Assembly (NCBI GenBank): GCA_016744705.1
Contig: JADGDU010000015.1
Span: forward strand, 49,263-113,262
Length of the DNA: 64,000 bases
Source of the DNA: Candidatus Krumholzibacteriia bacterium
Lineage (GTDB): Bacteria > Krumholzibacteriota > Krumholzibacteriia > LZORAL124-64-63
Direction: 5' to 3'
Shown here: piece after piece, positions 1 to 64,000 of the stretch
How the letters are laid out: each line of letters starts with the position of its first letter
Position numbering within the stretch: the stretch's first letter is position 1
The notes under the pieces: generated by a model
Told to the model about the DNA's origin: nothing
What the model saw: the letters and a program-made list of their open reading frames with translations, nothing else
Databases searched by the model: none
Translations under genes and position numbers: made by a program

Positions 1-1888
1 CACCCTTTTTCAATAAGTCCAGTCCAATTTCCATAACACCGCCATCGCGCTCCATGGCGTGAAAAGCGTTGGTGGCCAAGTTCATGATGATCTGATTGAT
101 TTGAGTCGGGTCGGCCATAATTCGGCCACAATCATTTGCAAAGAGGGAGCGAACCTCAATGGTCGAAGGGATGGTTGGAGTGAGCAAGTCCACGGCATCG
201 CGGGCGATGGTGTTGATATCCACTGAGTGTTGTTCCTGCTCTTCTCTGCGGGAGAACAGGAGGATGCGTTGGACCAGATCCTGACCCCGTCTAGCGGCTT
301 TTAATACCTTTTTCAAATCGTGTTCCATGGTTCCACCCGCAGGGGCCTCATCTTTGGCCAGGGCAGAAAAGCCCATGATAGCCTGCAGGATGTTGTTGAA
401 ATCGTGAGCAATACCACCGGCTAAGGCCCCGAGGGCTTCCATTTTCTGAGCTTGCCGAAGCTGAATTTCTCGTATCTCACTGGTGAGGTGGGATTGCAGG
501 ATGGGGGCCATATAGCTGGCCAACGATTCTACCAGGGAACGGTCGGAATCAAAAAAGCCCTGGGCTTTATTACCCAGCATAAAGATGCCGATGATATTTT
601 CCTGGCTGGTAATGGGCACCACCAGAGATGTTTGGAATTCAATGTCCAGGGGAGCCATCATATGGGGGCTGTCGATGATGATGCTGCCGTGGTCACGGGT
701 CACCGGGTCCAGAAAACCAGGGATTTCCTTGCTGGGTATGCGGAGGGTCTGTTGGAGGTTTTCATCGGTGCTGGTGGCCGGAAACACAGACCAAATCCTG
801 AGACTTTGATCTTCATCAATAGTACCCAGAAAGCCGCAGCTGGATTCAGTCCCTTTGATGACCGTCTCCAGCAATAACTGGTATTTTTTTGGGTCCTGAC
901 CTATGAGAAAAATCTCTGCAATACGATTGCGAATTTCCAGAGCCTGTTCTGCTTCTTTGCGCGCGGTGACATTGCGTTGTGACCCTGTCATGCGCTGGGG
1001 GCGGCCTTGCTCGTCCCGGGAAACAACCTGTCCACGATCCAGAACCCAGATGTAATGACCACTTTTGTGCCGCAGCCGAACTTCTGCTTCGTACTGGGGG
1101 CTGCCCCCGTGCAGATGGGCTTCCAGCAAGGCGTTGGCATTGGCGTGATCTTCGGGGTGGATAAGGAAAAGCCAGGTTGATTTATCCGTTTGCAATTCAT
1201 CCAAATCATAGCCGAGCATATTTGCCCAGGTTTTGCTGTAGACCATGCGGCCTTCGGTAATGTCCCAATCCCACACTCCATCTTGAGCGGCATCCAGAGC
1301 CAGCTGCAAACGCTCCCGACTAGCCATGAGCTCTTCACGGATGGCTACTTGGTCGCTGATATCCCGGAAGAAGGTGAGCATCGCTGTCTCACCTTTAAAG
1401 TCAATCGCCGTGGAGGAAATGCTCACTTGCCGTGCGCTATCGTCCAGCATGTTGACTTCGATTTCGGTTAATTCCGAAGGTTGGTGGGTGTTTAATACCT
1501 GATTTTGGCGTTGGGCAACCAGATCTACAAATTGTGGTTTTACGAAATTGAACAAGGAGGTCTTCTGAAAAGGTTTGATGTTTTCAATGCCAAAAAAATC
1601 CAGGGTGTTCTGGTTGGCAAAGAGGATTCGGTTGTGGCGATGAATGATGATGTTGTCGGGCGAAGTCTCCACCAGCGCAAGGTATTGTTTATCACTGCCG
1701 ATAAACCAGGTGGGTTTATGAAAAAAGCGCTGCCAAATGCCGTAACTAATTAAACTCCCTGTAGCCAGGAGGAGCGACCAGAGGAAACCAGAATGGCCCA
1801 CACGCCAGGCTTCCCAGGCAGAACTCACAGTCCAGGCCAGGAGGGGCAAAGTCAGAATCGCGAGTATGATGCCCAGGGTTTTCCGCAT
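1..1888 (-). CDS. Sensor histidine kinase (TM N-terminus, 2x PAS, GAF, HisKA, HATPase_c); C-terminus runs off the window start (partial)
   Basis: Reverse-complement translation starts at an ATG (complement of 1886-1888): MRKTLGIILAILTLPLLAW... It reads without stops to position 1. It contains the HisKA H-box 'GGIAHDFNNILQAIMGF' and the HATPase N-box 'IIMNLATNAFHAME'. The + strand ORFs at 452-1753 are short and unsupported. Confidence 0.8.
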   Translation of the reverse strand, partial: MRKTLGIILAILTLPLLAWTVSSAWEAWRVGHSGFLWSLLLATGSLISYGIWQRFFHKPTWFIGSDKQYLALVETSPDNIIIHRHNRILFANQNTLDFFGIENIKPFQKTSLFNFVKPQFVDLVAQRQNQVLNTHQPSELTEIEVNMLDDSARQVSISSTAIDFKGETAMLTFFRDISDQVAIREELMASRERLQLALDAAQDGVWDWDITEGRMVYSKTWANMLGYDLDELQTDKSTWLFLIHPEDHANANALLEAHLHGGSPQYEAEVRLRHKSGHYIWVLDRGQVVSRDEQGRPQRMTGSQRNVTARKEAEQALEIRNRIAEIFLIGQDPKKYQLLLETVIKGTESSCGFLGTIDEDQSLRIWSVFPATSTDENLQQTLRIPSKEIPGFLDPVTRDHGSIIIDSPHMMAPLDIEFQTSLVVPITSQENIIGIFMLGNKAQGFFDSDRSLVESLASYMAPILQSHLTSEIREIQLRQAQKMEALGALAGGIAHDFNNILQAIMGFSALAKDEAPAGGTMEHDLKKVLKAARRGQDLVQRILLFSRREEQEQHSVDINTIARDAVDLLTPTIPSTIEVRSLFANDCGRIMADPTQINQIIMNLATNAFHAMERDGGVMEIGLDLLKKG

Positions 1889-1991
1889 CAAAGCCTTTCA
1901 GCGGAGGCGAGTGTTTCTAATATGAAAGAATAGTAAATGGTCCGCGCAGATTGGTCAATAACCACCGTGCAGAAGAATTAGAAAAACTCCT

Positions 1992-3758
1992 TTGAAATTC
2001 GGGGTGTTTCCCCGCATACTGCGGCCCATGAGTTTACCACTGCCATCAGACAACCCTCTCTTCACTCTGGCCATTCTGCTGGCCTTTGGTGCCTTGTGTG
2101 GCCAGATGGCCAAACGCATCGGTCTGCCTTCAGTAACCGGTCAGATTCTGGCCGGCATTCTCCTGGGACCATCGGTTTTTCATGTTTTTGGACACGATGC
2201 TGCGGAAGGCCTGCGTCCCATTGTACATTTTGCTCTGGGGCTTATCGCTGTCGACGTAGGAACTCATCTGCATTTTCCCAAATTGCGCAATTCATTCAGT
2301 CGGCTGGGCATCTTACTTCTTCTGGAAATGACGCTGACTCCTCTGCTTGTTTATTCGGCTCTGGTTTTTGTGGGCCGGCAAGATTGGACCATCGGGGCCC
2401 TATTTGCTGCTCTGGCCATTGCCACAGCCCCTGCTACAGTGATGGCTATTGTTAAAGAGACTCGCAGCCGGGGGGTCTATGCCCGCACTTTGATAGCTGC
2501 TGTGGCCTTGAACAACATTGCCTGTATCACTTTGTTTGAAATGGCTTACTCGGCAGTGCGCGCCACCATGAACCCGGCCAATGAGGCCACCAGTGGTTCC
2601 GTTTTGATGGCTCCCTTGATCCAACTGGGGGGATCCATAATGGTGGGGGCTCTGGTGGGAGGGCTGCTGGTGCTTTTCACCCGCCATGTGATCAAGGTCG
2701 AGGCTTTGACCACTGTATCGATCATTGCCATTTTCCTAACCACGGGAATTGCCGATCTGCTGGGCTTCAGCCACCTGTTGGCCTGTTTGTTCCTGGGGGT
2801 GGCCATGGTCAACCTGGCGCCTGAAAAAGAGGAAATCGGCCACCGCGTTTTTGTGAATTTTGAGCCGGCAGTGCTGGCCATTTTCTTCACTTTGGCTGGG
2901 TTTGAACTGGATTTCGGTTTTCTGGCCCAGGGATGGCTCCTGGTGGCTTTGTTTGTGGTGGCCCGCATGTTTGGCAAAGTCTTTTCGGGTGTGCTGGCCA
3001 TGCGCATGGCCAAAGGAACCCAGAATGTGCGGCGATATTTGGGATTGGGTCTTATTCCCCAGGCTGGGGTGGCGGTGGGCCTGTTGCTGCAATTGGGTGA
3101 CGACCCGGTTTTTGCAGGTGTCAGTCAAATGATTCTGGCCGTCGGGGTTACTGCTGTGGCTATCAATGAGATCGTAGGACCCCTGACCACCCGGCTGGGG
3201 CTGCACAAGTCGGGCAATGCGGGCATGGACAGGGCCCGGCTCATCGATTTCATCCACGAAGAGAACATCCTCACCGATTTTCAGGCAGAGACTAAGGAGG
3301 AGGCCCTGCGGCAGCTCATTGATTTGATGGTTTCGAGCCATGGGGTGGAAATGGTCAAAAAGGACTTCCACAAGGAAGTGATGGATCGAGAGAACATCAT
3401 GTCCACCTGCTTGGGGCGGGGGCTTTCCATGCCCAGTGGCACCCTTGAGGGCGAAGACCAATTGGTGGGCGTCATGGCCATCAGTCGCCAGGGTTTGGGA
3501 TTCAAAACTCCCGACGGCCTTCCTATCCAGTGCATGGTTCTGATGGCGGCCACCCGGGATCAAATGTCTCGCTACCACGAAGCCCAGGCGGTATTAGCCC
3601 GCACTCTGACGGCCGACTGGAGCTTGCGTATTCAGCTCTATAATTCCCGCACTCCGGCTCACGTTTATGAGATTCTGCACGCCGAAGATTTTTCAGATTT
3701 TAATTATTTCCTGGATGCCGGGGTGGATAGCCAGGACAGCATGCCCAATCCCATTTAG
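1992..3758 (+). CDS. Cation:proton antiporter (CPA1/CPA2-type Na+/H+ or K+/H+ exchanger) with C-terminal PTS EIIA type-2 (PtsN-like) domain
   Basis: About 400 aa of multi-TM hydrophobic sequence typical of Na_H_Exchanger proteins. The C-terminal ~150 aa (LIDFIHEENILTDF...KEEALRQLIDLM...) resemble EIIA-Fru/Ntr. The TTG start is at 1992; an alternative ATG is at 2028. Confidence 0.7.
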   Translation: MKFGVFPRILRPMSLPLPSDNPLFTLAILLAFGALCGQMAKRIGLPSVTGQILAGILLGPSVFHVFGHDAAEGLRPIVHFALGLIAVDVGTHLHFPKLRNSFSRLGILLLLEMTLTPLLVYSALVFVGRQDWTIGALFAALAIATAPATVMAIVKETRSRGVYARTLIAAVALNNIACITLFEMAYSAVRATMNPANEATSGSVLMAPLIQLGGSIMVGALVGGLLVLFTRHVIKVEALTTVSIIAIFLTTGIADLLGFSHLLACLFLGVAMVNLAPEKEEIGHRVFVNFEPAVLAIFFTLAGFELDFGFLAQGWLLVALFVVARMFGKVFSGVLAMRMAKGTQNVRRYLGLGLIPQAGVAVGLLLQLGDDPVFAGVSQMILAVGVTAVAINEIVGPLTTRLGLHKSGNAGMDRARLIDFIHEENILTDFQAETKEEALRQLIDLMVSSHGVEMVKKDFHKEVMDRENIMSTCLGRGLSMPSGTLEGEDQLVGVMAISRQGLGFKTPDGLPIQCMVLMAATRDQMSRYHEAQAVLARTLTADWSLRIQLYNSRTPAHVYEILHAEDFSDFNYFLDAGVDSQDSMPNPI

Positions 3759-3777
3759 AGGGTCTGGCCAGCGCTGA

Positions 3778-4854
3778 ATGAATTCTGCTGATAGAATCAA
3801 ACTGAAACAAATCTCAGGCGAATCCGTTAGTGTCGAATCAATTGTCCTAATAACCACGGAAGGGCTTGCTATCAAATCGAATGGTTCAAATACCGACATC
3901 CGGGTGACGAATCTTAATTTCGCTTATCTGAAGGATCCGGTCCTCAAAAATGTGGATTTCACATTGAAACAGGGGGCTGTTGGGCTGTTGGGGCCTAATG
4001 GATCGGGAAAAACCACCTTACTGCGCTGTTTGCTGGGGCAGGTTCCTTTAAAGGCCGGTCAGGTGGAGGTTTTGGGGCTGGACATGGCTAAAAAGGCCCG
4101 TCTGGCCCGTGCTGGATTGGGCTGGATGCCCGAACGCGGCGGGATCATTCCCGGCATGAGCGGTGTGGGGCTGGTGGCCTACCTGGGACAACTGTCCGGA
4201 ATGCCGTCCCGGGATGCGATGCAAAGGGCCCACGAAGTGCTGCACTTTGTTGGACTGGCCGACGAACGCTACCGCCAATGCGACGACTATAGCCAGGGAA
4301 TGAAGCAGCGCCTCAAGCTGGCTCAGGCTTTGGTCCACGATCCCACCTGGCTCTTTTTGGATGAGCCCACCAGTGGCTTGGATCCCCGGGGCCGCGTAGC
4401 CATTCTGGAACTCATCCGTGACCTGGCCTGGAATAAAGGCCTGGGAGTTATCCTCTCCACGCACCTTCTGGCTGATGTGGAAACCGTGTGTAAAGAAATT
4501 CTGGTGTTGCGCGATGGCGAGTTGCTGGCCCGGGAAACAGTTGATTCGGTTGGGCATGCCCCGCTGCAGGTTTTTGAAGTTGAAGGTTTTGGAGATGAAG
4601 AAGCCTTCCTGGCCGGCCTGAAAAAACTGGGAGCCAGTGTCACTGTGGACAAACGTCTGTTGCTGGTGAAACTGGATATGAAGAAAATCACCGGCGCCAC
4701 TGCCGATCTTTCTGATAAATCGGTTCCTTTCCCCGCTGCCGCGGGGGTGGGCGCTATCCTCTCGGTGGCATCAGATTGCCAATACGGTTTGCGCCGTGTG
4801 CGCCGCCGTCCCGTTTCTCTTGCCGATGAATTTTACAAAATGGTGGAGGCCTGA
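3778..4854 (+). CDS. ABC transporter ATP-binding protein
   Basis: Walker A 'GPNGSGKTT', signature 'YSQGMKQRL', Walker B 'LFLDEPTSGLD'. Confidence 0.85.
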   Translation: MNSADRIKLKQISGESVSVESIVLITTEGLAIKSNGSNTDIRVTNLNFAYLKDPVLKNVDFTLKQGAVGLLGPNGSGKTTLLRCLLGQVPLKAGQVEVLGLDMAKKARLARAGLGWMPERGGIIPGMSGVGLVAYLGQLSGMPSRDAMQRAHEVLHFVGLADERYRQCDDYSQGMKQRLKLAQALVHDPTWLFLDEPTSGLDPRGRVAILELIRDLAWNKGLGVILSTHLLADVETVCKEILVLRDGELLARETVDSVGHAPLQVFEVEGFGDEEAFLAGLKKLGASVTVDKRLLLVKLDMKKITGATADLSDKSVPFPAAAGVGAILSVASDCQYGLRRVRRRPVSLADEFYKMVEA

Positions 4855-4858
4855 TTTC

Positions 4859-5713
4859 ATGCCAGTTTACGATAGAGGATACACCCATTGGGAACCATCA
4901 CCGGAGCGGGCCTGGCCTGCCTGGTGGGTCATCGCCCGGCGCGGCATTGCTCAGCCTCTGAAGAGCCGCTGGATGTTGTTTCTGATCATTGGTTCCTGGA
5001 TGCCTGCTGTGGTTAAGGCCGTCATGATTTATTTCACGCTAAAAGCTGGTGAGTTGCTGGATATCTTATCCGGTGGCTGGTCCAGCATCGATGCTGAGGG
5101 GTTCCTGTCCTTTCTGGAAGGGCAACGTTTTCCCGTATTCGTGCTTCTGGCCATCATTGGTGCCGGCTTGATTGCCTCCGACCGCCGGGATAATGGACTA
5201 TCTCTATACTTTAGTCGCCCCTTGGGATTGAAATCCTACGTGGGCGGCAAAAGCATCATCATCATGTTCTATTACTTCCTGGTGACGCTATTTCCAACCT
5301 ATGCTTTGTGCCTCTTTTCCTATCTGATTGCCCCGGAAGCCGGAGCTACAGACCTGCTCTTTCTGATTCCCCTGCGGGCCACGGTTTTCTGTGTGCTGAC
5401 AGGTCTGAGTCTGAGTTTGATTCTGTTGGCATTTTCGTCCTTGGGCAACCGCTCCATTTTTGTGATGGTTTGGTGGGCCATTTTGATCACCGGCAGTGAA
5501 GCCATGCACCTGATTGTGCGTGGCCTGGGACAAAACAATCTTGAAGTGATCAATTTTCTGGGAAACTACCACAATGCCGGAGCCGTTCTCTTTTCCGCTG
5601 AACAACGCATGGGAGTGAGCAGCTGGGCTAGCCTGGCTGTGGTTCTTCTGTGGACAGCAGCGGCCATGTTCATTCTGCACCGACAGATCCGTCCGGTGGA
5701 GGTGGTCTCATGA
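4859..5713 (+). CDS. ABC-2 type transporter permease (membrane protein)
   Basis: Follows the ABC ATPase. An ATG at 4859 lies 4 nt after the upstream stop. The product is a multi-TM hydrophobic protein. Its stop overlaps the next ATPase start (ATGA at 5710-5713). Confidence 0.55.
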   Translation: MPVYDRGYTHWEPSPERAWPAWWVIARRGIAQPLKSRWMLFLIIGSWMPAVVKAVMIYFTLKAGELLDILSGGWSSIDAEGFLSFLEGQRFPVFVLLAIIGAGLIASDRRDNGLSLYFSRPLGLKSYVGGKSIIIMFYYFLVTLFPTYALCLFSYLIAPEAGATDLLFLIPLRATVFCVLTGLSLSLILLAFSSLGNRSIFVMVWWAILITGSEAMHLIVRGLGQNNLEVINFLGNYHNAGAVLFSAEQRMGVSSWASLAVVLLWTAAAMFILHRQIRPVEVVS

Positions 5714-6660
5714 CAGACGTCAAAGTAGGCCGCGACCAAGTGCGCATTTCTGCCGACAAGGTGGGCAAATGGTTTGGCGAAGTCATCGCCGTCAACAATT
5801 GCTCTCTCAGTGTGGGAGCTGGGGTGGTGGGCCTGCTGGGTGCCAACGGCGCTGGCAAGAGTACCCTTTTCAAAATGCTGGCCGGTTTGATTGAACCCAG
5901 CCACGGGCGCGTCATGGTTCATGACCGCCGTCTGCGAGACGAGGTGGGATGGTTCCGCCAGGTGGGGTTTTGTCCCGAGAGCGATGCTTTGCCTGAATGG
6001 ATGACTGGCCAGGAGTTTCTCAGTCTGAGTCTGCGTCTCATGGGATTTGGCAAAGCGGAAGTGGATCAAAGAGTCAAATACTGGCTGGCTCGGTTTGAAT
6101 TGAGCGATGCCGCCGGCCGCCGCCTCGGTGGTTATAGCAAAGGCATGCGCCAGAAGGTCAAGTTGGCCCAGGCGTTGGCTCATGATCCAGAAGTCATCTT
6201 TCTGGATGAGCCCCTCAACGGTATGGATCCGGTATCCCGAAAGCACACCATTGACTTGGTGCGTGAGTTGGGTGTCTCAGGTCGCACAGTACTGGTTTCC
6301 AGTCACATTCTGCCAGAGGTGGAATCCATGACCAGTGACATCATTCTCATTGACCGGGGCAAGGTCCTGGCCGAGGGCAGTGTCACCGAAATCCGGGATA
6401 AGATCAGCGATCATCCCACCACTGTGGCCCTGGTGTCAGACACGGCCCGGGAGCTGGCGGGGTTCTTAATCAGCCGGCCTCATGTGGTCAGCGTGGAGTT
6501 GGAAGATGAAACGCGAGTGGTGGTGCGCACCGACCATGCCATGGATTTTTATAGGGCCCTGCCCCAGTGGATTTTGGAAAATAACCTGACCGTAGAAGAA
6601 ATCATCACCCTGGACGATAGCCTCGAAGCTGTCTTCCAGTACCTGACAGAGAATGGATGA
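5710..6660 (+). CDS. ABC transporter ATP-binding protein (second ATPase of the operon)
   Basis: Walker A 'GANGAGKST', signature 'YSKGMRQKV', Walker B 'IFLDEPLNGMD'. The start at ATG 5710 (MTDVKVG...) overlaps the upstream stop. Confidence 0.85.
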   Translation: MTDVKVGRDQVRISADKVGKWFGEVIAVNNCSLSVGAGVVGLLGANGAGKSTLFKMLAGLIEPSHGRVMVHDRRLRDEVGWFRQVGFCPESDALPEWMTGQEFLSLSLRLMGFGKAEVDQRVKYWLARFELSDAAGRRLGGYSKGMRQKVKLAQALAHDPEVIFLDEPLNGMDPVSRKHTIDLVRELGVSGRTVLVSSHILPEVESMTSDIILIDRGKVLAEGSVTEIRDKISDHPTTVALVSDTARELAGFLISRPHVVSVELEDETRVVVRTDHAMDFYRALPQWILENNLTVEEIITLDDSLEAVFQYLTENG

Positions 6661-7534
6661 GGACCGCACAATGAGTGAAACTCTGGACTATCAGCCTCAG
6701 CCCATAGAAGTAAACCAGAAGCCCAAGCCGCTGCCCAGTGTGGGTGCCGTGTCCTGGATCGCCTGGTTTTCCCTGCGGGAGATGTCCCGCCGCCGGCGCC
6801 TGCTCAGTTTGGGTGCCATCAATTTGTTACCGGTCCTGGTGGTTCTGGCCATCCGGATTTGGTTTGCCGATCAGGGCATCAGCGCTCAGCTTCAGCTCAG
6901 CAGTTTGACCCAACAGGTGATCATCCCATTCCTCATACCCATTGTGGCTATGGCTGTGGGCGTGAGCGCCATTGGCGAACAGGTGGAAGAAGGAACGATC
7001 GTTTATCTGTGGACCCGCCCCGTGCGCCGCCGGGCCATTTATCTGGGACGCCTGCTGGCCGCTCAGGCTGTCAGCAGTTTGCTACTCTGTGCTTCGCTGG
7101 TATTGTGTTTTTTGGTCATGATCAGCGAAGGCTTCGGCGTCATCGACTGGGCTTTCCTGAAATTGTACATGGTGACCTTTTTCATCATTGTGCTGGGCAC
7201 GTTCAGTTACAGTGCCGTGTTTGCGGCCATGGGCACTTTCTTTCGCAAGCCCGTGCTGCCTGCCATCCTGTTTGCCTTTGGCTGGGAATCCATGGTCAGC
7301 AGCATCCCGGCCCGGGTCCAGGAATTGAGCCTGCGTTTCCACTTGCAGAATATCGTTGAAATTCCCAAAGTGATTCCGGATGACCTGGACGGTGTGTTAG
7401 GCGCGTTGTTGTCCACGGCCTTCCAAAGGGATCCGGTGCCCAAAGTGCAATCGGTGGCCGTGCTTCTTTTGGTGATGTTGGTTTTCACGGCTTTGGGAAT
7501 CTGGTTGCTGCGAATCAAAGAGATTGAAAAATAA
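6653..7534 (+). CDS. ABC-2 type transporter permease (membrane protein)
   Basis: Hydrophobic multi-TM protein at the end of the ATPase-permease-ATPase-permease operon. The alternative ATG at 6671 (MSETL...) is probably the real start. Confidence 0.55.
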   Translation: MDEDRTMSETLDYQPQPIEVNQKPKPLPSVGAVSWIAWFSLREMSRRRRLLSLGAINLLPVLVVLAIRIWFADQGISAQLQLSSLTQQVIIPFLIPIVAMAVGVSAIGEQVEEGTIVYLWTRPVRRRAIYLGRLLAAQAVSSLLLCASLVLCFLVMISEGFGVIDWAFLKLYMVTFFIIVLGTFSYSAVFAAMGTFFRKPVLPAILFAFGWESMVSSIPARVQELSLRFHLQNIVEIPKVIPDDLDGVLGALLSTAFQRDPVPKVQSVAVLLLVMLVFTALGIWLLRIKEIEK

Positions 7535-7544
7535 AACTGTTATT

Positions 7545-7573
7545 GGCTCCCTGAATTAAGGGAGCCTTTTTTT
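7545..7573 (+). terminator. Rho-independent terminator after the ABC operon
   Basis: ggctccct-gaattaa-gggagcc followed by ttttttt. Confidence 0.6.
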
Positions 7574-7991
7574 ACATAGTCCTGAATGTCTGACACTACG
7601 CCCTGCCCTCCCAGCAATCAGAGGTGAACAGGGAGCCCGGAAGCCGCACAGAGCGTATCTCACGGTAGTCTGATTTATCCCCACGGCAGCAGATATCAGT
7701 TGTGGCCAGCACAGGGAAAGCTCAATACCTCAATTTGACCAACCTATAGGGCGACATCCTCCAATTGGAATTAAGTGTGCATTTTCCGAAACTAAGGGAA
7801 AGGTATTCCGTATAAGCCCCCTGTTGACGATGCTAGGGGGAAGCATTAGCTTGCATAAGTGAAAATTCCCAATCGTTCAGGTGCTGCTTTTGGCAGTGCC
7901 TATATTTTTTTGATTCCGGTACCCCAAGGGGGCGGGACCGGATACTTGTGATGTTTCGGTGTATTCCGGAATACCAACCATGGAGGCTTCA

Positions 7992-9743
7992 ATGCCGATG
8001 AATAAGCGACTGCAGATTCTGTTAACCACAATGGCCATGTTGGTGGTTTTTATTGGTGGGGCCAGTGCCCAAACTTATCTTGATTTGGAAGACCAGATCC
8101 AGGAATTCACCTTGGACAATGGTGTGCATTTCATCGTCCTGGAAAACCATGACGTGCCTGTCTTTTCGTTCCGGACTTTCCTGAACGTGGGTAGCGCTAA
8201 TGAGGTCCGGGGCATCACTGGTCTTTCTCACATCCTTGAGCACATGGCTTTCAAGGGGACCAATGAAGTGGGCGGCAACAACAAAAAAGCCGAACGCAAA
8301 GCTATGGAAATTGAAGACCAGGCGTTTGATGATTTCAAATATGCCCGTCTGGTCATTGTGCCGCGCATTGAAGCGGCCCAGATTAAATTGGACCGCATGA
8401 CCCGTGCCTTGCCTGCCGATCGTCAGGAATATTTTGGTGAGGTGGCCAGCAGCATGCATGGCGCCGGTGCTGAAATTGCCGTGCAGGATGGACAGGTCAT
8501 CATCGCCCACAACATGGGCACAGAAGAAGAGAAAATTGACAACTTCGACTTGAATGCCAATGAGCTCGAGTTGGTCAACTTTTACACCAGCGAAATCAAG
8601 CCTCTGGAAGATGAATTTGCTGCCCGCGACCTGGCTTTTGAAAACGCCAAGGACGCCGCTCGCGAGTTTGTTGTGACCAATGAATTTGGTCAGATTATTG
8701 AGGAAAATGGTGGCAACGGCCTGAACGCTTATACCAGCACTGACGTGACTGTGTACCACTACAACTTCCCCAGCAATCGCCTGGAGTTGTGGGCCTACCT
8801 TGAGGGTGGCCGCATGTCCGACCCCGTATTCCGTGAGTTCTACACCGAAAAAGACGGACCGGTTACCGAAGAGCGCCGCATGCGCACCGACAACAGCCCC
8901 ATGGGCCGTTTGCTGGAAGTCTTCCAGAACCAGATGTTCATGGCCAATGGGTACCACCATTCGACCATCGGCTACATGTCTGATATCCAGAATATCAGCC
9001 GGGACGACTGCAAAGATTACTTCGAAAAGTATTACAATGGTAGCAACATGGTTGTCACCTTGGTGGGCGATATCTACCTGGACGACGTGAAGAAATACGC
9101 TGAAAAATACTTCGGCGATATTCCTGCCGGTGAGCGCACCATGATCGAAACTTTCGAGCCTGCCCAGGTTGTGGAAAAACGGATCGTCATGACTGATCCT
9201 GCCCAGCCTCTGTTTGCTGCTGGTTATCACATTGAAAACGGCATGCATCCTGATTGGCCTGTTTACGAAGTGATCGCAGATGTTCTGGGTCAGGGCCGCA
9301 CCAGCCGCCTGAACAAGAACCTGGTCAAAGACCAGAAGATTGCGGTGGCTGCTCAGAGTTTTGCCGGCTATCCCGGAAGCAAATACCAGACGGCTCTGTT
9401 GGTGTTCGCCATGCCTGTTAAGGGCAAGACCGGTTACGACATGGAAGAGGCCATCTACGCGGAAATCGATAAAATCGTCGCCGAAGGCATCACCGCTGAG
9501 GAACTGGCAGCGGTCAAGCAACGCACCCGTGCCAACTTCATCCGCGGCCTGCAGGGTAACAGTGGTATGGCCGGGCAATTGGCTTCCTACCAAACCTACA
9601 GTGGCGACTGGCGCAGCCTGTTTAGCCAGGTTGAGGAAATCGAAAGCGTGACCCTGGAAGACGTGAAACGGGTGGCTGGCGAAGTATTTGTCAAAACCAA
9701 CCGCACAGTGGCCATTATCGAAACTGAAGAAGACGATTCCTAA
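7992..9743 (+). CDS. M16 family zinc metallopeptidase (insulinase/pitrilysin-like), active subunit, secreted
   Basis: Inverted zinc-binding motif HxxEH in 'SHILEHMAFKGT'. The N-terminal signal peptide is MPMNKRLQILLTTMAMLVVFIGGASAQ. GGAGG lies 5 nt upstream of ATG 7992. Confidence 0.8.
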   Translation: MPMNKRLQILLTTMAMLVVFIGGASAQTYLDLEDQIQEFTLDNGVHFIVLENHDVPVFSFRTFLNVGSANEVRGITGLSHILEHMAFKGTNEVGGNNKKAERKAMEIEDQAFDDFKYARLVIVPRIEAAQIKLDRMTRALPADRQEYFGEVASSMHGAGAEIAVQDGQVIIAHNMGTEEEKIDNFDLNANELELVNFYTSEIKPLEDEFAARDLAFENAKDAAREFVVTNEFGQIIEENGGNGLNAYTSTDVTVYHYNFPSNRLELWAYLEGGRMSDPVFREFYTEKDGPVTEERRMRTDNSPMGRLLEVFQNQMFMANGYHHSTIGYMSDIQNISRDDCKDYFEKYYNGSNMVVTLVGDIYLDDVKKYAEKYFGDIPAGERTMIETFEPAQVVEKRIVMTDPAQPLFAAGYHIENGMHPDWPVYEVIADVLGQGRTSRLNKNLVKDQKIAVAAQSFAGYPGSKYQTALLVFAMPVKGKTGYDMEEAIYAEIDKIVAEGITAEELAAVKQRTRANFIRGLQGNSGMAGQLASYQTYSGDWRSLFSQVEEIESVTLEDVKRVAGEVFVKTNRTVAIIETEEDDS

Positions 9744-9797
9744 GCCGGAACACCACGCCCGTCCCGGCTATGGGACCGGCTTTGAAAGGGATACAAA

Positions 9798-11930
9798 ATG
9801 AACAAGATGAACAGGGTGGCTGTCTTGGCCCTTCTGATGATTATGGTGGCGTCCCTCGTTGTAACGGGGCCAGCCACGGCTAAAAAGAAGTGGGAAAAAA
9901 TTGATATTCCCCAACTGAATGAAGTGAAGATGCCCGCTTTCGAGCGGGTTGAGTTGGACAACGGCATGGTCGTTTTCCTGGCCGAAGATCATAAATTTCC
10001 TCTGGTGCAATTGAATGCCACCATTGACGTGGGTAGCATTTACGAACCTGCTGATAAAGTGGGCCTGGCCGGTATGACCGGTTCGGTGATGCGCTCCGGC
10101 GGTACCGCCACCACCGATGGTGATGCTCTGGATGAGCTGGTGGAGTCTCGCGGTATGAGTGTGGAGACCTGGATTGGGCAATCCGATGGCGGAGCCTACC
10201 TCTCGGTCATGAAGGAAGACACCGGTCTGGGCATGGAATTGCTGGCCGATATCCTGATGAACCCCGCATTCCCCGAAGATAAAATCAAGCTGGCCAAAGA
10301 GGGCGAAAAAGCTGGTATCAGCCGCCGCAATGACGACCCCATGAGCATCGCCCGTCGCGAAGCCATGAAGGTTGTTTTTGGCGCAGACCATCCCATGGCG
10401 CGCCACACGGAATACGCTTCCATCGCCTCGGTGACCCAGGCCGACATGCAGGCTTTCCATGCTGACTGGTTTCATCCCGACCGGATGTACCTGGTGGTCA
10501 TTGGTGACTTCAAGAGCAAGGAAATGATCAAGCTGATCGAAGATTCCTTCGCTGGTTGGGAAAAAGCCACCAAGGCGCTGCCCGCCGATCCTGAAATCCA
10601 TGAATTCCCCCGCACGGTGAACATCGTGGACAAAGACGATTTGACCCAGACCACCGTGATCATGGGTCACAAGGGTATCCGCGCCGATAGCGAACACTAT
10701 GCTGGTGTGCTGGTGGCCAATCGCATTCTGGGTGGGGGCTTTGCCACCCGCCTGTTCAACGAAGTGCGCAGTCGCCAGGGTCTGGCCTATTCCGTGGGCA
10801 GTAGCCCTGGAACCGGTTTCCGTTTCCCCGGTCTGTTCATGGCTTTCACCATGACCAAGAGCGAATCCTGTGAGAAAGCCACCTCAGCTATTTTGGTGGA
10901 AATCCAGCGAATGCTGGACGAAGAAGTGACTGACGAAGAGCTTGAGCGGGCCAAAGACGGCATCCTCAACTCCGAGGTTTTCAGTTACGACACCAAGCGT
11001 GAAATCCTCAGCCGCATGGTTATGTTCGAACGCTATGGTTATGCTCCCGACTTCCTGAAACAATACCAGGAGTCTGTGAAAAACATGACCAAGGCTCAGG
11101 TGCTTGAGGCTTGCAACGCTGTATGGAACCCTGACCAGATGACCCTTCTGGCCGTGGGTAACTATGCTGACTTTGATGGCGACTTCAGCACCTTTGGTGC
11201 CGTGACTATGGTTGATATTGAAATCCCCGAACCTGCTCTGGATATTCCAGAAGCCACAGCTGCCAGCCTTGCCGCCGGTCAGAAAATTATGACCGCCAGC
11301 GCCGAAGCCAGTGGGGGAATCAAAAAGTTCACGGGCTTGAAGTCTCTTTACGAAGTCATCTCTCTGGATGCCACCATCCAGGGTATGGAACTGACTTTCA
11401 CCACTGAAAAAACAGTGCAATATCCTAACAAGGTGTACTCTCTGACCAAAACTCCTTTTGGAAATCAGGAAATGGCTATCAGTGGAGATAGTGGTTGGGC
11501 CAGTGGTCCTCAAGGGACTCGTGACATTGAAGGTGAAGATCTGGTTTCGGCAAAAGATGAGCTGAAAACAGATACCATCGGTGTTTTCCGCAATCTGGGA
11601 AGTCTGCAGTGCCAGGCTCTGGAGCCCACCAAGGTGGACGGCGCCATGTGCAACCCGGTGCATGTCTCTGGCATTGGTGACAGCTACCAGATCTTCTTCC
11701 TGGACGCCGGTACAAATCTGGTAAAGATGGTGCAGTCACCTGGGCAGTCGCCTATGACTGGCGCTCCTGTGACTCAGAAAATTTACGTGGATGAGTACCA
11801 GGAACTTGATGGCTTCAACATGCCTAAGGTTATCCGCATGACTTATGATGACGAGCCGTTTGCCACAGGAACGGTTAAGGAATTCAAAGCGAATCCCAAA
11901 GTGGATTCCGGGTTGTTCAAGAAGAAATAG
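9798..11930 (+). CDS. M16 family peptidase-like protein, probable non-catalytic partner (no HxxEH), secreted, with C-terminal extension
   Basis: M16-like fold (DVGSIYEP...GLAGMTGSVMRSGGT) lacking the HxxEH motif. A signal peptide is present. It is immediately downstream of the active M16 gene. Confidence 0.65.
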   Translation: MNKMNRVAVLALLMIMVASLVVTGPATAKKKWEKIDIPQLNEVKMPAFERVELDNGMVVFLAEDHKFPLVQLNATIDVGSIYEPADKVGLAGMTGSVMRSGGTATTDGDALDELVESRGMSVETWIGQSDGGAYLSVMKEDTGLGMELLADILMNPAFPEDKIKLAKEGEKAGISRRNDDPMSIARREAMKVVFGADHPMARHTEYASIASVTQADMQAFHADWFHPDRMYLVVIGDFKSKEMIKLIEDSFAGWEKATKALPADPEIHEFPRTVNIVDKDDLTQTTVIMGHKGIRADSEHYAGVLVANRILGGGFATRLFNEVRSRQGLAYSVGSSPGTGFRFPGLFMAFTMTKSESCEKATSAILVEIQRMLDEEVTDEELERAKDGILNSEVFSYDTKREILSRMVMFERYGYAPDFLKQYQESVKNMTKAQVLEACNAVWNPDQMTLLAVGNYADFDGDFSTFGAVTMVDIEIPEPALDIPEATAASLAAGQKIMTASAEASGGIKKFTGLKSLYEVISLDATIQGMELTFTTEKTVQYPNKVYSLTKTPFGNQEMAISGDSGWASGPQGTRDIEGEDLVSAKDELKTDTIGVFRNLGSLQCQALEPTKVDGAMCNPVHVSGIGDSYQIFFLDAGTNLVKMVQSPGQSPMTGAPVTQKIYVDEYQELDGFNMPKVIRMTYDDEPFATGTVKEFKANPKVDSGLFKKK

Positions 11931-11955
11931 CCTTAGAGATATTCCTGCCTTAAAG

Positions 11956-11990
11956 AGCCCGGGCCGTCATCAGACGGCCCGGGCTTTTCT
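11956..11990 (+). terminator. Rho-independent terminator after the M16 pair
   Basis: gagcccgggccgtc-atcag-acggcccgggct followed by tttct. Confidence 0.55.
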
Positions 11991-12061
11991 TGTGGTGGGC
12001 TTTCCCCTCTTGTGATACGATGGTTTCATATTTTGAGGGACTGTTCAAAGAGGGGGATTTC

Positions 12062-15000
12062 ATGAACAGGCTGATTTTCGTGTGTGCAATTGCTTTGGCA
12101 ATGATCGCCTTTGCTGTCCAGCCCATTCTGGCCCAAGACCAGTTGGGCATTTTTTTTGATGAAGAGGGGAACAGCAACTCCATCACCACCAGCACACCTT
12201 ACAGTCAGGTTTCGGCTTGGGTGCAACTGGTGGATCCCACGGCTGCGGAGGCTATCACCGGCTTCGAATTCCGGCTGGAAATTGGCACCGATGGCCCTGA
12301 TCCGATCCTTGTTTGGCAACTGCCTGTCATGGCCATCAACATTTTGGAAGAACCTTCATTTATGGTGGGTTTGGGTTCACCCCTGGCCATCGCGCCACGA
12401 GTGACCCTGGCAGAGTTGAATATTGTTGTGCCAGAGGCGGGGCAAACTGTTTGGCTCACTTTGCACCCTGTAGATACACCTTCCATGCTGGAGCCTGAGG
12501 GTTACGGTTATCCCGTTTGCCATCCTGTCTATTCTTTTGGTGAGGACAATGACTACCTGGCGATGCCTTCCAATTCCTCTTGCGAGTCTGCCCCGGTGGC
12601 TTCTCTTAATCCATCCGGACAGGCACCGCAATATCAGCTTTCGGAATTGCCTCCGGTGGTTGCCATCGGGTTGGAAAATGAAGAAAAGGTCATTGGTTCG
12701 CTTATTCTGACAAACCATGGCCCCGTCAGTTATTCCGGTGTGGTGTCGTCTACCGGGAGCACCCCTGTTCAAATTAATCTGGATGATCATTATTTCACAT
12801 CAGATTCCATCTCCTTCCAGGTTCCCGTGGGCGAAAGCATTCGCATCACTCCTAATTACAGCGGGGCCGGCTTCCTTGATGCCGTCTTGCAATTGGAAAT
12901 CTGTGGAGATGTGTGGGAGGTCCTGGTCTTAAGCGACGATGATTTGAAGCGCTGCGAGTGGAGTCCTGAGTTATTGGAATTTGGGGAAGTTTTCCAGGGC
13001 ACACCCGTATCTATGGAGGTTGAGTTAAAAAATACGGGTTATGTCGACTTGGTCATCCCCTACCAATTGTGGCAAGGACAGTTCAGGCTTGTGCGTAGGG
13101 ATCACACTATTGAGTTCTTGGATCCGGGAGAATCCTGCACTTATGAAGTGAATTTTTCTGCGGCCCAGATGGGAGACTCAGGCACAGTATTCAGCATTGA
13201 AAACCTGTGTTTTCTGACTGTAACTGCTACGGTCATACCTGGTCCTGCCGAATGCTCGGTCTCTGTCTCGACATTGGATTTCGGCGATTTTTATCTCGGG
13301 CAAGCTGCCGATAGCGAATCCTTTTCCATCCGAAATGTTGGCGGTGGTATTCTGGATGGATCCCTTGCTTTGATCGATACCACCGGGGCCTTTCAGCTCA
13401 GCAGTTGGTGTGAAACCAGCTATTCTCTGGTTCATTCCCAGCCCCATAACATTGGGGTTGAGTTTAACCCTTCAGCGGTAGGGAACTATAGCGCGGAAAT
13501 CGATTTGGGTTCTAGCTGCGGTAGTATTCAAATCACCGGAACGGCCATTGAAAGTGAACCTGAATGCCTTCTGTATGGCTACCCATATGCGGACGGGGTT
13601 CTGCCAATGCGCGCCATTCCCGTTGGTGGGGAGCGATTCGAATTTTTCCGGATCCGAAATGTTGGTGGCGGGATTTTGGCAGGTGAAGTCACCCTGGAAG
13701 ATACGACTGGGCTTTTTGAAATTCGTAGCAGTTTGGATTACTCCCTGGCCCACAACGGTTACATTTATGTCAGTGTGACATTCACTCCTCAGGAGGTTGG
13801 AGTCGTCTCAACAATTTTGCACACCGGGTCCATTTGTGGAGATGTCTTGGTGGTTGGTGAGGGGCTGGAGTCTTATGAAGACTGTTATTCCAGAATGTAT
13901 GCCAGGGAGTTCAACCGAGTGGCGGTGGGTGATACGGCGTATACTTCCGTATTGATTTACAATATCGGTTATACCGAATTGCATGGCGACTTCACGGTGG
14001 ATGGGGACAGTTTCGAAATGGCAAATCCCGGACCGTTTAGTTTGCCGGTCAATGGCAGTCTCTATGAATCTCTTCTGTTCATACCCCAAGCTGTTGGGGA
14101 GTTTGATGCTACTGTTTCCACAGGGCTTGACAGTTGCCCCGGCCATTGGGATGTGACGGGTTTGGCTGTTCCCGCGGGATCGGATCGCCTGGGGTTCTAC
14201 ATGGATCCGGAAGGCACAACCAATATCCTGGATACCTCCACACCCAAGGTTCGGGAAACAGTTTATGTTGTTTTAAAAAATCCCAGTGTGGGAGAATCAT
14301 TGGACAGTTGGTACCTCAACCATTGGACCAATGGCCCCGCCCTGACCATGGACGATTGGAGCACCTCTTTGCCTGGGCAGATCGAAGGTTCCAGTTATTC
14401 CAAGCGTTTTGAGGCCGATACACCGGTGCTCTTTTCGGAAACCATGGTGTTGGCGGAATTCTCTCTGTTAGTTCATGATTATACCGAGGCCAGCAAGGTA
14501 TCCATGGGATATGCCTGCTACTATCATGAAGGGCCGTTCTCCAATCATGTGAGAATTAACGATCCGGGCGACCTCTATATCAATTTCGACAAAAGCATGT
14601 TGAGTAACCTTCCGGCCACACCTTTGGCTGAACTCACCGGCAGCGCCGTGCAAATGACCTGGCCCTGTTCCCACTCCAATTTTGAAGGCTTCCATGTGTA
14701 CCGGCGCCTCGAAGGCGAGGTGGCGGAAAAGATGACCACGGACCCGATTTCCTGCCAAGAGGGGGTTGCCAGGTACGAAGACAAAGGCTGGGTTGCTGCA
14801 TGGGGCCGTGCATTTTATTCAGTTACAGCAGTGCATCAGGGCAAAGAGGGGCTGCCAAGCGAAGAAGTGGTGGTGGAATTTTCTCCTCAGGAAGACGAAA
14901 GCGCCCTTCCCGAACGCACTCGTTTGCTGGCCATCTATCCCAATCCCTTCAACCCGGCCGCTCACATCTCTTTCGAATTGGATCAGCCCGGCCTGGTGCA

Positions 15001-15190
15001 AATTCAAATCTACGATGTGGGAGGACGCTTGGTCCGCAGCCTGACAAACCGGCAGTTTGAGGCTGGTCAGTCTGAAGAAATCTGGAATGGACGGGATGAC
15101 GCAGGAAGGTCTGTGCCCAGCAATGTGTATTATGCCAGGATGAGGGCAGGAGCCGTAGTGCAGATGCAGAAAATGACGCTGTTGAAATAG
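12062..15190 (+). CDS. Large secreted T9SS cargo protein with repeated choice-of-anchor-D-like domains and C-terminal T9SS sorting domain
   Basis: Signal peptide MNRLIFVCAIALAMIAFAVQPILAQ. Repeated 'IRNVGGGIL(D/A)G...TTG(A/L)F(Q/E)' modules. The C-terminus 'LLAIYPNPFNPAAHISFELDQPGLVQIQIYDVGGRLVRSL...' is a Por_secretion-tail type-A CTD. The N- and C-proximal segments are related (LGIFFDEEGNSNSITTSTP / LGFYMDPEGTTNILDTSTP). Confidence 0.75.
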   Translation: MNRLIFVCAIALAMIAFAVQPILAQDQLGIFFDEEGNSNSITTSTPYSQVSAWVQLVDPTAAEAITGFEFRLEIGTDGPDPILVWQLPVMAINILEEPSFMVGLGSPLAIAPRVTLAELNIVVPEAGQTVWLTLHPVDTPSMLEPEGYGYPVCHPVYSFGEDNDYLAMPSNSSCESAPVASLNPSGQAPQYQLSELPPVVAIGLENEEKVIGSLILTNHGPVSYSGVVSSTGSTPVQINLDDHYFTSDSISFQVPVGESIRITPNYSGAGFLDAVLQLEICGDVWEVLVLSDDDLKRCEWSPELLEFGEVFQGTPVSMEVELKNTGYVDLVIPYQLWQGQFRLVRRDHTIEFLDPGESCTYEVNFSAAQMGDSGTVFSIENLCFLTVTATVIPGPAECSVSVSTLDFGDFYLGQAADSESFSIRNVGGGILDGSLALIDTTGAFQLSSWCETSYSLVHSQPHNIGVEFNPSAVGNYSAEIDLGSSCGSIQITGTAIESEPECLLYGYPYADGVLPMRAIPVGGERFEFFRIRNVGGGILAGEVTLEDTTGLFEIRSSLDYSLAHNGYIYVSVTFTPQEVGVVSTILHTGSICGDVLVVGEGLESYEDCYSRMYAREFNRVAVGDTAYTSVLIYNIGYTELHGDFTVDGDSFEMANPGPFSLPVNGSLYESLLFIPQAVGEFDATVSTGLDSCPGHWDVTGLAVPAGSDRLGFYMDPEGTTNILDTSTPKVRETVYVVLKNPSVGESLDSWYLNHWTNGPALTMDDWSTSLPGQIEGSSYSKRFEADTPVLFSETMVLAEFSLLVHDYTEASKVSMGYACYYHEGPFSNHVRINDPGDLYINFDKSMLSNLPATPLAELTGSAVQMTWPCSHSNFEGFHVYRRLEGEVAEKMTTDPISCQEGVARYEDKGWVAAWGRAFYSVTAVHQGKEGLPSEEVVVEFSPQEDESALPERTRLLAIYPNPFNPAAHISFELDQPGLVQIQIYDVGGRLVRSLTNRQFEAGQSEEIWNGRDDAGRSVPSNVYYARMRAGAVVQMQKMTLLK

Positions 15191-15250
15191 AAAAAATCTG
15201 GTCTCTATTGACCAATGATACGATCGGTGGTATTCTGTCCACCGGTATGA

Positions 15251-15343
15251 ATTATAGCTGCTTCATGGTCTACCTGGGGAATTACGAGAAGTGCGCGAGC
15301 TTCGATATTTCTCAGGGTTGTCGCCAATGAAGCAGCTATAGTT
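15251..15343. repeat. Near-perfect ~16-bp inverted repeat (aattatagctgcttcat...atgaagcagctatagtt) flanking a ~60-bp loop in a 415-bp lower-GC intergenic region
   Basis: Direct reading: 15251-15267 and its reverse complement at 15327-15343. Confidence 0.5.
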
Positions 15344-15606
15344 ATATTATAGCATGTTTGGTTACTCCGGGTCCATTAAAATGACAAAACTTAAAGAAAA
15401 CTATTGATATTGTCGATTGTTTGGCCTCTTGGATGCTCCATTTAGTCCTGAAATTCCTGGAAAACCCTCAAATATCCTGAATAAACCCTTTGTTGGCTGG
15501 GTATGTCTTTTATGATGAAACACGCTGGCTGATGCTGCGTATCATGAAGAGGCTGGGGTGAAAGGTATTTTCCCTGCCCCAACGGCTTCAAACCTGGGAG
15601 TGAATC

Positions 15607-15879
15607 ATGGGTCTATTGGAATTAATCGTTGTTTTATCCATTTTGATGGTGGCCATGAGCGTGGGTTTATTGCTTTTGAAATTCGTTTTTGCCCTGGTAT
15701 TGCTGCCATTCAAATTGGTGTTTTTCCTGACCAAAGGTTTGGTGGGATTGCTTTTCCTGGTGCCCATGTTGCTCATTGGCGGGGTTCTGCTTACGGCCGT
15801 GCTTCCCCTGGGCATATTGGTTCTATTGTTACCCGTGATCATTCTCGGCGGCATCACCGTCAGTCTGGTTTCGGCCTAA
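15607..15879 (+). CDS. Small (90 aa) highly hydrophobic membrane protein, unknown function
   Basis: ORF MGLLELIVVLSILMVAMSVGLLLLKF... consists almost entirely of L/V/I/G TM-like segments and follows a GGAG-like RBS. No homolog was recognised. Confidence 0.35.
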   Translation: MGLLELIVVLSILMVAMSVGLLLLKFVFALVLLPFKLVFFLTKGLVGLLFLVPMLLIGGVLLTAVLPLGILVLLLPVIILGGITVSLVSA

Positions 15880-16433
15880 CGTTTTTTCATGCTGATGGTT
15901 AAGGCAAAGGTGGCCACCGGTTCATCCTGCAATTTGTCCGGCACCGTGGCCACCACTTCCACAGTGTCTTCTTCTCGTTCGCCGCTGGTTTCCGCACGCT
16001 CCAGCAGAGCGGCCAGTTTTTGGCCGTCGTGGCAGGTGAAAACCACATCCCCTTCGGCCCTCTTGAGGAACTGAGCCTGGAAATCTTTGAACAGGAAAGA
16101 GACTCGGCTACGCCGCACCCTAATCATATTCATGACGATCAACCCGCCGGCCATATCCGCTCCCACGCAAAGAGCCCCAAAGTACATGGTGCGCAGATGA
16201 TTTTTAACTACCCAGGTCAGAGGAATTCTGATGATGCAGGTTTCAGCATCGGCTTGGACAATAGTGGGCCGCACCAGGGCGATGAGGGGAATTTTCACCA
16301 ATGCGAAGAGGCGGATGCTCCAGGTGGCTTTGATCATTTCCCAGTTGGGCATGGGGGGCTCCAGGGTTGCTCGGTGTCGGAAAATTGGAAATACTGGCCC
16401 CTCAACAAAACACACGGGCTGAATGTTGTCCAA
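15876..16433 (-). CDS. Hotdog-fold thioesterase-like protein (DUF4442/YiiD C-terminal-like)
   Basis: WEMIKATWSIRLFALVKIPLIALVRPTIVQADAETCIIRIPLTWVVKNHLRTMYFGALCVGADMAGG resembles the DUF4442 hotdog family. The real start may be the internal MPNWEM. It is divergent from icmF. Confidence 0.4.
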   Translation of the reverse strand: MDNIQPVCFVEGPVFPIFRHRATLEPPMPNWEMIKATWSIRLFALVKIPLIALVRPTIVQADAETCIIRIPLTWVVKNHLRTMYFGALCVGADMAGGLIVMNMIRVRRSRVSFLFKDFQAQFLKRAEGDVVFTCHDGQKLAALLERAETSGEREEDTVEVVATVPDKLQDEPVATFALTISMKKR

Positions 16434-16495
16434 TAGCCCTTATCTGTGTTATTTTTGGGGAAACAATATCTCTCTCCTAAAGGAAAACTGAAAAT

Positions 16496-19400
16496 ATGTC
16501 TTTGGAAGCTTACAGTCCTGATAACCATGTCCGCATCGTCACGGCCGCCAGCTTGTTCGACGGCCATGACGCCGCCATCAATATCATGCGCCGCATTCTC
16601 CAGGCCAGTGGGGTCGAGGTCATCCACCTCGGCCATAACCGCTCGGTCAAAGAAATCGTAGATTGCGCCATTCAGGAAGACGCCCAGGGCATCGCCATCA
16701 CCAGTTATCAGGGTGGGCATGTGGAGTATCTGAAGTACATGTTCGATTTGCTGAAAGAGGCTGGGGCCAACATCCGCATCTTTGCCGGTGGCGGGGGGAC
16801 CATCTTACCGGTGGAGATTGATGAGCTGCAGGAGTATGGCATTGCCCGTATTTTTTCTCCCGACGACGGACGCAGCCTGGGCCTGCAAGGCATGATCAAC
16901 GAAGTTTTGCAGCAGTGCGATTTTGCCGTGGGGGTAGAGCCCTCAACTGCGAACTTAGCTGAAGACGGTGATCTCGGCAGGCATTTGAAACAACTGGAAA
17001 GCCGCGATCCCCGGGCTCTGGGACGACTCATCTCTGTAGCCGAAAACCACCCCGATGCCGGGGATGATCTGATGGAGGCGGTGCAGACTGCCGGCGCAAA
17101 AATTGCGGATGGAAAAACCATTCCGGTGCTGGGCATCACTGGCACTGGTGGTGCAGGGAAAAGCTCTCTGGTGGACGAACTCGTGCGGCGTTTCCTGGAC
17201 GATTTCAAAGACAAGACCATCGCCATTGTTTCGGTGGATCCTTCCCGGCGCCGCAGCGGTGGGGCGTTGCTGGGTGACCGTATCCGTATGAATGCCATTG
17301 ATGACCCCCGGGTGTATATGCGTTCTCTGGCCACTCGTCAGTCAAATCTGGCTCTCTCTAAGTACGTGCGCCAGAGCATCGACATCTGCAAAGCCGCCAG
17401 CTTCGATCTGGTCATTGTAGAAACCAGTGGCATCGGCCAAAGCGATACCGAAATCACCGAACATTCAGATGTGGCTTTGTACGTGATGACTGCTGAATAC
17501 GGGGCGGCCACCCAGCTCGAAAAAATCGATATGCTGGACTTTGCCGACCTCATCGCCATCAACAAATTTGACCACCGGGGCAGCCTTGACGCCCTGCGGG
17601 ATGTGCGAAAGCAATACCGCCGCAACCACAATCTTTTCGAAGGCGATGATGAAAGTTTGCCTGTGCATGGCACCATCGCTTCCCAGTTCAACGACCCCGG
17701 CATGAACCAACTTTACTTGTCCATCATGGACAGTTTGGTGGAGCGCACCGGTGCTGATCTGAAGTCTGATTTCCAACTGACTGAAGCCATGAACAAACGG
17801 GCCTTTATCATCCCGCCCGAACGGAATCGCTACCTGGCAGAGATTCGCGACGACAACCATCGGTACAATGATTTTGTGGACCAGCAGTGCGCCATCGCCC
17901 GTCAGATGTTTCAATTGGATGGGACCATCAATCTGCTCCGGGAGAAGGCCGAGGATGAGCCCTCTTATTTGGGCGAGCTGCAGTCTCTTTACACTGAGTT
18001 GGAAGACCGCCTGGACCGGGACTGCCACAAGCAGTTGAAAAACTGGCCCCAGTTGGTGGAAGCCTACAAGGCCGACAAATTTGTATTCCAAGTTCGCAAC
18101 AAAACCATCGAGCAAGACCTGACGAGCACTTCTCTGAGCCACACACGCATTCCCAAAGTTTGCCTGCCCCGGTACGAAGACTGGGGCGACGTTCTGCGTT
18201 GGATTTTGACTGAAAACGTACCCGGATTTTTTCCTTATGCCGCAGGGGTTTTCCCACTCAAGCGCGAAGGCGAAGATCCCACTCGCATGTTTGCCGGCGA
18301 AGGTGGCCCTGAGCGCACCAACCGCAGGTTCCACTATGTGTCGCTGGGTATGCCTGCGGCGCGTCTTTCCACGGCCTTTGATTCGGTGACGCTTTACGGT
18401 GAAAACCCTGATCCTCGCCCGGATATTTACGGCAAAGTGGGCAACAGTGGCGTGAGCGTGGCCACTGTGGATGATGCCAAAAAGCTATATTCCGGTTTTG
18501 ATCTGGCAGACCCCAAAACCAGTGTTTCCATGACCATTAATGGACCTGCGCCTATGATGTTGGCCTTTTTTATGAATGCGGCCATCGATCAGGGATGTGA
18601 AAAACACATCATTGAAAACGGTATGCAGGCCGAGGTGGAAGCAAAGATTGAAGCCATTTACAAAGGCAGGAAACGCCCTACCTATCAAGGTGATTTGCCA
18701 GAAGGCAATAACGGCCTGGGGTTGATGCTTCTGGGTGTTAGTGGCGACCAGGTCCTGGATGCGGAGGTTTACCAGAAGATCAAAGCCGAAACTCTGTGCG
18801 CGGTGCGGGGAACCATTCAGGCGGACATCCTCAAAGAAGACCAGGCCCAGAACACCTGCATCTTCTCTACGGAATTTGCCCTGCGCATGATGGGTGATAT
18901 CCAACAGAACTTCATCGACAGTGGTGTGCGGAATTTCTACTCTGTTTCCATCAGCGGTTACCACATTGCCGAGGCCGGAGCCAATCCCATCAGCCAGCTG
19001 GCCTTCACCTTGGCCAACGGGTTCACCTTTGTGGAGTATTATCTTTCACGGGGCATGTCTATCGACAGCTTTGCGCCCAACCTTTCTTTCTTCTTCAGCA
19101 ACGGCATGGATCCTGAGTATTCAGTTATGGGCCGGGTGGCGCGCCGCATTTGGGCCAAGGCCATGAAGATGAAATACGGGGGCAACGAACGCAGCCAAAA
19201 ACTGAAGTACCATATCCAAACCAGTGGCCGCAGCTTGCACGCCCAGGAAATCGCCTTCAACGATATCCGCACCACGCTTCAGGCTCTGTACGCCATTTAC
19301 GACAACTGTAACAGCTTGCACACCAATGCCTATGATGAGGCCATCACCACGCCCACCGAAGAGAGTGTGCGCCGGGCTATGGCCATCCAGATGATCATCA

Positions 19401-19906
19401 ACAAGGAGTTGGGTCTGGCGCGGAACGAGAACCCATTGCAGGGTTCCTTCATCATCGAAGAACTGACCGACCTGGTGGAAGAAGCGGTGCTGACAGAATT
19501 TGCCAGCATCAGTGAGCGCGGCGGTGTGTTGGGGGCCATGGAACGCATGTACCAGCGCACGAAAATCCAGGAAGAATCCCTGCATTATGAGTCCCTGAAA
19601 CATTCGGGAGAGATGCCCATCATTGGGGTCAACACGTATCTTGATCCGGCTGGTTCACCGACCATCATTCCCAGTGAAGTGATCCGCTCCACGGAGACCG
19701 AGAAACAGTATTCCATTGAGTCGCTCAATGCCTTCCATGAGCGCAATGCCGGTCAGGCTTCGGAAGCATTGGCCAAGTTGCGGCAGGTTGCGGTGGAACA
19801 TGGCAATACTTTTGAAGCCATGATGGAGACTTCCAAAACTTGTTCCATGGGGCAAATATCCCGGGCTCTTTATGGAGTGGGCGGGCAATATCGCCGGAAT
19901 ATGTAG
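16496..19906 (+). CDS. icmF: Fused isobutyryl-CoA mutase IcmF (N-terminal B12-binding domain + MeaB-like G-protein + methylmalonyl-CoA-mutase-like catalytic domain)
   Basis: The N-terminus '[19 protein letters not shown]...' is a B12-binding DxHxxG-type domain. The P-loop '[17 protein letters not shown]' is MeaB/ArgK-like. The C-terminal ~550 aa carry mutase TIM-barrel motifs. The 1136-aa length fits IcmF. Confidence 0.8.
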
Positions 19907-19921
19907 CCGGGAAACGGGGCC

Positions 19922-21109
19922 TTATTTCAGCCAGTTTCCCAGGGCCACTCCCAGGAAGGTGGCCACGGCGTAACCCAGTGTTCCGCACAAAATAGCCGGC
20001 AGCACCAAACTCTTCCAGCCCCGGGCCACGGCCATGGCTGCGGCTGTGGTGGGGCCGCCCATGTTGGCATTGCTGGCGATGATGATTTCTTTCAGGTCCA
20101 ACTTCAGTAATTTTCCGGCGGTGAGCAGGAAAATCAGGTGGATGGTCAGGATCAGACCCGCGAAAAGGAAGAGCGAAGGCCCCACCTTCAGGACAGTTCC
20201 CACATGGGCACTGGCTCCGATGACGGCAAAAAATATCTGCATAAAGAAGGAGCCAATGGTCGAGGCACCTTTCAAGCGCTTCATGGCACCAGGCATAGCC
20301 GTGGCCATCAAGACCGTTAGGGCCGTCACCACCAGAATTCCGCCCCCTTTCCAACTCATGATTTCCGCCAGCCAGAACCCCAGAGCGCACAGTCCCAGGG
20401 CCAGAGTCAGGCTCACGGTGGTGCCCAACATGTCCGGCATGGTGGTGCCTGAATCCAGGTCGTCATCATTCAATACGGGTTCAGCTTTTTCCTGTCGTTT
20501 GAGAAATAAGCGAGAGAGCCACCCCACACCAGGTAATGCAAATAGCACCAGAAAATAGAGGGCCATTACTAAATTGTCAGCCGCCACTCCGGCGGTGGTG
20601 AGGCTGCCTGATTCAAGGTTCACAGCTTCAGCGGCGGCGGCGAAGTTCATGGACCCGCCGATGTAGGTGGCCGAAAAAATACTGGCCAACTGCCAGCCGT
20701 GCTCTCCCAAGGGCACCAGCCGAAAGGCTACGATGGTGCCGATGATGGTGCCCACTGCTCCCAGGCCAAAGGCCACCAGTGTCGGTCCCGCTTCCTTAAA
20801 AATGCGTTTGAGGTTGGCCTGGAATAAAAGCAGGGGAATGGCCAGGGGAACCAGCCGTCCCCAGGTGATGTCGTAAGCGGCCACGCCTTCAATAGGGATG
20901 ATACCAAGATTCGAAAGAGCAAAGGTGACGCCCATGGTCAGGACAACGGCAGAGAGTTTGCGTCCCCATTTTTGTTTCTCACCCCACAGGCCAAAGGCAG
21001 CGGCTCCCAACAAAATGGTCCACATCAGCCATACTTGATCTTTATCGATGAGTGTTTCAGAAGACATGGGGGCCTCTTTGAGGTTCTGGACAGTGGATGG
21101 TTTCATCAA
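19922..21109 (-). CDS. DUF819 family integral membrane protein (YjcL-like)
   Basis: About 12 TM segments. The sequence WLMWTILLGAAAFGLW...SNLGIIP...ATYIGGSMNFAAAAEAV is reminiscent of DUF819. Confidence 0.45.
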   Translation of the reverse strand: MMKPSTVQNLKEAPMSSETLIDKDQVWLMWTILLGAAAFGLWGEKQKWGRKLSAVVLTMGVTFALSNLGIIPIEGVAAYDITWGRLVPLAIPLLLFQANLKRIFKEAGPTLVAFGLGAVGTIIGTIVAFRLVPLGEHGWQLASIFSATYIGGSMNFAAAAEAVNLESGSLTTAGVAADNLVMALYFLVLFALPGVGWLSRLFLKRQEKAEPVLNDDDLDSGTTMPDMLGTTVSLTLALGLCALGFWLAEIMSWKGGGILVVTALTVLMATAMPGAMKRLKGASTIGSFFMQIFFAVIGASAHVGTVLKVGPSLFLFAGLILTIHLIFLLTAGKLLKLDLKEIIIASNANMGGPTTAAAMAVARGWKSLVLPAILCGTLGYAVATFLGVALGNWLK

Positions 21110-21250
21110 ATACAGGATAATGATGGGAGCATGCGTTCCCTCCAGGGTAATCTAACATGGGGACCCCGCTCCATGCTACCGGAAGATATGCTTCCATGGG
21201 TTGACAGCCTTGATCTTCCCGCTGATGATTAGCCCAAGGAGTGATACATC

Positions 21251-23431
21251 ATGGCCGACTTGTTCCCCACCGAGAATAGCGTTTCCGGCACCGTGAAGCG
21301 GGTGACTTTTCAAAGCCCCGAGTCGGGTTTCTGTGTCTTGCAGGTGGAAGTGCCTGGCCGGCAGGCTCTGGTCACGGTGGTGGGAACGGCGCCCGATATT
21401 AATCCCGGCCAGTGGGTGGAGGCCTCGGGAGAGTGGGTTCATGATCCCAAATTTGGGCGGCAATTGAAAGCGGATCAATTGCGCCTGAGCAAACCCACCA
21501 CCCTGGAGGGGATGCGGCGCTACCTGGGCTCGGGGTTGGTGCCTGGCATTGGCCCGGGATTTGCCGAACGCTTGATGGACGCCTTTGGACCCGAAGTCTT
21601 TGATGTCATTGAGAACCAACCCCAGCGTCTGTTGGAAGTGGAAGGCATTGGCCAGAAGCGCCACCAAAAGATTCTGGAATCCTGGTCCGACCAGAAGACG
21701 GTTCGGGAGATTATGGTATTCCTGCAGGGGCACGGTGTGAGTACAAACCTGGCCTTCCGGATTTTCAAACAGTATGGCACCGAGAGCATCGGCAAAGTGA
21801 CCCAGGATCCTTATTGCCTGGCCAGAGATATGCGAGGAGTGGGCTTCTTGAGCGCCGACCGCATTGCCTCAAATTTGGGTTTTTTGGGTGAAAACCGGAG
21901 CCGTGTGGCGGCCGGTGCCGAGCACATGTTACAGGAGATTTCCCGGGAAGGTCACACAGCTTATGCCCGGGAAGAGTTGCAAAGCCGGGTTGTGGAATTG
22001 TTGGATGTGGGGCAGCCGGTCGTGGTTTCGGCCATTGATGATGGTTTGGCCTCCGGGCGTCTGGTTTTGGTCCAAGGCACTGAATTGATCGCCCTCCAGA
22101 AACAGCACCGGGCCGAAAAAGAATTATCCCAGGATTTGCTTCGCTTGGCCCAAACCCCCCTTTCTGAAGCTGTAAAAGACCCGGACAAAGCCATTGCCTG
22201 GGTGGAAAAAGAAACGGGCCTGCAGTTGGCCCAGAGCCAGCGCATTGCTGTTGGCCAGGCCCTGTCCTGCCGCCTGCTGGTGATCACCGGTGGGCCGGGT
22301 GTGGGCAAAACGACCCTGCTGAATTCCATTCTGAAAATTCATCGCGCCAAAGGGAAGAGTGTGGTGGCCTGCGCCCCTACAGGCCGGGCTGCTCGCCGTT
22401 TGTCAGAGAGCACCGGGCTGGAGGCCAGCACCATCCATCGCCTGCTGGATTTCAATCCAGGCACTGGTGGTTTTCGTCATGACCGCGCCAACCCGCTGGG
22501 GGGCCAAGTTTTTGTGGTGGATGAGTTTTCCATGGTAGATGCCATGCTGGCCTGGCAACTTGTGCGAGCTTTGCCCAAAGATGCCCAGTTGCTTTTGGTG
22601 GGCGATGTGGATCAGTTACCGTCCGTAGGACCGGGACGGGTGTTGGCCGATGCCATCGATTCCGGGTGCTTGCCCGTGGCCAGACTGGAAGAAGTCTTCC
22701 GGCAGGCCGCCAGCAGTGCCATCGTCACCAATGCCCACCGAATCAACCGGGGTGAAGCCCCATTGCCAGGGGCCCGCGGTGCAGATGCTGGGCTGGAAGA
22801 CTTCTACTTTATCGAGCGCAATGACCCGGAAGCCATCGCCGATCTGGTGGTGGATCTGGTCTCCAATCGCTTGCCCAAACGATTAGCAGTAGACGCCATC
22901 GAAGATATTCAGGTGCTGACGCCCATGAAACGCGGAGAGTTGGGCACCAACAATTTGAACCACCGTCTGCAGGAAGTTCTGAACCCGGTGGGCCAATCAG
23001 TGAACCGTCAGGGAGCTGTGTGGCGGGTGGGCGATAAGGTGATGCAAACGGTCAACAACTACGATAAGGATGTTTTTAATGGGGACATCGGCGTGGTGGA
23101 GTCTGTGGATACGGCGGGGGAAGAGCTGTTGGTCCGTTTTGAGCGTGAGAGCGTGGACTATGATTTGCGGGATCTGGATGAGCTGATGCACTCATACGCC
23201 GTCAGCATCCACAAAAGCCAGGGCAGTGAGTTTCCGGTGGTGGTGATTCCACTGCATACCCAGCACTACATGCTGCTGCAGCGGAATTTGTTGTACACCG
23301 GGGTGACACGTGGACGGCAGTTGGTAGTCTTGGTGGGCAGCCGCCGGGCCGTTCAGGTGGCGGTGGGAAGGGCAGACAGTAACCAGCGTGTGACGATGTT
23401 GGAGGGTTTTTTAATGGGCGCTGAGCAATAA
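21251..23431 (+). CDS. recD2: ATP-dependent RecD-like DNA helicase (RecD2, SF1)
   Basis: N-terminal OB/HhH region. Walker A 'ITGGPGVGKTT', DEAD-like 'VVDEFSMVD', C-terminal 'AVSIHKSQGSEFPVVVIPL'. Confidence 0.85.
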   Translation: MADLFPTENSVSGTVKRVTFQSPESGFCVLQVEVPGRQALVTVVGTAPDINPGQWVEASGEWVHDPKFGRQLKADQLRLSKPTTLEGMRRYLGSGLVPGIGPGFAERLMDAFGPEVFDVIENQPQRLLEVEGIGQKRHQKILESWSDQKTVREIMVFLQGHGVSTNLAFRIFKQYGTESIGKVTQDPYCLARDMRGVGFLSADRIASNLGFLGENRSRVAAGAEHMLQEISREGHTAYAREELQSRVVELLDVGQPVVVSAIDDGLASGRLVLVQGTELIALQKQHRAEKELSQDLLRLAQTPLSEAVKDPDKAIAWVEKETGLQLAQSQRIAVGQALSCRLLVITGGPGVGKTTLLNSILKIHRAKGKSVVACAPTGRAARRLSESTGLEASTIHRLLDFNPGTGGFRHDRANPLGGQVFVVDEFSMVDAMLAWQLVRALPKDAQLLLVGDVDQLPSVGPGRVLADAIDSGCLPVARLEEVFRQAASSAIVTNAHRINRGEAPLPGARGADAGLEDFYFIERNDPEAIADLVVDLVSNRLPKRLAVDAIEDIQVLTPMKRGELGTNNLNHRLQEVLNPVGQSVNRQGAVWRVGDKVMQTVNNYDKDVFNGDIGVVESVDTAGEELLVRFERESVDYDLRDLDELMHSYAVSIHKSQGSEFPVVVIPLHTQHYMLLQRNLLYTGVTRGRQLVVLVGSRRAVQVAVGRADSNQRVTMLEGFLMGAEQ

Positions 23432-23538
23432 TTATTAGCATTAATTGACCATCCTTTTAGAATAGCTTTCCTGATGCTACTACTCATATCAACCGGGGCC
23501 AGGCTTTGCCCCAAAATTGGACCCCGGAGGAGAATCTT

Positions 23539-24153
23539 ATGGAATTGCTCGATGTGCTGGAAAAACGCTGCAGTGTGCGCCACTTCAAAGATGAACCCGT
23601 GCCAGTGGATGATTTGAAAGAGATGATCCGGCGTGCGGCTTTGGCCCCCAGCGTCAACAACTCTCAGCAGTGGAAATTTCTGGTGGTCACCAATGCCGAT
23701 AAGCTACGCCAAATGGGCGAATTGGTAGAGCGGAAGATTGATCTCATGTTTCCTGATGGTGACCAGAATACGATTCAAACGGTAAAACATTTCTCTACTG
23801 TTTTCGCCCGCTCTCCTGCCACTGTTTTTGTGCTCACCCAGCCTTACCGCGCCCTTGCCGAACGGATGGTCTCGCCTGAATTAGTGGCTGCTGATCTCAA
23901 TGCCCAGCGCAAGTTTCCCAACTATCAGAGCGCGGCCGCAGCCGTACAGAATTTTCTTTTGAGCGCTGTGGATATGGGATATGGCGCCTGTTGGTTGAGT
24001 GGCCTCATGGTGGCCGAAGATGCCTTGAAAGAAAGCCTTAAAATTGAAGAGCCCTGGGAAATGGTCACTGCCATTGCCGTGGGGAAGCCTGAACGCCAGT
24101 GCGACCCCAAACCCCGGCAACCGTTTGATGAGATTTTTGAGCTCATCGATTGA
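23539..24153 (+). CDS. Nitroreductase family protein
   Basis: MELLDVLEKRCSVRHFKDEPVPVDDLKEMIRRAALAPSVNNSQQWKFLVV is the classic nitroreductase N-terminus. Confidence 0.7.
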   Translation: MELLDVLEKRCSVRHFKDEPVPVDDLKEMIRRAALAPSVNNSQQWKFLVVTNADKLRQMGELVERKIDLMFPDGDQNTIQTVKHFSTVFARSPATVFVLTQPYRALAERMVSPELVAADLNAQRKFPNYQSAAAAVQNFLLSAVDMGYGACWLSGLMVAEDALKESLKIEEPWEMVTAIAVGKPERQCDPKPRQPFDEIFELID

Positions 24154-24266
24154 GGGACGCCGGCAGGTGGCCAGCTGAATGAGCTTAAAGAGTGGCGGAT
24201 TTCTGAGGTGTGAGTATGGTCGGCATCATGCTCGCACCCGTTTTTTATTCCATTTGAAAGGGCCTC

Positions 24267-24629
24267 ATGTCTGACATTAGTACCAAGGACGATATCGAAA
24301 AACTCATGACTCTCTTCTACGATCGCCTATTGGATAACCCCATTGCTGCGCCAATTTTTTCTGGCACGGATATGGAAAAGCACATGCCCCGGGTTATTGC
24401 TTTCTGGGATGGCATTGCTTTTGGCGGAGGCACCTATCGGGGAGTTCCTTTCGATCCCCACGTACCACTGGATTTGAAGAGTGAGCATTTTGTGATCTGG
24501 TTTGAAACATTTTGCGGCACCCTCGATGATCTTTTTGAAGGTCCCATTGTGGCGAAGCTGAAAGAACGGGCTCGCTCCATTGCTTTTATTTTCAGCCACA
24601 AGCTGGGGTTGGAAGCGCCTGAAATTTGA
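24267..24629 (+). CDS. Group III truncated haemoglobin (Ctb-like 2/2 globin)
   Basis: The pattern LMTLFYDRL...IFS...W..H......FWDGIAFGGGTYRGVPFDPHVPL...FVIWFETF matches Campylobacter Ctb-type trHbIII. Confidence 0.6.
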   Translation: MSDISTKDDIEKLMTLFYDRLLDNPIAAPIFSGTDMEKHMPRVIAFWDGIAFGGGTYRGVPFDPHVPLDLKSEHFVIWFETFCGTLDDLFEGPIVAKLKERARSIAFIFSHKLGLEAPEI

Positions 24630-24651
24630 AGTGGGTTTCCAGCGGAGAAAG

Positions 24652-24673
24652 AAGCTCCCCTCAAGGGGAGCTT
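24652..24673. terminator. Bidirectional hairpin between convergent genes (trHb + / membrane protein -)
   Basis: aagctcccc-tcaa-ggggagctt, a perfect 9-bp stem. Confidence 0.5.
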
Positions 24674-24682
24674 GGGGATGGA

Positions 24683-26215
24683 TTATTGAGAGAGTTTTTC
24701 TCGTATACTGATGCGGGTTTTCTCATTTCCGGGATCCCAAACCGCAGGACGATCAGCATACCAGGGAGCAGCTGAAGTATGGGCGAAAGGCACGTCTGCC
24801 TGGTCGTTCTTCAGCTCCTCGGTATTCTTTTCCAGAGAAGAAACCTGGTGCTGGGCCTGCTGGGCAGCAAATTCCCATCCCGGCAGATCCTGCAGAGAAA
24901 CTTTAATGACCAACCCGCTTAGAATCATCACTGGTAAAATCAGCAACTTCTTATTCTTCCACCTCGCTAAAGCCAGGCCAGCCAGGGAAGACAGTTCCCA
25001 TGCTATCAGCGGATATAGCACCATCAAGTGCCTCACACTGTGATCAAAAAATGAGTACTGGATGATTAATAAAACCAGGGTCACTGCGGCCACCACCAAA
25101 GGACCAAGAGCTGAGTCATGGGGGATGATGGTCATGGGGTGTTCGGCGTTGGGGCGTAGAGGACAAGGCCGCTTATCAACACTGCCGCGTAGATAGACCA
25201 CCAAAGCCAAAGCCATCACTACTAATCCGGCCCAGGGGAAAAGCCGGCCCAGATTCTGGAAATAAAACTCTAATCCACGGACAAATTTGCGTAGCAAGGG
25301 GACAGGATCTCCAGAGAGGACTTTGCCCAGAGGTTGTGGTTGGAGTTGTTGGTATACGCAATAGCCTGGAAAAAGGCGCGTATCTTTCACCAACTCCGAT
25401 TGGCTCTGAAGAGAGAAAAAAGGATCACCTGTGACTTGGGCATTGCGCAGCAGCCAGGGCAGGTTGGCCAAGACTACCATCAACAGGGCCAGCATAAGAT
25501 TGCGATTCCAGAATGCGGGAACGGGTGAATCATCCCGGCGAGCCAGCACACGCAATTCCTGGCGGCCCCAAAGCCACCACAACAGAGGCAGCCAGATCAA
25601 ATCCCAGCGCAGGAGGGTCAGGGCTCCCAGCAGCAATCCATCCATGAGGTCGGGGTTGTGTGCTGTGATGTTTCGGTTTCGCAACCAGAGCAGCAAGAGC
25701 AGCAAGCCAGCCGGTAGCTCCACGAATGCCCAATCCACGGCAAAATTCAGCAAAGGGCTCATCATCAACATAACAAGCCAAATGGCGGTGCCTTGGAAAT
25801 TGTGTCTGGCCAGATGAAACCTTATTCCCACCCAGGACAGCAGGCCGAAAAAGAAAATCTGCAACCACCGAACGCGGTGCACAGCAGCGGCTGGCTCATC
25901 CTCAACTCCCACCATGGGAACCGTCAAAAGCATGGCAAATCCAGGCCCCCGGTGGATCAGGGGCTGGGGCAATTCCTGAGCAAAATCAAAGGCAAACGAT
26001 AGGGGGTAGGTCACGTCTGTGACAAAACCATCGCCCCGCAACAGATGCCGGGCCACTGACAAATGCGTATACACATCGCTGGTTTGCAAATGCGGCCGCG
26101 CCGGATGCAGCGCTACCCAGATGGTAATAAAAAGGAGGGCGGCCAGCAGGCCACCCCCCAAACGGAATTTGCGTTCCCGCGGAGTCGTCGACGGGAAATC
26201 AATCCGCTTTTTCAT
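24683..26215 (-). CDS. Polytopic membrane protein, putative GT-C fold glycosyltransferase (ArnT/PMT/family-39-like)
   Basis: A 510-aa protein with more than 10 TM helices, an N-terminal cytoplasmic basic stretch and loop motifs. The assignment is by architecture only. Confidence 0.35.
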   Translation of the reverse strand: MKKRIDFPSTTPRERKFRLGGGLLAALLFITIWVALHPARPHLQTSDVYTHLSVARHLLRGDGFVTDVTYPLSFAFDFAQELPQPLIHRGPGFAMLLTVPMVGVEDEPAAAVHRVRWLQIFFFGLLSWVGIRFHLARHNFQGTAIWLVMLMMSPLLNFAVDWAFVELPAGLLLLLLWLRNRNITAHNPDLMDGLLLGALTLLRWDLIWLPLLWWLWGRQELRVLARRDDSPVPAFWNRNLMLALLMVVLANLPWLLRNAQVTGDPFFSLQSQSELVKDTRLFPGYCVYQQLQPQPLGKVLSGDPVPLLRKFVRGLEFYFQNLGRLFPWAGLVVMALALVVYLRGSVDKRPCPLRPNAEHPMTIIPHDSALGPLVVAAVTLVLLIIQYSFFDHSVRHLMVLYPLIAWELSSLAGLALARWKNKKLLILPVMILSGLVIKVSLQDLPGWEFAAQQAQHQVSSLEKNTEELKNDQADVPFAHTSAAPWYADRPAVWDPGNEKTRISIREKLSQ

Positions 26216-26233
26216 GATCGGGTCCGTAGCATA

Positions 26234-26806
26234 TCAGTTGCCGCGGCTGCCGGGTTTGACCACTTCCTGGCCATCTTTGCACAGAGGACATTCTTCCGGT
26301 TTCCAGGTTTGCACCACAACCTTGGCCAGGGAATTTAAAGGCAGAGGCAGGCCGGCGTCGCCACCGGTGCGGTCGATGATGCTGGTGACGCCCACGACCT
26401 TGCCGCCGGCTTTCTCCACACATTCGATCACTTCCAGGACGCTGGTTCCCCGGGTCACCACATCTTCGGCGATGATAACTTTTTCGCCTTCTTCAATGGC
26501 AAAGCCGCGGCGGATCTGCATCACGCCATCAACCCGTTCGGTGAATACAAAACGGCGGCCACTGGCCCTGGCCACTTCGTGCCCGATGAGGATGCCGCCC
26601 ATGGCGGGGCTGACCACCAGATCGCAGGGCGTGTCTTTGAAGAAACCGGCCATGGCTGCGCCCAGTTCTTTGGCCAGTTCGGGAAACTGTAAGATGCGGG
26701 CGCACTGAAAATAGCGATCACTGTGCAGGCCGCTGCTGAGAAGGAAGTGGCCTGAGTGCAGGGCTCCCAGTTCTTCCATCAAATTCAGGACTTTATCTTC
26801 GGTCAT
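26234..26806 (-). CDS. pyrE: Orotate phosphoribosyltransferase
   Basis: PRPP-binding motif 'VIIAEDVVTRGTS'; overall PyrE-like 190 aa. Confidence 0.85.
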   Translation of the reverse strand: MTEDKVLNLMEELGALHSGHFLLSSGLHSDRYFQCARILQFPELAKELGAAMAGFFKDTPCDLVVSPAMGGILIGHEVARASGRRFVFTERVDGVMQIRRGFAIEEGEKVIIAEDVVTRGTSVLEVIECVEKAGGKVVGVTSIIDRTGGDAGLPLPLNSLAKVVVQTWKPEECPLCKDGQEVVKPGSRGN

Positions 26807-26820
26807 GCCACAATCCTCCG

Positions 26821-27570
26821 TTATTCCATGTCGTTGGCGATGGCCACCAAGGCGGCAGCCGGGTCGTTGGCTTTGGTGATGGGGCGGCCCACCACAAGGA
26901 AATCGGCGCCCAGGTCCACGGCCATGCGGGGCGTGGTGACGCGGTGTTGGTCGTCGGTGGCGGCGCCGGCCATGCGGATACCAGGGGTGATGACCAGAGG
27001 TTCATCTCCCACGGCCTTGCGCAATACGGGTAGGTCGGCGGCGCTACACACCATACCGTCACACCCGCAATCCCAGGCCAGGGCAGCCAAACGGCCCACG
27101 CTGTCGTTCAGGTTGTCACTGCTGGGACGCACTTCGGTAATTTCTTCTTCGGATAAGCTGGTCAATACCGTGACAGCCAAAAGAGCAGGGCGGACGGCCC
27201 CCTCCGGCACCGGGGCCGTAGCCAGAGCTTTGGCGGCAGCTTCCATGGCCCCTCGACCAGCCGAGGCATGCATGGTGCACAGGCTGGCACCCATGGCGGC
27301 GGCCATTTTAGCAGCGGAGGCCACGGTGTTGGGGATGTCGTGGTATTTCAGGTCCAAAAAGATGTTGCGGTCCATTTCCCGCAGGCTGCGCACCACATCA
27401 GGGCCAGCAGCGGAAAAGAGTTCAAGGCCCACTTTCACGAAACCACCATCGGTGCCCAAACTGCCTGCCAGTTCCAGAGCCTGGGTCTGCCCGGGAACGT
27501 CCAGGGCGGTGATCACACGCCGGTTGGCGGGCAGGTTACGAAGATGTTGGATCAGGTTTTCTCGGTTCAT
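26821..27570 (-). CDS. pyrF: Orotidine 5'-phosphate decarboxylase
   Basis: VITALDVP...FVKVGLELF...IFLDLKYHDIPNTV are catalytic Asp/Lys motifs of OMPdecase. Confidence 0.85.
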   Translation of the reverse strand: MNRENLIQHLRNLPANRRVITALDVPGQTQALELAGSLGTDGGFVKVGLELFSAAGPDVVRSLREMDRNIFLDLKYHDIPNTVASAAKMAAAMGASLCTMHASAGRGAMEAAAKALATAPVPEGAVRPALLAVTVLTSLSEEEITEVRPSSDNLNDSVGRLAALAWDCGCDGMVCSAADLPVLRKAVGDEPLVITPGIRMAGAATDDQHRVTTPRMAVDLGADFLVVGRPITKANDPAAALVAIANDME

Positions 27571-27723
27571 TAAGCTCTCCGGGGCTTGATTTGTCTTGCC
27601 GTCATACGCCGTTTACTACTAATCTTCTAACAGGCGCGGGACCGGAATGCAAATCCATTTCACAGGTCCCACCGGTGGGTTGTGCCAATTGGTACCTATT
27701 TTACACATTTAAGGGGTTTTGTC

Positions 27724-28983
27724 GTGCTGGATCGTAAATATCTTCGTGAAAACCAGGAATTGGTCACCCGGGCCGTGGCTCTGAAAAACGAATCCGTGGA
27801 CATTGGTGCCTATTATGCCAAGGACACCGAACGCCGGGCAGCCCTGCAGGAGATGGAAACACTCCAGGCCGAGGCCAACAAGGCCAACAAAGCCATCAGC
27901 GAGAAAAAGAAGGCCGGAGAGGATGCCTCCGGTGCCATCGCAGCCATGAAAGAAGTTTCGGGAAAGGTCAAAATTCTGAAATCCCGCGCTTCCGAACTGG
28001 AGGCCGAAGTGGATGCCCTTTATATGTGCATTCCCAACATTCCTCACGAAAGTGCTCCCGAAGGTGGCGAAGAGAATAACGAAACTGTACGCACCTGGGG
28101 CGAACCGGTGGATCCCGATTTTGAAGTATTGCCCCATTGGGAAATTGGCGAAGATCTGAACATTTACCATCCGGAGCGCAGCAGCCGCATGAGTGGTCGG
28201 GGTTTCACTGTGCTCTCCGGTGGTGGTGCCCGTCTTGAGCGAGCCCTCATCAATTGGTTTCTGGATGTGCACATGGAGCAGGGTTACACCGAATTCAGCA
28301 TCCCCTTCCTGGCCAACCGCACGGCTCTCACTGGCACCGGCCAGTTGCCCAAGCTGGAAGATGACATGTATTTGGCCACAGAGGATGACCTCTTTCTTAT
28401 CCCCACAGCTGAAGTGACCATCACCAACATACACATGAAAGAGACTCTCCAGCTGGAAAGCATGCCCCGGCAGTACACCGCAGCCTCGGCCTGTTTCCGG
28501 CGGGAAGCGGGAGCTGCGGGCAAGGATACCCGGGGCCTGGTCCGGGTGCATCAATTCAACAAAGTTGAAATGGTGAAGTTTGTGGATCCCGAGACTTCCT
28601 GGGATGAACTGGAGAAACTGACCGCCGATGCCGAATACTTGCTGCAGCAACTGAAATTGCCTTACCGTGTGCTGAGCCTGGCCACGGGCGATCTCAGCTT
28701 TGCCGCCTGCAAATGTTATGACCTGGAAGTGTATTCCGCTGGCGTAAAGTCCTGGCTGGAAGTCTCCTCCTGCAGCAATTTCCTGGATTTCCAGGCCCGC
28801 CGTGCCGGAATCCGTTTTAAGGGTGATGGACGCAAGGGTTATGTGCACACCATCAACGGGTCTGGCCTGGCGCTGCCCCGTATTCTGGTGGCGATCATGG
28901 AGAATTACCAGACAGCGGATGGCCGCATCCGCATCCCCGAAGTTTTGGTGCCCTACATGGGCGGAGCGGAGTTCATCGAGTAG
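27724..28983 (+). CDS. serS: Seryl-tRNA synthetase
   Basis: The N-terminal coiled coil and class II motifs (FRREAGAAGKDTRGLVRVHQFNKVE; GSGLALPR) are present. The GTG at 27724 gives M-LDRKYLREN, aligning with the canonical MLDxxLLR. An in-frame ATG at 27682 is the alternative. Confidence 0.85.
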   Translation: MLDRKYLRENQELVTRAVALKNESVDIGAYYAKDTERRAALQEMETLQAEANKANKAISEKKKAGEDASGAIAAMKEVSGKVKILKSRASELEAEVDALYMCIPNIPHESAPEGGEENNETVRTWGEPVDPDFEVLPHWEIGEDLNIYHPERSSRMSGRGFTVLSGGGARLERALINWFLDVHMEQGYTEFSIPFLANRTALTGTGQLPKLEDDMYLATEDDLFLIPTAEVTITNIHMKETLQLESMPRQYTAASACFRREAGAAGKDTRGLVRVHQFNKVEMVKFVDPETSWDELEKLTADAEYLLQQLKLPYRVLSLATGDLSFAACKCYDLEVYSAGVKSWLEVSSCSNFLDFQARRAGIRFKGDGRKGYVHTINGSGLALPRILVAIMENYQTADGRIRIPEVLVPYMGGAEFIE

Positions 28984-28984
28984 G

Positions 28985-30232
28985 ATGCTGACCAAAATTT
29001 GGCAAACAGGAATTCCCTGGCTGCGCAAGCGGTACGTATTCAATATTTATCTGCTTCTGGGCAGCCTGAGCATTGTTGTGGCCACGACCATTTTCACATT
29101 CAAGGTTTCCAAAAGTGTCGAGCGCCAAAGTTTCCTCACCACCAAGCTTTTGTCTGGTGTGGCCAGCCGTTTGTTCTCTGCTGAAAATGTTGAAGATGTG
29201 CTACCGATCATTGCCATCATCAACGAGAATGAAGTGCCTTTCATTCTGACAGATAATGCTGGGCGGCCCTTCATGTGGAACCCGCCGGTGATCGGAATCC
29301 CTTTGCCCAACTACCAGATTTTGCTCACGGAAAATGTGAATAGCACCCGCAATCCGGTGATTCTGGAAATCCTATCTCTGGCTGCGAAATATGACATGGA
29401 GCAAGAACCGTTTGCCATCGTGGACGAAAATGGAGTCCGCAAGGGAACCCTGCATTATGGTCGTTCGGCGTTGAGCCAGCGGTTGCGCATCATGCCCTAT
29501 CTTGAACTGATGATCATGGCGTTGTTTTTCCTGCTGATCCTTTGGGCGCTGCAAAGCAAGAAGGACGCCCAACAACAGGCCCTGTTCGCCGGAATGGCCA
29601 AAGAAACAGCGCACCAGTTGGGCACTCCATTGACCTCGATCATGGGCTGGATTGCTTTGTTGGAAGACAAGGTGGGAAAAGATAAAGAAGTTATGGTGGA
29701 GCTGAACCGCGATGTGGACCGGCTGAGCATGATCTCTACCCGATTTGGCCAGATAGGCTCGTTGCCCAAGTTGCAGGATACCGACCTGAACGAACTGGTG
29801 GACGAGTCGGTGGAGTATTTTCAAAAACGTCTGCCCCATCACGGGGGCCGTGTGCAACTCAGGCGTGAAGGCCAGGCCAGCCAGTTGGTGAGCTTTAACC
29901 GGGACTTGATGGGCTGGGTTTTGGAGAACCTGATCCGCAACGGCATCGACGCTTTGGTGGATGGAAAAGGCACCATCACCGTGCGGGTGGAGGATCATCC
30001 AGCGGGTGGTTTGTTGATCTCAGTGGCCGATACGGGCAAGGGTATCCCGGCCCGGGTGGGGAACAAAATCTTTGAACCCGGTTTCACCACAAAGAAGCGT
30101 GGCTGGGGCATGGGACTGGCTCTGGTCAAACGCATCGTCACCGATTACCACAGCGGCCGCATCACCGTGGAGGCCACCAGTAGCCACGGCACAACTTTTC
30201 ACGTGGTTTTACCGCCGATGTTGGAACAATAA
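28985..30232 (+). CDS. Sensor histidine kinase (2 TM, small periplasmic loop; PorY-like)
   Basis: The ATG at 28985 is 1 nt after the serS stop. TM1 is YVFNIYLLLGSLSIVVATTIFTF. The H-box is 'ETAHQLGTPLTSIMGW'. HATPase G-boxes are 'TGKGIP...GWGMGLALV'. Confidence 0.75.
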   Translation: MLTKIWQTGIPWLRKRYVFNIYLLLGSLSIVVATTIFTFKVSKSVERQSFLTTKLLSGVASRLFSAENVEDVLPIIAIINENEVPFILTDNAGRPFMWNPPVIGIPLPNYQILLTENVNSTRNPVILEILSLAAKYDMEQEPFAIVDENGVRKGTLHYGRSALSQRLRIMPYLELMIMALFFLLILWALQSKKDAQQQALFAGMAKETAHQLGTPLTSIMGWIALLEDKVGKDKEVMVELNRDVDRLSMISTRFGQIGSLPKLQDTDLNELVDESVEYFQKRLPHHGGRVQLRREGQASQLVSFNRDLMGWVLENLIRNGIDALVDGKGTITVRVEDHPAGGLLISVADTGKGIPARVGNKIFEPGFTTKKRGWGMGLALVKRIVTDYHSGRITVEATSSHGTTFHVVLPPMLEQ

Positions 30233-30243
30233 AGGAGCCTGTT

Positions 30244-31809
30244 TTGGCGTATAAAATTTTATGGATCGATGATCATATAGAAGAGCTTCGCTCGCACACC
30301 ATGTACCTGGGTGAGAAGGGGTACGAGGTGGAAGGAGTGACCAACGGCATGGATGGCCTGGCCATGCTCCGGGAACAAAATTTCGAAGCCATTTTGTTGG
30401 ATGAAATGATGCCTGGTATGGGTGGATTGGAAACCCTGGAAGGCATCCGGAAGATCGATCCGAACATTCCGGTGATCATGGTCACCAAAAGCGAAGCCGA
30501 AGATTTGATGACCCGGGCCATCGGCAAGCGCATTGACGATTACCTGGTTAAGCCGGTCAGTCCGATCCAGGTGTTGTCTGCCCTGAAGCGCCAGGTGGAA
30601 GCGCGCAAGCTGACCGGTGAAGAAGTCACCCGCGACTACATGAGCAACTTCATGGCAGTGACCGACCGCATTGCCCTGGCCAAGAGCCCTGCCGATTGGG
30701 AGGGCATTTATTCCGATCTCGTCACCTGGGGCATGGACCTTTTTCAGTACAGTGATCATGGGTTGCTGGAGACCCAGGGTGAACAATTGATGGCCGCTAA
30801 TTTGGCCTTTGGTAAATATGTAAGGGAGAATTATCACAGTTGGATTCACGCTAACCCAGAAACATCCGGCAAGGATATCCCTCTGTTCAGCCCCCGTGTC
30901 TATGAAGAACTCATTGAGCCGGAAGTCCAGCGCAGCCGGCAGGTTTTCTGGATCACCATCGATTGCATGCGTTTGGATCAGGTGCGAATGATAGAGCCGC
31001 TTCTGGAACCCTATTTCCACATCAATCGCCAGCATTACTGGTCCATGCTGCCTACGGCCACGCCCTATGCACGCAATGCCTTGTTTGCTGGGATGTATCC
31101 CGAGGATATTGCCAAAAACTATCCCAAATGGTGGTTGGATGGGCATCACGAAGGCAGCCGCAATGCTTACGAAGGAGAACTGCTGAACGAGCAGCTCAAT
31201 CGTATTGGCAGCGCTGCTTCCGGCAGTTGTAAATATTATAAGATTGCCGATGAACGGGATGTGGATCCTTTGCACCGGAACCTGGGCAGCATGGGTGATA
31301 CGCGTCTGGTGGCTGCTGTTTATAACTTCCTTGATATCATGGCCCATGGCCGCAGTCAGAACCGGATTTTGAAAGAGCTGGCGCCAAATGAAGCGGCCTT
31401 CCGGACCCTCATGCGCACCTGGTTCGAACACTCGAACCTTTTTGATATTCTCAAGAGTTTGTCCCGGCGCGATTGCACGGTGATTTTAACCACCGACCAC
31501 GGGTCCATGTTTTGCCGCCGCAGCATGAAAATCAGGGGCAATCGCGATACCAGCAGTAACGTGCGCTACAAATTTGGCGACAACCTGGGCACCGACGATG
31601 AACGCATCCTGTTGATGAAAAAACCTGGTGATTTCCGTTTGCCGGCCCATTCTTCCATTGAGAATTACGCCGTCACTTCAGAGAATTTCTATTTGGTGTA
31701 TCCCACGAATTTCCACGAGTACGAACGCCTGTACCGAGACAGTTTCCAACATGGAGGCATCAGCGTCGAAGAGATGATCTGTCCCTTTGTGACCCTGAGG
31801 CCGAGGTGA
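30244..31809 (+). CDS. Response regulator with REC domain fused to PglZ (alkaline-phosphatase-superfamily) domain; PorX-like
   Basis: The REC domain is 'ILWIDDH...LLDEMMPGMGG...VIMVTKS' with the phospho-Asp in 'LLDEMMPG'. The C-terminal ~380 aa carry 'ITIDCMRLDQ' and 'LTTDHGS' metal-site motifs of PglZ. The 521-aa size is the same as P. gingivalis PorX. Confidence 0.7.
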   Translation: MAYKILWIDDHIEELRSHTMYLGEKGYEVEGVTNGMDGLAMLREQNFEAILLDEMMPGMGGLETLEGIRKIDPNIPVIMVTKSEAEDLMTRAIGKRIDDYLVKPVSPIQVLSALKRQVEARKLTGEEVTRDYMSNFMAVTDRIALAKSPADWEGIYSDLVTWGMDLFQYSDHGLLETQGEQLMAANLAFGKYVRENYHSWIHANPETSGKDIPLFSPRVYEELIEPEVQRSRQVFWITIDCMRLDQVRMIEPLLEPYFHINRQHYWSMLPTATPYARNALFAGMYPEDIAKNYPKWWLDGHHEGSRNAYEGELLNEQLNRIGSAASGSCKYYKIADERDVDPLHRNLGSMGDTRLVAAVYNFLDIMAHGRSQNRILKELAPNEAAFRTLMRTWFEHSNLFDILKSLSRRDCTVILTTDHGSMFCRRSMKIRGNRDTSSNVRYKFGDNLGTDDERILLMKKPGDFRLPAHSSIENYAVTSENFYLVYPTNFHEYERLYRDSFQHGGISVEEMICPFVTLRPR

Positions 31810-31816
31810 TTTGAGT

Positions 31817-32353
31817 ATGTTGCATGATCAGGATTTGCCTGCCGTTGATGATTTTCCTCTCTCCCTGAAAGTTAAGGGAGCCGAGATGACATTTGCCCTG
31901 GGCAAGGCAGTAGCCGAATTGCTTGAGGGTGGAGAAATCATCCTTCTGTACGGCCCCTTGGGAGCCGGGAAAACCTGTTTCAGCCAGGGACTCAGCTCGG
32001 GGCTGGCCGTGAAGGACGAAGTTGTTTCACCCACCTTCACTTTGGTCAATACCTACAGTGGCGGATTCCTGACGGTGCATCACCTGGATTTTTATCGGGT
32101 AGAGCCGGATCACGATTTGGACGACATTGGCGTGCCTTATATTTTGGAGGAAGTCTTCAATAGGGAGGCCGTGGTCCTAATCGAATGGCCGGAACCCATC
32201 CTGCAAAGTATCGGGCAAGATGAACCGCGGGTAGAGTTATTCGCTCTGCCTGGAGAAGCCGATGACGAGCGCATCTGGTATTTGCGGGGTGTCCCGGAAG
32301 TGCCGGTGCCCTGGGCCAATCTCTTTTACAATTTTTCCACAACCACGGAGTAG
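31817..32353 (+). CDS. tsaE: tRNA t6A37 threonylcarbamoyladenosine biosynthesis protein TsaE
   Basis: P-loop 'LYGPLGAGKT' and 'SPTFTLVNTY...LDFYR' motifs. A TTG at 31811 is the alternative start. Confidence 0.8.
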   Translation: MLHDQDLPAVDDFPLSLKVKGAEMTFALGKAVAELLEGGEIILLYGPLGAGKTCFSQGLSSGLAVKDEVVSPTFTLVNTYSGGFLTVHHLDFYRVEPDHDLDDIGVPYILEEVFNREAVVLIEWPEPILQSIGQDEPRVELFALPGEADDERIWYLRGVPEVPVPWANLFYNFSTTTE

Positions 32354-32356
32354 ATT

Positions 32357-33148
32357 TTGCTCACACTGGCTTTTGACACCGCAACTCCATGGGGGCGCTT
32401 CGCCCTGGCTGAAGATGGGCAACTTCTGCAGTACCGTCCTTTGAATGTCATGGGCAGTTACGCCGATGCCCTCTTGAAAATTGTGCAGGAAATTTTGGCA
32501 GACAGCGGCCGCAGCAAAGGGGAGCTGGGTGGCATTGGAGTGACCGTGGGCCCGGGAAGTTTCACCGGACTGCGCATCGGCGTGGCTACGGCCAAAGGCT
32601 TGGCCTACGGATTGGATGTTCCCTTGGTTGGGGTCAGCACTCTGGAAGCTATGGCCGCATCGCTGTTGGAGGACCATCCCAGCGTGGAGTACGCCGTACC
32701 CTGTTTGGATGCCCGGCGGCAGCAGGTGTTTTCTGCCGTGTACAAGCGCAAGGGACAATGGGTGGAAAAAATCGCTGATCCCGAACCAATGTTAGCCGAT
32801 CTCTGGTGGGAAAAAATTCTGACTCTATTGCCCGATCCTGAAGTGGCCGTCTATGGTGGCGATGGCACGGCGGTTTTGCTGGGACAGGGAGACGATCTGC
32901 GTCCTGAACTCGCTGGCACCGGGAAGCCTCGGTTGCGGCCCTGGACTGCGGCCCATCCTCCCACTGCCCGAACTTTGGCCTGCGCCATGGGGGTGGCTTC
33001 AGAACAGCTGCCCACCACTCATCCATTCTTGTTGGTGCCCCAATATTTGCGGGCCAGTGATGCAGAATTGAACAAGAATATGGATCTGACCCCCCGCACA
33101 CCCAGCGACGATGTGAGCATTCATTCCAGCCGCCGGCCCACTTCATGA
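32357..33148 (+). CDS. tsaB: tRNA t6A37 biosynthesis protein TsaB (YeaZ)
   Basis: LAFDTAT...GIGVTVGPGSFTGLRIGVATAKGLAYGLDVPLVGVSTLEA. Confidence 0.8.
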   Translation: MLTLAFDTATPWGRFALAEDGQLLQYRPLNVMGSYADALLKIVQEILADSGRSKGELGGIGVTVGPGSFTGLRIGVATAKGLAYGLDVPLVGVSTLEAMAASLLEDHPSVEYAVPCLDARRQQVFSAVYKRKGQWVEKIADPEPMLADLWWEKILTLLPDPEVAVYGGDGTAVLLGQGDDLRPELAGTGKPRLRPWTAAHPPTARTLACAMGVASEQLPTTHPFLLVPQYLRASDAELNKNMDLTPRTPSDDVSIHSSRRPTS

Positions 33149-33630
33149 ATGATTCGTTGGTGATTCGACCGGGGAATCCTGGGGACCTGGCAATGATCAT
33201 CGCCATGGAGAAAGTGGCCTTCAAAGACCCCTGGAATGCAGAAGCCCTTTACAGTGAATTGCTGACCGATCACATGCGGCTGCCACTGGTGGCTGAGCTG
33301 GGTGGGCACCTGTGCGGCTATCTCATGTCCTGGCGAGTGGTGGATCAGCTGCACATCCTGAACATTGCCACGGATCCCAATTATCTGCGCCAGGGAGTGG
33401 GGACCGCTTTGCTGGTGGCTGCCGCCCGGTTGGCCACCGAAGGAGGCCAGGTGGAAATGACGCTTGAAGTGAGGCGCAGCAACACCGGGGCCAGAGGTTT
33501 TTACAAGCATCATCATTTCGCTGAAACAGGCCTCAGGCGGGGGTATTATCAGGAAGATGGGGAAGATGCCATCATCATGACAGCGGCCTGCTCTGATATC
33601 CTGCGGGGGAACCAAATTCGCCCTACATGA
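33145..33630 (+). CDS. rimI: Ribosomal-protein-alanine N-acetyltransferase (GNAT)
   Basis: The GNAT motif is 'LRQGVGTALL'. It sits in tsaE-tsaB-rimI synteny. Its start overlaps the tsaB stop. Confidence 0.75.
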   Translation: MNDSLVIRPGNPGDLAMIIAMEKVAFKDPWNAEALYSELLTDHMRLPLVAELGGHLCGYLMSWRVVDQLHILNIATDPNYLRQGVGTALLVAAARLATEGGQVEMTLEVRRSNTGARGFYKHHHFAETGLRRGYYQEDGEDAIIMTAACSDILRGNQIRPT

Positions 33631-33678
33631 ATAAGGACTATGCCCCGGGGGCATTAGGGGCTAATTTAGGCAGACTGA

Positions 33679-34644
33679 ATGCGAATTTTTTCCGGCGGCC
33701 CAATCGGGGTCCCGGTGGACTGCGGCGGGGTGCACCTGCTGCCGATATTCAAGGAGGACGCTTTGTCCTGGTTGACACAGGCTGCCAAGGGTATCAAAGC
33801 CCTGGCCAACCAAAAAAAAGACATCCCGGATAATCTGTGGCGCAAATGCCCCAGTTGTTCGGAAGTGCTGTACCATCGCGAGTTGGATCGCAACATGTGG
33901 GTGTGCGGCAGTTGTGGGCACCATTTGACCTTCAGTACGGAGCAGTACATCAAATTGCTCTTTGATGAGGGCACCTGGCAGGAGACCCACACCGGACTCA
34001 CCAGTGTTGATGCCTTGGATTTTAAAGACTCCAAGCGTTACAAAGATCGCATCAAAGCCAGCCGGCATAAGACGGGCAAAGAGGACGCCGTGATCACCGG
34101 CCGAGGCCAGATTGGGCTGATCCCCGTTTCGGTGGCCATCATGGACTTCACCTTCATGGGCGGGAGCATGGGATCCGTGGTGGGCGAAAAAATTGCTCGC
34201 GCACTACTGGACAGTTTGAAGCACCGGGAGTCGGCTATCATTTTGAGCCGCAGCGGTGGAGCGCGTATGCAGGAAAGCTTGCTCTCTTTGATGCAAATGG
34301 CCAAAACCAGCGCAGTGCTGGCCCGATTGCGCAAAGAAGGCATCCCCTTTGTCAGCTTGCTGACCAATCCCACCACCGGTGGAGTGACGGCCAGTTATGC
34401 GACCCTTGGTGATATCAACGTGGCTGAACCTGGGGCCCTGATCGGCTTTGCCGGCCCCCGGGTTATCAAGCAAACCATCGGTGGCGATTTGCCGGAAGGA
34501 TTCCAATCTTCAGAATTCCTCTTGGAACACGGCATGGTGGATATCATCAGCGAACGTAAAGACCTGAAGGAAACTCTGGAGCGAACTCTGCACTGGTTCG
34601 TCGATGGGCGGGATGTGTCGGTTCGGCGCCCGCCTCGGGGCTGA
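33679..34644 (+). CDS. accD: Acetyl-CoA carboxylase carboxyltransferase beta subunit
   Basis: The zinc ribbon 'CPSCSEVLY...CGSCGHH' is followed by a carboxyltransferase domain (GGSMGSVVGEKIAR...GGARMQESLLSLMQMAK). The N-terminal start is uncertain. Confidence 0.85.
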   Translation: MRIFSGGPIGVPVDCGGVHLLPIFKEDALSWLTQAAKGIKALANQKKDIPDNLWRKCPSCSEVLYHRELDRNMWVCGSCGHHLTFSTEQYIKLLFDEGTWQETHTGLTSVDALDFKDSKRYKDRIKASRHKTGKEDAVITGRGQIGLIPVSVAIMDFTFMGGSMGSVVGEKIARALLDSLKHRESAIILSRSGGARMQESLLSLMQMAKTSAVLARLRKEGIPFVSLLTNPTTGGVTASYATLGDINVAEPGALIGFAGPRVIKQTIGGDLPEGFQSSEFLLEHGMVDIISERKDLKETLERTLHWFVDGRDVSVRRPPRG

Positions 34645-34650
34645 TAGGCC

Positions 34651-36111
34651 ATGTCCCTCGGCAATCCCCGTCCCGAAAATTCTCAATCCCACCCCGGCGA
34701 ACCCGGGGTGGGTGTTGATTTGGCCCCCCCTTTCACGGCTGCAGACGAACCCACCCGCTGGCTTTTTAGCCTGAACCGTTTTGGTATCCGGCCTGGCCTG
34801 ATGCGCATTCAAGGTTTGCTGGGTGAACTCGGCAATCCGGAAAATAAATTGCGCACACTGGTGGTGGCCGGCACCAACGGCAAAGGCAGCACCACTCGCA
34901 TCCTGGCGCACTTGTTGCAAGAGGCGGGAAACAAGGTGGTCACGTTCACCAGCCCTCATCTGCTGGGAGTGCATGAGCGCATTTGCATCAACGATGTGCC
35001 TATCGGGGCCAAAGATTTTGCCCGCAGGGTGGAGGCTATCAAGCCCCTGACCGAGAAACACGAAGCCAGTTGGTTTGAAACCCTCACTGCTTTGGCGGTG
35101 CAGGTTGCCGTGGATGAATGTGCCGATTTCTTCTGCTGCGAAACGGGCCTTGGCGGGCGCCTCGATGCCACCAATGCCATCCCGGCGGAAGCCATCCTGC
35201 TGACTACTGTGGGGCTTGATCACGAATCCATCCTGGGCAATAGTCTGGAGGAGATAGCCACCGAAAAGCTGGGCCTGTTGAAAGACGGCACGCCCTTGTT
35301 CTGCGGTGTGGATGAAGAGTTGCGTTTCCAGGTTTTTGAGACCTCAGTCCGGGCGGGCAGTCCTGTGTTTTTCCTGGACGAGTTGGCCCGCTGGCAATCC
35401 CATTCATCGGAGGCCATGGCTGAAGACTGGGATCTGACTCTCCGCAATCATCATTTTCCCAATCTGCCAGATCCTGGAGCGGCCAGCATGCGCCGCAATG
35501 TGGCTCTGGCTCTGCTGACTCTGACGGAATTGGAAACCCTGAAGGGCGAACGTCTGCTGCCGGAAAATCTTTCTGATACATTGGGGAATCTTTTTCTGCC
35601 GGGAAGGTACCAACAGCTGTTGCGCCAGCCGGACTTCATTTTTGATACGGCACACAACGAGCAGGCTCTGACCGGGGCTTTGGCCCACTTTCGGCGCCGG
35701 AAAATTTCCGGACGGCGCATTGTCTTTTTTGGCTCCATGCACAACAAGGAACTGGAAAAGCTTTCGGGGGAAATCATACAGGGTTTCGATTTGATTCTGG
35801 CTGTGCCGGTTTCCATCCCGCGCTCTCGCAACCCTGAAGAATTGCTTTCTTTGCTGGAGTCATGGGAGATCCCGGCCCAACCGTTGGCCGCCGGTTGGAA
35901 CGCTCCAACCAAAGGATTGGTGGCCCCGGATATGAAAGCTGCTTTGGAGTGGCTGGCCAAACAGGTCCACAAGGATGACCGCGTTTTGGTCACAGGTAGT
36001 TGTTTCATGGTGGCCGAGGTTTTGCATAAGATGGGTTTTGAGACTCTGGAGATGACTCGAGAGGAAGTGGATGCCGGGCCGGTTTTGGCCCGACTGATTC
36101 AACCGGCCTAA
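34651..36111 (+). CDS. folC: Bifunctional folylpolyglutamate synthase / dihydrofolate synthase
   Basis: Mur-ligase P-loop 'VAGTNGKGST'. It lies in accD-folC synteny as in E. coli. Confidence 0.85.
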   Translation: MSLGNPRPENSQSHPGEPGVGVDLAPPFTAADEPTRWLFSLNRFGIRPGLMRIQGLLGELGNPENKLRTLVVAGTNGKGSTTRILAHLLQEAGNKVVTFTSPHLLGVHERICINDVPIGAKDFARRVEAIKPLTEKHEASWFETLTALAVQVAVDECADFFCCETGLGGRLDATNAIPAEAILLTTVGLDHESILGNSLEEIATEKLGLLKDGTPLFCGVDEELRFQVFETSVRAGSPVFFLDELARWQSHSSEAMAEDWDLTLRNHHFPNLPDPGAASMRRNVALALLTLTELETLKGERLLPENLSDTLGNLFLPGRYQQLLRQPDFIFDTAHNEQALTGALAHFRRRKISGRRIVFFGSMHNKELEKLSGEIIQGFDLILAVPVSIPRSRNPEELLSLLESWEIPAQPLAAGWNAPTKGLVAPDMKAALEWLAKQVHKDDRVLVTGSCFMVAEVLHKMGFETLEMTREEVDAGPVLARLIQPA

Positions 36112-36123
36112 AAGGAGTTTAAG

Positions 36124-37113
36124 GTGGCTGCTGAGTTTTATTTGGGTGCAGATATAGGCGGCACGGGCGTCAAATACATCATCACCGATGATCAGGGGGG
36201 CATCTTTCACCAGGGCGAAGTGCCCACCGATCCCCACAGTGCCAAGCGCACCCTGGGTCGGCTGGCCATGGAAGTGGCCGAAAGAATTTCCCCACCCTCA
36301 GATTCAGACGAAGCCACCTTTTTCCGACTGGCGGCCGTGGGGCTGGCCTGCGCAGGTATTATCAATCCAGCCAGTGGTCACCTGGGGCGCTCTCCTAATT
36401 TACCTGGCTGGGAAGACACCAACCTGAAGCGCATCATCGCCAACGAATTTCAGGACAAACCTTCAGTGGTGGCTAACGATGTGAACGCGGCTCTTTTTGG
36501 AGAGTTCAGTTTTGGTGCCGGTCGCGGCTGTCGTAATCTGGTGATGATTGCATTGGGCACCGGTGTGGGTGGTGGCATCATGCTGGACGGGGCCCTGGTG
36601 GTAGGCACTCATAACGGAGCGGCGGAAATTGGGCACATGGTTTTGGATCCTTCAGGCCCAACCTGCACTTGCGGTGGGGTGGGCTGTCTGGAAGCCTGGG
36701 CCGGCAGTGTGGCCATCCTCAAGCAAGCCCGCCTGTTGGCGAAAGTGGAACTGAAAGAAACGGCTCTCGCCCAACTGGTCCTGGAAAAAGGCGAACATTT
36801 GAGTACCCGCGATCTCAGCCTTTTGGCCGAACAAGGTGATGCGGCCTCCCTGGCTCTTTTTGCCGAAGTGGGACACAGATTGGGGCATGCTGTGGGCAAT
36901 TTGGTCAATATTTTAGATCCCGATAGAGTCATTATCGGGGGAGGGGTGGCCCAGGCTGGCGATTTAATCCTGGGTTCCTGCCGGGCACTGGTGCCGGCTA
37001 TGGTCCTGGCTGAAGAGGCCAAAGACATTCCCATTGTCTCCGCTGAATTGGGCCCCATGTCCGCCGCTGTGGGTGCGGCCTGTCTGGCGCGTCAAGAGCA
37101 GGCCGGAGGCTGA
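36124..37113 (+). CDS. ROK family sugar kinase (glucokinase-like)
   Basis: ADIGGTGVKY...GHMVLDPSGPTCTCGGVGCLEAWAG is the ROK signature with a CxCGxxGC zinc motif. Confidence 0.75.
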   Translation: MAAEFYLGADIGGTGVKYIITDDQGGIFHQGEVPTDPHSAKRTLGRLAMEVAERISPPSDSDEATFFRLAAVGLACAGIINPASGHLGRSPNLPGWEDTNLKRIIANEFQDKPSVVANDVNAALFGEFSFGAGRGCRNLVMIALGTGVGGGIMLDGALVVGTHNGAAEIGHMVLDPSGPTCTCGGVGCLEAWAGSVAILKQARLLAKVELKETALAQLVLEKGEHLSTRDLSLLAEQGDAASLALFAEVGHRLGHAVGNLVNILDPDRVIIGGGVAQAGDLILGSCRALVPAMVLAEEAKDIPIVSAELGPMSAAVGAACLARQEQAGG

Positions 37114-40100
37114 TGAAAAATTCTGGAGGCAGTCATTTTTTCAGAACTCTGACCGGATTGTTCCGGTTTGTTCTGATGCCTTCTTTAGTCATGATGATTT
37201 TGGTGGGGCTTTGGCCCCCGACCTGGAGTGCCGCTGCAGAATCCAAAGATAAACCCCAACCGACCCTGCGCCGCACCCGAATCGATGCCGACCGTTCCAT
37301 CGATCGAATGGTCAATGGCGAACGCATCACTTTTCTGCTGGGCAATGTTTTTATCGACCGCGACAGCTTGACTGCTGCCGCTGATACGGTGCGCCATTAC
37401 CGGGACAGGGATGTGTACGAGTTTCTGGGCAGTGTGGTACTGACCCGGGATGATGGTGTGCTCACCTGCCTCCGCGCCTTCCACAACCAAGCCGAGGGCA
37501 CTTCAGACTTTTACGGAGATGTGCGGCTGACCGAAGGCGATGTCATCGGAACCGGCCTCAAGGGTGAATCTCGTTCCGATGGCCGCTTCTTCAAGTTGAT
37601 CAATGAAGCCTTACTGGTCACTCCCGACTACACAGTGCGTGGTGATACCATCATTCGTGACCGCCAGGATGGCACCGGCGAAGCTTTCGGAAACGTGCGT
37701 ATCATGGAACCGGGTTCTCTGAACCTGGTGACGGGTGAGCATGCTTTTTTTGATGGCGAAACAGATCTGGCGGAAGTGGACATTAACCCGGTCATGACCA
37801 GCCGGGAAACTGAAGGCAGCCTGTTGGTGAGCAGAGCTCGGGTGATGCGATTTTTCCGGGCCGAAAATAAAGTGGTGATGATTGATTCAGTGCGCATCCA
37901 CCAGGATCAGACTCTGGCTGTGGCCGATACTGCCATCGCCTATGGTCGGGAGCACATGGTTCTTACGGGCAACCCGCGCGTGAATATGAGCGATTCCAAT
38001 ACCATGATTGGTGATCGCATCGAATTTTTCTATCTGGAAGGCAAGCTGGATCGGGTGATTTTGGTAGGATCGGCCCGCATGGAAGACAGCACTCCTGACA
38101 GTCTGGCTGCTATCTACAAGGGCCTTCCCCGCATGGATATTCTGGAAGGCGATAGCATCAGCATCCAGTTTGTGGATGAAGAGATCCATCAGAGCGTGGT
38201 TGTAGGCTCGGCACACAGTCTCTACACGCCCATGGATTTGAATGATGAAGTGGCCACCAATGATGTGACGGGCGATACCATCACTATCGATTTCAAGAAT
38301 CGCCGGGTGGGAAGGGTGCACGTTGTGGGTAACATGTCCGGCAACTACCGCTTTGCCAAGCTGGCGGCCATGCGGGATATGCTGGGACAATCGGAACGCC
38401 TTGTGGATATGCTACGCCGCAGCTCCCAGGACAGCACCGCTTTTGCCGACTCGTTGCTGGCTGCGGGCGTTGATACCAGTGTGGTGGCCTTGGCTGACTC
38501 CCTGATCATCGCCTACGCCGATTCACTCACCGGTGTTTTGGGTATGGCCTCTTTTCTAAATCCGGAAGCGGCCCCGGCCATGGCGGCCAATGCCATCGAT
38601 TCTCTGATGACTGCGGCCATGGATTCTTTGGCCTCAGCCGGCTATGACACCACCGCTTCTGGGTTGGATTTCATCGCCAACGCCGAGGATGTAAGATACA
38701 CCGGCCGTTCGGTGGATTTTGAAATGGATAAAAAATCCATCGATATCCTCGACAATGCTGTGCTGGAATTTGGCACCATGAAGCTGAGCGCCCAGCACAT
38801 TAACCTCAGCACTGTGGACCGAGAACTTTATGCTGAGGGCGACCCGCTGATTGAAGACAGCGAAGACATTGCCGGTTATCAGATGGGGTACGATTTTGCC
38901 AACCGCACCGGAGCGGTGAAGCGGGGTGTGACCTCTTTCGACGGGTATTTCTACGTTGGTGATGAGATCCAACGTTTCCCCGATACAACTCTGAAAATTT
39001 GCGATGCCCGCATGACCAGTTGCGACCTTGAAGAACCCCATTACCACTTCTGGGCTGACAAGATGAAGATGCGCATGGGGGATAAGGTGGTGGCTAAGCC
39101 TATCGCGCTGCACATCGGCAAGGTTCCGGTTTTTGCTTTGCCGTTTTATTTCAAATCCCTGAAAGAGGGCCGGCAATCGGGCATCCTTTTTCCCTCCTTT
39201 GATTTCGGTTGGTCCAGCCGCGACGGACGTTATATACGTGACTTTGGTTATTATTGGGCCACCAACGACAACATGGATTTTGTCTTTGAAGCGGACTATA
39301 ACGAACGCAAGGATTTTGCCTACCGCGTCTCCAATCGGTATGTCAAACGGTATGCATTCAACGGGGGATTCGACTATTCCAAGAAGATTAGTCTGGGAGA
39401 TACAGAGCGCGAAGAGTGGCAGTTTCGCTGGAACCACAACCAACCCATTCTCTTTGACGATTATAAGTTTCGCAGTGATGTGCGCATGGCCAGTACCTCT
39501 CTGAGCACCAACGATCTTTCGGGAAACAATGATCGGGATGTGGTCAGTGGCGAGATGAAATCCAGCATGTATCTGAGCCGGAATTATTCTTTCATGAGCA
39601 GCAGTTTGGATGCCTCTCGCAAAGAATACGTCAACGCCGAGGATGATGATGATGCTACCGATGCGGCCCTGTACAACATGACTCTGCCGTCCATGTCATT
39701 CAACTTCCGGGAGTTCAATCTGGCCAAGGCTTTGCGTGGTGGAGAGCAGGGATCCTTCCTGGGGAACATGGCTCGCAATACCAGTTTCAAGCAGGGGTAC
39801 TCTGTCAAAATGTACCAATCGGGATATGAGTTGCACAAAGAGCGCAATTACGACGCGGGTGGCAATTGGTCCCTGGCTCTGCGCCCCCCTCGTGTCTCTA
39901 TCTTCAATGTGAACTTCAGCGCCAGTGCCGGCCATTCCTGGAATCGCGATAGCAGTTATGGTCAATTCTATGTGGAGGACACCGACACCACCGGGCATCT
40001 CGAAGATTATGACACCGTCACGGAAGAGACCAACTCCAATGTACGCTTCAGTGCGGGGTTAGGAACGAATCTCTACGGGACTTTTCCTTTGAACGTGGGG

Positions 40101-41066
40101 CGGCTGAAAGCCCTGCGCCACACCATGCGCCTTAACAGCAGCTACAGCCTTTCTCCCGGCCTCGGTGGGGGCAAGCAAAACCATAGCACCAGCATTTCAC
40201 TCACTATGAACAACCGCCTGGATTTGAAATATCTCTCTGGTGCTGCCGACACCACCCTGACGGAGAAGAAGCTGGATGGTTTGTTTGACTGGTCACTGAG
40301 CACCAATTACAGCCCCAAAAATGAACCAGGTGACCGCTGGGGAAACATTAATAGTGGATTGTCCATCCAACCGGGACAGAGCCGCGCTTTGCGTTTGAAA
40401 GTTACCAATTCCATCGACCCTAAAAATCTGGCTTTAATCTCCACTCGTTTCACTTATGGACTGAGTTTCTCTGGCCGGGCCGATGTAGGACCCGTGCCCC
40501 AGGAAGCTGTGCCGGAACGTAACAGGAGGCTGGATCAATTGGGTGTGGAGATGGGGGCTCCCGTTGATTCTCTGGCCATAGAAGACGAATTCCTGGACCA
40601 GGGATATGAAGACGATCCGGAAGAGTTTTTCGATGGTGAAGAGAGTTCATTTTACGATTTCTACAATCGCCAGGGGCGCCAAGGCGAGGGAAAAGATGAG
40701 GATCCCACCGAAGGGGGACGTTTCATTCCCTTCAATATGAATGCCTCGTTTTCTTACAGCTACAACAACGACACTCACACCCGGCGGGCCACCACCAACA
40801 TGGGCGTAACGGCGACCTTGACCAAAAGCTGGAAATTTAATTACACCGGATCCTTTGATTTGGTCACCGGGGCTCCCACCCGTCAGCAGTATGGGTTGAA
40901 AAAAGACCTTCATTGCTGGGCTCTTGAGTTCAACCGGACCGTCAGCAACGTAAATTCCGAATTTGGATTCCGAATTTACCTGAAATCCATTCCGGCGCTG
41001 AAAATGACCCGGGGACAGGAAGGCAGCATGGGGGCCCTGGGCAGCGGCTTGAGCGGCGGGTTCTAA
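37113..41066 (+). CDS. lptD: LPS-assembly outer-membrane protein LptD (extended N-terminal OstA-like beta-jellyroll repeats + C-terminal beta-barrel)
   Basis: A signal peptide is present. There are tandem OstA-like modules (GNVFIDRDSLTAAADTVRHY...). The barrel-region stretch 'CDARMTSCDLEEPHYHFWADKMKM...PVFALPFYFKSLKEGRQSGILFPSFDFGWSS...YYWATNDNMDF' is collinear with E. coli LptD 'C..C...[23 protein letters not shown]...YYWNIAPNMD'. The ATG overlaps the ROK stop by 1 nt. Confidence 0.75.
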   Translation: MKNSGGSHFFRTLTGLFRFVLMPSLVMMILVGLWPPTWSAAAESKDKPQPTLRRTRIDADRSIDRMVNGERITFLLGNVFIDRDSLTAAADTVRHYRDRDVYEFLGSVVLTRDDGVLTCLRAFHNQAEGTSDFYGDVRLTEGDVIGTGLKGESRSDGRFFKLINEALLVTPDYTVRGDTIIRDRQDGTGEAFGNVRIMEPGSLNLVTGEHAFFDGETDLAEVDINPVMTSRETEGSLLVSRARVMRFFRAENKVVMIDSVRIHQDQTLAVADTAIAYGREHMVLTGNPRVNMSDSNTMIGDRIEFFYLEGKLDRVILVGSARMEDSTPDSLAAIYKGLPRMDILEGDSISIQFVDEEIHQSVVVGSAHSLYTPMDLNDEVATNDVTGDTITIDFKNRRVGRVHVVGNMSGNYRFAKLAAMRDMLGQSERLVDMLRRSSQDSTAFADSLLAAGVDTSVVALADSLIIAYADSLTGVLGMASFLNPEAAPAMAANAIDSLMTAAMDSLASAGYDTTASGLDFIANAEDVRYTGRSVDFEMDKKSIDILDNAVLEFGTMKLSAQHINLSTVDRELYAEGDPLIEDSEDIAGYQMGYDFANRTGAVKRGVTSFDGYFYVGDEIQRFPDTTLKICDARMTSCDLEEPHYHFWADKMKMRMGDKVVAKPIALHIGKVPVFALPFYFKSLKEGRQSGILFPSFDFGWSSRDGRYIRDFGYYWATNDNMDFVFEADYNERKDFAYRVSNRYVKRYAFNGGFDYSKKISLGDTEREEWQFRWNHNQPILFDDYKFRSDVRMASTSLSTNDLSGNNDRDVVSGEMKSSMYLSRNYSFMSSSLDASRKEYVNAEDDDDATDAALYNMTLPSMSFNFREFNLAKALRGGEQGSFLGNMARNTSFKQGYSVKMYQSGYELHKERNYDAGGNWSLALRPPRVSIFNVNFSASAGHSWNRDSSYGQFYVEDTDTTGHLEDYDTVTEETNSNVRFSAGLGTNLYGTFPLNVGRLKALRHTMRLNSSYSLSPGLGGGKQNHSTSISLTMNNRLDLKYLSGAADTTLTEKKLDGLFDWSLSTNYSPKNEPGDRWGNINSGLSIQPGQSRALRLKVTNSIDPKNLALISTRFTYGLSFSGRADVGPVPQEAVPERNRRLDQLGVEMGAPVDSLAIEDEFLDQGYEDDPEEFFDGEESSFYDFYNRQGRQGEGKDEDPTEGGRFIPFNMNASFSYSYNNDTHTRRATTNMGVTATLTKSWKFNYTGSFDLVTGAPTRQQYGLKKDLHCWALEFNRTVSNVNSEFGFRIYLKSIPALKMTRGQEGSMGALGSGLSGGF

Positions 41067-41133
41067 ATTTTACGATTCTAAAAAGCGACCCCTCAAAAAA
41101 CCGCATCAGCCCTGGACATTCTGCGAATAAAGG

Positions 41134-41165
41134 GTTGACAACCTTCGGGATCATTGGGTAAATGA
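41134..41165 (+). promoter_or_regulatory. Possible sigma70-type promoter for hupB (TTGACA -35)
   Basis: TTGACA at 41134, followed by ~17 nt and then a weak GTAAAT. The -10 element is poor. Confidence 0.25.
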
Positions 41166-41187
41166 GGCAACGAAAGGGGTTGAGAAA

Positions 41188-41481
41188 ATGAATAAAACAG
41201 AACTCACCGACAAACTGGCTAAGCAAACGGGAATGTCCAAAGCAGATTCCAAGCGGGCTATTGACGCAATCTTTTCCACCGCACCGCGGGAGGGAATCAT
41301 TGCCAGCGCCGTGTCTAAGGGTGACCGAGTCCAAATTACTGGTTTCGGAACGTTCGAACGACGCAAGCGTAAAAAACGCAATGGTCGCAATCCCCAAACT
41401 GGTGAAACCATCGTGATCGCCGCAGCAAAATACCCTGCTTTCGTGGCGGGCAAAAGCTTGAAGGAACGAATCCAGAAGTAG
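41188..41481 (+). CDS. hup: DNA-binding protein HU
   Basis: MNKTELTDKLAKQTGMSKADSKRAIDAIF...ITGFGTFERRKR...GRNPQTGETI is canonical HU/IHF. Confidence 0.9.
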   Translation: MNKTELTDKLAKQTGMSKADSKRAIDAIFSTAPREGIIASAVSKGDRVQITGFGTFERRKRKKRNGRNPQTGETIVIAAAKYPAFVAGKSLKERIQK

Positions 41482-41507
41482 GAATCGTTGATCCCTGATA
41501 GCCACAG

Positions 41508-41541
41508 ATGAGACGAGAAAGGGTGGTGTTGACCGCCCTTT
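41508..41541 (+). terminator. Rho-independent terminator after hup
   Basis: gaaagggtgg-tgttga-ccgccctttc followed by tttttttt. Confidence 0.7.
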
Positions 41542-41565
41542 CTTTTTTTTGTAATTCCTGACAGT

Positions 41566-41594
41566 TGCCCTGCTCAGGTTGAGCATTTATAATA
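41566..41594 (+). promoter_or_regulatory. Near-consensus sigma70-like promoter (TTGCCC -17 nt- TATAAT) upstream of the phosphatase-like/cytochrome gene
   Basis: ttgccc tgctcaggttgagcatt tataat, located ~95 nt upstream of ATG 41687. Confidence 0.4.
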
Positions 41595-41686
41595 CTCAGT
41601 GGGAACTTACTGCCGCCGATGGTATTGGATCATGAGTCCTGTGCCCGCGTGGCATTATTAACAGATTTCATGGGAAAGGTTTGGAT

Positions 41687-43060
41687 ATGATCAAGCTTAA
41701 GGGTTTGTCGGGCCTATTGGGTCTGGCGACATTAGCCCTGTTGTTGCTCTCAGTGGCCTCTGGGCCAGGAGAAAGCACTGACGGCACTGTTTTTGCTGCC
41801 GAAGGCGGAAATTGGAAAAACGTCACGGTGTTGTACTTAAACGACGTGAAGGGGAAAATAGAACCCTGTGGCTGAAAGTCTAAGCAGCGTGGCGGGGTTG
41901 CCCGGAGGGCGACCTACTTTGACTCTGTTTGGAATGAAGACGTGCCTGTTCTCATGGTCGACGGCGGTGACCTTTTTGGTCGCCGTAATAGAAACGAACA
42001 GCACCAGACCCGTTTCCTGTGTGAATGCACAGCTGATTTCGGATACGATGGCATCGGCCTTGGTGAGGCCGACCTGAACTATGGTCTGCCATTTTTGATG
42101 GAAATGATTGAGAAATACGATTTGCCTTTCACCAATGCGAACGTGGTCAACCGGGAGACGGGCGAACTGATCCTTCCCGAATACCTGGTTGTGGAGAAAA
42201 ATGGCGTCAAATTTGGTTTGGTCAGTGTGCTGGGTGAAAACTATAAAATTATCACCATGACGGACACCGACAGCGGACTGGATGTTAAGGACCCTGTGGC
42301 TACTTTGCGTGCCTTGCTGCCTCGCATGCGTGAGGAAGTGGATACCGTAGTCTTGCTGGGGCATTTGGGTGAAGGCAATACCGACACGGTGCTGCGTGAG
42401 GTCAAGGGTATCGATGTCTGTGTCATGGGACACTCTCATCGTACTTTGAAAAACGAACGCATCGTGGAAGATACGATTGTACTGGGTGCGCCCCACGAAG
42501 GTCGTTATGTGGGCCGGGCCAATATCTTCATCGAAGAGTCTGACGGCAGAGTCATGGCTGTGGATGTGGAATTGACCAGTCTGGATGATGCTGTGGAACA
42601 CGAGCCAGATATGTATGCCCGGGTTCAGGATTATCATGCCAGTTTCGAAGAATTTAAGCTGGCCAAGCGAGCGGCCTTTCCCAGAGATTTGGGATCTGAA
42701 AAAGAAACATATCTGGGTGCCCGGTCCTGTAAAAGCTGCCATGAGGATACTTGGGAAGCCTATACGGCCTCCTCTCATAGCCAGGCTTACACGACCATCC
42801 GGAAAAAGGGTCAAAACAACGAGCCGGAATGCATTCTTTGTCATACCACGGGGTACCGCTACCAAAACGGGTATTCTGAAGAGCGTCCTTTCAACCAACT
42901 GGTGAATGTGCAGTGTGAATCCTGTCACGGCTACGGCACTGAGCACTCCAGAGATGGCAAATGGCGGGCTCAGGCTCAGGATGCCTGTATCACATGTCAC
43001 GACCAGGAAAACAGTCCCGAGTTTGATTACACTACTTATTGGGAAAAAATCAAACACTAG
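41687..43060 (+). CDS. Secreted fusion: degenerate 5'-nucleotidase/calcineurin-like metallophosphatase domain + C-terminal tetra-haem cytochrome c. The single reading frame is interrupted by an in-frame TGA at 41873-41875 (selenocysteine candidate or disruption)
   Basis: The signal peptide MIKLKGLSGLLGLATLALLLLSVASG is followed by 'VTVLYLNDVKGKIEPCG-TGA-KSKQRGGVARRATYFDSVWNEDVPVLMVDGGDLFG', which is collinear with the 5'-NT 'HTNDxHGxLEP...GGxARxAT...DAGD'. The ORF-track entries 41681 and 41942 are in the same frame. A 'GHSH' motif is retained. The C-terminus has 4x CxxCH (CKSCH, CILCH, CESCH, CITCH). Confidence 0.55.
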
Positions 43061-43081
43061 CGTTCTGTAAGAAAGAGTGTC

Positions 43082-43921
43082 TTGAAAACAAAACTCACTC
43101 CAGGGAACGGTCGACCATTGTTGTCGGCCGTTCCTTTCATGGGGGCTTTAGCTCTCGTATTAATGATTCTGCCGGCTGCTCCAGCAGTGGCTCTGGACCT
43201 GTTCACTTTGTGGCGGCAACCAGAGATCCCCCTGCGCTTGGAAGAGGGCAGTTGGGTCGATTACCGCAGCCAGGTTATGGCCGGCGGACGCAGGGAAGAA
43301 GGCCTCACCCGAGTCTCCTGCCTGACGAAGGCCGATGGTTCTGATGAAGATACTTTTCTTTTAGAAATATTGCCTTTGCAGGAACCGGAAGATCGCGTCC
43401 TGATGCCCATACCAGGCCAGGGTGCCCAGGTCCGTGTATCGCGTGATGTGTTAAAACGGGAGGGTGCATTGATGGCGGCTATTGTCTCGGTGCACCATTG
43501 GCAGGACGGCGTCTCTCAGGAGATCACTCCTGAAGAGTTGCGGGACGACCCCATGATTTCCACCACCTTTACCAGTGACTTTGTACCAGATGAAGTGAGC
43601 AACCAGCAATCCACCACCCGGATTGTAAGGGGGCACCAGATGGTTTGCCGCCAGTGGGTCCTGGCCAGTGCCGACACCCAGAGTGTCGTGATGCCCGCGG
43701 GGAACATGAATCAAATCTCCACTCGGGAAATTGCTGCCGCGGTGAATGAAGAGGTTCCCTTTTTGGGTTTGGCTTACGCTTCAGAGCGGGTGCGCTCAGT
43801 TTCCTCTCTCGATCCTCCAAATAAAAGGATACCAGTGCCCCCTGCCCGAATTCGGGTGGAAGTGATGGAATTGGTCGGGTTTGGCTTTGATGCAGTGCCT
43901 CATCTTACGGGTGGGGATTGA
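43082..43921 (+). CDS. Secreted hypothetical protein
   Basis: The ORF is 279 aa. The likely start is at the ATG giving MGALALVLMILPAAPAVA (signal peptide). No recognised domain. Confidence 0.35.
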   Translation: MKTKLTPGNGRPLLSAVPFMGALALVLMILPAAPAVALDLFTLWRQPEIPLRLEEGSWVDYRSQVMAGGRREEGLTRVSCLTKADGSDEDTFLLEILPLQEPEDRVLMPIPGQGAQVRVSRDVLKREGALMAAIVSVHHWQDGVSQEITPEELRDDPMISTTFTSDFVPDEVSNQQSTTRIVRGHQMVCRQWVLASADTQSVVMPAGNMNQISTREIAAAVNEEVPFLGLAYASERVRSVSSLDPPNKRIPVPPARIRVEVMELVGFGFDAVPHLTGGD

Positions 43922-43954
43922 CCCCACAGGCCTATCTGTGCTATACTCCCCATT

Positions 43955-44800
43955 ATGTTATCCAGTGATCTCAAACAGTTTCGGTCCGAGGCGCATGAAT
44001 TCCTCCTCGGCCAAAAGAAGCCTCTACCCACTCCGGCCATAGCCCGGTGCCTTTTTGGTGCCCGTCGTCACGAAATGCCCGAAACCCAGGTGGTGGTGCG
44101 AGCCTTGCTGAAGGCCGACCCCCGTTTCGTGGAAACTCATGACCATTGCTGGACGGTGATGGGCTCCAGCATACTGCAGCAAAATCTGGATGATGCCACC
44201 TACGCCATCGTCGATTTGGAAACCACCGGTAGTGTGATCGGGGTGGATGAAATCATTGAAATTGGCATGGTGATCATGCAGGGCAATGAAATCATCGACC
44301 GTTTTGAGACTCTGGTCTGGAGCGACCGCACCATCCCACCCTGGGTGGCACGGCTGACCGGTATCAACAACCGTGATCTGGAAGGGGCTCCTACCTTTTC
44401 TGATGTGGCCGAAACTGTAGCCACCATGCTGGACGGAAATATCTTTGTTGCTCACGACATCCGTTTCGACCTGCCGTTCCTGAGTTGGGAATTTGCACGC
44501 CGGGGTGTGGTGCGCCCTGCGGTCACTGGTTTGTGCACTCTCGAGCTTTCCCGTCAGTTGTGGCCCGACCTGGCCAGCCGGAGTTTGTCAGAGTTGGCTC
44601 GCCATTTTGATGTGGCTCATGACAACCCTCATCGTGCTGGCGATGATGCCGAAGCCACCGCCGCCGTTCTGCAAACTGCCCTTAAGGATGTAAAGGCCAT
44701 GGGGTTGACCGACCTGGGAGATCTTTTCCGTGTGGAGCAGTTCCACAAACTCAAGGTTGTTGGGTCGGAAGTTCCTGCCAAACGCGCTGCTGAATCCTGA
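43955..44800 (+). CDS. DnaQ-like 3'-5' exonuclease (DEDDh, DNA pol III epsilon family) with ~75-aa N-terminal extension
   Basis: Exo I 'YAIVDLETTG', Exo II 'IFVAHDIRFDLPFL', Exo III 'HRAGDDAEATAAVL'. Confidence 0.75.
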   Translation: MLSSDLKQFRSEAHEFLLGQKKPLPTPAIARCLFGARRHEMPETQVVVRALLKADPRFVETHDHCWTVMGSSILQQNLDDATYAIVDLETTGSVIGVDEIIEIGMVIMQGNEIIDRFETLVWSDRTIPPWVARLTGINNRDLEGAPTFSDVAETVATMLDGNIFVAHDIRFDLPFLSWEFARRGVVRPAVTGLCTLELSRQLWPDLASRSLSELARHFDVAHDNPHRAGDDAEATAAVLQTALKDVKAMGLTDLGDLFRVEQFHKLKVVGSEVPAKRAAES

Positions 44801-44845
44801 TATTTTTCCTTCTGTATTTTTTCAACAAAAAATCTTCCCAACGGG

Positions 44846-44874
44846 TTGACTATCTCGGGACTTTGTAATAAGAT
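44846..44874 (+). promoter_or_regulatory. Candidate sigma70-like promoter (TTGACT -17- TAAGAT)
   Basis: Read directly. It lies ~90 nt upstream of the small ORF at 44963. Confidence 0.3.
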
Positions 44875-44962
44875 GCGCTCGGATATATAACTACTGGCAC
44901 ATAAAGTTACTGCACGGATTTGCACAGCTGCCAGGACGCGGAATATCGACAAGGAGGATGCC

Positions 44963-45142
44963 ATGATCAGCGTCAAAGAAGATGGTTTGCTTGTAAGAGA
45001 TGAAAGTTTCGTGAAATACCGGCGCTTGCTTCGCCGGGCCGAGGACGAGGGTCGCATTGATGGTCCCTGCAAGTGCTTGGTTTGTGGTATGCGTTATCTC
45101 ACCAAAGATGAATCAGAAGCTTGCTGCCGCATCAATTCCTGA
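44963..45142 (+). CDS. Small (59 aa) Cys-rich protein (CxC...CxxC...CC), possible zinc-ribbon
   Basis: An AAGGAGG RBS lies 5 nt upstream of the ATG. The product is MISVKEDGLLVRDESFVKYRRLLRRAEDEGRIDGPCKCLVCGMRYLTKDESEACCRINS. It is absent from the ORF track (below 60 aa). Confidence 0.4.
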   Translation: MISVKEDGLLVRDESFVKYRRLLRRAEDEGRIDGPCKCLVCGMRYLTKDESEACCRINS

Positions 45143-45854
45143 CCCACATCTGAAGCGATATGGTTCGCCAATCGGAGTTGCTTTGAAGTCCCGACAGTTT
45201 TGTTCCGTCTGTAAGGAATGGCTGGATATGGAAGTCGTCCCTACCAATGATGGGGACGACGATGATGGTGTTGTCTGGTATCGCTGTCCGCAGTGCCAGG
45301 GGTTCTTGCCAAAGCTGAAGGGTGCCACCGAATCCGAAGAGAAGCCTCAGAAGGCTGAGACGGCGGATACCCCGGCTGAGCCTACGGCCCCTGAAGCCGA
45401 TCGCTGGGACAGCCCTGCCGCCATGATGCAGGATTTGAAAGATTCTCCCGCTTCCGCCTTTTCCATGCAGGAATCATCAGATGAACCAGATTCTGATGAC
45501 GATGTTCTGGTGGGTACGGTTAAGGCAGATACGCCGGAACCGAAGACCGAGCCTGTGGTTGAAGATCCACCTGAAGTTCAGGAAGATATAGAACCGGTCA
45601 AAGAAGACGAGCCTGCCAAGGATGTGGAACCCGTCCTGGAATATGCCGCCATGTTGGCCGAACTGGATGTGACCGAGGCGGCACCCTACCGACCCTGGGC
45701 AACCTATGAGGTGGGGCAATGCATCAATCATCTGGCCTGGAACGATTGCGGAGTGGTGGTAGCCAAGGAAGATCTTCCCGGCGGCCGCAAAATTATCAAA
45801 TGTTACTTCGAAGAAGCGGGCGTGGTGCGCTTGATCGAAAAGGCTCCTCGTTGA
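45057..45854 (+). CDS. Hypothetical protein: N-terminal zinc ribbon (CSVC...CPQC), acidic low-complexity linker, conserved C-terminal domain
   Basis: The ORF-track start at 45057 overlaps the small Cys-rich ORF in another frame. The true start is probably downstream (e.g. TTG ~45175), but must precede 'CSVCKEW' if the ribbon is intact. The D/E/P-rich linker is 'DEPDSDDDVLVGT...EPVKEDEPAKDVEPV'. Confidence 0.45.
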   Translation: MMVPASAWFVVCVISPKMNQKLAAASIPDPHLKRYGSPIGVALKSRQFCSVCKEWLDMEVVPTNDGDDDDGVVWYRCPQCQGFLPKLKGATESEEKPQKAETADTPAEPTAPEADRWDSPAAMMQDLKDSPASAFSMQESSDEPDSDDDVLVGTVKADTPEPKTEPVVEDPPEVQEDIEPVKEDEPAKDVEPVLEYAAMLAELDVTEAAPYRPWATYEVGQCINHLAWNDCGVVVAKEDLPGGRKIIKCYFEEAGVVRLIEKAPR

Positions 45855-46747
45855 GCCGGCTTTTGCGTCTGGGGATCACTGTTCTCGGGGCGCTGCTCCT
45901 ATTAACTGTCGTATTGACGGACCCTCTCCATGCCCAGATGCTTTATCTGGATGATATGCCTTTTTCCACCCCCGCCGATTCCACTTCCCGTCTGGCCTTA
46001 AAAGCCGACTTCAGCCGTTTCGAAGACCAAAAATTCAACTGGTCTGTGAACCGCCTTTTGATAAGCATCATGCTGCCCGCCGGTGAGGAGGGCTCGTTTT
46101 TTATACGCATGCCTTTCACCTCCTTTGATACGGGGAACGTAGGGCTCTTTTCCCGCTGGCCATGGGTCCAGGGAATCTCCGAGGATGAAGGGTGGCCCAA
46201 CGGCCAGCGCATCACCAGCTTGGGGCAACCGGAAATTGGAGCCACTGGGCCCACCGGTTTTTCTTTTCTGCCGCAATGGTATTACAGCGTTGCCTTGGGT
46301 TTGCCTGTGGGGACCGATCGTCTCTACCCCTTCGGGTCCGTCAGCATGCCTTTGCGGTTGGAGATGAGGAAAATCATTCCCTGGGGAGCCAGCAAACAGA
46401 TCGGCCTGACTGTGGGCTCACTGATCAATATGCAATCGGCCAAAGACTATCTGGATGGCGAAGAGGCCTTCCCCAGTGGGCCCCATGTGGGCGGCGTGCT
46501 GAACTGGTTTCAGGGCCGGGGTTCGCGTTTGACCTTGTCATACGATTTTTACAGTAAAAATGGCCGGAAGTCTCAAATATTGGGAGTGGAGGCCTGGACA
46601 TCCTGGACCGATGACGGTTCGGTGGGGTTTAAGGTTGCCAGAGAATTACAAGGTTCCCTGGACCGTCCCGCAGCTTGGTATTTCACCATCTCGTTCCGTC
46701 TGGATAGCAACTCCCTCAGACCTTCCCAGGAAATTATTGCTCCCTGA
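45851..46747 (+). CDS. Secreted, probably outer-membrane beta-barrel-like hypothetical protein
   Basis: The TTG at 45851 (overlapping the upstream stop) gives MSRLLRLGITVLGALLLLTVVLTDPLHA|QMLYLD, a signal peptide. The body has alternating-hydrophobic beta-strand patterns (LTLSYDFY, WYFTISFRL). Confidence 0.4.
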   Translation: MSRLLRLGITVLGALLLLTVVLTDPLHAQMLYLDDMPFSTPADSTSRLALKADFSRFEDQKFNWSVNRLLISIMLPAGEEGSFFIRMPFTSFDTGNVGLFSRWPWVQGISEDEGWPNGQRITSLGQPEIGATGPTGFSFLPQWYYSVALGLPVGTDRLYPFGSVSMPLRLEMRKIIPWGASKQIGLTVGSLINMQSAKDYLDGEEAFPSGPHVGGVLNWFQGRGSRLTLSYDFYSKNGRKSQILGVEAWTSWTDDGSVGFKVARELQGSLDRPAAWYFTISFRLDSNSLRPSQEIIAP

Positions 46748-47009
46748 TTTTCTTTTTGATTGCGTTTTGCCCGCCTGAGTATCAACCGACCTTGTTTTTT
46801 TCCATAGTGTGCCCAAATGGACCCTGGAGCGCCATCATTCCTTGGGGTTCCTTATGATTCCCCAGAGGGTGGGGCGGTGGGTTGTCGTTCATCATAAGGC
46901 TTAGTTAATCAAGGACTTATGTCCGTCACGAATTGGGCATGGAGTTTGCGTTTTCCGGCATGTAGCTTGACTGGCATGTGGTCAATCAGCTTTTCAGGAT
47001 GGTGCCTTT

Positions 47010-48113
47010 GTGACTCATGTTCTTCTGGACAGAAACCTCGAAGCGGGAAAAAGCATTCGCCACTGGCTGGGCCGGTGGGGGATGACCATGGGAGAATTTG
47101 ATTCCCGCCCATCGAACGTCCAGTGGCCATCCATTCTGGCATGCGATTTGGTGATTCTGGGTTCTGGTGCCGCCGAAAAAATGGCAGCAGATCCAGTGTT
47201 GGCCGAATATGATTCTCTGGCGCCTGTTCTCCTGCTGGGCGTTCCTGGGTCCCTCCTCCTTCCCCGGGACGCCTGGCAGGCGCTGCCTCAATCGAATCCT
47301 GATTCCAACCAACTGCGATTGGCGCTGCAAACGTGTCTGGAAAAGTCAGCTTTGATGCGTCATGAAGCGGCATCAGGACAAGACCGTGAAGAATTCCTCT
47401 CCTTTCTGGGCCACGAAATGCGCAGTCCTCTGACGGCCACCAAAACGGCTTTGGAAGTTTTGCAGGGCGATCTTGGTGGTCTTGAATCGGACAACGGTGT
47501 CGCCAAACCCCATTTGAAAATGTTGGAAATTGCTCTGCGGAATGTGCGTCGTTTGCACCATACCGTGGAGTGGAGCCAGGAGCTGATGGCATCATCTCCT
47601 GTGCGTCAGAACCTTCAGCTTGGTCCTGTGGAAGGGGAACAACTGGCGGCAGCTCTGGGGAATAAGACTGCGACCCATTGGGACCCGGCTGCCACCCACT
47701 TGACGGTGCATACGGATGCCGATGGTCTGTCCATGGTCATGGAACAAGTGGACCGAGCCCTGCACTATGCCTTACCTCATTGCCGACCCTTGTGGAGTGC
47801 CCAATGCTCTGCTGAAACAGAGGGTGCCCTGAGCCTGACACTGTCTCCTGCCGTTGGCAGTGTTCAGGACGGGGCCCCTCGGGTTTCTCGTCTGGGATTG
47901 GCTTCAGCCACCGCCAAGGCTGATACGTCAGCCGGGGAGCTGGAACGATTGCTTCGGTTTGTCGTGTCTGGAGTTTTGGTGTCCTGTTTGGGAGTGAAGG
48001 TGGATGTGGTTCATCCAGAAGGAAATCTACCCGGAATCAGGATCCAGGTACCCGCAGCCAAGGAGGCAGTGGAAAAATATCCGACAGTTGGACAGTTGCT
48101 TACTCTGGCCTGA
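47010..48113 (+). CDS. Signalling protein with HisKA-like dimerisation/phosphoacceptor motif but no recognisable HATPase domain (REC-like N-terminus?)
   Basis: The H-box-like motif is 'EEFLSFLGHEMRSPLTATKTALEVL'. The C-terminal 200 aa lack N/G1/G2 boxes. The GTG start is at 47010. Confidence 0.5.
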   Translation: MTHVLLDRNLEAGKSIRHWLGRWGMTMGEFDSRPSNVQWPSILACDLVILGSGAAEKMAADPVLAEYDSLAPVLLLGVPGSLLLPRDAWQALPQSNPDSNQLRLALQTCLEKSALMRHEAASGQDREEFLSFLGHEMRSPLTATKTALEVLQGDLGGLESDNGVAKPHLKMLEIALRNVRRLHHTVEWSQELMASSPVRQNLQLGPVEGEQLAAALGNKTATHWDPAATHLTVHTDADGLSMVMEQVDRALHYALPHCRPLWSAQCSAETEGALSLTLSPAVGSVQDGAPRVSRLGLASATAKADTSAGELERLLRFVVSGVLVSCLGVKVDVVHPEGNLPGIRIQVPAAKEAVEKYPTVGQLLTLA

Positions 48114-48151
48114 GGTGTATTATCTGTGGGACGTGTGAGAGGGGATAAGCC

Positions 48152-49327
48152 GTGTCGTGCGGCTGTTTCTGTTTTGCCACAACCCGGGTAGGATGCGCTT
48201 TGTCAGGCCAAAACAAATTGTCGGAAAATGAAATCGCTGCCGTCGTCCATGATGTGCGGCAAATGTTGGCTGTGATCACTGGCCGGACTGGGCTTTTAAA
48301 CCGGACCATTGATGGACAGGTTGCCCAGGATAGTCTGAGCGTCATAGCTTCTGCCGCAGAGCAAGCCAATGCCACATTATCCCGATTGCTGGATCCAGCC
48401 AAAGCACAGAATTCTGGTAGCTGCGATGTCTTTCAAGCTCTGCTCCAATCTTCCCGGCTGATCCAACCGAAGCCTGGTATGGCCTGGCAATCTGGCCCTG
48501 TCCCCTCGAACAAGAAGGACGGTAGTTGGCATCTCGGGGTAAACCTGGAGAGAGGCTGTTTCACCACCATCGCTTCTACTATTTTACTGGAAGTATTAAA
48601 TAACCTGCTGCGCAATGCTCTGGACGCTATGCCTGACGGTGGCCAATTGACGACCCACATGCAGCGGGTGGGGGAATATTGGCATCTCCGGTTGCAGGAC
48701 TCCGGCCCGGGAATTCCTGAAGATCGCAGGGATCATATTTTTGAGTTGGGGTTCAGCACAAGTGGGGATGAGGCTCGTGGTATTGGTCTTTCATCCTGCC
48801 GGGACCTTCTGGTTGTGCATGGGGGAAATTTGAAACTGATGGATTCATCACTTGGCGGGGCTTGTTTCGAGTTGATCCTGCCCTTCACCCCAACGAAACC
48901 CGAATCTCCTCTGGAAACCACCTGCGAGCAAGAGGTGCATTTCCGGCCTTCTATCCTGGTCGTGGATGATGATGAAGGGGTGCGGGAAATGCTGCAGGAT
49001 GTTCTGGTGGAACTGGGATGCCAGGTCAAAGTGGCCAGGGATGCACCTGATGCGGCTGAAATCTTCCCCTCCGAGCCCTTTGAGATGGTTATTATTGACC
49101 AAACACTGCCTGGAATGAGCGGCCTGGAATTTGCGGGAGAGTTGCGGCAGCAGCATCCCCAATTGGTTCTGGTGCTGATTTCCGGCTGGGGCCAGGAGGA
49201 AGTTCTGGACAAAGCCCTGGGGTCGGTGGTTGATTTGGTTGGTGAAAAGCCAATCACCGTGGATAAAATTATAGAAATGTTGAATCAGGCTGGGGTGCTG
49301 CGTAACCACCGGCTCGAGAGATCCTAG
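48152..49327 (+). CDS. Hybrid histidine kinase without sensor domain (HisKA + HATPase_c + C-terminal REC)
   Basis: 'AAVVHDVRQMLAVI' (H-box). The HATPase boxes are 'LLEVLNNLLRNALDAM...DSGPGIP...GIGLSSCRDLLVVHGG'. The REC domain is 'ILVVDDDEGVREML...VIIDQTLPGMSG...LVLISGWG'. Confidence 0.7.
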   Translation: MSCGCFCFATTRVGCALSGQNKLSENEIAAVVHDVRQMLAVITGRTGLLNRTIDGQVAQDSLSVIASAAEQANATLSRLLDPAKAQNSGSCDVFQALLQSSRLIQPKPGMAWQSGPVPSNKKDGSWHLGVNLERGCFTTIASTILLEVLNNLLRNALDAMPDGGQLTTHMQRVGEYWHLRLQDSGPGIPEDRRDHIFELGFSTSGDEARGIGLSSCRDLLVVHGGNLKLMDSSLGGACFELILPFTPTKPESPLETTCEQEVHFRPSILVVDDDEGVREMLQDVLVELGCQVKVARDAPDAAEIFPSEPFEMVIIDQTLPGMSGLEFAGELRQQHPQLVLVLISGWGQEEVLDKALGSVVDLVGEKPITVDKIIEMLNQAGVLRNHRLERS

Positions 49328-49370
49328 CCGGGAGCTCTCCCATATTCATTGCTGAGGAAAGGCATCGCCG

Positions 49371-50162
49371 ATGAAAGCCAGCCCAAATCAAATCTTCTCG
49401 CTGACCCTGTTTGTGGTTATCAGCATTCTGATAACCGGAACTGTTTTAGCAGCGGATAACAATGCGGGCTACGGCCCGGATGTCACTCTTTCCTTCAGCC
49501 GCCTTGATACCCTAATGCTCCCCGCTTTAGGAAATATCAGCGGTCTGACCTGGATGGGGCCGGACACTCTGGTGGTGCTCAATGATATCCCCGACAGCCT
49601 GAGTGAATCGGGAGACCGGGAAGTGAGGATGACTTTCCAGGACCGGGAAGGAGAAATCCTCAGGATGGAAGATTTTACGGGCGTGCTGCACCGGGGCCTG
49701 GCCTGGGATGGTGAATTCCTTTTCAGCTGTGGTGACGCTGATGATGGCAGCTCTATTCTCTACCGCATTGAACCAGATACCCTGATGGTGGAGGAAGCCT
49801 TTGATGCCCCTGGGAACCGCCCCAGTGGCATGTGCTATGATGGACGGTTTGTCTGGATCACCGACCGGGATACGGGACGCGTGGATCGATTCGATAATGA
49901 AGTGGGCGAGATCACACGTTCGGTGGTGACCCCAGGCTTTTCACCTTTCGGTGTGACATTTGATGGCAAATATATGTGGATCACCGACAGTGGCTCCGGC
50001 CGTCTGTACCGCTTGACCGGAGCGCGCCGCCGTTGGAGTGCCACCGTAAGCACGGATTCTTTCATGATGCGCGGTGAAAATGTTCTCCTGCTTCATGATG
50101 GACAGTCTTTTTGGTATGTGCCAGAAGGCGAGCATTTCGCCGTACGCATCCAAATGCAATGA
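49371..50162 (+). CDS. Secreted beta-propeller-like repeat protein (possibly plant/bacterial-type glutamine cyclotransferase-like)
   Basis: A signal peptide is present. The repeated blades are 'LTWMGPDTLVVLND', 'LAWDGEFLFSCGD', 'MCYDGRFVWITDRDTGRV', 'VTFDGKYMWITDSGSGRLYRL'. The functional call is tentative. Confidence 0.4.
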   Translation: MKASPNQIFSLTLFVVISILITGTVLAADNNAGYGPDVTLSFSRLDTLMLPALGNISGLTWMGPDTLVVLNDIPDSLSESGDREVRMTFQDREGEILRMEDFTGVLHRGLAWDGEFLFSCGDADDGSSILYRIEPDTLMVEEAFDAPGNRPSGMCYDGRFVWITDRDTGRVDRFDNEVGEITRSVVTPGFSPFGVTFDGKYMWITDSGSGRLYRLTGARRRWSATVSTDSFMMRGENVLLLHDGQSFWYVPEGEHFAVRIQMQ

Positions 50163-50232
50163 TTTACCGGGATTGAGGACGGTGTGATATATCACCCTTC
50201 TTGACAGTGGGTTTTTTCGTCATTATCCTAAA

Positions 50233-50255
50233 GTCGAAAATAGTTTTCATTTTCG
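50233..50255 (+). promoter_or_regulatory. Perfect palindromic operator-like site (TCGAAAAT-N7-ATTTTCGA) ~45 nt upstream of fur; a TCATTATC Fur-box half-site is adjacent
   Basis: Read directly: tcgaaaat agttttc attttcga, with 'gtcattatc' at ~50212-50221. Confidence 0.45.
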
Positions 50256-50299
50256 AAATGGATGAAAGCCGGCTCACGCCGGAAACCCAGAGGTAGATC

Positions 50300-50818
50300 A
50301 TGACTGAGAAAACGACCACATCTCCAGTGAACCAGGACCTGGTTCGGGAAAAAGAGAGTGCGTTTGCCAAGTATATTCAGGAAAAGGGACTGAAAACCAC
50401 TCGCCAGAGAAATACGATTGTTAATGTGTTTTTCAACCTGAGGGGCCATATTTCAGTGGAAGAACTTCTCAAAGAAGTTAAAAATGTTAACCCTCGCATC
50501 GGCTATGCCACGGTGTACCGTACCCTGCATTTGCTGGTTGAGAGCAATTTGGTGGAAGAACGGCGTTTTGGCGATGGACTGGCCCGGTACGAAGGCCACT
50601 CTGACGTGGAACACCATGATCATATGATTTGCCTGGAGTGCGGTGAAATTTCAGAATTTTACAATCCCCGCCTTGAGGCTTTGCAGGAAAAATTGGCGGA
50701 AGATAACAACTTCCAGATTTTCCGGCATCGTTTGGAACTGTATGGAGCCTGCAAGGACAAGGACGCCTGTGAAGGAAGACAGAACACGAAAAAAGCAGCT
50801 CGAGCTCACGGCGGATGA
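50300..50818 (+). CDS. fur: Fur family transcriptional regulator (Fur/Zur/PerR)
   Basis: The wHTH is 'RQRNTIVNVFF...HISVEELLKEV...YATVYRTLHLL'. The metal sites are 'HHDHMICLECGEI' and 'HRLELYGACKDKDAC'. Confidence 0.8.
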   Translation: MTEKTTTSPVNQDLVREKESAFAKYIQEKGLKTTRQRNTIVNVFFNLRGHISVEELLKEVKNVNPRIGYATVYRTLHLLVESNLVEERRFGDGLARYEGHSDVEHHDHMICLECGEISEFYNPRLEALQEKLAEDNNFQIFRHRLELYGACKDKDACEGRQNTKKAARAHGG

Positions 50819-51950
50819 TCCGGCGGGTTCGTGGCTGACCATAGAAGTCAGCAGCGAAGCCCTGACCCACAATATGATGGAGATGCGCCGTTTGGTGGCC
50901 CCTCCAACCCGGCTGATGGCCGTGGTTAAGGCTAACGCCTATGGCCACGGCCTTCTTTTAGCATCCCGAGCCTTTTTGGCCGGAGGAGCTGATGTGCTGG
51001 GAGTCCATTCCTGGGCGGAGGCCACAAGGTTGCGCGGCGGCGGGTTGTCTGCTCCGGTGGTGATATTAGGACCGGTGAATGGGCAGGAAGCTGCTTTGGC
51101 AGCCGATGCTGGGGTGGAATTTACGGTGGCTTCTCTACCGGCTGCTGCGTGGGCGGCCCAATGTGGGCGCCCCGTTCGCATCCATTTGAAAGTGGAGACG
51201 GGTGTCAACCGTCAGGGTGTGACCGAGCTTGAAATTCCACAATTTTTGGAAATTCTGCAAGCCAATCCACAGGTGACCCTGGTCGGGCTGTCCAGCCATT
51301 TTGCTGACATCGAAGATACCACGGACCATGGTTTTGCCCGTACCCAGATGAATCGTTTTCAAGGTTATCTTCAGCTCCTGGAACAGGCCGGTGGAAGGAA
51401 TCTGGAAACCCACATGACTTGCTCGGCCGCCACATTGCTTTGGCCTTCGGTGCACGGTGATTTGGCCAGGGTGGGAATTTCCGCCTATGGTATTTGGCCC
51501 AGCCGGGAAACTTTGGTCTCTTTTCGGGAAGTGGGTCATGAAAGCATCGACCTGCAACCCGCTCTAACCTGGAAGTGCCGTGTCAGCCAGGTGCGTCAGG
51601 TGCCGGCAGGAGAAACCGTAGGCTATGGACGGGCCTGGAAGGCCATGGCCGAAAGCACCATTGCCGTTTTGCCGGTAGGCTATTCCGACGGTTGGCCCCG
51701 GGCCCTGGGGGGACGTGGCCATGTGCTGATTGCTGGTTACCGCGCTCCATTGATCGGGCGCATTTGCATGAACCTTTGCATGGTGGATGTTACGAATATT
51801 CCCGGGGTTCAAGCCGGGGATGAAGTGGTTTTTTTAGGCCAACAAGGTGACGAAATCATCTCACCCGAAATGTTGGCCAGTCATTTGGGCACCATCGCCT
51901 ACGAAGTTTTGACGTTGCCTGGTGATACCTGGAACCGGGTCTCTAACTGA
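50742..51950 (+). CDS. alr: Alanine racemase
   Basis: The PLP-Lys motif is 'AVVKANAYGHG'; the overall protein is Alr-like. The conserved N-terminal 'LTIEVSSEALTHN' forces the start upstream of 50823. The only in-frame ATG is at 50742 (a 77-nt overlap with fur); 50643 is the ORF-track start. Confidence 0.75.
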   Translation: MEPARTRTPVKEDRTRKKQLELTADDPAGSWLTIEVSSEALTHNMMEMRRLVAPPTRLMAVVKANAYGHGLLLASRAFLAGGADVLGVHSWAEATRLRGGGLSAPVVILGPVNGQEAALAADAGVEFTVASLPAAAWAAQCGRPVRIHLKVETGVNRQGVTELEIPQFLEILQANPQVTLVGLSSHFADIEDTTDHGFARTQMNRFQGYLQLLEQAGGRNLETHMTCSAATLLWPSVHGDLARVGISAYGIWPSRETLVSFREVGHESIDLQPALTWKCRVSQVRQVPAGETVGYGRAWKAMAESTIAVLPVGYSDGWPRALGGRGHVLIAGYRAPLIGRICMNLCMVDVTNIPGVQAGDEVVFLGQQGDEIISPEMLASHLGTIAYEVLTLPGDTWNRVSN

Positions 51951-51973
51951 TTCACACAACTACGGAGTTTTTC

Positions 51974-52435
51974 ATGTTCAAATCTCTCAGTGAAATTTTT
52001 AAAAACGGCTCGTCCAGTGAGGAAGCTGCCGGCGAAGACCAGCATCGTTTGCGGGTGGCCACTTGTGTTCTGTTGCTGGAAGCTGCTTATGCCGATGATG
52101 AGTTCAGTGCCGAGGAACGGGAGAACATCGACAAGATGATTGGTGTGCGCTTTGGGTTGGATGAATCGGAGTCCAGTGAACTGCTGGCACTGGCCGAAAA
52201 AGAACGAAAGAACAGCACCGACTTATACCAGTTTGCCCGTTTGGTCAAAGATAGTTATCCCCTGGCCCGACGGCTGGCCATTGTGGAGCTTTTGTGGGAA
52301 GTGGTCTTCAGCGACGGCGTCCTTGAGGTTCACGAAGACGCCCTTATGCACAAGCTGGGCACCTTGTTGGGGGTGCGCCATGAAGAGTTGATGGCTGTGA
52401 AAGTTACAGTGCGGAAAAAACTAGGTTTTTCCTGA
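51974..52435 (+). CDS. TerB-like (tellurite-resistance TerB / DjlA N-terminal family) protein
   Basis: LRVATCVLLLEAAYADDEFSAEEREN...LAIVELLWEVVFSDGVLEVHEDALMHKL is the TerB pattern. Confidence 0.55.
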   Translation: MFKSLSEIFKNGSSSEEAAGEDQHRLRVATCVLLLEAAYADDEFSAEERENIDKMIGVRFGLDESESSELLALAEKERKNSTDLYQFARLVKDSYPLARRLAIVELLWEVVFSDGVLEVHEDALMHKLGTLLGVRHEELMAVKVTVRKKLGFS

Positions 52436-52458
52436 ATAAAAACGCCATCTTGAGTGTA

Positions 52459-52499
52459 CCCGTACCTGTGGGGAGTGTTCCTGCAGGTACGGTTTTTTT
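52459..52499 (+). terminator. Rho-independent terminator
   Basis: cccgtacctg-...-caggtacgg followed by ttttttt. Confidence 0.65.
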
Positions 52500-52653
52500 A
52501 TGGTTTTGAATATTCTGGATTTAGTCTTTATTTGGCAATGTGTTTGAAAACCTGGAGTTATGATGAAATGTTGGGGGTGGCACCTGAAATGCAATTGGGA
52601 GGCATTGATCACCAACCAGGGTTCACCCAATTTCCTGCACAGGAGGGGACAAT

Positions 52654-53838
52654 ATGTTCCAGAAGAAATCATTCCACCTTGTAGCCATAGCTTTGATGCT
52701 GGCGGTCGTCATGACCGGCTGCAGTGATAGTGACAGCAATCCGTCCGAAACTTCTATGACTGGCACTGATGTTTACGAGGGTATGGATTTCACTTTGCCT
52801 TACGCTGGATTGACCATCTCTGATGAATACGAAGCCTTCGACGACGACTCTTTGTTGGAGATGATGGTAGCCGAAGATGAGGATGTGTACGAAGATCCGG
52901 TGGGGGATGATCCGGAAATTCAGGAGTTACAAAACCAGGGAAACCGCCCGGGGAATGCCAACGATCCCACTCGGCCACGTTTCACTTTCCTGCGGCTGCG
53001 TTGGGGCATGGTTCGCGGCCCTGAAGATTCCCTGCTAGTGCCCCTGCCTCCCTGTGATATATTGGATTGGTCTGGTGAAATCAGCACTGATCGGGGGATT
53101 CTCCTGGTTCGGCGTGTTCTGCGCTTTGAGCGTCCCATGGACCACTTGGTTCTTCCCCGTGAAGATCGCCATACTTTAAATTTCACCTCGCACACGGCCT
53201 GCCATTACGATGGTTTGCTGCTGGAAATTATCGAGCGTCCTGGAGATTATAGCCTGGAAAATGATGAGCCAAACAGGTTGCACATCACCGCTGGCCCTTA
53301 TGCTGGCGAATATGAAATCGAAGCTTTGGCCGGCCTGAATGAAACCATTGAGGTGGATGACCAGGGTAACCTGATGCAGTTGAATGGATTTAATCTGAGT
53401 GATACCGCCTACTGCCCCAAGGGCTTTTTGGCTGGGCGTTTCCGTCATTTTCCCGATGATCGTGGCCAAGGGGAGCTGGATGAGAATGACCCGGGCACTC
53501 ACATCGGACGCATGACTGGTGTCTACACCGATCTGACTGGACGCATCAGTGGTTTCATGCGCGGGGGATATGGCCTCGATTCTGAAGGAAACCGGGTCTT
53601 CTTCGCTAAGTATATCGGGCGACGAGGTGGTTTCCGCGGGTTGATGACTGGGACTTGGGAACCATCCGATAACCCCCGTGATTTGAGCACTTTCGAGGGC
53701 CATTGGATCACCGCCTCCGGTGAGGTCGAGGGCTTGCTGGGGGGCACTGCCCAGGCTGTGGACGACTACCCGGGCGGGTTCTATGAAGGTCGTTGGACTG
53801 CCATCTGTGACGGCGAGGCTGAAGAGCAAATTCAGTAG
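52654..53838 (+). CDS. Lipoprotein of unknown function, immediately upstream of the C25 peptidase pair
   Basis: The signal peptide plus lipobox is 'LAVVMTGC|SDSDSN'. An acidic N-terminal region is followed by a ~300-aa domain. An AGGAGGGG RBS is present. Confidence 0.5.
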   Translation: MFQKKSFHLVAIALMLAVVMTGCSDSDSNPSETSMTGTDVYEGMDFTLPYAGLTISDEYEAFDDDSLLEMMVAEDEDVYEDPVGDDPEIQELQNQGNRPGNANDPTRPRFTFLRLRWGMVRGPEDSLLVPLPPCDILDWSGEISTDRGILLVRRVLRFERPMDHLVLPREDRHTLNFTSHTACHYDGLLLEIIERPGDYSLENDEPNRLHITAGPYAGEYEIEALAGLNETIEVDDQGNLMQLNGFNLSDTAYCPKGFLAGRFRHFPDDRGQGELDENDPGTHIGRMTGVYTDLTGRISGFMRGGYGLDSEGNRVFFAKYIGRRGGFRGLMTGTWEPSDNPRDLSTFEGHWITASGEVEGLLGGTAQAVDDYPGGFYEGRWTAICDGEAEEQIQ

Positions 53839-53871
53839 ATGATCAGAATCTAACATTTTCGTGAGCTTTTT

Positions 53872-53906
53872 CGGAAGGGCGGCCCCACAGAGCCGCTCTT
53901 CTTTTG
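53872..53906 (+). terminator. Terminator-like hairpin followed by a T-rich tract
   Basis: gaagggcggcc-ccacagag-ccgctcttc (one mismatch), then ttttgatgttttggtgttttgtttg. Confidence 0.4.
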
Positions 53907-54148
53907 ATGTTTTGGTGTTTTGTTTGCGAAAAAGATGCATTTGTTTTGTGGGGTTCGGTAACTTCCTAAGTTGCAGCACGTTAGCTGTAGTCGCTGGGAG
54001 GCATTGGCCCCAAAGCATGTGCCCTTGACCACCAGCTCCTGCCTAATCTGCAAGGGTTTTCGCCAAAACTCCGGCAGAAATGCTAAAATTACTTATGATT
54101 TTTTAAAGAGATTTTGAGTGTGACGGTTTTACGTAACCGGAGGTTGCA

Positions 54149-57100
54149 ATGCGGAAAGTGCTGTTTTTGGTTTGGGTGATTGTTCTGACGGTGGGGTCTG
54201 CCTCCGGGGCCACCGCTGGATGGATCAGTTTCGACAAACAGGAAATGGCATTCCCCCAGATCCAGGCCAGGCGACAATCTGAGAGTCTCACTGTCGTGGA
54301 TATCACCATGAGCGGCCTGGAAAGCAATGTCGTGATGGTCCAGGGGCAACCCCATGATCAGATTCGCATTCCCGGGCATTGGTTCACTCTGGAAGCAGGT
54401 CAGCCGGAACTTCCTTTCATCACCAGCAGCCTGGTCATTGCCGACAGTGGCAATCCGGTGGTGCGGGTGCTCAATAGCACCTGGCGGGAAATTTCTGCTC
54501 ATCCGGTTCTCCCATCCAAGGGTTCTATTCTGCGCACGGAAGATCCGGCCACAGTGCCTTACGCTTTTGGTGCTGTTTATCAAAGCAGGGATGTCTTTCC
54601 CGCATCTGAGGTCCAACTGAACGAACCATACATCATGCGTGACGTGCGAGGCGTGAGTTTGCGCATCAACGCCGTGCGCTGGGATGTGGAGCGGGGCGTC
54701 TTGCTGGCCTTGGAAAGCATGACCCTGGAAGTGGAAACTTCCGGTGCGGGGGGAATCAACTCTCGGCAGGGAAAAATGCAGAGTGGCATCGACACCCAGT
54801 TCGCCCAACTTTATAATCAGGCTTTTGACAATTACGAGAACCCCGCCAAATACAACATGGTGGCCGTTGATGGCCGCATGCTGGTAGTGTGCCACGATTC
54901 CTTTTTGGGCACCATTGATCCCTTTGTGCAATGGAAGCGTTCCACCGGCATAGATGTGCAGGTCATCAGCACTGGTAGTGTAGGGGGAACCTCCCTGGGT
55001 ATCCAGAGCGCCATCGATTCTCTGTATGCCGAACCAGAAGGATTGACTTATGTGATTCTAGTGGGAGATCAAGCTCAAGTGCCCTCCTACACCGGAACCT
55101 TCGAAGGCGCTGATGACGATACTCGCTATGGCAATATCGAAGGTGATGACCTTTATCCAGACCTCTTCGTGAGCCGCATCTCGGGCTCCAACCCGGTGGA
55201 TATTCAAACCCAGATCAACAAATTTATTCGTTATGAACGGGATCCTGATGCTGGTGCCGATTGGTATCATCTCGGGGCGGTGTTAGCCTCCAGCCAGGGC
55301 GACCCCTCGGACTCTGAGCGTGCCGGTTGGTTGCGCGATGACATGTTGAATTACACCTTCACTCAGGTGCACGAAGTTTTTCAGCCCGAAGGTGATACCG
55401 CTGATATTACCGACGCCGTCAATGGCGGAGTCAGTCTGATCAATTATCTCGGCCATGGCTCGGGCACGTCCTGGACCAATCCCCACTTTACGCAGGCCGA
55501 TATCAATGCCCTGAGCAATGGATGGCAGAACCCCTGGATTTTGGACGTGAGCTGTTCCAACGGAGACTTCTCCACCGACGAATGTTTTGCCGAAGCCTGG
55601 ATGCGTGCCGGTGACCCGGCCCAGCCCCAGGGAGCTTTGGCCACTTACAGCGCATCCACCACAACGCCCTGGATTCCCCCCTGTGTGATGCAGGCTGAAG
55701 CAGTGGATCTGATGGTGGCGAACCAGGCCACGGTGTTGGGCTCTCTGTATTTTCACGGCATCATGAAGGTGATGGACGTATACCCGGGCAATAGCCAACT
55801 GGTGGAACAGTACAATGTTTTTGGCGATTGTTCGTTGCAGATTCGCACCAATACACCAGTGGTGCCGGCGATGCAGTATGACGATGTACTGGCCCTGGAG
55901 GCCACGGTGTTTCCCGTGGATACAGGTCTTGAAAATTGTCGGGTGGCTTTGTACAGCGGGCAGCAATTGCACGGTGTGGGCGTAACCGATGCGCAGGGTC
56001 ATGTGGACATTTCCCTGACCAACCCAGTGACTGTTCCCGGCCCGGTGAGTATGACGGTAACAGGGTACAATGTATTGACCCAGGTCCTCACTCTGCAAGC
56101 GGAAGTCCCCGTGGTGGTGGACATTCAGCCGTCCTCAATTCCCGTGGGTCAGACTACGGATATAACGGTGACTTTGTCAGATTCACCAGCCCTGGCTTCC
56201 CTGGAAAATGTGACGGTTACGGTGGAAGGTTTTGGTGTGCAAGCTGTGCAGGGGCTCACCGGTGTTGACGGTGTGGCTACCATCAGTGTGACTCCTGAAT
56301 TTGGCGAAAATTTGACTGTGCGGGGCGTGGAGTTCGGCGCCGGATATGACATGTTCAGCGTAGATTTGGGCGTCAGCGGTGCCTTGGATCTGACCCAGGC
56401 AAATATAGTTGCTGAAGTGGCTGCCATCGGTATGATCGATACCCTGACTCCGGATTGGGAAGGCACCATTACTGGTACCAGCGATGTGGCTGATTTCGAC
56501 ATTAAAATCAAGGGGCCCGGCCTGGATGTTCTGGCCAGGGGATCTGGATACTCCCTGGTGCAAAATGTGACTCCGCTGGGCACGGGTGTGGTTTATGCCA
56601 CCTTGCTGAAAACCGGTTACAACATCTATCAATCGGAAATCCAAGTGATTCCTGCCTATGGAACCCTCGGGGGATCGATCACGGCTTCTGGTGGAGCAAC
56701 TCTTGATGGAGTGCGCGTTTTTGGATTCCACACGGGAGATGATCCCCAGGGAGAACCAGTCTTTGATCTGGTCAGCGATGCCACCGGCGAATTCAGCAAT
56801 CCGGTCCAACTGCCTTCCGGAAGTTACGATTTGTATGCCCGTAAATACGGGTATTTGGATTATGCCGAAACCTTTGTGCTGGAGCACGGGGCCAATGACC
56901 ATGATGTGGTCATGGACCTCTCTCCAGTGGGAGTTCTTACCGGACAAATTTCAGCTCTTGAAGGTGGTGCGGCCATCAATGCCACCATCCAGGTTATCCG
57001 CCTGGATAACAACGACCAAATGGCCTTGGTGATGACCGACGAACTGGGGCGATACACCTGTCCGGAATTGCCTTTTTATGACTACCGGATGATTGTGACC

Positions 57101-64000: not shown

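What the first reader, a model, noticed from the sequence alone, without database searches (positions are those of the whole stretch)
28985..31809. PorY-like kinase and PorX-type (REC+PglZ) regulator encoded as an adjacent pair, co-transcribed with serS and tsaE-tsaB-rimI
In Porphyromonas the T9SS regulators PorX and PorY are orphan genes at separate loci. Here a two-TM histidine kinase (28985-30232) is followed 11 nt later by a 521-aa REC + PglZ/alkaline-phosphatase-like regulator (ITIDCMRLDQ, TTDHGS motifs). The window also encodes three T9SS-CTD cargo proteins. This supports a T9SS regulatory module in this lineage. The linked arrangement gives direct genetic evidence for the cognate pairing that had to be shown biochemically in Porphyromonas. 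The tight packing between serS and the t6A genes (1-nt and 1-7-nt gaps) is also unusual.
Basis: partly seen in the sequence, partly recalled or inferred. Interest (0 to 1): 0.6.

Follow-up and report, generated by a model that had tools for sequence, protein, structure and literature searches.

The report
Linked PorY-PorX pair beside TsaE
A membrane sensor kinase and the secretion-system regulator PorX lie far apart in the gum pathogen Porphyromonas, but here they sit side by side in an operon conserved across several bacterial phyla, which supports the disputed idea that they work as a pair and points to the next gene, tsaE, as a further partner.

Summary
Coordinates 28985-30232 encode a 415-aa two-TM histidine kinase. 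After an 11-nt gap, 30244-31809 encodes a 521-aa REC+PglZ regulator. serS ends 1 nt upstream, and tsaE-tsaB-rimI follow with gaps of 1, 3 and -4 nt.

The regulator is a true PorX orthologue. It scores 618 bits against NCBIfam equivalog NF052313 (cutoff 300). All eight phospho-acceptor and zinc/catalytic residues are present.

The kinase belongs to a distinct family with an invariant H-box, AKETAHQLGTP, and a shared periplasmic domain. This family lies directly upstream of porX in Krumholzibacteria, Eisenbacteria, Latescibacteria, Zixibacteria, some Ignavibacteriales and Poribacteria. In Bacteroidota it occurs as an orphan of about 390 aa with the published PorY architecture. I could not obtain the P. 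gingivalis PorY sequence, so that orthology is indirect.

The packing is not an oddity. serS-HK-porX-tsaE-tsaB-rimI-accD-folC is an old conserved block. The porX-tsaE junction is its most conserved part (54 of 75 species loci, including Bacteroidales). That extends across phyla a 2026 report that TsaE/UbK1 phosphorylates PorX in P. gingivalis.

T9SS core genes were not seen in the window; only three cargo proteins with the T9SS sorting domain were. This is a known system in a new lineage, with an informative gene order.

The parts
27727..28983 (+). serS (seryl-tRNA synthetase), first gene of the block. The ORF opens at 27682; the likely start is the GTG at 27727 (VLDRKYL...).
   Evidence: TIGR00414 467.9 bits against a 301.65 cutoff. 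Pfam Seryl_tRNA_N and tRNA-synt_2b. serS lies upstream of the HK in the related loci L001-L003, L007, L019, L027, L028, L031, L032 and L048.
28985..30232 (+). PorY-family sensor histidine kinase, 415 aa.
   Evidence: Pfam HATPase_c and HisKA. It is a member of the PorX-linked HK family with the invariant H-box AKETAHQLGTP. It shares 40% identity over 257 aa with an orphan HK of Rhodocytophaga rosea.
29033..29110 (+). HK transmembrane segment 1 (aa 17-42).
   Evidence: Hydropathy scan. Helix 14-59 in the AlphaFold model.
29111..29482 (+). HK periplasmic sensor domain (aa 43-166), probably PAS/PDC-like. It carries the family motifs VPFILTDNAGRPFMW and HYG...LRIMPY.
29483..29563 (+). HK transmembrane segment 2 (aa 167-193). 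It runs straight into the DHp helix; there is no HAMP domain.
   Evidence: Hydropathy. A continuous helix 162-230 in the model.
29597..29629 (+). H-box AKETAHQLGTP. The phospho-accepting His210 is the codon at 29612-29614.
   Evidence: Invariant in the 22 linked HKs from seven lineages and in the Krumholzibacterial homologues.
29912..30214 (+). HK catalytic ATP-binding domain (HATPase_c, aa 310-410).
   Evidence: Pfam PF02518, 77.5 bits.
30244..31809 (+). PorX orthologue, 521 aa: REC domain, helical bundle and PglZ/alkaline-phosphatase-superfamily domain.
   Evidence: NF052313 T9SS_RR_PorX equivalog 618.4 bits against a 300 cutoff, full length. Full-length PDB matches to F. johnsoniae PorX (8ted, E 1e-124) and P. 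gingivalis PorX (7pv7, E 1e-117).
30256..30585 (+). PorX receiver domain (aa 5-114). The phospho-acceptor Asp53 is the codon at 30400-30402.
   Evidence: Pfam Response_reg 83.6 bits. D53 aligns with Fj D54 and Pg D58 and is invariant in 85 sequences.
30940..31806 (+). PorX PglZ/APS phosphodiesterase domain, with D240, T273 (nucleophile), D364, H368, D418, H419 and H503.
   Evidence: Pfam PglZ 67.2 bits over aa 233-428. All seven residues align with the Zn1/Zn2 ligands of FjPorX listed in PMC11320123 and are invariant in 85 sequences.
31811..32353 (+). tsaE (YjeE/UbK family ATPase/kinase), starting 1 nt after the porX stop.
   Evidence: TIGR00150 99.9 bits against a 60.1 cutoff. The Walker A (GPLGAGKT), SPT, HLDFYR and EW motifs can be read in the translation. 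tsaE lies directly downstream of porX in 54 of 75 species loci.
32357..33148 (+). tsaB (t6A complex dimerisation subunit).
   Evidence: TIGR03725 137.8 bits against a 69.3 cutoff.
33145..33630 (+). rimI (ribosomal protein S18 alanine acetyltransferase). It overlaps tsaB by 4 nt.
   Evidence: TIGR01575 111 bits against an 86.4 cutoff.
33679..36111 (+). accD (33679-34644) and folC (34651-36111), the conserved tail of the block.
   Evidence: Pfam Carboxyl_trans with Zn_ribbon_ACC, and Mur_ligase. The same order is seen in L001, L002, L007, L019, L027, L028 and L031.
11990..15190 (+). Context: 1066-aa protein with a T9SS type-A C-terminal sorting domain (borderline score).
   Evidence: TIGR04183 23.1 bits against a cutoff of 23. 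Pfam Por_Secre_tail 23.3 bits, below its cutoff of 27.
54149..63858 (+). Context: two tandem C25 (gingipain-family) peptidases of about 1570 aa with T9SS type-A sorting domains (54149-58837 and 59098-63858).
   Evidence: Pfam Peptidase_C25 171 and 174 bits. TIGR04183 32.4 and 23.2 bits. They are not PorU: NF033707 scores about 52 bits against a 420 cutoff.

Best explanation
The locus encodes a cognate two-component pair that is the linked form of the PorY-PorX system.

Proposed mechanism. Every step below is inferred here; none was measured:
1. The kinase is an inner-membrane dimer with a PAS/PDC-like sensor domain of about 125 aa in the periplasm, no HAMP domain, and a DHp helix continuous with TM2.
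2. A periplasmic signal switches on autophosphorylation at His210. In P. gingivalis that signal is reported to be the C-terminal sorting domain of a T9SS cargo protein, PorA.
3. The phosphoryl group passes to Asp53 of PorX.
4. Phosphorylation, together with zinc binding in the PglZ domain, drives PorX dimerisation.
5. By analogy with P. gingivalis and F. johnsoniae, PorX then acts through protein contacts (PorL, an ECF sigma factor) and through its phosphodiesterase activity on oligonucleotides to tune type IX secretion.

Operon context. The pair is transcribed in one compact unit with serS upstream and tsaE-tsaB-rimI downstream. This gene order is old. It is shared by Krumholzibacteria, Eisenbacteria, Latescibacteria, Zixibacteria and some Ignavibacteriales. 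In Bacteroidota the kinase gene moved elsewhere and became the 'orphan' porY, while tsaE stayed glued to porX. TsaE/UbK is therefore a likely second partner or input of PorX.
For: Shown by sequence:
- PorX identity: NF052313 at 618 bits against a 300 cutoff. Full-length matches to both solved PorX proteins. All eight functional residues are invariant (residue list from PMC11320123).
- Kinase features: two TM segments, His210 and an intact CA domain.
- Gene gaps of 1, 11, 1, 3 and -4 nt.

Comparative evidence:
- The whole block is conserved in Krumholzibacterial contigs at 61-76% PorX identity.
- I surveyed 80 loci, each from a different species. A kinase of the same family lies directly upstream of porX in 16 of 71 loci, and in 3 more with an insertion. 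tsaE lies directly downstream in 54 of 75.
- All ten PorX proteins sampled from ten lineages pass the equivalog cutoff, at 559-808 bits.
- The linked kinases share an invariant H-box and sensor motifs.

Link to PorY:
- A metagenome scan for the H-box found about 70 orphan members and 5 linked ones.
- The orphans are 385-400 aa with the His at about 185-197. Their sensors are hit by an HMM built only from linked kinases, in 50 of 59 cases.
- One orphan's homologues are named as Cytophagales and Chitinophagales proteins. They stand alone in complete genomes.
- Published PgPorY features fit the family: 395 aa, TM 14-36 and 149-173, H193, periplasmic region A35-R149, and S241 and S266. In the family the IGS serine is at His+48 in 54 of 106 members. 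Ser occurs at both His+48 and His+73 in 25 of 106.

TsaE link:
- UbK1 lies downstream of porX in 81 P. gingivalis strains and phosphorylates PorX in vitro (PMC13241743).
Against: - No phosphotransfer, transcript or secretion data exist for this organism.
- No T9SS core gene (porK/L/M/N, sprA/sov, porV, porU) is in the 64-kb window. Two of the three sorting-domain hits are exactly at threshold.
- In P. gingivalis the porX and porY mutants overlap little in phenotype, and some authors doubt the pairing (PMC9757075; PMC11320123).
- The UbK1 target residue Tyr79 is not conserved. It is Asn74 here and the column is variable across the alignment.
- Most PorX-bearing lineages in the sample lack the adjacent kinase, so linkage is not required for function.
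- The housekeeping neighbours could reflect inherited gene order rather than function.
Confidence: 0.75

Rival explanations
1. The pair is a cognate two-component system, but its main job here is not control of type IX secretion. PorX would act as a phosphorylation- and zinc-gated oligonucleotide phosphodiesterase tied to translation or tRNA-modification state. That would explain why it sits among serS, tsaE, tsaB and rimI. Control of T9SS would be a later or secondary role seen in Bacteroidota.
For: The conserved neighbours are all translation-related. PorX cleaves cyclic and linear oligoadenylates and may act on nanoRNAs (PMC9757075). Saran et al. conclude that the UbK1-PorX link is separable from gingipain secretion. 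PorX orthologues with the linked kinase occur in Poribacteria, a group not known for T9SS. No T9SS core gene is in the window.
Against: The literature reports that PorX co-occurs with T9SS throughout Bacteroidota (PMC9757075). The window holds three candidate T9SS cargo proteins. tsaE-tsaB-rimI is a widespread housekeeping operon on its own (my own knowledge), so the neighbourhood may say little about PorX output.
Confidence: 0.2
2. The adjacent kinase is a real partner of PorX, but it is not the orthologue of P. gingivalis PorY. PorY would belong to another kinase family, recruited in Bacteroidales after the ancestral partner was lost from the locus.
For: I never had the PGN_2001 sequence. 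NCBIfam gave no PorY-specific hit for the kinase or for its sensor region. The weak phenotypic overlap of porX and porY mutants would fit a secondary recruitment.
Against: Orphan members of this family are common in Bacteroidota. A high-GC group occurs in gut metagenomes (L100 from a sloth, L131 from a human). Their length, TM positions, His position and Ser at His+48 and His+73 match the published PgPorY numbers. porY was originally found as a gene shared by T9SS-bearing Bacteroidetes.
Confidence: 0.15
3. The adjacency is only inherited gene order. The kinase signals to another regulator, and PorX is activated by acetyl phosphate, zinc or TsaE.
For: Acetyl phosphate and zinc alone dimerise PorX in vitro (PMC11320123). 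Most PorX loci in the sample have no kinase next to them.
Against: An 11-nt gap (overlapping genes in L001 and L002) is kept across lineages whose PorX is only 40-46% identical. The H-box is invariant. In L033 and L045 the kinase-porX-tsaE trio persists without tsaB or rimI. No other regulator gene lies next to the kinase.
Confidence: 0.07

Closest known systems
[quoted passage not shown]
   Same: PorX here has the same three-part architecture and all catalytic residues. It shares 36% identity with PgPorX over the full length. The kinase has the same layout as PorY: two TM segments, a periplasmic loop of about 115-125 aa, no HAMP domain, the His about 20 residues after TM2, and about 200 residues from the His to the C-terminus.
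   Different: The two genes are 11 nt apart here. In P. gingivalis they are about 1000 genes apart. Direct sequence comparison with PorY was not possible. No SigP, PorL or PorA partner was identified in the window.
PorX of Flavobacterium johnsoniae (PDB 8ted and related entries)
   Same: This is the best solved match, E 1e-124 and full length. D54, D237, T271, D360, H364, D414, H415 and H499 are all conserved.
   Different: 37% identity. In F. johnsoniae PorX affects enzyme secretion but not gliding. Nothing is known about the output here.
UbK1 (TsaE/YjeE family) - PorX link in P. gingivalis (Saran et al., J Biol Chem 2026, PMC13241743)
   Same: tsaE lies directly downstream of porX on the same strand. 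The TsaE here has the Walker A, SPT, HxDxYR and EW motifs.
   Different: The paper examined only 81 strains of one species. Here the junction is seen in 54 of 75 species loci across many phyla. The mapped phosphosite Tyr79 is Asn74 here and is variable elsewhere. Here tsaE is still followed by tsaB and rimI.
tsaE-tsaB-rimI housekeeping operon (t6A tRNA modification)
   Same: Same three genes in the same order, each passing its equivalog cutoff.
   Different: In this superphylum the operon is preceded by a signalling pair. In Bacteroidia tsaB and rimI have left while tsaE stays with porX.
BREX-3 PglZ phosphatase
   Same: It shares the PglZ/alkaline-phosphatase fold. NF033449 gives a partial hit of 69.8 bits.
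   Different: The score is far below the 250 cutoff. There are no BREX genes nearby. PorX has an N-terminal receiver domain and is about 520 aa rather than 600 or more.

Membership tests
PorX (T9SS response regulator signal transducer) | Full-length match to the curated equivalog model NF052313 above its cutoff | tested here: met
   618.4 bits against a cutoff of 300, covering aa 4-521 of the protein and positions 2-513 of the 513-position model.
PorX (T9SS response regulator signal transducer) | Architecture of REC, helical bundle and PglZ/APS domain, 500-530 aa | tested here: met
   521 aa. Pfam Response_reg at aa 5-114 and PglZ at aa 233-428. Collinear alignment to PDB 8ted and 7pv7.
PorX (T9SS response regulator signal transducer) | Phospho-acceptor Asp, catalytic Thr and the six zinc ligands | tested here: met
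   D53, T273, D240, D364, H368, D418, H419 and H503 are all present, and all are invariant in 85 aligned sequences. The residue list comes from PMC11320123.
PorX (T9SS response regulator signal transducer) | Occurs in a genome with T9SS core genes and acts on the T9SS (binds PorL or SigP) | not testable with these tools
   Only 64 kb is available and it holds no core gene. Three proteins reach the type-A sorting-domain cutoff, which is indirect support.
PorY (T9SS sensor histidine kinase) | Two TM segments flanking a periplasmic loop of about 115 aa, no HAMP domain, HisKA plus HATPase_c, about 395 aa, His about 20 residues after TM2 | tested here: met
   TM at aa 17-42 and 167-193, loop of about 124 aa, His210, 205 residues from the His to the C-terminus, 415 aa in total. 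PgPorY has TM 14-36 and 149-173, H193 and 395 aa.
PorY (T9SS sensor histidine kinase) | Sequence orthology to P. gingivalis PGN_2001 | tested here: inconclusive
   The sequence could not be obtained. Indirect evidence: the same family occurs as orphans in Bacteroidota. Those orphans fit the published PgPorY residue numbers H193, S241, S266 and R149.
PorY (T9SS sensor histidine kinase) | Phosphotransfer to PorX; activation by a cargo C-terminal domain (PorA) | not testable with these tools
   These are biochemical properties. Here there is only adjacency conserved across at least six lineages.
TsaE / UbK (YjeE family) | Equivalog model plus the Walker A, SPT/S, HxDxYR and EW motifs | tested here: met
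   TIGR00150 99.9 bits against a 60.1 cutoff. GPLGAGKT, SPTF, HLDFYR and IEWPE can be read in the translation. The motif list comes from PMC13241743.
TsaE / UbK (YjeE family) | UbK1 target tyrosine in the PorX receiver domain (PgPorX Tyr79) | tested here: not met
   The aligned residue is Asn74. The commonest residues in the column are N, S, H, G, A, Q, E and L; Tyr is not among them. The paper itself says the site is not broadly conserved.
T9SS type-A cargo | C-terminal sorting domain TIGR04183 at or above cutoff | tested here: met
   32.4, 23.2 and 23.1 bits against a cutoff of 23. Two are marginal, and Pfam PF18962 is below its cutoff of 27 for those it hit (23.3 bits for 11990-15190 and 23 bits for 54149-58837; it gave no hit for 59098-63858).
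PorU (T9SS sortase) | Match to NF033707 above its cutoff, considered for the two C25 peptidases | tested here: not met
   51.5 and 52.4 bits against a 420 cutoff, and the match covers only the C-terminal sorting domain.

The most novel reading that the evidence does not exclude
Kinase-PorX-TsaE is an ancestral three-gene signalling cassette of the FCB superphylum and its relatives. TsaE/UbK would be a conserved functional partner of PorX, either as a second kinase acting at a site other than Tyr79 or as a reporter of t6A/translation state. The 'orphan' PorX and PorY of Bacteroidota would be the broken remnant of this cassette. PorX would then join an envelope signal (through PorY) and a translation-state signal (through TsaE) before acting on secretion.
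Probability: 0.3. Interest if true: 0.7.

Novelty: new member of a known kind. Interest (0 to 1): 0.5.

Why it matters
Whether PorY is the real kinase of PorX is disputed. The two genes are about 1000 genes apart in P. gingivalis, and their mutants behave differently.

A kinase of one well-defined family that stays glued to porX across several phyla gives the kind of genetic evidence that P. gingivalis cannot. It also turns the dispute into a one-step test: does PGN_2001 belong to this family?

The work also widens a 2026 observation, tsaE/ubK1 next to porX in one species, into a pattern across the superphylum. A neighbourhood conserved within one species says little. One conserved across phyla is hard to explain without selection.

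Finally, the survey supplies linked kinase-PorX pairs from many lineages. These could be used for co-variation analysis and for in vitro phosphotransfer work with proteins that may be easier to handle.

Tried and rejected
- **PgPorY sequence.** I could not obtain it. NCBIfam shows no PorY model hit for the kinase or for its sensor region alone. The PDB holds no PorY; the best hit is ZraS at 78 bits. A full-text search for the H-box peptide found nothing. The Ito 2025 paper has no supplements held.
- **AlphaFold database search.** A Foldseek search against afdb50 could have named a Porphyromonas hit, but that library was not installed.
- **PorU.** I considered that the two C25 peptidases were PorU, a T9SS core gene. 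Rejected at about 52 bits against a 420 cutoff.
- **PorV.** I considered that the 394-aa ORF at 52654-53838 was PorV-like. Rejected: it is an acidic lipoprotein with no family hit.
- **Promoter/terminator scan.** It gave no more sites than shuffled sequence and does not model Bacteroidota-type promoters.
- **Literature on Krumholzibacteria and T9SS.** Nothing found.
- **Iterated sensor HMM.** The first version included the TM segments and could have drifted. I rebuilt it from the periplasmic part of the linked kinases only before using it as evidence.


Full report
**Observation**

The ORFs are exactly as described.
- The kinase runs 28985-30232 (415 aa).
- The regulator runs 30244-31809 (521 aa, TTG start). 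An AAGGAG site lies upstream of it.
- serS ends at 28983, 1 nt before the kinase start.
- tsaE starts 1 nt after the porX stop, or 7 nt after it if the in-frame ATG is used.
- tsaB follows after 3 nt, and rimI overlaps tsaB by 4 nt.

Pfam finds HATPase_c and a just-subthreshold HisKA in the kinase, and Response_reg plus PglZ in the regulator. Hydropathy gives two TM segments at aa 17-42 and 167-193. The promoter/terminator scan is no better than shuffled sequence, so co-transcription rests on the gaps alone.

**The regulator is PorX**

- It scores 618 bits against the NCBIfam equivalog NF052313, 'T9SS response regulator signal transducer PorX' (cutoff 300), over its full length.
- It matches the solved PorX proteins of F. 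johnsoniae (E 1e-124) and P. gingivalis (E 1e-117) end to end.
- The phospho-acceptor Asp, the catalytic Thr and six zinc ligands defined in PMC11320123 correspond to D53, T273, D240, D364, H368, D418, H419 and H503. All eight are invariant in 85 aligned sequences.

**The lineage**

The closest named homologues are Candidatus Krumholzibacteriia MAG proteins at 65-74% identity. Two related contigs carry the same block: pyrF-pyrE on the opposite strand, then serS-HK-porX-tsaE-tsaB-rimI-accD-folC-ROK-lptD.

**How widespread is the arrangement?**

I built a PorX alignment from distant representatives. A scan of one genome per species with it returned 80 loci. They span Eisenbacteria, Ignavibacteria, Zixibacteria, KSB1, Latescibacteria, Poribacteria, Calditrichota, Gemmatimonadota, Cloacimonadota, Marinimicrobia, Kapabacteria, Rhodothermales, Balneolaceae, Bacteroidales, Flavobacteriales and others. 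Ten PorX proteins sampled from ten lineages all pass the equivalog cutoff, at 559-808 bits.

I searched the six-frame ORFs of these loci with HMMs seeded from the window's proteins.
- tsaE lies directly downstream of porX on the same strand in 54 of 75 loci with enough flank.
- Three more loci have one small gene in between.
- A kinase of the same family lies directly upstream in 16 of 71 loci, and in three more with an insertion.
- The full order serS-HK-porX-tsaE-tsaB-rimI-accD-folC recurs in Eisenbacteria, Latescibacteria, Zixibacteria and two Ignavibacteriales.
- In Bacteroidales, Flavobacteriales and Balneolaceae only porX-tsaE survives. tsaB and rimI are gone from the locus.

So the packing is not unusual. 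It is an old block, and its most persistent joint is porX-tsaE.

**The tsaE link in the literature**

TsaE belongs to the YjeE/UbK family. A 2026 paper (PMC13241743) found ubK1 downstream of porX in 81 P. gingivalis strains. It used that neighbourhood as the reason to test PorX, and showed that UbK1 phosphorylates PorX at Tyr79 in vitro. This is the only paper in the library that mentions both PorX and TsaE.

The TsaE here has all four family motifs and passes TIGR00150. Tyr79 is not conserved: it is Asn74 here and the column is variable. If the link is functional across phyla, it does not run through that residue.

**The kinase family**

The 22 linked kinases align over their full length.
- The H-box AKETAHQLGTP is invariant.
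- The DHp region is 37-51% identical to the window outside Krumholzibacteria.
- The periplasmic part is only 8-27% identical, but it carries shared motifs: FP.I.TD..G.P..W, and YG...LR..P before TM2.
- AlphaFold models are moderate (pLDDT 73.5 for the full length and 69 for the sensor).

**Is it PorY?**

I could not get the PGN_2001 sequence, so I approached the question from the other side. A degenerate DNA pattern for the H-box was scanned against metagenome contigs and gave 120 loci.
- About 70 of the kinases with at least 1 kb of downstream flank have no PorX next to them.
- Five have PorX directly downstream, with serS upstream and tsaE beyond.
- The orphans are 385-400 aa, with the His at about 185-197 and 196-209 residues after it.
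- A periplasmic-domain HMM built only from the linked kinases hits 50 of 59 orphan sensors at E<1e-3. It hits only three other ORFs among 6462.
- One orphan (L083; 395 aa, H193) has homologues named as Rhodocytophaga rosea, Adhaeribacter aquaticus, Eisenibacter elegans, Ferruginibacter and Cytophagales proteins.
- In two of those genomes, one complete and one a 4.8-Mb scaffold, the gene stands alone with no regulator beside it.
- The window kinase is 40% identical to the Rhodocytophaga protein over TM2, DHp and CA (213 bits). The best generic kinase matches score 78 bits in the PDB and 131 bits in NCBIfam.

Published PgPorY numbers fit the family:
- 395 aa, TM 14-36 and 149-173, H193.
- Periplasmic region A35-R149.
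- Gain-of-function substitutions at S241 and S266.
- In the family the serine of the IGS motif is at His+48 in 54 of 106 members. Ser is the commonest residue at His+73. Both are Ser in 25 of 106 members.

I rate the probability that PgPorY belongs to this family at about 0.85. The direct comparison still has to be done.

**Why the pairing matters**

Kadowaki et al. and Vincent et al. showed PorY-PorX binding and phosphotransfer. Later structural papers point to the weak overlap of the mutant phenotypes and suggest another kinase, acetyl phosphate or zinc as the activator. Ito et al. 2025 report that the sorting domain of the cargo protein PorA binds the PorY periplasmic region. Conserved operonic linkage in sister phyla is independent support for the pairing.

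**T9SS context**

Three proteins in the window reach the TIGR04183 cutoff. Two of them are large C25 peptidases. They are not PorU. No core T9SS gene was found in the window, and no literature links Krumholzibacteria to T9SS.

**Verdict**

This is a known system in a new lineage. Its value lies in the gene order: it supports the PorY-PorX pairing, shows the orphan state in Bacteroidota to be derived, and extends the PorX-TsaE link from one species to many phyla.

Noticed in passing
L024, L053, L054, L056 (Poribacteria MAGs; PorX at about 7001-8550 in each): Four Poribacteria genomes, one of them a 6.15-Mb chromosome-level assembly, carry a PorX orthologue (631 bits on NF052313 for L024). The family kinase lies directly upstream, but no tsaE lies downstream. 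[quoted passage not shown]
   Followed up: partly
window 54149-58837 and 59098-63858; also 52654-53838: Two tandem paralogous C25 (gingipain-family) peptidases of about 1570 aa. Each has a propeptide, CarboxypepD_reg repeats, a P-domain and a T9SS sorting domain. They are preceded by an acidic 394-aa lipoprotein with no family match.
   Followed up: partly
L077 and L079 (Rhodothermales), directly downstream of PorX: In these two loci folC follows porX directly, about 50 nt away, in place of tsaE-tsaB-rimI-accD. It looks as if the middle of the ancestral block was deleted.
   Followed up: no
L033 and L045 (Latescibacterota): The kinase-porX-tsaE trio persists without tsaB or rimI. The kinase ORFs are longer here (607-619 aa, stop to stop), with extra sensor-region matches.
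   Followed up: no
L019, L031, L032, L196, 3.6-9 kb downstream of PorX: After folC these loci carry one or two further histidine-kinase genes. In L196 each is followed by a receiver-domain gene. This suggests a cluster of signalling genes at the end of the block.
   Followed up: no
window 47010-48113 and 48152-49327: A second signalling pair: a 367-aa protein with only a HisKA match, followed by a 391-aa hybrid kinase (HisKA, HATPase_c and a receiver domain). A Fur-family regulator lies at 50300-50818.
   Followed up: no
window 16496-19906: A 1136-aa fusion of a B12-binding domain, a MeaB-type GTPase and methylmalonyl-CoA mutase. The layout resembles IcmF.
   Followed up: no
window 37113-41066: A 1317-aa LptD-like outer-membrane protein (LptD_2, 160.8 bits) ends the conserved block after a ROK-family gene. 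The same pair follows folC in L001 and L002.
   Followed up: no
window 41942-43060: A multihaem cytochrome (Cytochrome_C554 and MtrC/MtrF-like matches). A long ORF on the opposite strand overlaps it and is probably spurious.
   Followed up: no
L100, L114, L124, L131, L142, L166, L174, L188, L197 (metagenome contigs, GC about 0.61): A tight group of orphan family kinases on high-GC contigs, including human-gut and sloth-gut samples. They may be Alistipes-like Bacteroidales. They would be the orphans in hand that are closest to Porphyromonas.
   Followed up: partly

Follow-up and report, generated by a model that had tools for sequence, protein, structure and literature searches.

A family of selenoproteins listed as 'COG0737, UshA-like', with the motif CxU, was reported by Zhang and Gladyshev in 2008 (PMC2398784) and is included in two reviews (PMC9312934, PMC13188914). 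In this family, as in the protein described here, a UshA-like N-terminal domain in which P-C-G-U follows motif I is combined with a C-terminal multihaem region, and selenocysteine (Sec) and cysteine alternate at one site. To our knowledge, no UshA-like PCGU protein has a known biochemical function.

In the E. coli fdhF gene, the element that directs selenocysteine insertion (SECIS) is a stem-loop located immediately 3' of the UGA, within the coding sequence. The fdhF-type, or bSECIS, consensus (Zhang and Gladyshev, via PMC13188914) is characterized by a GC-rich upper helix that closes a small apical loop with GG at its start, and by a UGA-to-loop spacing of 16-37 nt. The published bSECIS criteria (PMC13188914) are a loop of 3-9 nt whose first two bases are G, an upper stem of 4-16 bp, a minimum free energy (MFE) of at most -7.5 kcal/mol and the same spacing of 16-37 nt.

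Outside selenoproteins, three groups of proteins have to be compared with the product of this locus. The 5'-nucleotidases UshA, CD73 and T. thermophilus 5'-NT (PDB 1ush, 4h2i and 2z1a) possess an N-terminal metallophosphoesterase fold and a C-terminal nucleotide-binding domain (PF02872). The thiosulfohydrolase SoxB (PDB 2wdc), which takes part in sulfur redox metabolism in the periplasm and has a dimanganese ligand set, belongs to the same fold family. Finally, cytochrome c554 of Nitrosomonas (PF13435; PDB 1bvb) is a tetrahaem c-type protein that serves as a free electron carrier in hydroxylamine oxidation.

Here, a gene was analyzed in a 64-kb stretch of DNA from a Candidatus Krumholzibacteriia bacterium; this whole stretch is called the window. 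Positions 41687-43060 very probably form one gene for an exported selenoprotein of the UshA-like PCGU type, in which a UGA codon would be read as Sec and a recoding hairpin lies directly 3' of it.

One reading frame interrupted by a single TGA

The gene and the elements around the stop codon are the following.

41687..43060, + strand: complete predicted selenoprotein gene, 457 codons and a TAG stop (sequence and translation)
41687..41761, + strand: Sec-type signal peptide MIKLKGLSGLLGLATLALLLLSVAS, 5' of the TGA, read from the sequence, with an inferred cleavage site
41864..41875, + strand: P60-C61-G62-U63 motif (residue conservation in orthologues)
41873..41875, + strand: predicted UGA selenocysteine codon, residue 63 (TGA in 74 of 78 aligned loci)

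Translation of the frame 41681-43060 revealed a single internal stop, the TGA at 41873-41875, with ...LYLNDVKGKIEPCG before it and KSKQRGGVARRATYF... after it (...NDVKGKIEPCG-TGA-K around the motif). In the list of open reading frames, the pieces 41681-41875 and 41942-43060 share one frame. A preliminary description of this DNA had considered these pieces as collinear and split only by the TGA, and both the sequence and its translation agree with this. The probable start is the ATG at 41687, directly preceded by GGGAAAGG. The signal peptide had likewise been placed upstream of the TGA, where it is indeed found; in every orthologue, a hydrophobic signal or lipoprotein-type leader is present 5' of the TGA in the same frame.

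Gene callers treat the locus differently. In about 300 database entries, two genes are in effect assumed, a secreted 62-aa peptide ending at the TGA and an independently initiated cytochrome of 368-372 aa, for which an in-frame GTG (41942) and ATG (41954) are available. The probability of this arrangement is minimal. The cytochrome ORF on its own would have no signal peptide, yet its four c-type haem sites require export, and homologues with Cys in place of the TGA are continuous ORFs. Moreover, strand beta-1 and motif I of the 5'-nucleotidase fold are matched by the upstream piece. The stretch from the TGA to the GTG at 41942, 22 codons long, shows conservation at the protein level and corresponds in the alignment to helix alpha-1 (GGVARRA) of the same fold. 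The 5'-nucleotidase homology itself crosses the TGA, as Pfam Metallophos spans residues 53-252 and PDB 2z1a could be aligned to residues 39-254; the earlier view that the functional unit spans the stop was correct.

For a single selenoprotein gene, protein-coding constraint is expected on both sides of the TGA. Codon-position variability (positions 1/2/3) was 0.316/0.159/0.455 upstream and 0.344/0.214/0.525 downstream, with the order position 3 > position 1 > position 2 on either side. This pattern indicates that both sides of the TGA are under purifying selection.

Conservation of the TGA in related loci

In order to compare the interrupted codon, 78 related loci from genomes of other species were aligned. 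The codon corresponding to 41873-41875 was TGA in 74 of them and TGC or TGT (Cys) in the remaining four (L071, L076, L078 and L080); no ordinary codon other than Cys occurred there. An orthologue alignment had been called for in the preliminary description; the finding of the same codon as TGA in 74/78 loci puts the arrangement, as judged from these alignments, far beyond chance. In the 77 loci tabulated for the whole motif, P was found in 75, C and G in all 77, and position 63 was TGA in 73 and Cys in four. Cys is the sole alternative residue at position 63 among the homologues, which is the signature of Sec/Cys pairs; the full-length Cys homologue P0052, for instance, reads EECGCK at the motif. 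Protein identity of the related loci to the window protein ranged from 29% to 87%, so that the 74 TGA loci are not copies of one contaminating sequence. All four CXXCH motifs were kept in the 75 loci (75/75) that cover them.

These data bear on two of the three options that had been left open before. According to the first, a recent nonsense mutation would have produced a pseudogene, whose product, if any, is a 62-residue N-terminal fragment. A lone in-frame TGA that splits an ORF fits such a lesion, as does the absence of recognizable sel genes from the window. Nevertheless, a recent lesion cannot be common to a phylum, and this TGA recurs at the same codon in 74 of the 78 orthologous loci, which come from different species; purifying selection on both sides of the TGA and a conserved SECIS 3' of it (see below) are also at odds with decay. 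According to the second, an assembly or base-calling error would have created a false TGA from TGC or TGT. The source is a metagenome-assembled contig, and Cys homologues with TGC or TGT do exist. Against this, the same TGA is present in L001, an independent ENA scaffold from the same organism and population, and in 74 independent assemblies of other projects. Since the TGA is conserved in 74 other genomes, pseudogene and sequencing error can for practical purposes be excluded, and of the three options selenocysteine is the one that stands.

A SECIS-like hairpin directly 3' of the TGA

Folding of the sequence that follows the TGA pointed to the following two elements.

41879..41933, + strand: whole predicted SECIS stem-loop, including the lower helix GUCUAAGCAG.../...CUGUUUGGA (folding)
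41895..41915, + strand: predicted SECIS upper helix and apical loop, GGGGUUGCC-GGA-GGGCGACCU (folding and covariation)

The upper helix comprises 9 bp, and its GGA loop, which starts with GG, begins 28 nt after the UGA. For the whole element, the MFE was -28 kcal/mol (z = -3.6), and none of 200 shuffled sequences folded as well. With a 3-nt loop, a 9-bp stem, a distance of 28 nt and -28 kcal/mol for the whole element, the hairpin at 41895-41915 agrees with all the published bSECIS criteria. It had previously been stated that the hairpin downstream of the TGA was too weak to be called a SECIS. That judgment was based on a cggg/cccg pairing which falls inside the 5' arm of the real helix GGGGUUGCC/GGGCGACCU, and it has to be revised, the real helix being both stable and covarying.

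The hairpin was then followed in the orthologues. For the hairpin segment alone, the median MFE over the 74 Sec sequences was -14.1 kcal/mol. The upper helix was in register in 70 of these sequences, and the other four contained shifted hairpins with GGUCU, GGUCUG or GGC loops; the first base of the loop was G in 74/74. Conservation of the hairpin is partly driven by the protein, since it shares nucleotides with the codons of the conserved peptide GG(L/V)ARRA. A consensus fold of a 68-sequence alignment by RNAalifold did not recover the hairpin and yielded only an alternative helix of 3 bp. After this result, the named helix was tested by pair counts, by controls in which the partner strand was slid and by folding each sequence separately. 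In the upper helix, 89.9% of the cells were paired, versus at most 57% when the partner was slid. Changes on both sides of a pair were observed in 35 cells, a number reached in none of 500 shuffles. The pair 27-39, for example, was GC in 44 sequences, GU in 14, UG in 5, AU in 3 and CG in 1, and the pair 24-42 was GC in 47, AU in 7 and CG in 2. The covarying sites are third-codon positions, and the compensatory changes are synonymous.

The codons of the Arg-Arg pair provided a further comparison. In 70 of the 74 Sec forms they were CGG-[A/C]GG, whereas the Cys forms used CGA-CGG, CGC-CGC, CGC-CGA or CGC-CGG and the helix was absent in 4/4. The SECIS-specific synonymous choices GCC CGG AGG thus go with TGA and not with TGC or TGT, which speaks against a falsely called TGA; the probability left for a sequence error, like that for a pseudogene, is negligible. 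Taken together, the comparative data indicate selection on a GG-loop hairpin whose distance from the UGA is canonical.

Compared with fdhF, the predicted element likewise lies immediately 3' of the UGA and within the coding sequence, and it shares with the consensus the small GG-starting loop, the GC-rich upper helix and the spacing. It differs from fdhF by a 3-nt loop, GGA or GGC, instead of GGUC, and by a UGA-to-loop distance of 28 nt instead of about 18 nt. In many orthologues, a U in the 5' arm beneath the loop is unpaired (GG-U-UGGCCC/GGGCCACC) and resembles the bulged U17 of fdhF (GGUUGCAGGUCUGCACC). No Rfam model matched at gathering thresholds in the window, only chance-level matches (E ≥ 0.75) were found around the TGA, and the link to SelB is predicted. 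The arrangement of UGA and SECIS is canonical and involves no new recoding principle.

Genetic code and Sec machinery

A further possibility is that UGA is read as Trp, Cys or Gly, either through a reassigned code, as in some uncultivated lineages, or by suppression independent of a SECIS. In the window, TGA is the commonest stop and ends 21 of the 43 long ORFs, among them pyrE (26234-26806, - strand) and two ABC ATPases (3778-4854 and 5650-6660), all three with full-length profile matches. TGA being the commonest ordinary stop, the code is standard; the view that the pyrE and ATPase genes make a UGA-sense code unlikely is borne out. The TGA-ended ORFs stop where the family profiles end, and no other in-frame TGA candidate was found in the 64 kb. 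Cys as the sole alternative residue and a SelB-type GG-loop hairpin under selection at the canonical distance also speak against insertion of a standard amino acid, which we consider very unlikely, if a little less remote than the other alternatives.

The machinery for Sec was searched for in the window. No selA, selB or selD gene was detected there (41 of the 43 long ORFs were searched with NCBIfam and the other two with Pfam only), and ARAGORN found no tRNA, hence no tRNA-Sec, in the window or in 81 related loci. Nor did a scan of the 64-kb window for other genes with an in-frame TGA reveal a credible second selenoprotein.

Domain architecture and family

Two domains were recognized in the translated protein.

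41807..42547, + strand: UshA/5'-nucleotidase-like metallophosphoesterase N-terminal domain, residues 41-287 (profile, 2z1a alignment and fold matches)
42707..43057, + strand: cytochrome c554-like tetrahaem domain, residues ~341-457 (PF13435, NF041198 and PDB 1bvb)

With U63 entered as C, the full protein scored 279.4 bits (E = 5.1e-83) against NCBIfam NF041198, for which the cut-off is 275. The N-terminal half alone gave 165 bits (profile positions 19-272) and the C-terminal 158 aa alone 109.5 bits (positions 364-519); about 90 profile positions between the domains (272-364) are absent, which explains the borderline score. By this profile match, the protein is a member of an already catalogued family, the NF041198 "UshA-like (seleno)protein, PCGU". 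The preliminary description had not recognized this known selenoprotein family (UshA-like, CxU; PMC2398784, NF041198). For the clade of Candidatus Krumholzibacteriia and its relatives, in contrast to the family entry, public records contain only truncated 'multiheme cytochrome' or 'cyclic-nucleotide phosphodiesterase' proteins.

The C-terminal domain matched PF13435 with 53.3 bits (cut-off 20.8) and PDB 1bvb with E = 2.9e-6. Its four predicted haem sites are CKSCH (42728-42742), CILCH (42830-42844), CESCH (42914-42928) and CITCH (42986-43000). Like Nitrosomonas cytochrome c554, it is a tetrahaem c-type domain, but it is fused to a catalytic-type domain and has no link to hydroxylamine oxidation.

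For the N-terminal domain, fold matches to CD73, UshA, SoxB and YfkN were obtained, with Foldseek E-values of about 1e-19 to 1e-20 for UshA, CD73 and 5'-NT, and phmmer matched a 5'-nucleotidase structure with E 2.7e-12. The alignment with 5'-nucleotidases follows strand beta-1, motif I (ND..), the helix GGVARRA, GGD and the H226 and GH249 motifs. In the 2z1a alignment, however, DxH is replaced by D53-V-K55 and GNHEFD by G126-E127-A128-D129-L130-N131, so that the motif-I His becomes Lys55, the metal-bridging Asn Glu127 and the catalytic His Ala128. In the orthologues, position 128 is hypervariable (R, Q, A, K, Y, W and further residues), K55 and H251 also vary, and D95, E127, H226 and H249 are conserved at 78-91% only; the strictly conserved features of the protein are C-G-U and the haems only. 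The nucleotide-binding domain of the 5'-nucleotidases is replaced by the tetrahaem domain, since PF02872 (5_nucleotid_C) gave no match at E ≤ 0.1 and residues 341-457 correspond to Cytochrome_C554. With the catalytic His, the bridging Asn, the motif-I His and the nucleotide-binding domain all lost, the protein is not a nucleotidase. The earlier reading, a fusion of a degenerate 5'-nucleotidase with a tetrahaem cytochrome, is thus supported by the Metallophos and PF13435 matches together with the loss of catalytic residues.

Two functional assignments were examined and rejected. A true 5'-nucleotidase/UshA (COG0737) would require the complete dimetal ligand set and catalytic Asp-His dyad, with the motifs DxH, GD, GNH(E/D), H and GHxH/Q, as well as PF02872; the former is incomplete here and the latter absent. 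The SoxB profile (TIGR04486) scored 67.2 bits versus an equivalog cut-off of 550. SoxB is related through weak profile and fold matches, yet its dimanganese ligand set is not kept here and it contains neither Sec nor haems; no sox genes were found near the selenoprotein gene.

Neighbourhood and transcription

Three elements surround the gene.

41515..41552, + strand: intrinsic-terminator-like hairpin and T-run, a 13-bp stem followed by TTTTTTGT
41565..41593, + strand: sigma-70-like promoter candidate, TTGCCC-17-TATAAT (consensus match only)
43082..43921, + strand: gene for a secreted 279-aa protein, a possible co-transcribed partner, starting 22 nt after the selenoprotein stop

The preceding gene (41188-41481) encodes HU, as recognized by Pfam Bac_DNA_binding in the identical locus L001; it is closed by the hairpin at 41515-41552, which is also the upstream limit of the transcription unit. 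The promoter candidate is consistent with a transcription start 5' of the ATG at 41687, rather than of the internal GTG or ATG chosen by the gene callers. The 279-aa protein has no Pfam or NCBIfam match. Its gene is located immediately downstream of the selenoprotein gene in 61 related loci, and it possibly belongs to the same operon, an association inseparable from phylum-wide synteny. In distant homologues the neighbours were a C25 peptidase, GH57, a Cys/Met PLP enzyme, an AhpC/TSA redoxin and a polyferredoxin; as the neighbours in distant phyla are inconsistent, no operon was deduced from them.

Discussion

The proposed decoding would proceed as follows. The ribosome would read the UGA at 41873-41875 as selenocysteine. 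The mRNA directly 3' of it would fold into a bacterial SECIS hairpin, with the upper helix at 41895-41915, and, following the established bacterial mechanism, this hairpin would recruit SelB-GTP-Sec-tRNA(Sec) to the A site. The predicted product comprises a signal peptide, a metallophosphoesterase domain with P-C-G-U just after motif I, and a c554-like domain with four CXXCH motifs. Such a protein could act as a periplasmic redox enzyme in which electrons pass between the four haems and either a Cys61/Sec63 selenenylsulfide or a Cys/Sec-ligated centre.

A periplasmic, haem-wired Cys-x-Sec redox role is what we infer as most likely. In the AlphaFold model of the Cys homologue P0052, the N-terminal domain is confident, the CGC loop has a pLDDT below 50 and the haem domain one of about 55. 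As to the substrate, a sulfur or selenium compound would be a guess, made by analogy with the fold relative SoxB. Tentatively, the family may represent an uncharacterised class of periplasmic selenoenzymes, in which a Cys-Gly-Sec centre hard-wired to four haems on a decayed metallophosphoesterase scaffold would carry out haem-coupled redox chemistry, possibly on a sulfur or selenium compound, and which in Krumholzibacteria would occupy a fixed genome position beside a conserved secreted 279-aa partner.

In the databases, this gene and practically all of its approximately 300 homologues appear as N-terminally truncated proteins of 368-387 aa. Because neither the signal peptide nor the Cys-x-Sec motif is included in these entries, predictions of function and localization are wrong for a protein that is near-universal in Krumholzibacteria. 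In our literature search, no paper was found on a multihaem, selenocysteine-containing, nucleotidase-like protein, and nothing relevant on selenocysteine in Krumholzibacteria. The decayed dimetal site, together with the invariant C-G-U and the four haems, makes this protein a reasonable target for characterisation, and the result implies that selenocysteine is used in this uncultivated lineage.

A single gene interrupted by TGA

The TGA codon at 41873-41875, which corresponds to residue 63, almost certainly encodes selenocysteine (Sec), which adds the gene to a selenoprotein family that is already known. The sequence, the ORF list and the translation confirm the preliminary description in that one gene is split by an in-frame TGA: this TGA is the sole internal stop of a single frame. 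GGGAAAGG lies 5' of the initiation codon. The signal peptide MIKLKGLSGLLGLATLALLLLSVAS, followed by ...VTVLYLNDVKGKIEPCG, is encoded 5' of the TGA, and the protein continues 3' of it as KSKQRGGVARRATYFDSVWNEDVPVLMVDGGDLFG... up to a C-terminal end carrying four CXXCH motifs.

Features of the locus
41515-41544: terminator-like hairpin, closing the preceding HU gene
41565-41593: promoter-like site, 5' of ATG 41687
41687-43060 (+): selenoprotein gene, ATG 41687 to TAG 43058-43060
43082-43921 (+): gene of a 279-aa protein that has a hydrophobic leader at its N-terminus; the gene starts 22 nt past the selenoprotein stop

A 406-aa antisense ORF (41837-43057, -) spans nearly the whole gene; it was rejected as a gene, being a shadow ORF of the GC-rich coding strand.

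The standard genetic code, previously argued from pyrE and ATPase genes ending at TGA, was borne out. In pyrE and two ABC ATPases the TGA stop falls exactly at the end of the family profile, and the 43 long ORFs of the window terminate at TGA (21), TAG (11) or TAA (11). A scan of the window gave no credible case of another gene with an in-frame TGA. Since TGA is an ordinary stop in these ORFs and has no second case, UGA is recoded at one site only.

Conservation of the TGA among relatives

A protein database search returned 300 homologues, nearly all of 368-387 aa and covering only 79-85% of the query, which indicates that gene callers put their start after the TGA. One match among the 300 (P0052, 458 aa) carries Cys (...KIEECGCKGHPRGGLARRA...). 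A scan of species-representative genomes yielded 80 loci, mostly from Candidatus Krumholzibacteriia/-ota MAGs, with a few from Eisenbacteria, Glassbacteria, Brocadiaceae and Syntrophaceae. When orthologues were aligned over the site by tblastn, as the preliminary description had suggested, the codon was TGA in 74/78 loci and TGC or TGT in 4/78; three loci cut off by contig ends lie outside this count. The four Cys forms (L071, L076, L078 and L080, from Krumholzibacteriia and Brocadiaceae MAGs) share the motif (R/E)(S/P)CGC.

The residues around the site are conserved (C61 and G62 in 77/77, P60 in 75/77), as are all four CXXCH motifs in the 75/75 loci covering them, and a hydrophobic leader is present in frame, 5' of the TGA, in every locus. 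Nucleotide variability at codon positions 1/2/3 was 0.316/0.159/0.455 before the TGA and 0.344/0.214/0.525 after it, a pattern showing that both sides are coding sequence in one frame. These comparative results exclude three other explanations. A recent nonsense mutation giving a pseudogene is incompatible with TGA in 74/78 loci and with residues and frame conserved on both sides; a base-calling error, with the same count and with the identical TGA in L001, an independent scaffold from ENA that represents the same population; and two separate genes, with the conserved residues, in-frame leaders and coding pattern across the TGA.

A SECIS hairpin downstream of the UGA

Folding of the 63-nt stretch from the UGA gave a minimum free energy (MFE) of -28 kcal/mol (z = -3.6), and 0/200 shuffles were as stable. 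The hairpin had initially been judged too weak for a SECIS; however, the cggg/cccg pairing then noted folds the 5' arm onto itself. The real upper helix, G23-U43 to C31-G35 (numbered from the UGA), is GGGGUUGCC/GGGCGACCU, with 9 bp and a G32-G33-A34 loop (window 41895-41915), and agrees with every requirement of the published bacterial SECIS (bSECIS) model (PMC13188914).

Comparison of the hairpin with the bSECIS model (PMC13188914)
Apical loop: 3-9 nt required; 3 nt (GGA) observed
Upper stem: 4-16 bp required; 9 bp observed
G within first two loop positions: at least one required; GG observed
UGA-to-loop distance: 16-37 nt required; 28 nt observed
MFE: <= -7.5 kcal/mol required; -28 kcal/mol observed (whole element)

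The region aligned without gaps in 68 sequences. Pairs form in 89.9% of the cells of this alignment, and sliding the 3' partner by 1-3 columns lowers the figure to 57% or less; changes on both sides occur in 35 cells, a number reached by 0/500 shuffles. The informative pairs, 27-39 (GC 44, GU 14, UG 5, AU 3, CG 1) and 24-42 (GC 47, AU 7, CG 2, UG 1), connect third-codon positions. In 35 sequences pair 25-41 does not match (GG-U-UGGCCC...GGGCCACC), and the fold leaves a single unpaired U, resembling the one that bulges from the fdhF SECIS of E. coli.

An in-register helix of at least 5 bp was found in 70/74 Sec sequences, the in-register loop triplet in the 74 being GGA (53), GGC (18), GAC (2) or GGG (1); the remaining 4/74 have shifted hairpins with loops beginning GGUCU, GGUCUG or GGC. 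In the Sec forms L041 (3091-3150), L054 (3076-3135) and L072 (1515-1574), which lack the in-register GGA/GGC hairpin, the hairpin has moved toward the UGA and its GGUCU or GGUCUG loop resembles that of fdhF, an alternative SECIS solution inside one family. The four Cys forms contain no SECIS-like helix and serve as a natural negative control. Ala-Arg-Arg is encoded by GCC-CGG-[A/C]GG in 67 Sec sequences (CGG-[A/C]GG in 70/74), and by CGA, CGC or CGG in other combinations in the GG.(A/G/S)RR stretch of the Cys forms. Third-position variability was 0.308 in the hairpin codons versus 0.455-0.525 in flanking codons. As caveats, the helix overlaps the conserved peptide GG(L/V)ARRA, RNAalifold on the hairpin alignment missed it, and Rfam had no model matching it.

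Neither selA, selB, selD nor tRNA-Sec was found within the 64-kb window or the fetched loci. Judging by the mechanism established in bacteria and by the comparative signature, decoding of the UGA would be SelB-dependent. The recoding is canonical and its novelty low.

Protein family, fold and proposed function

With residue 63 set to Cys, the whole protein matched the NCBIfam model NF041198 (UshA_like_PCGU, UshA-like (seleno)protein) with 279.4 bits against a curated cut-off of 275. Pfam placed Metallophos at residues 53-252 and Cytochrome_C554 at 347-415. The N-half alone scored 165 bits (profile positions 19-272) and the last 158 residues alone 109.5 bits (364-519); about 90 profile positions between the two domains are missing. 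As both halves match independently, the cytochrome part belongs to the known family architecture. Thus, both parts of the phosphoesterase/cytochrome fusion first described are present, but the fusion is not new. In the GOS metagenomes, "COG0737, UshA-like", with the motif CxU, was one of the major selenoprotein families (PMC2398784); it also appears in later reviews with NF041198 (PMC13188914, PMC9312934); no function is reported for it in this literature.

By sequence and fold, the N-domain groups with periplasmic 5'-nucleotidases, SoxB and YfkN. Its best sequence match was PDB 2z1a (E = 2.7e-12), and the AlphaFold model of a Cys homologue, unreliable in the CGC loop and haem domain, gave Foldseek E-values of about 1e-20 to CD73 and UshA. 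Relative to 2z1a, DxH becomes D53-V-K55 and GNHEFD becomes G126-E127-A128-D129-L130-N131, with Glu for the bridging Asn and Ala for the catalytic His, while H226 and H249 are retained. Orthologues carry R, Q, A, K, Y, W and others at the catalytic-His position, which is thus hypervariable; K55 and H251 are variable too, and conservation of D95, E127, H226 and H249 is only 78-91%. The Pfam search found no PF02872 nucleotide-binding C-domain; with the altered motifs, this justifies the label pseudo-5'-nucleotidase. The four haem sites and P-C-G-U are the invariant elements; P-C-G-U sits in the beta1-alpha1 loop, 7-10 residues past the Asp of motif I.

We tentatively propose, as a reading nearly as likely to hold as to fail, that the protein works as a redox enzyme in the periplasm. 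Electrons would pass between its tetrahaem domain and either a selenenylsulfide of Cys61 and Sec63 or a centre ligated by Cys/Sec; purely by analogy with SoxB, a sulfur or selenium compound would be a candidate substrate.

Neighbourhood and other genes of the window

Krumholzibacteria share a conserved gene order of HU, selenoprotein, secreted 279-aa hypothetical protein and DEDD exonuclease (HU in 52 related loci, the other two neighbours in 61 each), and the neighbours differ in other phyla. The 279-aa protein, for which Pfam and NCBIfam gave no family match, may be a partner of the selenoprotein in the same operon, an arrangement equally explained by general synteny. In locus L070 the gene that immediately follows the selenoprotein homologue codes for a C25 peptidase.

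Other genes of the window
11990-15190 (+): 1066-aa protein, choice-of-anchor D domain, T9SS-type C-terminus
16496-19906 (+): fused isobutyryl-CoA mutase/GTPase IcmF, equivalog (1771 bits, cut-off 1500)
30244-31809 (+): PorX-type T9SS response regulator (618 bits)
45057-45854 (+) and 45719-46747 (+): conserved hypothetical ORFs, 136-nt overlap in different frames
54149-58837 (+) and 59098-63858 (+): tandem giant proteins of 1562 and 1586 aa

Both giant proteins have a peptidase C25 (gingipain-like) propeptide and catalytic domain, CarboxypepD_reg, a P-domain and FlgD-Ig-like C-termini. To judge by the PorX-type regulator and the 1066-aa protein, the organism appears to possess a type IX secretion system. 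The two overlapping ORFs have no family matches, and both keep their synteny in many of the related loci; the second has a start that is probably over-extended.

Annotation of the family

Virtually every public gene call for this protein in Krumholzibacteria MAGs is truncated at the N-terminus (368-387 aa, starting past the TGA; P0001-P0120). Gene callers give the 62-aa leader a small ORF of its own (the two pieces in L001 being 3488-3676 and 3755-4861), and the records bear the names 'multiheme c-type cytochrome' or '2',3'-cyclic-nucleotide 2'-phosphodiesterase'. What is still of interest is the family's uncharacterised chemistry, together with the systematic mis-annotation of this selenoprotein gene across public MAGs.

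Follow-up and report, generated by a model that had tools for sequence, protein, structure and literature searches.

The window analysed here, a stretch of 64,000 nucleotides from a member of Candidatus Krumholzibacteriia, contains on its forward strand, at 41687-43060, a gene of 457 codons (counting an in-frame TGA as selenocysteine, Sec63) that ends with a TAG stop at 43058-43060; residues are numbered throughout from the ATG at 41687. The first-pass annotation had treated this stretch as one gene, and the gene is indeed real, but it is not an uninterrupted open reading frame. Translation of 41681-43060(+) meets a single internal TGA, at 41873-41875, which had been passed over, and the listing of open reading frames contains two in the same frame, 41681-41875 and 41942-43060. 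The codon lies in the context DVKGKIEPCG[TGA]KSKQRGGVARRA, or, with longer flanks, LNDVKGKIEPCG[TGA]KSKQRGGVARRATY. The motifs originally listed for the protein (DVKG, GD, GHSH and four CxxCH) are all recovered by translation. The features of the locus are the following.

41687-43060, + strand: complete predicted selenoprotein gene of the UshA-like PCGU type (translation; NF041198 match)
41687-41770, + strand: predicted Sec-type signal peptide, MIKLK followed by the hydrophobic GLSGLLGLATLALLLLSVASG, end approximate (sequence reading)
41816-42676, + strand: 5'-nucleotidase-like N-terminal (metallophosphatase-fold) domain and long linker helix (HMMER, Foldseek)
41843-41854, + strand: remnant of motif I, D53-V-K55-G56, canonically D-x-H-G (translation)
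41864-41875, + strand: P60-C61-G62-U63 motif, with TGA 41873-41875 as the predicted selenocysteine codon (translation and relatives)
41895-41915, + strand: SECIS-like hairpin GGGTTGCCC-GGA-GGGCGACCT (fold, covariation, codon constraint)
41963-41971, + strand: GGD (translation)
42059-42079, + strand: LGEADLN (translation)
42359-42370, + strand: GHLG (translation)
42428-42439, + strand: GHSH (translation)
42704-43057, + strand: c554-like tetrahaem domain with candidate distal ligands His364, His420 and His457 (Pfam, NF041198, PDB 1bvb)
42728-42742, + strand: CKSCH (translation)
42830-42844, + strand: CILCH (translation)
42914-42928, + strand: CESCH (translation)
42986-43000, + strand: CITCH (translation)
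43082-43921, + strand: p279, a secreted protein with a LolA/RseB-like fold, the conserved downstream neighbour

Relatives of the gene were collected from one genome per species. A contig scan with the single-protein query P0001 found none; an alignment-based rescan yielded 80 loci, mostly from Candidatus Krumholzibacteriia, and since its patterns were drawn from the haem domain, these loci are biased towards haem-bearing members. Position 63 is an in-frame TGA in 68 of the 70 full-length relatives, which come from different species and are 29-87% identical, and a cysteine in the remaining two, the distant loci L076 and L081, where SCGC stands in place of PCG-TGA. The peptide is conserved on both flanks of the TGA, the consensus of the selenocysteine loci being PCG-TGA-[KHR]xxxxGG[LV]xRRA. 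A further cysteine orthologue, P0052 (458 aa, full length, 54% identical to the window protein), has ECGCK at the same site. Global reassignment of TGA can be rejected as the explanation, given that this codon is the ordinary stop of 18 of the 35 long open reading frames in the window. A scan of the window for in-frame TGA and cysteine-motif candidates did not find a second convincing selenoprotein gene, and the same 64 kb contain no tRNA at all according to ARAGORN, tRNA-Sec included, and none of the selenocysteine machinery genes selA, selB, selC and selD.

The stretch that follows the TGA has a folding energy of -28 kcal/mol (z -3.6) and includes a hairpin with a 9-bp stem and a 3-nt GGA loop, the stem beginning 19 nt past the TGA. 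Across 58 distinct sequences, 90.6% of the cells of this hairpin are paired, three pairs show compensatory change with both sides altered, and its covariation score is reached by none of 500 shuffles; slid registers are only 35-55% paired. The hairpin overlaps the codons of G-[LV]-A-R-R-A, and codon usage there is markedly constrained: of the selenocysteine loci, 66/68 encode Arg73 by CGG (a codon that makes up 29% of the arginine codons in the rest of these genes), 49/68 use AGG for Arg74 (5% in the rest), and 64/64 have GCC for Ala72 (57% in the rest). The 9-bp hairpin is missing from five cysteine-form genes, three of which still have G-G-L-x-R-R; in one of the cysteine forms, L090, the corresponding codons are GCG CGA CGG. 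Rfam reported no match in the window at gathering score and thus no SECIS family. We propose that the hairpin, starting 19 nt downstream, would help translation to read the TGA at 41873 as selenocysteine. With the TGA conserved, cysteine as its alternate, a covarying hairpin behind it and ordinary TGA stops elsewhere, this codon is, on comparative evidence, a selenocysteine codon, and the gene of the window a genuine selenoprotein gene that has been mis-split.

The layout of the protein points the same way. The predicted signal peptide lies 5' of the TGA (an AF2 model of P0052 has a helix at residues 8-27, in line with it) and the haem domain 3' of it. Attachment of c-type haem needs export, with the signal upstream of the TGA, so that read-through would be required and only the read-through product could be an exported c-type cytochrome. 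Public gene calls nevertheless divide the locus into ORFs of 62 and 368 aa. An antisense frame of 406 aa at 41837-43057(-) was rejected, as it mirrors the conserved coding strand.

When selenocysteine is written as cysteine, the window protein matches the NCBIfam profile NF041198, 'UshA-like (seleno)protein' (UshA_like_PCGU), with 279.4 bits and an E value of 5.1e-83, a small margin over the cutoff of 275. The P-C-G-U/C motif that the family carries after the first beta-strand is present as EPCG-TGA at 41864-41875, and the window protein shares with the family this motif behind a degenerate motif I, a 5'-nucleotidase-like N-terminal domain and a C-terminal tetrahaem domain. It differs in being shorter than the 519-position profile, positions ~272-400 of which are largely unmatched, and in coming from Candidatus Krumholzibacteriia with its gene split in public annotation. 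The profile evidence thus assigns the protein to a known family, of which a metallophosphatase-like domain with four CxxCH sites is the regular architecture. Two earlier suggestions fall with this assignment. The architecture had been called not a standard annotated one, but the NF041198 profile includes the haem domain, and the family has appeared in selenoprotein surveys: 'UshA-like protein, CxU' is a selenoprotein family entry in the 2008 GOS survey (PMC2398784) and recurs in reviews of 2022 and 2026 (PMC9312934, PMC13188914). The protein had also been read as a degenerate phosphatase; the profile search leads to a family whose native motifs are the very ones taken for degenerate. In the literature searched, the CxU family figures in table entries only, with no function given. 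The mis-splitting is widespread, too: public databases hold 301 homologues, and most of the 120 listed are fragments of ~368-387 aa that begin just after the TGA position and go under the names 'multiheme c-type cytochrome' or 'cyclic-nucleotide phosphodiesterase'.

The N-terminal domain had been proposed to have the calcineurin/5'-nucleotidase fold, and this is borne out by two kinds of comparison. The Pfam Metallophos match is marginal (21.9 bits, cutoff 21.5); HMMER aligns residues 39-254 with 5'-nucleotidases of the PDB (2z1a, E 2.7e-12). The AF2 model of P0052 (pLDDT 91.5, pTM 0.85) has as its top Foldseek matches the N-terminal domains of CD73, UshA and 2z1a together with the interdomain helix, at TMq ~0.55 over 305-340 columns. 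As modelled, the N-terminal part thus keeps a 5'-nucleotidase/calcineurin-type fold with non-canonical motifs I and III. In 5'-nucleotidases, metal binding and stabilisation of the transition state fall to the histidine of motif I and the Asn-His of motif III. The HMMER alignment places DVKG on DxH[AS], the PCGU loop on the loop preceding the GGxAR helix and LGEADLN on LGNHEFD. Motif I is therefore D53-V-K55 in place of D-x-H, with position 55 varying among K, G, H, V and Q in relatives, and motif III is G-E127-A128-D in place of G-N-H-[ED], with asparagine replaced by glutamate and histidine by alanine. The first-pass annotation was right about DVKG; its second altered motif, 'GLGEAD', was one register off, the alignment giving G-E-A-D-L-N for GNHEFD. 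Pfam found no 5_nucleotid_C domain, and the haem domain occupies the place after the linker helix.

That C-terminal domain, which had been described as a tetrahaem module of the c554 type, bears out this description. Over ~120 aa it matches Pfam Cytochrome_C554 (PF13435; E 5.5e-14, 53.3 bits, gathering score 20.8) and includes four CxxCH sites, which stood up to the suggested check for conservation in orthologues: they and His364, His420 and His457 are present in 69-70 of the 70 full-length sequences, the CxxCH sites in 69. The C-terminal 128 aa alone cover positions 401-519 of the 519 of NF041198 with 106.7 bits, and the module alone matches the c554 structure 1bvb (E 2.9e-8) and also 6i5b. 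In Nitrosomonas cytochrome c554 (PDB 1bvb/1ft5; PF13435), the haem motifs follow one another in the same order and at the same spacing, but that protein is free-standing with 211 aa, and the module of the window protein is a fused domain of ~120 aa. Nor is it an equivalog of Nitrosomonas CycA, its score with the NCBIfam profile Cyt554_Nsmonas being 37.7 against a cutoff of 400. For four predicted haems there are only three invariant histidines outside the motifs, which suggests that one haem is five-coordinate, as in c554.

Comparison with characterised enzymes of the fold shows how far the protein has departed from them. Like it, Escherichia coli UshA, human CD73 and 2z1a from Thermus thermophilus have a metallophosphatase fold in the N-terminal domain, a GGxAR helix, a long helix between the domains and the GD, GH and GHxH motifs. 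In contrast to them, the window protein has DxK for DxH and GEADLN for GNHEFD, lacks 5_nucleotid_C and carries four haem sites. CD73-type enzymes have two cysteines in the loop where the window protein has Cys-Gly-Sec; in these enzymes the cysteine pair forms a disulfide. The next-best curated family is SoxB (TIGR04486), a periplasmic enzyme of the 5'-nucleotidase fold that acts on sulfur and not on phosphate; here it scores 67.2 bits against a cutoff of 550, and up to 118 bits in relatives. Unlike SoxB, the window protein lacks the SoxB C-terminal domain, its di-Mn ligand set is incomplete, and sox genes are absent from its vicinity. The NCBIfam UshA profile scores 47 (cutoff 600). Among other curated selenocysteine proteins on an UshA-like fold or multihaem cytochromes, NF049981 gives 42 bits (cutoff 140), and NF040886 no match.

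Conservation within the family is uneven. Gly56, Cys61, Gly62, position 63 as Sec or Cys, Gly70, Arg73 and Arg74 are present in all 70 full-length sequences. The metal-ligand positions are less constant: Asp53 is found in 62/70, Asp95 in 54/70, Glu127 in 55/70, His226 in 65/70 and His249 in 57/70, and position 55 is lysine in 37, glycine in 12 and histidine in 10. The losses are clustered. In L071, L073 and L074, the residues at D53, D95, E127, H226 and H249 are A, N, Q, A/G/N and A, and these members retain PCG-TGA and the haem sites despite the loss of ligands. Within the close clade (at least 54% identity), the window protein included, Asp53, Asp95, Glu127, His226, His249 and His251 are kept. 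An exhaustive search of representatives with the N-terminal domain gave 6894 matches, among which three CxC-bearing architectures recur: proteins of ~310 aa that consist of the N-terminal domain only, with DCGCK...GGLAR and no fused haem domain; proteins of ~370-450 aa with four haems; and proteins of ~1200 aa with two CxC domains and four haems. Both cysteines are always present in representatives of this wider family, and the aspartate of motif I in only 6 of 30. Since the shortest of these relatives have no haem domain, the CxC domain can apparently work without a covalently linked cytochrome.

The gene lies in the order ACC carboxyl-transferase-like, Mur ligase-family, ROK, LptD (1317 aa), HU, the selenoprotein gene, p279 and a DnaQ-like exonuclease, and this order is conserved around most of the 80 loci. 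What is seen here is synteny of the lineage, made up of housekeeping and envelope genes, rather than an operon with a shared function. The neighbourhoods of the relatives' loci contained no conserved partner genes related to redox, sulfur or selenium, and no outer-membrane conduit genes adjoin the gene in the window. Distant members occur in unrelated contexts: one overlaps a BamD/YfiO gene by 4 nt, and others adjoin the gene for ribosomal protein L22, CoaBC or an MFS transporter. The lipoproteins encoded downstream of the cysteine forms L076 and L081 have no sequence similarity to p279. In L078, L080 and L084/85, the next gene downstream of the member encodes a C25 gingipain-like peptidase, and the window contains two genes of this kind 11 kb downstream. 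We regard this recurrent envelope and cysteine-peptidase context as a lead only.

How might such a protein work? With a probability of roughly 65%, we consider it a periplasmic redox selenoenzyme in which a Cys/Sec pair is connected to a haem chain of the c554 type. This reading is favoured because Cys-x-Cys/Sec and the haem sites are kept while the metal ligands drift or vanish. Some observations weigh against it: the close clade keeps its ligand-capable residues and may have a residual metal site, perhaps completed by Cys/Sec; the neighbourhoods offer no redox, sulfur or selenium partner genes; the window has neither selenocysteine machinery nor a SECIS family match in Rfam; and the ~310-aa relatives have no fused haem domain. 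Cys61-Gly-Sec63 would sit in the loop after motif I, that is, in the former active-site loop, and the tetrahaem module would replace the nucleotide-binding C-terminal domain after the same linker helix. Catalysis may take place at the Cys/Sec pair, as a redox centre that alternates between the selenenylsulfide and selenol/thiol states, with the four haems carrying electrons between this pair and periplasmic electron carriers. The protein would then oxidise or reduce a periplasmic substrate instead of hydrolysing phosphate esters, the phosphatase activity having probably been lost. Our leading guesses for the substrate are sulfur or selenium species, or the thiols of cell-envelope proteins.

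The most substantial competitor keeps a metal in the site. Cys61 and Sec63 would replace the lost histidine and asparagine ligands and, with Asp53, Asp95, Glu127, His226 and His249, bind a metal in a metal-selenolate centre such as that of formate dehydrogenase or [NiFeSe] hydrogenase, the haems being the wire. The strict retention of Asp53, Asp95, Glu127, Asp129, Asn131, His226 and His249 at identities of at least 54%, the replacement of the motif III asparagine by glutamate, still a possible ligand, and the position of the PCGU loop directly after motif I all agree with this. We nonetheless think it rather unlikely, because the more distant relatives have lost most or even all of the ligands but not PCGU, the TGA or the haems, so that a metal centre cannot be the mechanism of the family as a whole. 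That the domain has remained a phosphoesterase or a nucleotidase, or a hydrolase of the SoxB type, with the haem domain as an accessory, is very improbable. The 5'-nucleotidase fold and the rank of SoxB as the next-best NCBIfam match, at 67 bits, speak for it, but the histidine of motif I is a lysine at a position that varies (K/G/H/V), the Asn-His of motif III has become Glu-Ala, the substrate-binding 5_nucleotid_C domain is absent, and the scores fall far below the cutoffs (67 against 550 for SoxB, 47 against 600 for UshA).

Selenocysteine is costly, and in characterised selenoproteins it typically occurs in catalytic redox sites. Its retention in 68 of 70 species together with a dedicated hairpin therefore suggests a catalytic redox site and makes the 'pseudo-phosphatase scaffold' of the first-pass annotation unlikely. 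More broadly, a non-catalytic scaffold, a sensor or a component of extracellular electron transfer, with a phosphatase-like domain limited to binding and haems that merely pass electrons on, would fit the missing catalytic histidines, the presence of a multihaem domain and a location among envelope genes (LptD upstream, a LolA-like gene downstream). Besides the selenocysteine and its hairpin, however, four haems make a short chain and outer-membrane conduit genes are not adjacent, and we hold such a role to be improbable. The idea that the TGA is a real stop, whether in a pseudogene, through a sequencing error or between two genes (for a peptide of 62 aa and a cytochrome of 368 aa, as public gene callers annotate it), is hardly credible: the same TGA recurs with the frame preserved in 68 independent species-level genomes, other members have cysteine at that position, covariation is seen in the hairpin, and the part after the TGA would be left without a signal peptide.

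No new kind of system emerges from the locus, and the remaining interest lies in the function of the family. For annotation, it means that the selenocysteine and the signal peptide have been lost from databases for the whole candidate class Krumholzibacteriia. The conservation pattern also yields a testable hypothesis, namely that a hydrolase fold has here been made into a redox enzyme whose Cys/Sec site is wired to haems. It is possible, if on balance doubtful, that the family represents an uncharacterised catalytic type, in which the dimetal centre has given way to a Cys-Gly-Sec pair and the nucleotide-binding domain to a c554-like chain, so that respiratory electrons would drive redox chemistry on periplasmic sulfur or selenium species or on protein thiols. 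Were this so, the enzyme would be encoded by a near-universal envelope gene at a fixed position in Krumholzibacteriia, between LptD/HU and the LolA-like gene, and elsewhere beside BamD or immediately before C25 cysteine-peptidase genes, and it might keep secreted cysteine peptidases or envelope proteins in their correct redox state.

Public gene calls split the gene for the UshA-like selenoprotein in two, as seen in the related locus L001:

L001:2734-2922, 62-aa ORF
L001:3001-4107, 368-aa ORF

Among the listed homologues P0001-P0120, the larger fragment goes in the source databases under such names as 'multiheme c-type cytochrome', 'cytochrome c554/c'-like protein' and '2',3'-cyclic-nucleotide 2'-phosphodiesterase', and the selenoprotein thus looks to be mis-annotated systematically throughout Krumholzibacteriia. 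In the window, nearly the whole gene is covered on the opposite strand by another ORF:

41837-43057 (-), 406-aa antisense ORF

This ORF also matches 70 related loci; it was rejected as a gene, being a mirror image of the conserved coding strand.

Three relatives of about 1200 aa, P0125 (L083:215-3838), P0129 and P0131, have two CxC metallophosphatase-like domains (PCECP... and ACGCPGNP...) ahead of one tetrahaem domain, and P0125 shows an additional faint match to the Pfam family DSBA.

Upstream of the UshA-like gene in the window lie two genes whose order is kept in most related loci:

37113-41066 (+), unusually long LptD homologue (1317 aa; LptD_N, OstA_2 and LptD_2 domains)
41188-41481, HU gene, after the LptD gene

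A further neighbour of the family from outer-membrane biogenesis is found at P0231 (contig from ENA ERZ27297570), a Cys-form member of 572 aa (NF041198, 302 bits), whose gene shares a 4-nt overlap with the end of a BamD/YfiO-like gene.

Elsewhere the window carries the following genes:

1992-3758 (+), 588-aa fusion protein joining a Na+/H+ exchanger transmembrane domain to a PTS EIIA-2 regulatory domain
16496-19906 (+), fused B12-binding/MeaB GTPase/methylmalonyl-CoA mutase with IcmF-like architecture, 1136 aa
45057-45854 (+), conserved ORF
45719-46747 (+), conserved ORF

The last two, neither of which has a Pfam match, are both syntenic across 52-63 loci. Their listed coordinates overlap by 136 nt, so the second ORF probably begins further downstream.

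Two tandem genes in the window encode gingipain-like C25 peptidases; the products, ~1560-1590 aa long, have a propeptide, CarboxypepD_reg, a P-domain and an FlgD_ig tail:

54149-58837 (+), C25 peptidase
59098-63858 (+), C25 peptidase

The UshA-like gene is directly followed by one for a C25 peptidase in three distant members of the family:

L078:2698-6489, C25 peptidase
L080:2487-6248, C25 peptidase
L084:2284-8841, C25 peptidase

It is possible that the cysteine peptidase and the UshA-like protein, a proposed redox enzyme, are functionally linked.

Follow-up and report, generated by a model that had tools for sequence, protein, structure and literature searches.

What keeps a short sequence nearly unchanged upstream of two gingipain-like C25 protease genes when the DNA around it has drifted apart? 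The window, by which we mean the whole 64,000-nt stretch of Krumholzibacteriia DNA analysed here, encodes two such proteases, C25_1 and C25_2, one after the other, and both have the domains of T9SS cargo. To our knowledge nothing is known of gene regulation in Krumholzibacteriota, and very little of the control of T9SS cargo proteases beyond Porphyromonas. Among the matches listed in a search of the Krumholzibacteriota literature, none of the titles and abstracts concerned regulatory motifs. The original prediction for this locus described the short sequence as a regulatory site or a conserved leader RNA. On the comparative sequence evidence below, the reading that we favour, at a probability of about one half, is that the element is a putative distal protein-binding DNA site belonging to a phased promoter module in front of the C25 genes.

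A conserved block precedes both C25 genes

The two 23-nt sequences, TTTCGTGAGCTTTTTCGGAAGGG at 53857-53879 (copy a) and TTTCGTGAGCTTTTCGGGAAGGG at 58872-58894 (copy b), align without gaps and agree at 21 of 23 positions, as originally described. Each starts 292 nt 5' of its C25 start codon, and the two copies are offset by 5015 nt. They are the sole matches in the 64-kb window at up to three mismatches, and 100 dinucleotide shuffles of the window produced no match at the same threshold. The conserved block extends a further 6 nt at its 5' end (TAAC-N2), giving a 29-nt element with the consensus TAAC-N2-TTYCGTGARCTTTKYNGGAARG (Table 1). It contains no clear palindrome and no clear direct repeat, which counts against its being a DNA site.

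Ungapped comparison of the two upstream regions gave 85-90% identity in the element block and 15-40% everywhere else, so the view that the remainder had diverged was borne out. When gaps were allowed, further conserved islands emerged, namely the ribosome-binding site CCGGAGG and, about 65 nt ahead of the ATG, TGnTAAAATT; in neither comparison were the regions uniformly similar. The C25_1 and C25_2 proteins are 59% identical, and their genes share 43% identity at 4-fold degenerate sites. The pair of elements is therefore not the residue of a recent duplication, which is also what the original prediction had argued. The mechanically called open reading frame of C25_2 begins at 59098; the conserved ribosome-binding site CCGGAGG and the alignment of orthologs back 59164 as the true start, in line with the original prediction.

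Table 1. Features of the window that are discussed in the text. Element scores are those of the 28-nt position weight matrix (PWM).
Feature	Position	Strand	Details
Large T9SS-tail protein	11990-15190		FlgD_ig/Por_Secre_tail; no element upstream
PorY-like histidine kinase	28802-30232
PorX-type response regulator	30244-31809		REC + PglZ; ~22 kb upstream of the C25 genes
Fur-family protein	50300-50818
ORF394, predicted lipoprotein	52654-53838		Lipobox MTGC; no Pfam or NCBIfam family
Element copy a, 29 nt	53851-53879	+	TAAC AT TTTCGTGAGCTTTTTCGGAAGGG; 43 bits; orthologs L001, L003, L005-L009, L011, L015, L017
Intrinsic terminator of ORF394	53873-53912	+	Stem GGAAGGGCGGC/GCCGCTCTTCT; -19.2 kcal/mol; T-rich tail
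Central motif, copy a	53959-53983	+	TAACTT...N...TTA; ~+100 to +122 from element core
Predicted sigma-70-type promoter of C25_1	54060-54089	+	TCGCCA-N18 with TG-TAAAAT; promoter scan and conservation
C25_1	54149-58837	+	Propeptide_C25 + Peptidase_C25 + CarboxypepD_reg + P_proprotein + FlgD_ig/Por_Secre_tail (T9SS cargo)
Element copy b	58866-58894	+	TAAC GA TTTCGTGAGCTTTTCGGGAAGGG; 44 bits; orthologs L002, L006, L007, L008
Central motif, copy b	58975-58999	+	TAAGTTGTTTTTTGGAAGATCCTTA; alignment of copies
Predicted sigma-70-type promoter of C25_2	59078-59107	+	TTGATC-N18 with TG-TAAAAT; promoter scan and conservation
C25_2	59164-63858	+	Paralog of C25_1; same domains, Propeptide_C25 to FlgD_ig/Por_Secre_tail

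The element is conserved at two positions in related genomes

An exact-pattern scan of 185,579 reference genomes, one per species, returned two hits. Both were in Krumholzibacteriota MAGs and both were syntenic with the window, one lying 3' of an ORF394 ortholog (L001) and the other between C25 orthologs (L002). A metagenome scan with the C25 N-terminus yielded three further loci, and contigs were taken for 11 of the 71 clusters of the ORF394 family. The sampled contigs share a gene neighbourhood made up of a HisKA protein, a hybrid kinase/receiver, an NHL-like protein, Fur, alanine racemase, TerB, ORF394 and one or two C25 genes. Altogether, 16 distinct copies of the element were collected from at least 11 genomes (at least 10 assemblies besides the window), at two paralogous positions. 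Eleven copies occupy position a, between ORF394 and C25_1 (window, L001, L003/L004, L005-L009, L011, L015/L016 and L017), and the others position b, between C25_1 and C25_2 (window, L002, L006, L007 and L008).

Across 14 aligned copies GTGA.CTTT and GG were invariant. The 28-nt PWM scored 34-47 bits at the 14 sites from which it was built, and the next-best match on both strands of ~300 kb, including the window and its relatives, scored 11.6 bits. Together with the two syntenic hits among the reference genomes, this indicates that the element is not scattered at random. The 11.6-bit match, at window position 7774 upstream of an M16 peptidase pair, had neither the central motif nor the promoter geometry described below and was taken as chance. 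An extension of the idea to other T9SS cargo genes found no support in the window, where the sole other confirmed T9SS-tail gene has no element upstream (Table 1).

The a and b copies bear separate lineage-specific signatures, so gene conversion is not what keeps them alike. The element was absent 3' of the last C25 gene (window, L009, L011, L015 and L017), where a plain terminator stands instead; in the window this is a strong one at ~63889-63922. It was also absent 3' of ORF394 homologs without a C25 gene after them (L012, L013 and L014), although the loci lacking the element, including L010 described below, are all in more distant genomes, and its presence or absence is thus confounded with phylogeny.

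A functionless sequence is very hard to reconcile with these observations. It could be a neutral remnant of tandem duplication, a gene-conversion patch or an attC-like recombination site: the two copies lie as direct repeats on either side of C25_1, the number of C25 genes varies between one and two among genomes, and ATCTAAC matches the integron inverse core RYYYAAC. However, flanking synonymous sites are near saturation (43%), the element is kept in genomes that have only one C25 gene (L003, L009, L011, L015 and L017), and the signatures of the a and b copies differ. An attC-like site would further call for an integrase, a paired GTTRRRY core or other cassettes, and none of these was found. 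Conservation across genomes in itself already contradicts the absence of function. The alignments show conservation well above neutral at a unique position, which supports the conclusion that the element is under purifying selection, specific to DNA 5' of C25 genes and fixed in position. Judged by these comparisons, it is a selected, clade-specific cis element, whose motif is new and whose general kind is known.

The element merges with the terminator of the upstream gene

Copy a starts 12 nt past the stop codon of ORF394, and copy b 28 nt past that of C25_1. The element's TAAC supplies a TAA in the reading frame of the upstream gene, exactly four codons past its stop codon, in L002b and 8 of the 11 a copies (53836-53854 in the window); this could be a tandem back-up stop, or the mere consequence of a fixed 12-nt spacer. 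At position b, the window, L006, L007 and L008 have a conserved extension of their own (58843-58865 ahead of the window element, 58843-58869 with its TAAC), containing a 16-nt internal duplication (TAAGTTCAATAAC / TAAGT-ATAAC) that shifts the element from 21 to 37 nt past the stop codon. The duplication is missing from L002b.

A terminator-like hairpin had been noted as abutting the first copy. The hairpin is real (53873-53902, followed by TTTGATGTTT), but the two features overlap: the 5' arm has its base in GGAAGGG, the final 7 nt of the element, and the rest of the element lies outside the stem. Terminators with predicted folding energies of -16 to -28 kcal/mol and a T-rich tail follow all 11 a copies as well as L002b and L006b, the tail being weak in L017a. 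Downstream of window copy b (58895-58940) a hairpin is present at 58912-58933 and the U tract is absent, so that the sequence does not qualify as an intrinsic terminator. The hairpin is absent at L008b and the terminator is weak at L007b, and both loci keep the element. Because window copy b and L008b have an intact element beside a decayed terminator, the element is not simply a terminator part.

The hairpin itself shows compensatory changes, with two to four standard pair types at each of the upper-stem positions +19 to +25 among 13 copies (here and below, positions are numbered from the G of GTGA in the element core). In the lower 5' arm, the G residues contributed by the element never vary, while their partners alternate between U, C and unpaired. 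Selection acts on the sequence itself, beyond its pairing. Between C25_1 and C25_2, the window (58895-58960) and L008 (16240-16290) have a decayed terminator, and L002 and L006 an intact one. In the window genome, C25_1 and C25_2 may be co-transcribed, besides having promoters of their own.

The element lies ~205 nt upstream of the predicted C25 promoter and 5' of the terminator. If transcribed, it would therefore belong to the 3' UTR of the upstream gene, which contradicts the conserved 5'-leader RNA of C25 that had been offered as an alternative. Location in a 3' UTR that is expected to be transcribed, merged with the terminator, counts against a DNA site and fits an RNA role equally well. 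Textbook 3'-UTR sRNAs, CpxQ and SroC among them, are built in this way, with a conserved stretch and a terminator after a stop codon. By analogy, single-stranded UUUCGUGAGCUUUUUCGG plus the terminator hairpin could form a 3'-UTR-derived sRNA with a seed acting in trans, a site where an RNA-binding protein controls mRNA stability, or a control on termination or on read-through into C25. In agreement with such a role, the element starts 9-13 nt past the upstream stop codon in 11 of 11 a copies and in L002b, and it leads straight into a strong terminator in these same copies and in L006b. Its core is predicted to be unpaired, and its contiguous 13-nt invariant block is seed-like.

Several results speak against an RNA element all the same. 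It is kept at window copy b and L008b, which have lost the terminator, and at L007b, which has a weak one, and four b copies accept the 16-nt insertion between stop codon and element. No covarying structure was found within the element: RNAalifold gave a trivial 5-pair stem without compensatory change, and a candidate hairpin (UUUCG[loop]CGGAA) was rejected since it showed no covariation and single-sequence folds were inconsistent. Rfam returned no match near either copy at E-values up to 10. Duplex energies between the element and the C25 5' UTRs, including the Shine-Dalgarno sequence, were no better than those of shuffles (mean z -0.28 for these 5' UTRs, the only targets scored). An RNA element would also leave unexplained the 100 + 22 + 100 spacing over untranscribed, unstructured DNA that is set out in the next section. 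Collectively, these results make an RNA element in the 3' UTR less likely than a DNA site, but it is the main rival and still carries real weight, given the anatomy of the a copies.

Element, central motif and promoter are held at fixed spacing

A promoter scan identified one sigma-70-like site with an extended -10 (TTGnnn-N18-TGnTAAAAT) before each C25 gene. This near-consensus promoter type, preceded by an A-tract, is kept in all 16 copies and in L010. A 19-nt block of the promoter, AAAAATGGTAAAATTMC, is conserved beyond what a promoter alone needs. Exactly midway between element and promoter lies a central A/T-rich motif, gTAAsTtgTTtttt, whose AA falls at +98 to +101 (sd 0.8) and which is followed by an invariant TTA exactly 22 nt past the AA in 14 of 14 aligned copies. 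In all but one of the 16 copies the TG of the -10 stands at +219 to +225, with an sd of 1.7 for the 14 that were aligned. In these 15 copies, the distance from the element is thus 100±1 nt to the central TAAST..TTA and 222±2 nt to the promoter. L015 conforms, at +99, +121 and +223. In the remaining copy, L017, the TG stands at +210, closer by about one helical turn. At the place of the central motif, L017 has a perfect IHF consensus, TATCAATGGATTG.

The claim of a fixed distance thus holds across the 16 copies, but the point of reference is the promoter (219-225 nt in 15 copies and 210 nt in one) and not the ATG, to which the distance ranges from 277 to 308 nt. The interval from -10 to ATG has an sd of 8 and is looser than the element-promoter spacing. 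For comparison, these genomes have TerB-ORF394 spacers of 190 to 237 nt. The constrained geometry is the strongest of the results. Between the three anchors, the sequences of the a and b copies cannot be aligned. Strict helical phasing would allow less play than the ±3 bp seen, and the spacer shows a weak 10.5-bp A/T periodicity (z = 2); a nucleosome-like A/T periodicity was dropped as an explanation on account of this weak signal.

Six-frame translation of 14 copies found no frame in the spacer that is open across copies, and minimum free energy z-scores for structured RNA in the 145-nt spacer averaged ~0 on both strands. Since the spacer is noncoding and forms no stable RNA structure, its length constraint is best explained at the level of DNA. 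A DNA-level role for the element is likewise favoured by the combination of its spacing to a promoter that is not transcribed, its retention without a terminator and its invariant G residues.

Locus L010 is informative on both sides. Its ORF394-C25 spacer is 130 nt, element, central motif and intervening spacer are all absent, and a promoter of the same type abuts the terminator. Joint loss of element, central motif and spacer suggests that the module behaves as one unit. That a C25 gene has the same promoter type without the module counts against the DNA-site reading.

We propose, as a model, that a length-constrained module of ~240 bp precedes every gene for a C25 protease (gingipain-like T9SS cargo) in one clade of Krumholzibacteriota. 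Its layout would be the element, ~100 bp, the central A/T-rich motif (TAAST, 22 nt, TTA), ~100 bp, the extended -10 promoter, a 5' UTR of variable length and the ATG. A sequence-specific DNA-binding regulator would sit on the element and control the C25 promoter from ~235 bp upstream, either by looping the DNA or by wrapping it into a nucleoprotein complex, the apex or bend being at the central motif. The last 7 nt of the element would double as the base of the upstream terminator stem. The sequence comparisons show directly the conservation above neutral, the unique position, the fixed spacing to central motif and promoter and the survival of the element without the terminator; protein binding, looping and the sign of the regulation are what we infer.

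When both strands were scanned with the PWM over positions +40 to +310, a second operator such as classic loop systems have did not turn up consistently; the best match scored 8 bits at one locus. Like the loose tolerance and the weak periodicity, this counts against the model. This single match, in L001, had suggested an inverted second operator at the promoter and was rejected, being absent from the b copies and from distant copies. An invertible promoter flanked by inverted repeats was rejected too, as only short A/T-rich complementarities such as CTTTTTCGGAA/TTGCGAAAAAG were present and these are unconserved.

The element lacks the geometry of an ECF or sigma-54 promoter

The original prediction named an ECF-sigma site as one possible form of the regulatory site, possibly linked to a PorX-type regulator. 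In this case the element would be an alternative-sigma promoter (ECF- or SigP-like) or the start of a long C25 leader. TATAAC directly 5' of the core does look like a -10, or like an ECF -35 of TGTAAC type; GTAAC/GTAAG-N16-TTA in the central motif is spaced like a promoter; and a PorX/PorY-like pair is encoded in the window. However, ECF geometry (AAC, 16-17 nt, CGT) was not seen on inspection of the 14-copy alignment, where the gap between TAAC and CGTG is 5 nt. At the distance past TAAC at which an ECF -10 would be expected, the only invariant residues are GG, and the GC-rich covarying hairpin, variable in sequence, follows. A transcript starting at the element would reach the terminator within 50 nt, G takes the place of the ECF-diagnostic C of the central AAC in 9 of 14 aligned copies, and the scan yielded extended -10 promoters only. 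We therefore consider a promoter at the element improbable.

The conserved promoter, TTGnnn-N18-TGnTAAAAT, does not match a sigma-54 promoter either, as it has no -24 GG and -12 GC. The fur gene of the conserved neighbourhood prompted a look for a Fur box (GATAATGATAATCATTATC, with at least ~13 of 19 positions required at a conserved place), which was rejected: the best matches were 10-13/19 per intergenic region, no better than shuffles in most copies. A Fur-box-like GAAAATGATAAT occurs at +64 only in L002b and L005a (13/19, not significant).

Neighbouring genes and wider meaning

The ORF394 family is specific to Krumholzibacteriota, with 71 clusters, and is encoded directly 5' of C25 in every sampled locus that has a C25 gene. 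ORF394 may be a functional partner of the C25 protease. In the two most distant, GC-rich loci, the ORF394 homolog (L013, 5938-7305; L014, 5870-7261) does not adjoin a C25 gene. It follows genes for a sigma-54-dependent two-component pair and for a C1 peptidase that bears a T9SS-type tail, a sign that the regulatory setting of the family differs there. A block at 47010-50818 of the window, coding for the HisKA protein, the hybrid kinase/receiver without an output domain, the NHL-like protein and the Fur-family regulator, lies upstream of the locus and is syntenic in all close relatives.

With its 29-nt element, exact spacings, the loss variant in L010 and the variants without a terminator, the module is a defined and testable cis-regulatory unit. 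The element could be used as bait for the regulator of gingipain-like proteases in Krumholzibacteriota. The module also exemplifies strong selection on the length of a spacer whose sequence is free to drift. Since the motif is clade-specific and its general kind is known, wider impact is likely to be modest.

A bolder version of the module is conceivable, though we hold it to be unlikely. Element, central motif and promoter would together make up an undescribed "measured" three-site nucleoprotein switch, in which an element acting both as DNA and as RNA ties the place where the upstream transcript ends, at the terminator base, to control from a distance of the gingipain-like gene that comes next. 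Were this so, each C25 gene would be insulated from its neighbour and yet coordinated with it, by an architecture peculiar to the T9SS protease genes of an uncultured phylum.

Comparison with known regulatory systems

Among well-known systems, the PorX/PorY-SigP pathway of Porphyromonas gingivalis is related in subject, as it concerns the regulation of gingipain-family and T9SS genes, and the window encodes a PorX-type regulator and a kinase. PorX footprints on P. gingivalis porT are two A/T-rich 25-mers, at -106/-83 and -39/-14, without a defined consensus (PMC8050853). The element has no convincing similarity to these footprints and is not an ECF-type promoter.

The likeness to 3'-UTR sRNAs (CpxQ, SroC and DapZ) lies in a conserved unpaired stretch between stop codon and Rho-independent terminator, and in an element that is more conserved than the synonymous sites of the gene. 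The element departs from them in outlasting the terminator, in its fixed spacing to a downstream promoter and in showing no complementarity to the C25 5' UTRs beyond that of shuffles.

Looping operators offer a further parallel (araO2-araI1 at ~210 bp; GalR OE/OI with HU at the apex; enhancer, IHF and promoter). They share with the module a short site at least ~200 bp upstream at a constrained distance, and an A/T-rich motif midway, where an architectural protein or a bend would sit and where L017 has its perfect IHF consensus. Unlike these systems, the module does not repeat the site at the promoter, and it has a sigma-70 rather than a sigma-54 promoter, a loose tolerance of ±3 bp and a candidate site that overlaps a terminator stem.

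Follow-up and report, generated by a model that had tools for sequence, protein, structure and literature searches.

A tandem pair of probably secreted gingipain R-like C25 pre-pro-peptidases with a reusable C-terminal tail in a Krumholzibacteriota-type bacterium

Two adjacent genes, A and B, were characterized within a 64-kb stretch of DNA (the window). As a whole, they are best explained, with a probability of about 0.8, as coding for paralogous secreted C25 pre-pro-enzymes, which carry an accessory, reusable tail and result from an old tandem duplication. Both products would belong to MEROPS family C25 (gingipain R-like, clan CD) of a Krumholzibacteriota-type bacterium; their substrate specificity, zymogen activation and secretion are deduced from homology to RgpB of Porphyromonas gingivalis. 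Although genuine, the pair is a rather ordinary representative of a large, uncharacterised family. All coordinates below are those of the window; genes A and B with their domains, the region upstream of A and the lipoprotein gene are located on the forward (+) strand.

Pre-pro-enzyme organization and active site

Gene A (54149..58837), defined by its ORF, its translation and a domain scan, encodes a pre-pro C25 peptidase of 1562 aa, identical to database protein P0001. Gene B (59164..63858) encodes a second pre-pro C25 peptidase, which has 1564 aa if the ATG at 59164 is taken as its start. The longest ORF of gene B spans 59098..63858 (1586 aa); however, the ATG at 59164 is the likely start, as it is preceded, 7-8 nt upstream, by a GGAGG Shine-Dalgarno sequence, is aligned with Met1 of A and yields a product equal to database protein P0019. 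The alternative ATG at 59098 falls inside a promoter-like motif, AAATGGTAAAAT (59096-59107). A and B exhibited 59% identity and 74% positives, with 2 gaps, over 1564 columns (BLASTP). The initial annotation had described a tandem pair of adjacent paralogs of ~1560 aa, collinear along their whole length; both ORFs were found exactly where it had placed them, and the pairwise alignment bore out the collinearity. An antisense ORF inside gene B (60202..63606, 1134 aa) was not retained as a gene: it occupies the codon-aligned antisense frame, TTA/CTA/TCA codons number just five in gene B, and conservation of the ORF does not extend to the orthologue at locus L001.

Both proteins begin with a putative Sec-type signal peptide, which was read from the sequence by inspection and displays a basic n-region, a hydrophobic core and an A-x-A-type site: MRKVLFLVWVIVLTVGSASG|A in A (54149..54211) and …NSFAQA|EW in B (59164-59232). 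In the family alignment, A23 and W25 were nearly invariant. The signal peptide is followed by a C25 prodomain (A, 54254..54844; B, 59263-59859), identified with the Pfam model Propeptide_C25 at 61.8 and 56.4 bits in the two proteins, above the gathering score, and aligning to the RgpB prodomain (4ief_A) with an E-value of 4e-17. Opposite the Arg of the RgpB motif 'VISRAENP', we found Arg129 of A (54533-54535); this inhibitory-loop Arg is also carried by B (59548-59550) and was present in 87 of 87 homologues. The pro/mature junction lies directly after the end of the prodomain (Lys234|Tyr235 of A, 54848-54853; junction Lys of B, 59863-59865). Lys occupied the junction position in 82 of 88 family members and Arg in the other 6, with Tyr following in all 88. 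The roles of Asp163, Trp284 and the prodomain Arg126 in RgpB have been given previously, and RgpB has been described as exclusive for Arg (PMC4357240). For the mostly-Lys junction of the present family, either the S1 pocket tolerates Lys or that cut is made by another protease.

The C25 catalytic domain was delimited at 54878..55840 in A, according to Pfam, the RgpB alignment and conservation counts, and at 59893..60858 in B, according to Pfam and conservation counts. Peptidase_C25 was matched by both proteins at 171.4 and 173.7 bits, far above the cutoff of 23, and the match to RgpB (1cvr) extended over the catalytic and IgSF domains (E 6e-57). The catalytic dyad is formed by His436 (55454-55456, at the position of RgpB His211) and Cys469 (55553-55555, RgpB Cys244) in A, and by His 60469-60471 and Cys 60568-60570 in B. 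The S1 Asp (Asp388 of A, 55310-55312, RgpB Asp163; 60325-60327 in B) and the lid Trp (Trp508 of A, 55670-55672, RgpB Trp284; 60685-60687 in B) were also identified. The equivalents of His211, Cys244, Asp163 and Trp284 were invariant in 88 of the 88 family members. The earlier assignment of both proteins as gingipain-like C25 peptidases retaining the catalytic His (GHGSGTSW) and Cys (SCSNGDF / ACLNGDF) thus agrees with the alignment to RgpB, and the domain scan that had been proposed as a check recovered Peptidase_C25 together with a P-domain in both proteins.

The C-terminal tail and its GATL domain

Both proteins have a tail of ~900 aa, which would be accessory and whose last four modules form a cassette. 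The catalytic domain is followed by a C25 C-terminal Ig-like (IgSF) domain (A, 55877..56083; B, 60871-61098), identified as Peptidase_C25_C at 28.2 and 30.2 bits against a Pfam cutoff of 25, and through which the RgpB alignment continued. Next comes a beta-rich linker array (A, 56099..57163; B, 61114-62178), made up of ~185 weakly Ig-like residues, where aa 651-835 gave only weak Big_3_5 and TIG matches (E 0.03-0.3), and then of two CarboxypepD_reg domains. Three CarboxypepD_reg stretches per protein scored above the Pfam gathering score, the third of which is located further downstream (A, 57908..58132, with residues 1254-1328 as the best Pfam stretch; B, 62923-63147). The long array of Ig-like and CarboxypepD_reg-like domains previously proposed is therefore only partly correct: such domains are present, but the array is interrupted by an alpha/beta domain of ~240 aa that had been missed.

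This domain, referred to here as GATL (A, 57176..57898, aa 1010-1250; B, 62191-62913), is the least understood part of both proteins. Its fold was that of the class I glutamine amidotransferase-like/ThuA-like superfamily. Searches against Pfam (E ≤ 10), against NCBIfam and, with a profile, against PDB sequences returned no family and chance-level matches only, among them TiaS_FLD (E 0.065) and zeta toxin (E 0.02). The GATL family was found to comprise ~734 representative clusters. The domain occurred nearly always in CTD-bearing proteins, most of the checked bearers being proteases, and in the apparently complete GATL proteins examined it was located upstream of the T9SS sorting domain and after a C25, C11, M36 or S8 head.

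In 111 copies taken from diverse architectures, E119-G120-G121 were 99-100% conserved, and His158, Asp182 and Asn240 were each 99% conserved; the Glu of E-G-G corresponds to Glu1128 of A. According to the secondary structure of the model, read with no superposition, E-G-G lies directly after strand beta4 and would correspond to the nucleophile elbow of class I amidotransferases. GATL contains neither a Cys or Ser nucleophile nor a Cys-His-Glu triad, and did not qualify as a catalytic class I GATase. Taken at the sequence level, the conserved polar residues (E-G-G, His, Asp and Asn) suggest a specific site rather than a passive spacer.

GATL might provide these proteins with a second site, either active (a metal-dependent amidase/peptidase, for instance) or ligand-binding (such as a glycan-binding pocket), that cooperates with the preceding protease head and makes them bifunctional. 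The very strong residue conservation over the 111 copies, the E-G-G at the elbow position and the near-restriction of the domain to CTD proteins, mostly proteases among those checked, are in line with such a site; the missing Cys or Ser nucleophile and the lack of a sequence match to any solved or curated family argue against it, and we regard it as conceivable but doubtful. Equally tentative is the proposal that GATL is an undescribed protease-associated domain family whose near-invariant residues form a real active or ligand-binding site. If true, the secreted proteases would be bifunctional, or would be targeted by GATL to a specific substrate or surface polymer. GATL stands out as an uncharacterised, strongly conserved target for structural and biochemical work.

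Duplication history and upstream regions

Clades A and B were sisters, with the single-copy relatives as the outgroup. At the syntenic site, one gene was present in L003 and two genes were present in L001, L004 and L005. Identity was 65.5% between A copies and 74.9% between B copies, and identity to the outgroup was 50.8% for A and 57.5% for B. We propose that one old tandem duplication, with the promoter region included, gave rise to the pair, B being the conservative copy that would have kept the ancestral state, and A the faster-diverging one that would have lost the equivalent of RgpB Glu152. Gene conversion between A and B was considered and rejected, as A-B identity within the same genome equalled A-B identity between different genomes in every domain.

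At the Glu152 position, A carries Gln383 (55295-55297), whereas Glu is retained in B (60310-60312). This residue was E in all 15 clade B members and in the single-copy proteins P0024, P0030 and P0035, and Q or L in all 8 clade A members (Leu in one orthologue). Other single-copy clades carry Leu, Gln or Gly, which indicates that the Glu152 equivalent is dispensable within the family. According to the original RgpB structure paper, Glu152 reportedly helps to orient the catalytic His. Copy A could accordingly be imagined as a catalytically impaired pseudo-protease, acting as an adhesin, a decoy or a regulator of B; in addition to the role reported for Glu152, A has Gln, or in one orthologue Leu, where B and the checked single-copy relatives keep Glu, and it evolves faster in every domain. 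However, the catalytic dyad, the S1 Asp and lid Trp, the inhibitory Arg of the prodomain and the K-Y junction are retained in all 8 clade A members; the catalytic domain is still the best-conserved part of copy A (81% A-A identity); and single-copy clades manage with Leu, Gln or Gly at this position. A pseudo-protease therefore seems unlikely, and the loss in A rather suggests, from these sequence comparisons, altered activity or regulation than loss of function. With one active-site residue changed and unequal rates of evolution, the pair would be a natural experiment on the third 'triad' residue of C25.

The region upstream of gene A (53857..54089) contains two conserved motifs and a terminator-like hairpin. 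The motifs are TTTCGTGAGCTTTTTCGGAAGG (53857-53878) and the -10-like AAATGCTAAAAT (54078-54089); both recur before gene B (58872-58893 and 59096-59107, respectively) and were conserved in L001, before each of its two copies, as well as in L003, a single-copy locus. The relatives L001 and L003 also served as reference for the surroundings beyond gene B. The AAATGGTAAAAT motif is a candidate promoter -10 element, and a TTTCGTGAGCTTTT motif was noted as well. The hairpin (53873-53902) is located between gene A and a gene encoding a lipoprotein of 394 aa (52654..53838), which has the lipobox VMTGC (…VVMTGC) and no family match. The lipoprotein gene had been reported to lie directly upstream of the pair; its lipoprotein-type signal was confirmed, and the terminator-like hairpin separates it from A. 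Of the 77 related loci compared, 25 had the lipoprotein as a syntenic neighbour, and the order FUR-Alr-TerB-lipoprotein-C25 was seen in many of the relatives' loci. A link between the lipoprotein and the short forms devoid of a P-domain was discarded, because several loci with a P-domain likewise have no lipoprotein.

Portable cassette, predicted secretion and comparison with known systems

A proprotein-convertase-type P-domain was located at 58151..58513 in A and at 63169-63531 in B. Matches to Pfam P_proprotein (PF01483) reached 53.4 and 71.4 bits, with 21 as the cutoff (E 2.8e-14 and 7.1e-20), and the model of the domain had a pLDDT of 92.5. In fold searches run against PDB libraries, Foldseek matched it to the P-domains of the Aeromonas serine protease ASP (3hjr, E 1.7e-7), Kex2 (2id4, E 1e-6) and furin (E 1.7e-6); sequence and fold therefore agree on the P-domain that had been annotated. 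Together with GATL, CarboxypepD_reg and the CTD, this P-domain, or a MAM domain, makes up a cassette that was also observed behind M36 (with FTP), S8 and C11 heads, and a C25 head was present in only 26 of the 76 apparently complete GATL-containing representatives. The P-domain is thus not specifically paired with C25, and reuse of the cassette across protease classes implies a role common to secreted proteases rather than one in C25 catalysis specifically; such a role could be substrate or surface binding, spacing or stability.

The full-length architecture combining C25 and a P-domain was found in ~87 protein clusters, with 35-79% identity, and at 331 loci in a species-representative genome set, mostly in Krumholzibacteriota and Eisenbacteria. 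The description of the pair as an unusual composite architecture thus holds relative to characterised gingipains only, and not in view of these numbers and of the cassette behind other heads. In one subclade (P0048, P0057 and P0069, ~1355 aa), neither the third CarboxypepD_reg nor the P-domain is present, the rest being kept.

A true hybrid, in which the P-domain would be a dedicated kexin/furin-like partner that packs on the C25 domain and is needed for its folding and activity, would fit a P-domain that is genuine in sequence and fold and is retained in most family members. Yet the P-domain is ~770 residues and seven domains distant from the catalytic domain, the block GATL-CarboxypepD_reg-P-domain-CTD also follows M36 and S8 heads, MAM replaces the P-domain in other relatives, and the above subclade dispenses with it altogether; such a hybrid is very unlikely. 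A and B have no S8 domain, and hence not the architecture of a kexin/furin-type convertase. A portable cassette explains both the presence of a 'convertase' P-domain on a cysteine protease and the mislabelling of such proteins as subtilisin-like convertases by some pipelines. Automatic names of the relatives included 'C25 family cysteine peptidase', 'T9SS type A sorting domain-containing protein' (given to close relatives) and 'subtilisin-like proprotein convertase family protein'; the last, a JGI name, reflects the P-domain and is wrong as to the catalytic class. The more general point is a C-terminal extension reused by four mechanistic classes of secreted protease.

Both proteins end with a predicted T9SS type A C-terminal sorting domain (CTD; A, 58583..58834; B, 63607-63855). 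The NCBIfam model TIGR04183 was matched at 32.4 bits by A and 23.2 by B against a cutoff of 23, B thus passing by 0.2 bit, and FlgD_ig scored above the Pfam cutoff in both tails. The T9SS sorting tail announced earlier is supported by TIGR04183, although Pfam Por_Secre_tail (PF18962) remained below its gathering score (23.0 and 17.7 versus 27). The CTD was predicted to be a seven-strand beta-sandwich (strands at model residues 144-230), and type A CTDs have been described as a seven-strand sandwich (PMC10202324). The window also encodes a PorX equivalog (618.4 bits versus 300), next to which lies a histidine kinase, as well as a third protein with the same CTD (11990..15190); no core T9SS machinery (SprA/Sov, PorK/L/M/N, PorU/V) was detected within the 64 kb. 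The PorX equivalog and the third CTD protein support a predicted T9SS in this organism. That A and B would themselves be T9SS machinery, namely PorU-type sortases, which are also C25 relatives, rather than cargo proteases is highly improbable, as their weak, partial matches to the PorU models NF033707 (51.5/52.4 bits versus a cutoff of 420, with the CTD as best-scoring stretch) and NF052324 (30.2/35.4 bits versus 450, over a short catalytic stretch) are set against a gingipain-type prodomain, an RgpB-like S1 pocket and a family that is duplicated and modular, as cargo is.

As secreted cargo proteases, A and B would be exported to the periplasm by the Sec signal peptide, where the prodomain would maintain latency, as in RgpB, through the invariant Arg (Arg129 in A) lodged in S1 against Asp388. 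The type A CTD would then direct type IX secretion and be removed, leaving the enzyme surface-attached or released. Cuts after Arg129 and at Lys/Arg234|Tyr235 would free the endopeptidase, whose His436/Cys469 dyad would cleave after basic residues, most likely Arg, with Lys tolerated. Their role may be nutritional, through the breakdown of extracellular proteins, as guessed from the family and the type of organism.

Among known systems, the class I GATase-like and ThuA-like proteins (2gk3, 4jqs, 3rht and 1t0b) have no detectable sequence relationship to GATL, which differs from them in having Glu at the elbow, in lacking the Cys-His-Glu triad and in being predicted to be extracellular, embedded in T9SS cargo proteases. 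Kexin/furin convertases and the Aeromonas sobria serine protease share the P-domain fold and the PF01483 match; in these enzymes, however, the P-domain comes right after S8, whereas in A and B it is distal and the head is C25.

The RgpA and Kgp polyproteins are large C25 proteases, with a long extension devoid of catalytic function and a CTD located after the catalytic unit. We take A and B to be about the same size as these polyproteins. The earlier remark that the pair is much larger than the Rgp/Kgp catalytic units is valid versus RgpB, but is a weak comparison in view of the similar size presumed for RgpA and Kgp. Unlike these polyproteins, A and B have no haemagglutinin/adhesin (cleaved-adhesin) domains in their extension. 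Similarity to Kgp was detected in the catalytic domain (E 7e-19) and the prodomain (E 3e-14); however, A and B follow the S1 pattern of RgpB, with Asp at 163 and without the Asp that, in the Kgp layout, is presumably found three residues beyond the lid Trp.

The closest characterized counterpart is RgpB (gingipain R2 of P. gingivalis, MEROPS C25; 1cvr and 4ief), which has the same order of prodomain, catalytic domain and IgSF domain. A and B conserve its dyad (His211/Cys244), S1 Asp163, lid Trp284 and the inhibitory Arg of its prodomain; as in RgpB, a basic residue stands before Tyr where the mature enzyme begins, and A and B also have a putative Sec signal and a predicted T9SS type A CTD. In contrast to RgpB, A and B contain ~830 extra residues between IgSF and CTD (Ig-like domains, three CarboxypepD_reg, GATL and the P-domain), the junction in the family is mostly Lys rather than Arg, and Gln replaces the Glu152 equivalent in copy A. 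The host of RgpB belongs to the Bacteroidota, whereas that of A and B is of Krumholzibacteriota type.

Gingipains have, to our knowledge, been studied almost only in Porphyromonas. Our literature search retrieved no relevant paper on Krumholzibacteria with T9SS or gingipain, or on C25 with a P-domain, and nothing useful on T9SS in other FCB phyla. Relatives from MAGs of Krumholzibacteria and Eisenbacteria have the same full-length architecture, at the identities given above, with no substantive difference. The catalytic and latency apparatus typical of RgpB (the dyad, the S1 Asp and the inhibitory prodomain Arg) is conserved in a deep-branching uncultured phylum, where the gene is syntenic and often duplicated and probably contributes to extracellular protein degradation.

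The tandem peptidase genes and their domains

The two C25 peptidases are encoded in tandem on the forward strand by gene A (54149..58837; 1562 aa) and gene B, whose longest ORF (59098..63858) corresponds to 1586 aa. The initial annotation had described them as collinear paralogues, and BLASTP agreed: across 1564 alignment columns containing two gaps, 59% of positions were identical and 74% positive. The probable start of gene B is the ATG at 59164, which lies opposite Met1 of A in the alignment, follows a GGAGG by 7-8 nt, and gives exactly the 1564-aa database protein P0019; the alternative upstream ATG (59098) is located inside the promoter-like motif AAATGGTAAAAT (59096-59107). A stop-free antisense ORF of 1134 aa within gene B (60202..63606, reverse strand) was rejected as a codon-usage artefact: this codon-aligned frame, open because TTA/CTA/TCA codons are rare (5 in B), was not conserved in the orthologue at the related locus L001.

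Both proteins exceeded the Pfam gathering scores for Propeptide_C25, Peptidase_C25 (~172 bits in each), Peptidase_C25_C, CarboxypepD_reg (three stretches), P_proprotein (53 and 71 bits versus a cutoff of 21), and FlgD_ig. The structure model of the C-terminal part of A (aa 1331-1562; pLDDT 92.5) matched the P-domains of Aeromonas ASP, Kex2, and furin (Foldseek E 1e-7 to 1e-6), in line with the P-domain originally proposed. [quoted passage not shown] The Por_secretion tail also proposed fell below the Pfam Por_Secre_tail threshold in both proteins, but the NCBIfam type A sorting-domain model TIGR04183 was passed, comfortably by A and with a 0.2 bit margin by B. PorU models scored far below their cutoff, and A and B are very unlikely to be PorU sortases.

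Other genes on the forward strand of the window included two neighbouring genes for M16 (insulinase-type) peptidases (7959..9743 and 9798..11930); one for a 1136-aa protein of IcmF-like architecture, in which a B12-binding domain is fused to a MeaB-type GTPase and a methylmalonyl-CoA-mutase domain (16496..19906); an unusually long LptD homologue (37113..41066; 1317 aa); and a multihaem cytochrome c whose motifs are MtrC/c554-like (41942..43060).

Duplication and divergence of A and B

When 85 full-length homologues were placed in a neighbour-joining tree, A-type and B-type proteins formed sister clades, with single-copy relatives as the outgroup. An A/B pair was present on six contigs; the syntenic site carried two genes in L001, L004, and L005, and one gene (50% identity) in L003. 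Since A-B identity within a genome equalled that across genomes in every domain, gene conversion was excluded. A evolved faster than B throughout (A-A identity 65.5% versus 74.9% for B-B; identity to the outgroup 50.8% and 57.5%, respectively). At the position of Glu152 in RgpB, the gingipain R2 of Porphyromonas gingivalis, Glu was found in clade B (15/15) and in the single-copy relatives checked; clade A had Gln in seven of eight sequences and Leu in the other. Beyond the initial annotation, these data point to an old duplication whose two copies have diverged unequally, the faster one, A, having exchanged an active-site Glu for Gln.

Two motifs were common to both upstream regions: TTTCGTGAGCTTTTNCGGAAGG (53857-53878 before A, 58872-58893 before B), with a chance expectation of 0 matches in the window, and AAATGGTAAAAT, a -10-like motif with TG located ~60 nt 5' of each start codon (54078-54089 and 59096-59107). 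Both have been conserved at L001 and L003 too, so the duplicated unit contained upstream, putatively regulatory, DNA. Gene A probably has its own promoter, given the terminator-like hairpin that follows the preceding gene (52654..53838, forward strand), which encodes a 394-aa lipoprotein without a family match. This lipoprotein gene was directly upstream of the C25 gene at 25 of the 77 related loci examined, including L001, L003, L004, L006, and L008, and was missing at several loci where TerB and the peptidase were retained.

Distribution of the family and its modular tail

A protein database search identified ~87 clusters sharing the complete Pfam set along their length (35-79% identity), and 331 encoding loci were identified in genomes sampled at one per species. 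The closer loci were labelled Krumholzibacteriota/-iia and those at ~30% identity Eisenbacteria; automatic 'Fibrobacteraceae' labels were attached to some loci. Many kept the neighbourhood RNase T … HisKA - HK/RR - FUR - alanine racemase - TerB - lipoprotein - C25. Thus, the composite of C25 and P-domain, initially considered unusual, is common in Krumholzibacteriota/Eisenbacteria-type lineages; our literature search found no paper on this architecture there. Clusters that had a name were called 'C25 family cysteine peptidase [Candidatus Krumholzibacteria]' or 'T9SS type A sorting domain-containing protein', whereas JGI used 'subtilisin-like proprotein convertase family protein'. In Krumholzibacteriota and their relatives, such gingipain R-like zymogens make up a large family that is uncharacterised and has been annotated automatically; A and B are two of its members.

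Upstream of the P-domain, A contains a ~240-aa glutamine-amidotransferase-like alpha/beta domain (GATL; aa 1010-1250), and when 1.84 billion representative proteins were searched with its profile, 734 matched at E<=1e-3 and 197 passed E<=1e-30. Among the 76 apparently complete representatives (Met start and the same CTD) classified by local HMM, only 26 had a C25 head, and the recurrent order was GATL - CarboxypepD_reg - P-domain - CTD or GATL - CarboxypepD_reg - CTD. Pfam scans of twelve non-C25 examples revealed FTP+M36 fungalysin-like heads in four (P0171, P0161, P0182, and P0256), the FTP propeptide only in P0168, S8 subtilase in two, C11 clostripain in one, C25 fragments in two, and no recognised head in two. 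The P-domain was sometimes swapped for a MAM domain, and a Krumholzibacteria subclade (P0048, P0057, and P0069) lacked both the third CarboxypepD_reg and the P-domain. These arrangements indicate that the P-domain belongs to a mobile tail used by secreted proteases and is no partner of C25 itself. The 'odd' P-domain is accounted for by a four-module cassette common to four protease classes, an explanation that goes beyond the initial annotation. Some proteins carried two to five GATL copies, among them the giant CTD-type proteins P0121 (2831 aa; no protease domain recognised), P0130 (2335 aa), and P0126 (2879 aa).

GATL itself, the GATase1-like module of this cassette, had not been noted at first; it is conserved and belongs to no curated family. 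In 111 GATL copies, the Glu-Gly-Gly that immediately follows strand beta4 and one each of His, Asp, and Asn were 99-100% conserved, a pattern that points to a specific site.

Secretion and comparison with RgpB

A full-length PorX equivalog with receiver and PglZ domains (30244..31809, forward strand; NF052313, 618 bits versus a cutoff of 300) adjoins a histidine kinase gene (28802..30232, forward strand); the two make up a T9SS regulatory pair of the PorY/PorX type, here encoded outside Bacteroidota. A third putative cargo (11990..15190, forward strand; 1066 aa), with choice-of-anchor D/HYDIN-like Ig domains, had the same FlgD_ig/T9SS type A CTD (TIGR04183, 23.1 versus 23). With PorX and this protein present, and no core T9SS genes found within the window, T9SS export of A and B is well supported, not proven.

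A and B aligned with the catalytic and IgSF domains of RgpB (1cvr; E 6e-57) and with its prodomain (4ief_A; E 4e-17); together with the domain scans, these alignments showed the pair to be real and correctly identified overall. Residue equivalences were counted along the RgpB alignments and checked in a family alignment (n = 88). The catalytic His and Cys that had been proposed match RgpB His211 (A His436) and Cys244 (A Cys469), and these, the S1 residue Asp163 (A Asp388), and the lid residue Trp284 (A Trp508) were invariant (88/88). In RgpB, a prodomain Arg enters the S1 pocket and forms a salt bridge with Asp163 (PMC4357240); its equivalent, A Arg129, was also invariant (87/87). The invariant Tyr235 of A and the residue preceding it fall on the RgpB maturation site Arg229|Tyr230 in the alignment, and that preceding residue was basic throughout (Lys in 82 sequences, Arg in 6).

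From these features, A and B would naturally be expected to be specific for a basic P1 residue. With Lys at most junctions, where RgpB has Arg229, the S1 pocket may tolerate Lys, or the junction may be cut by another protease. Given the conserved dyad, S1 residues, prodomain Arg, and basic junction, the entire RgpB-type latency and activation logic appears to be conserved in this family.
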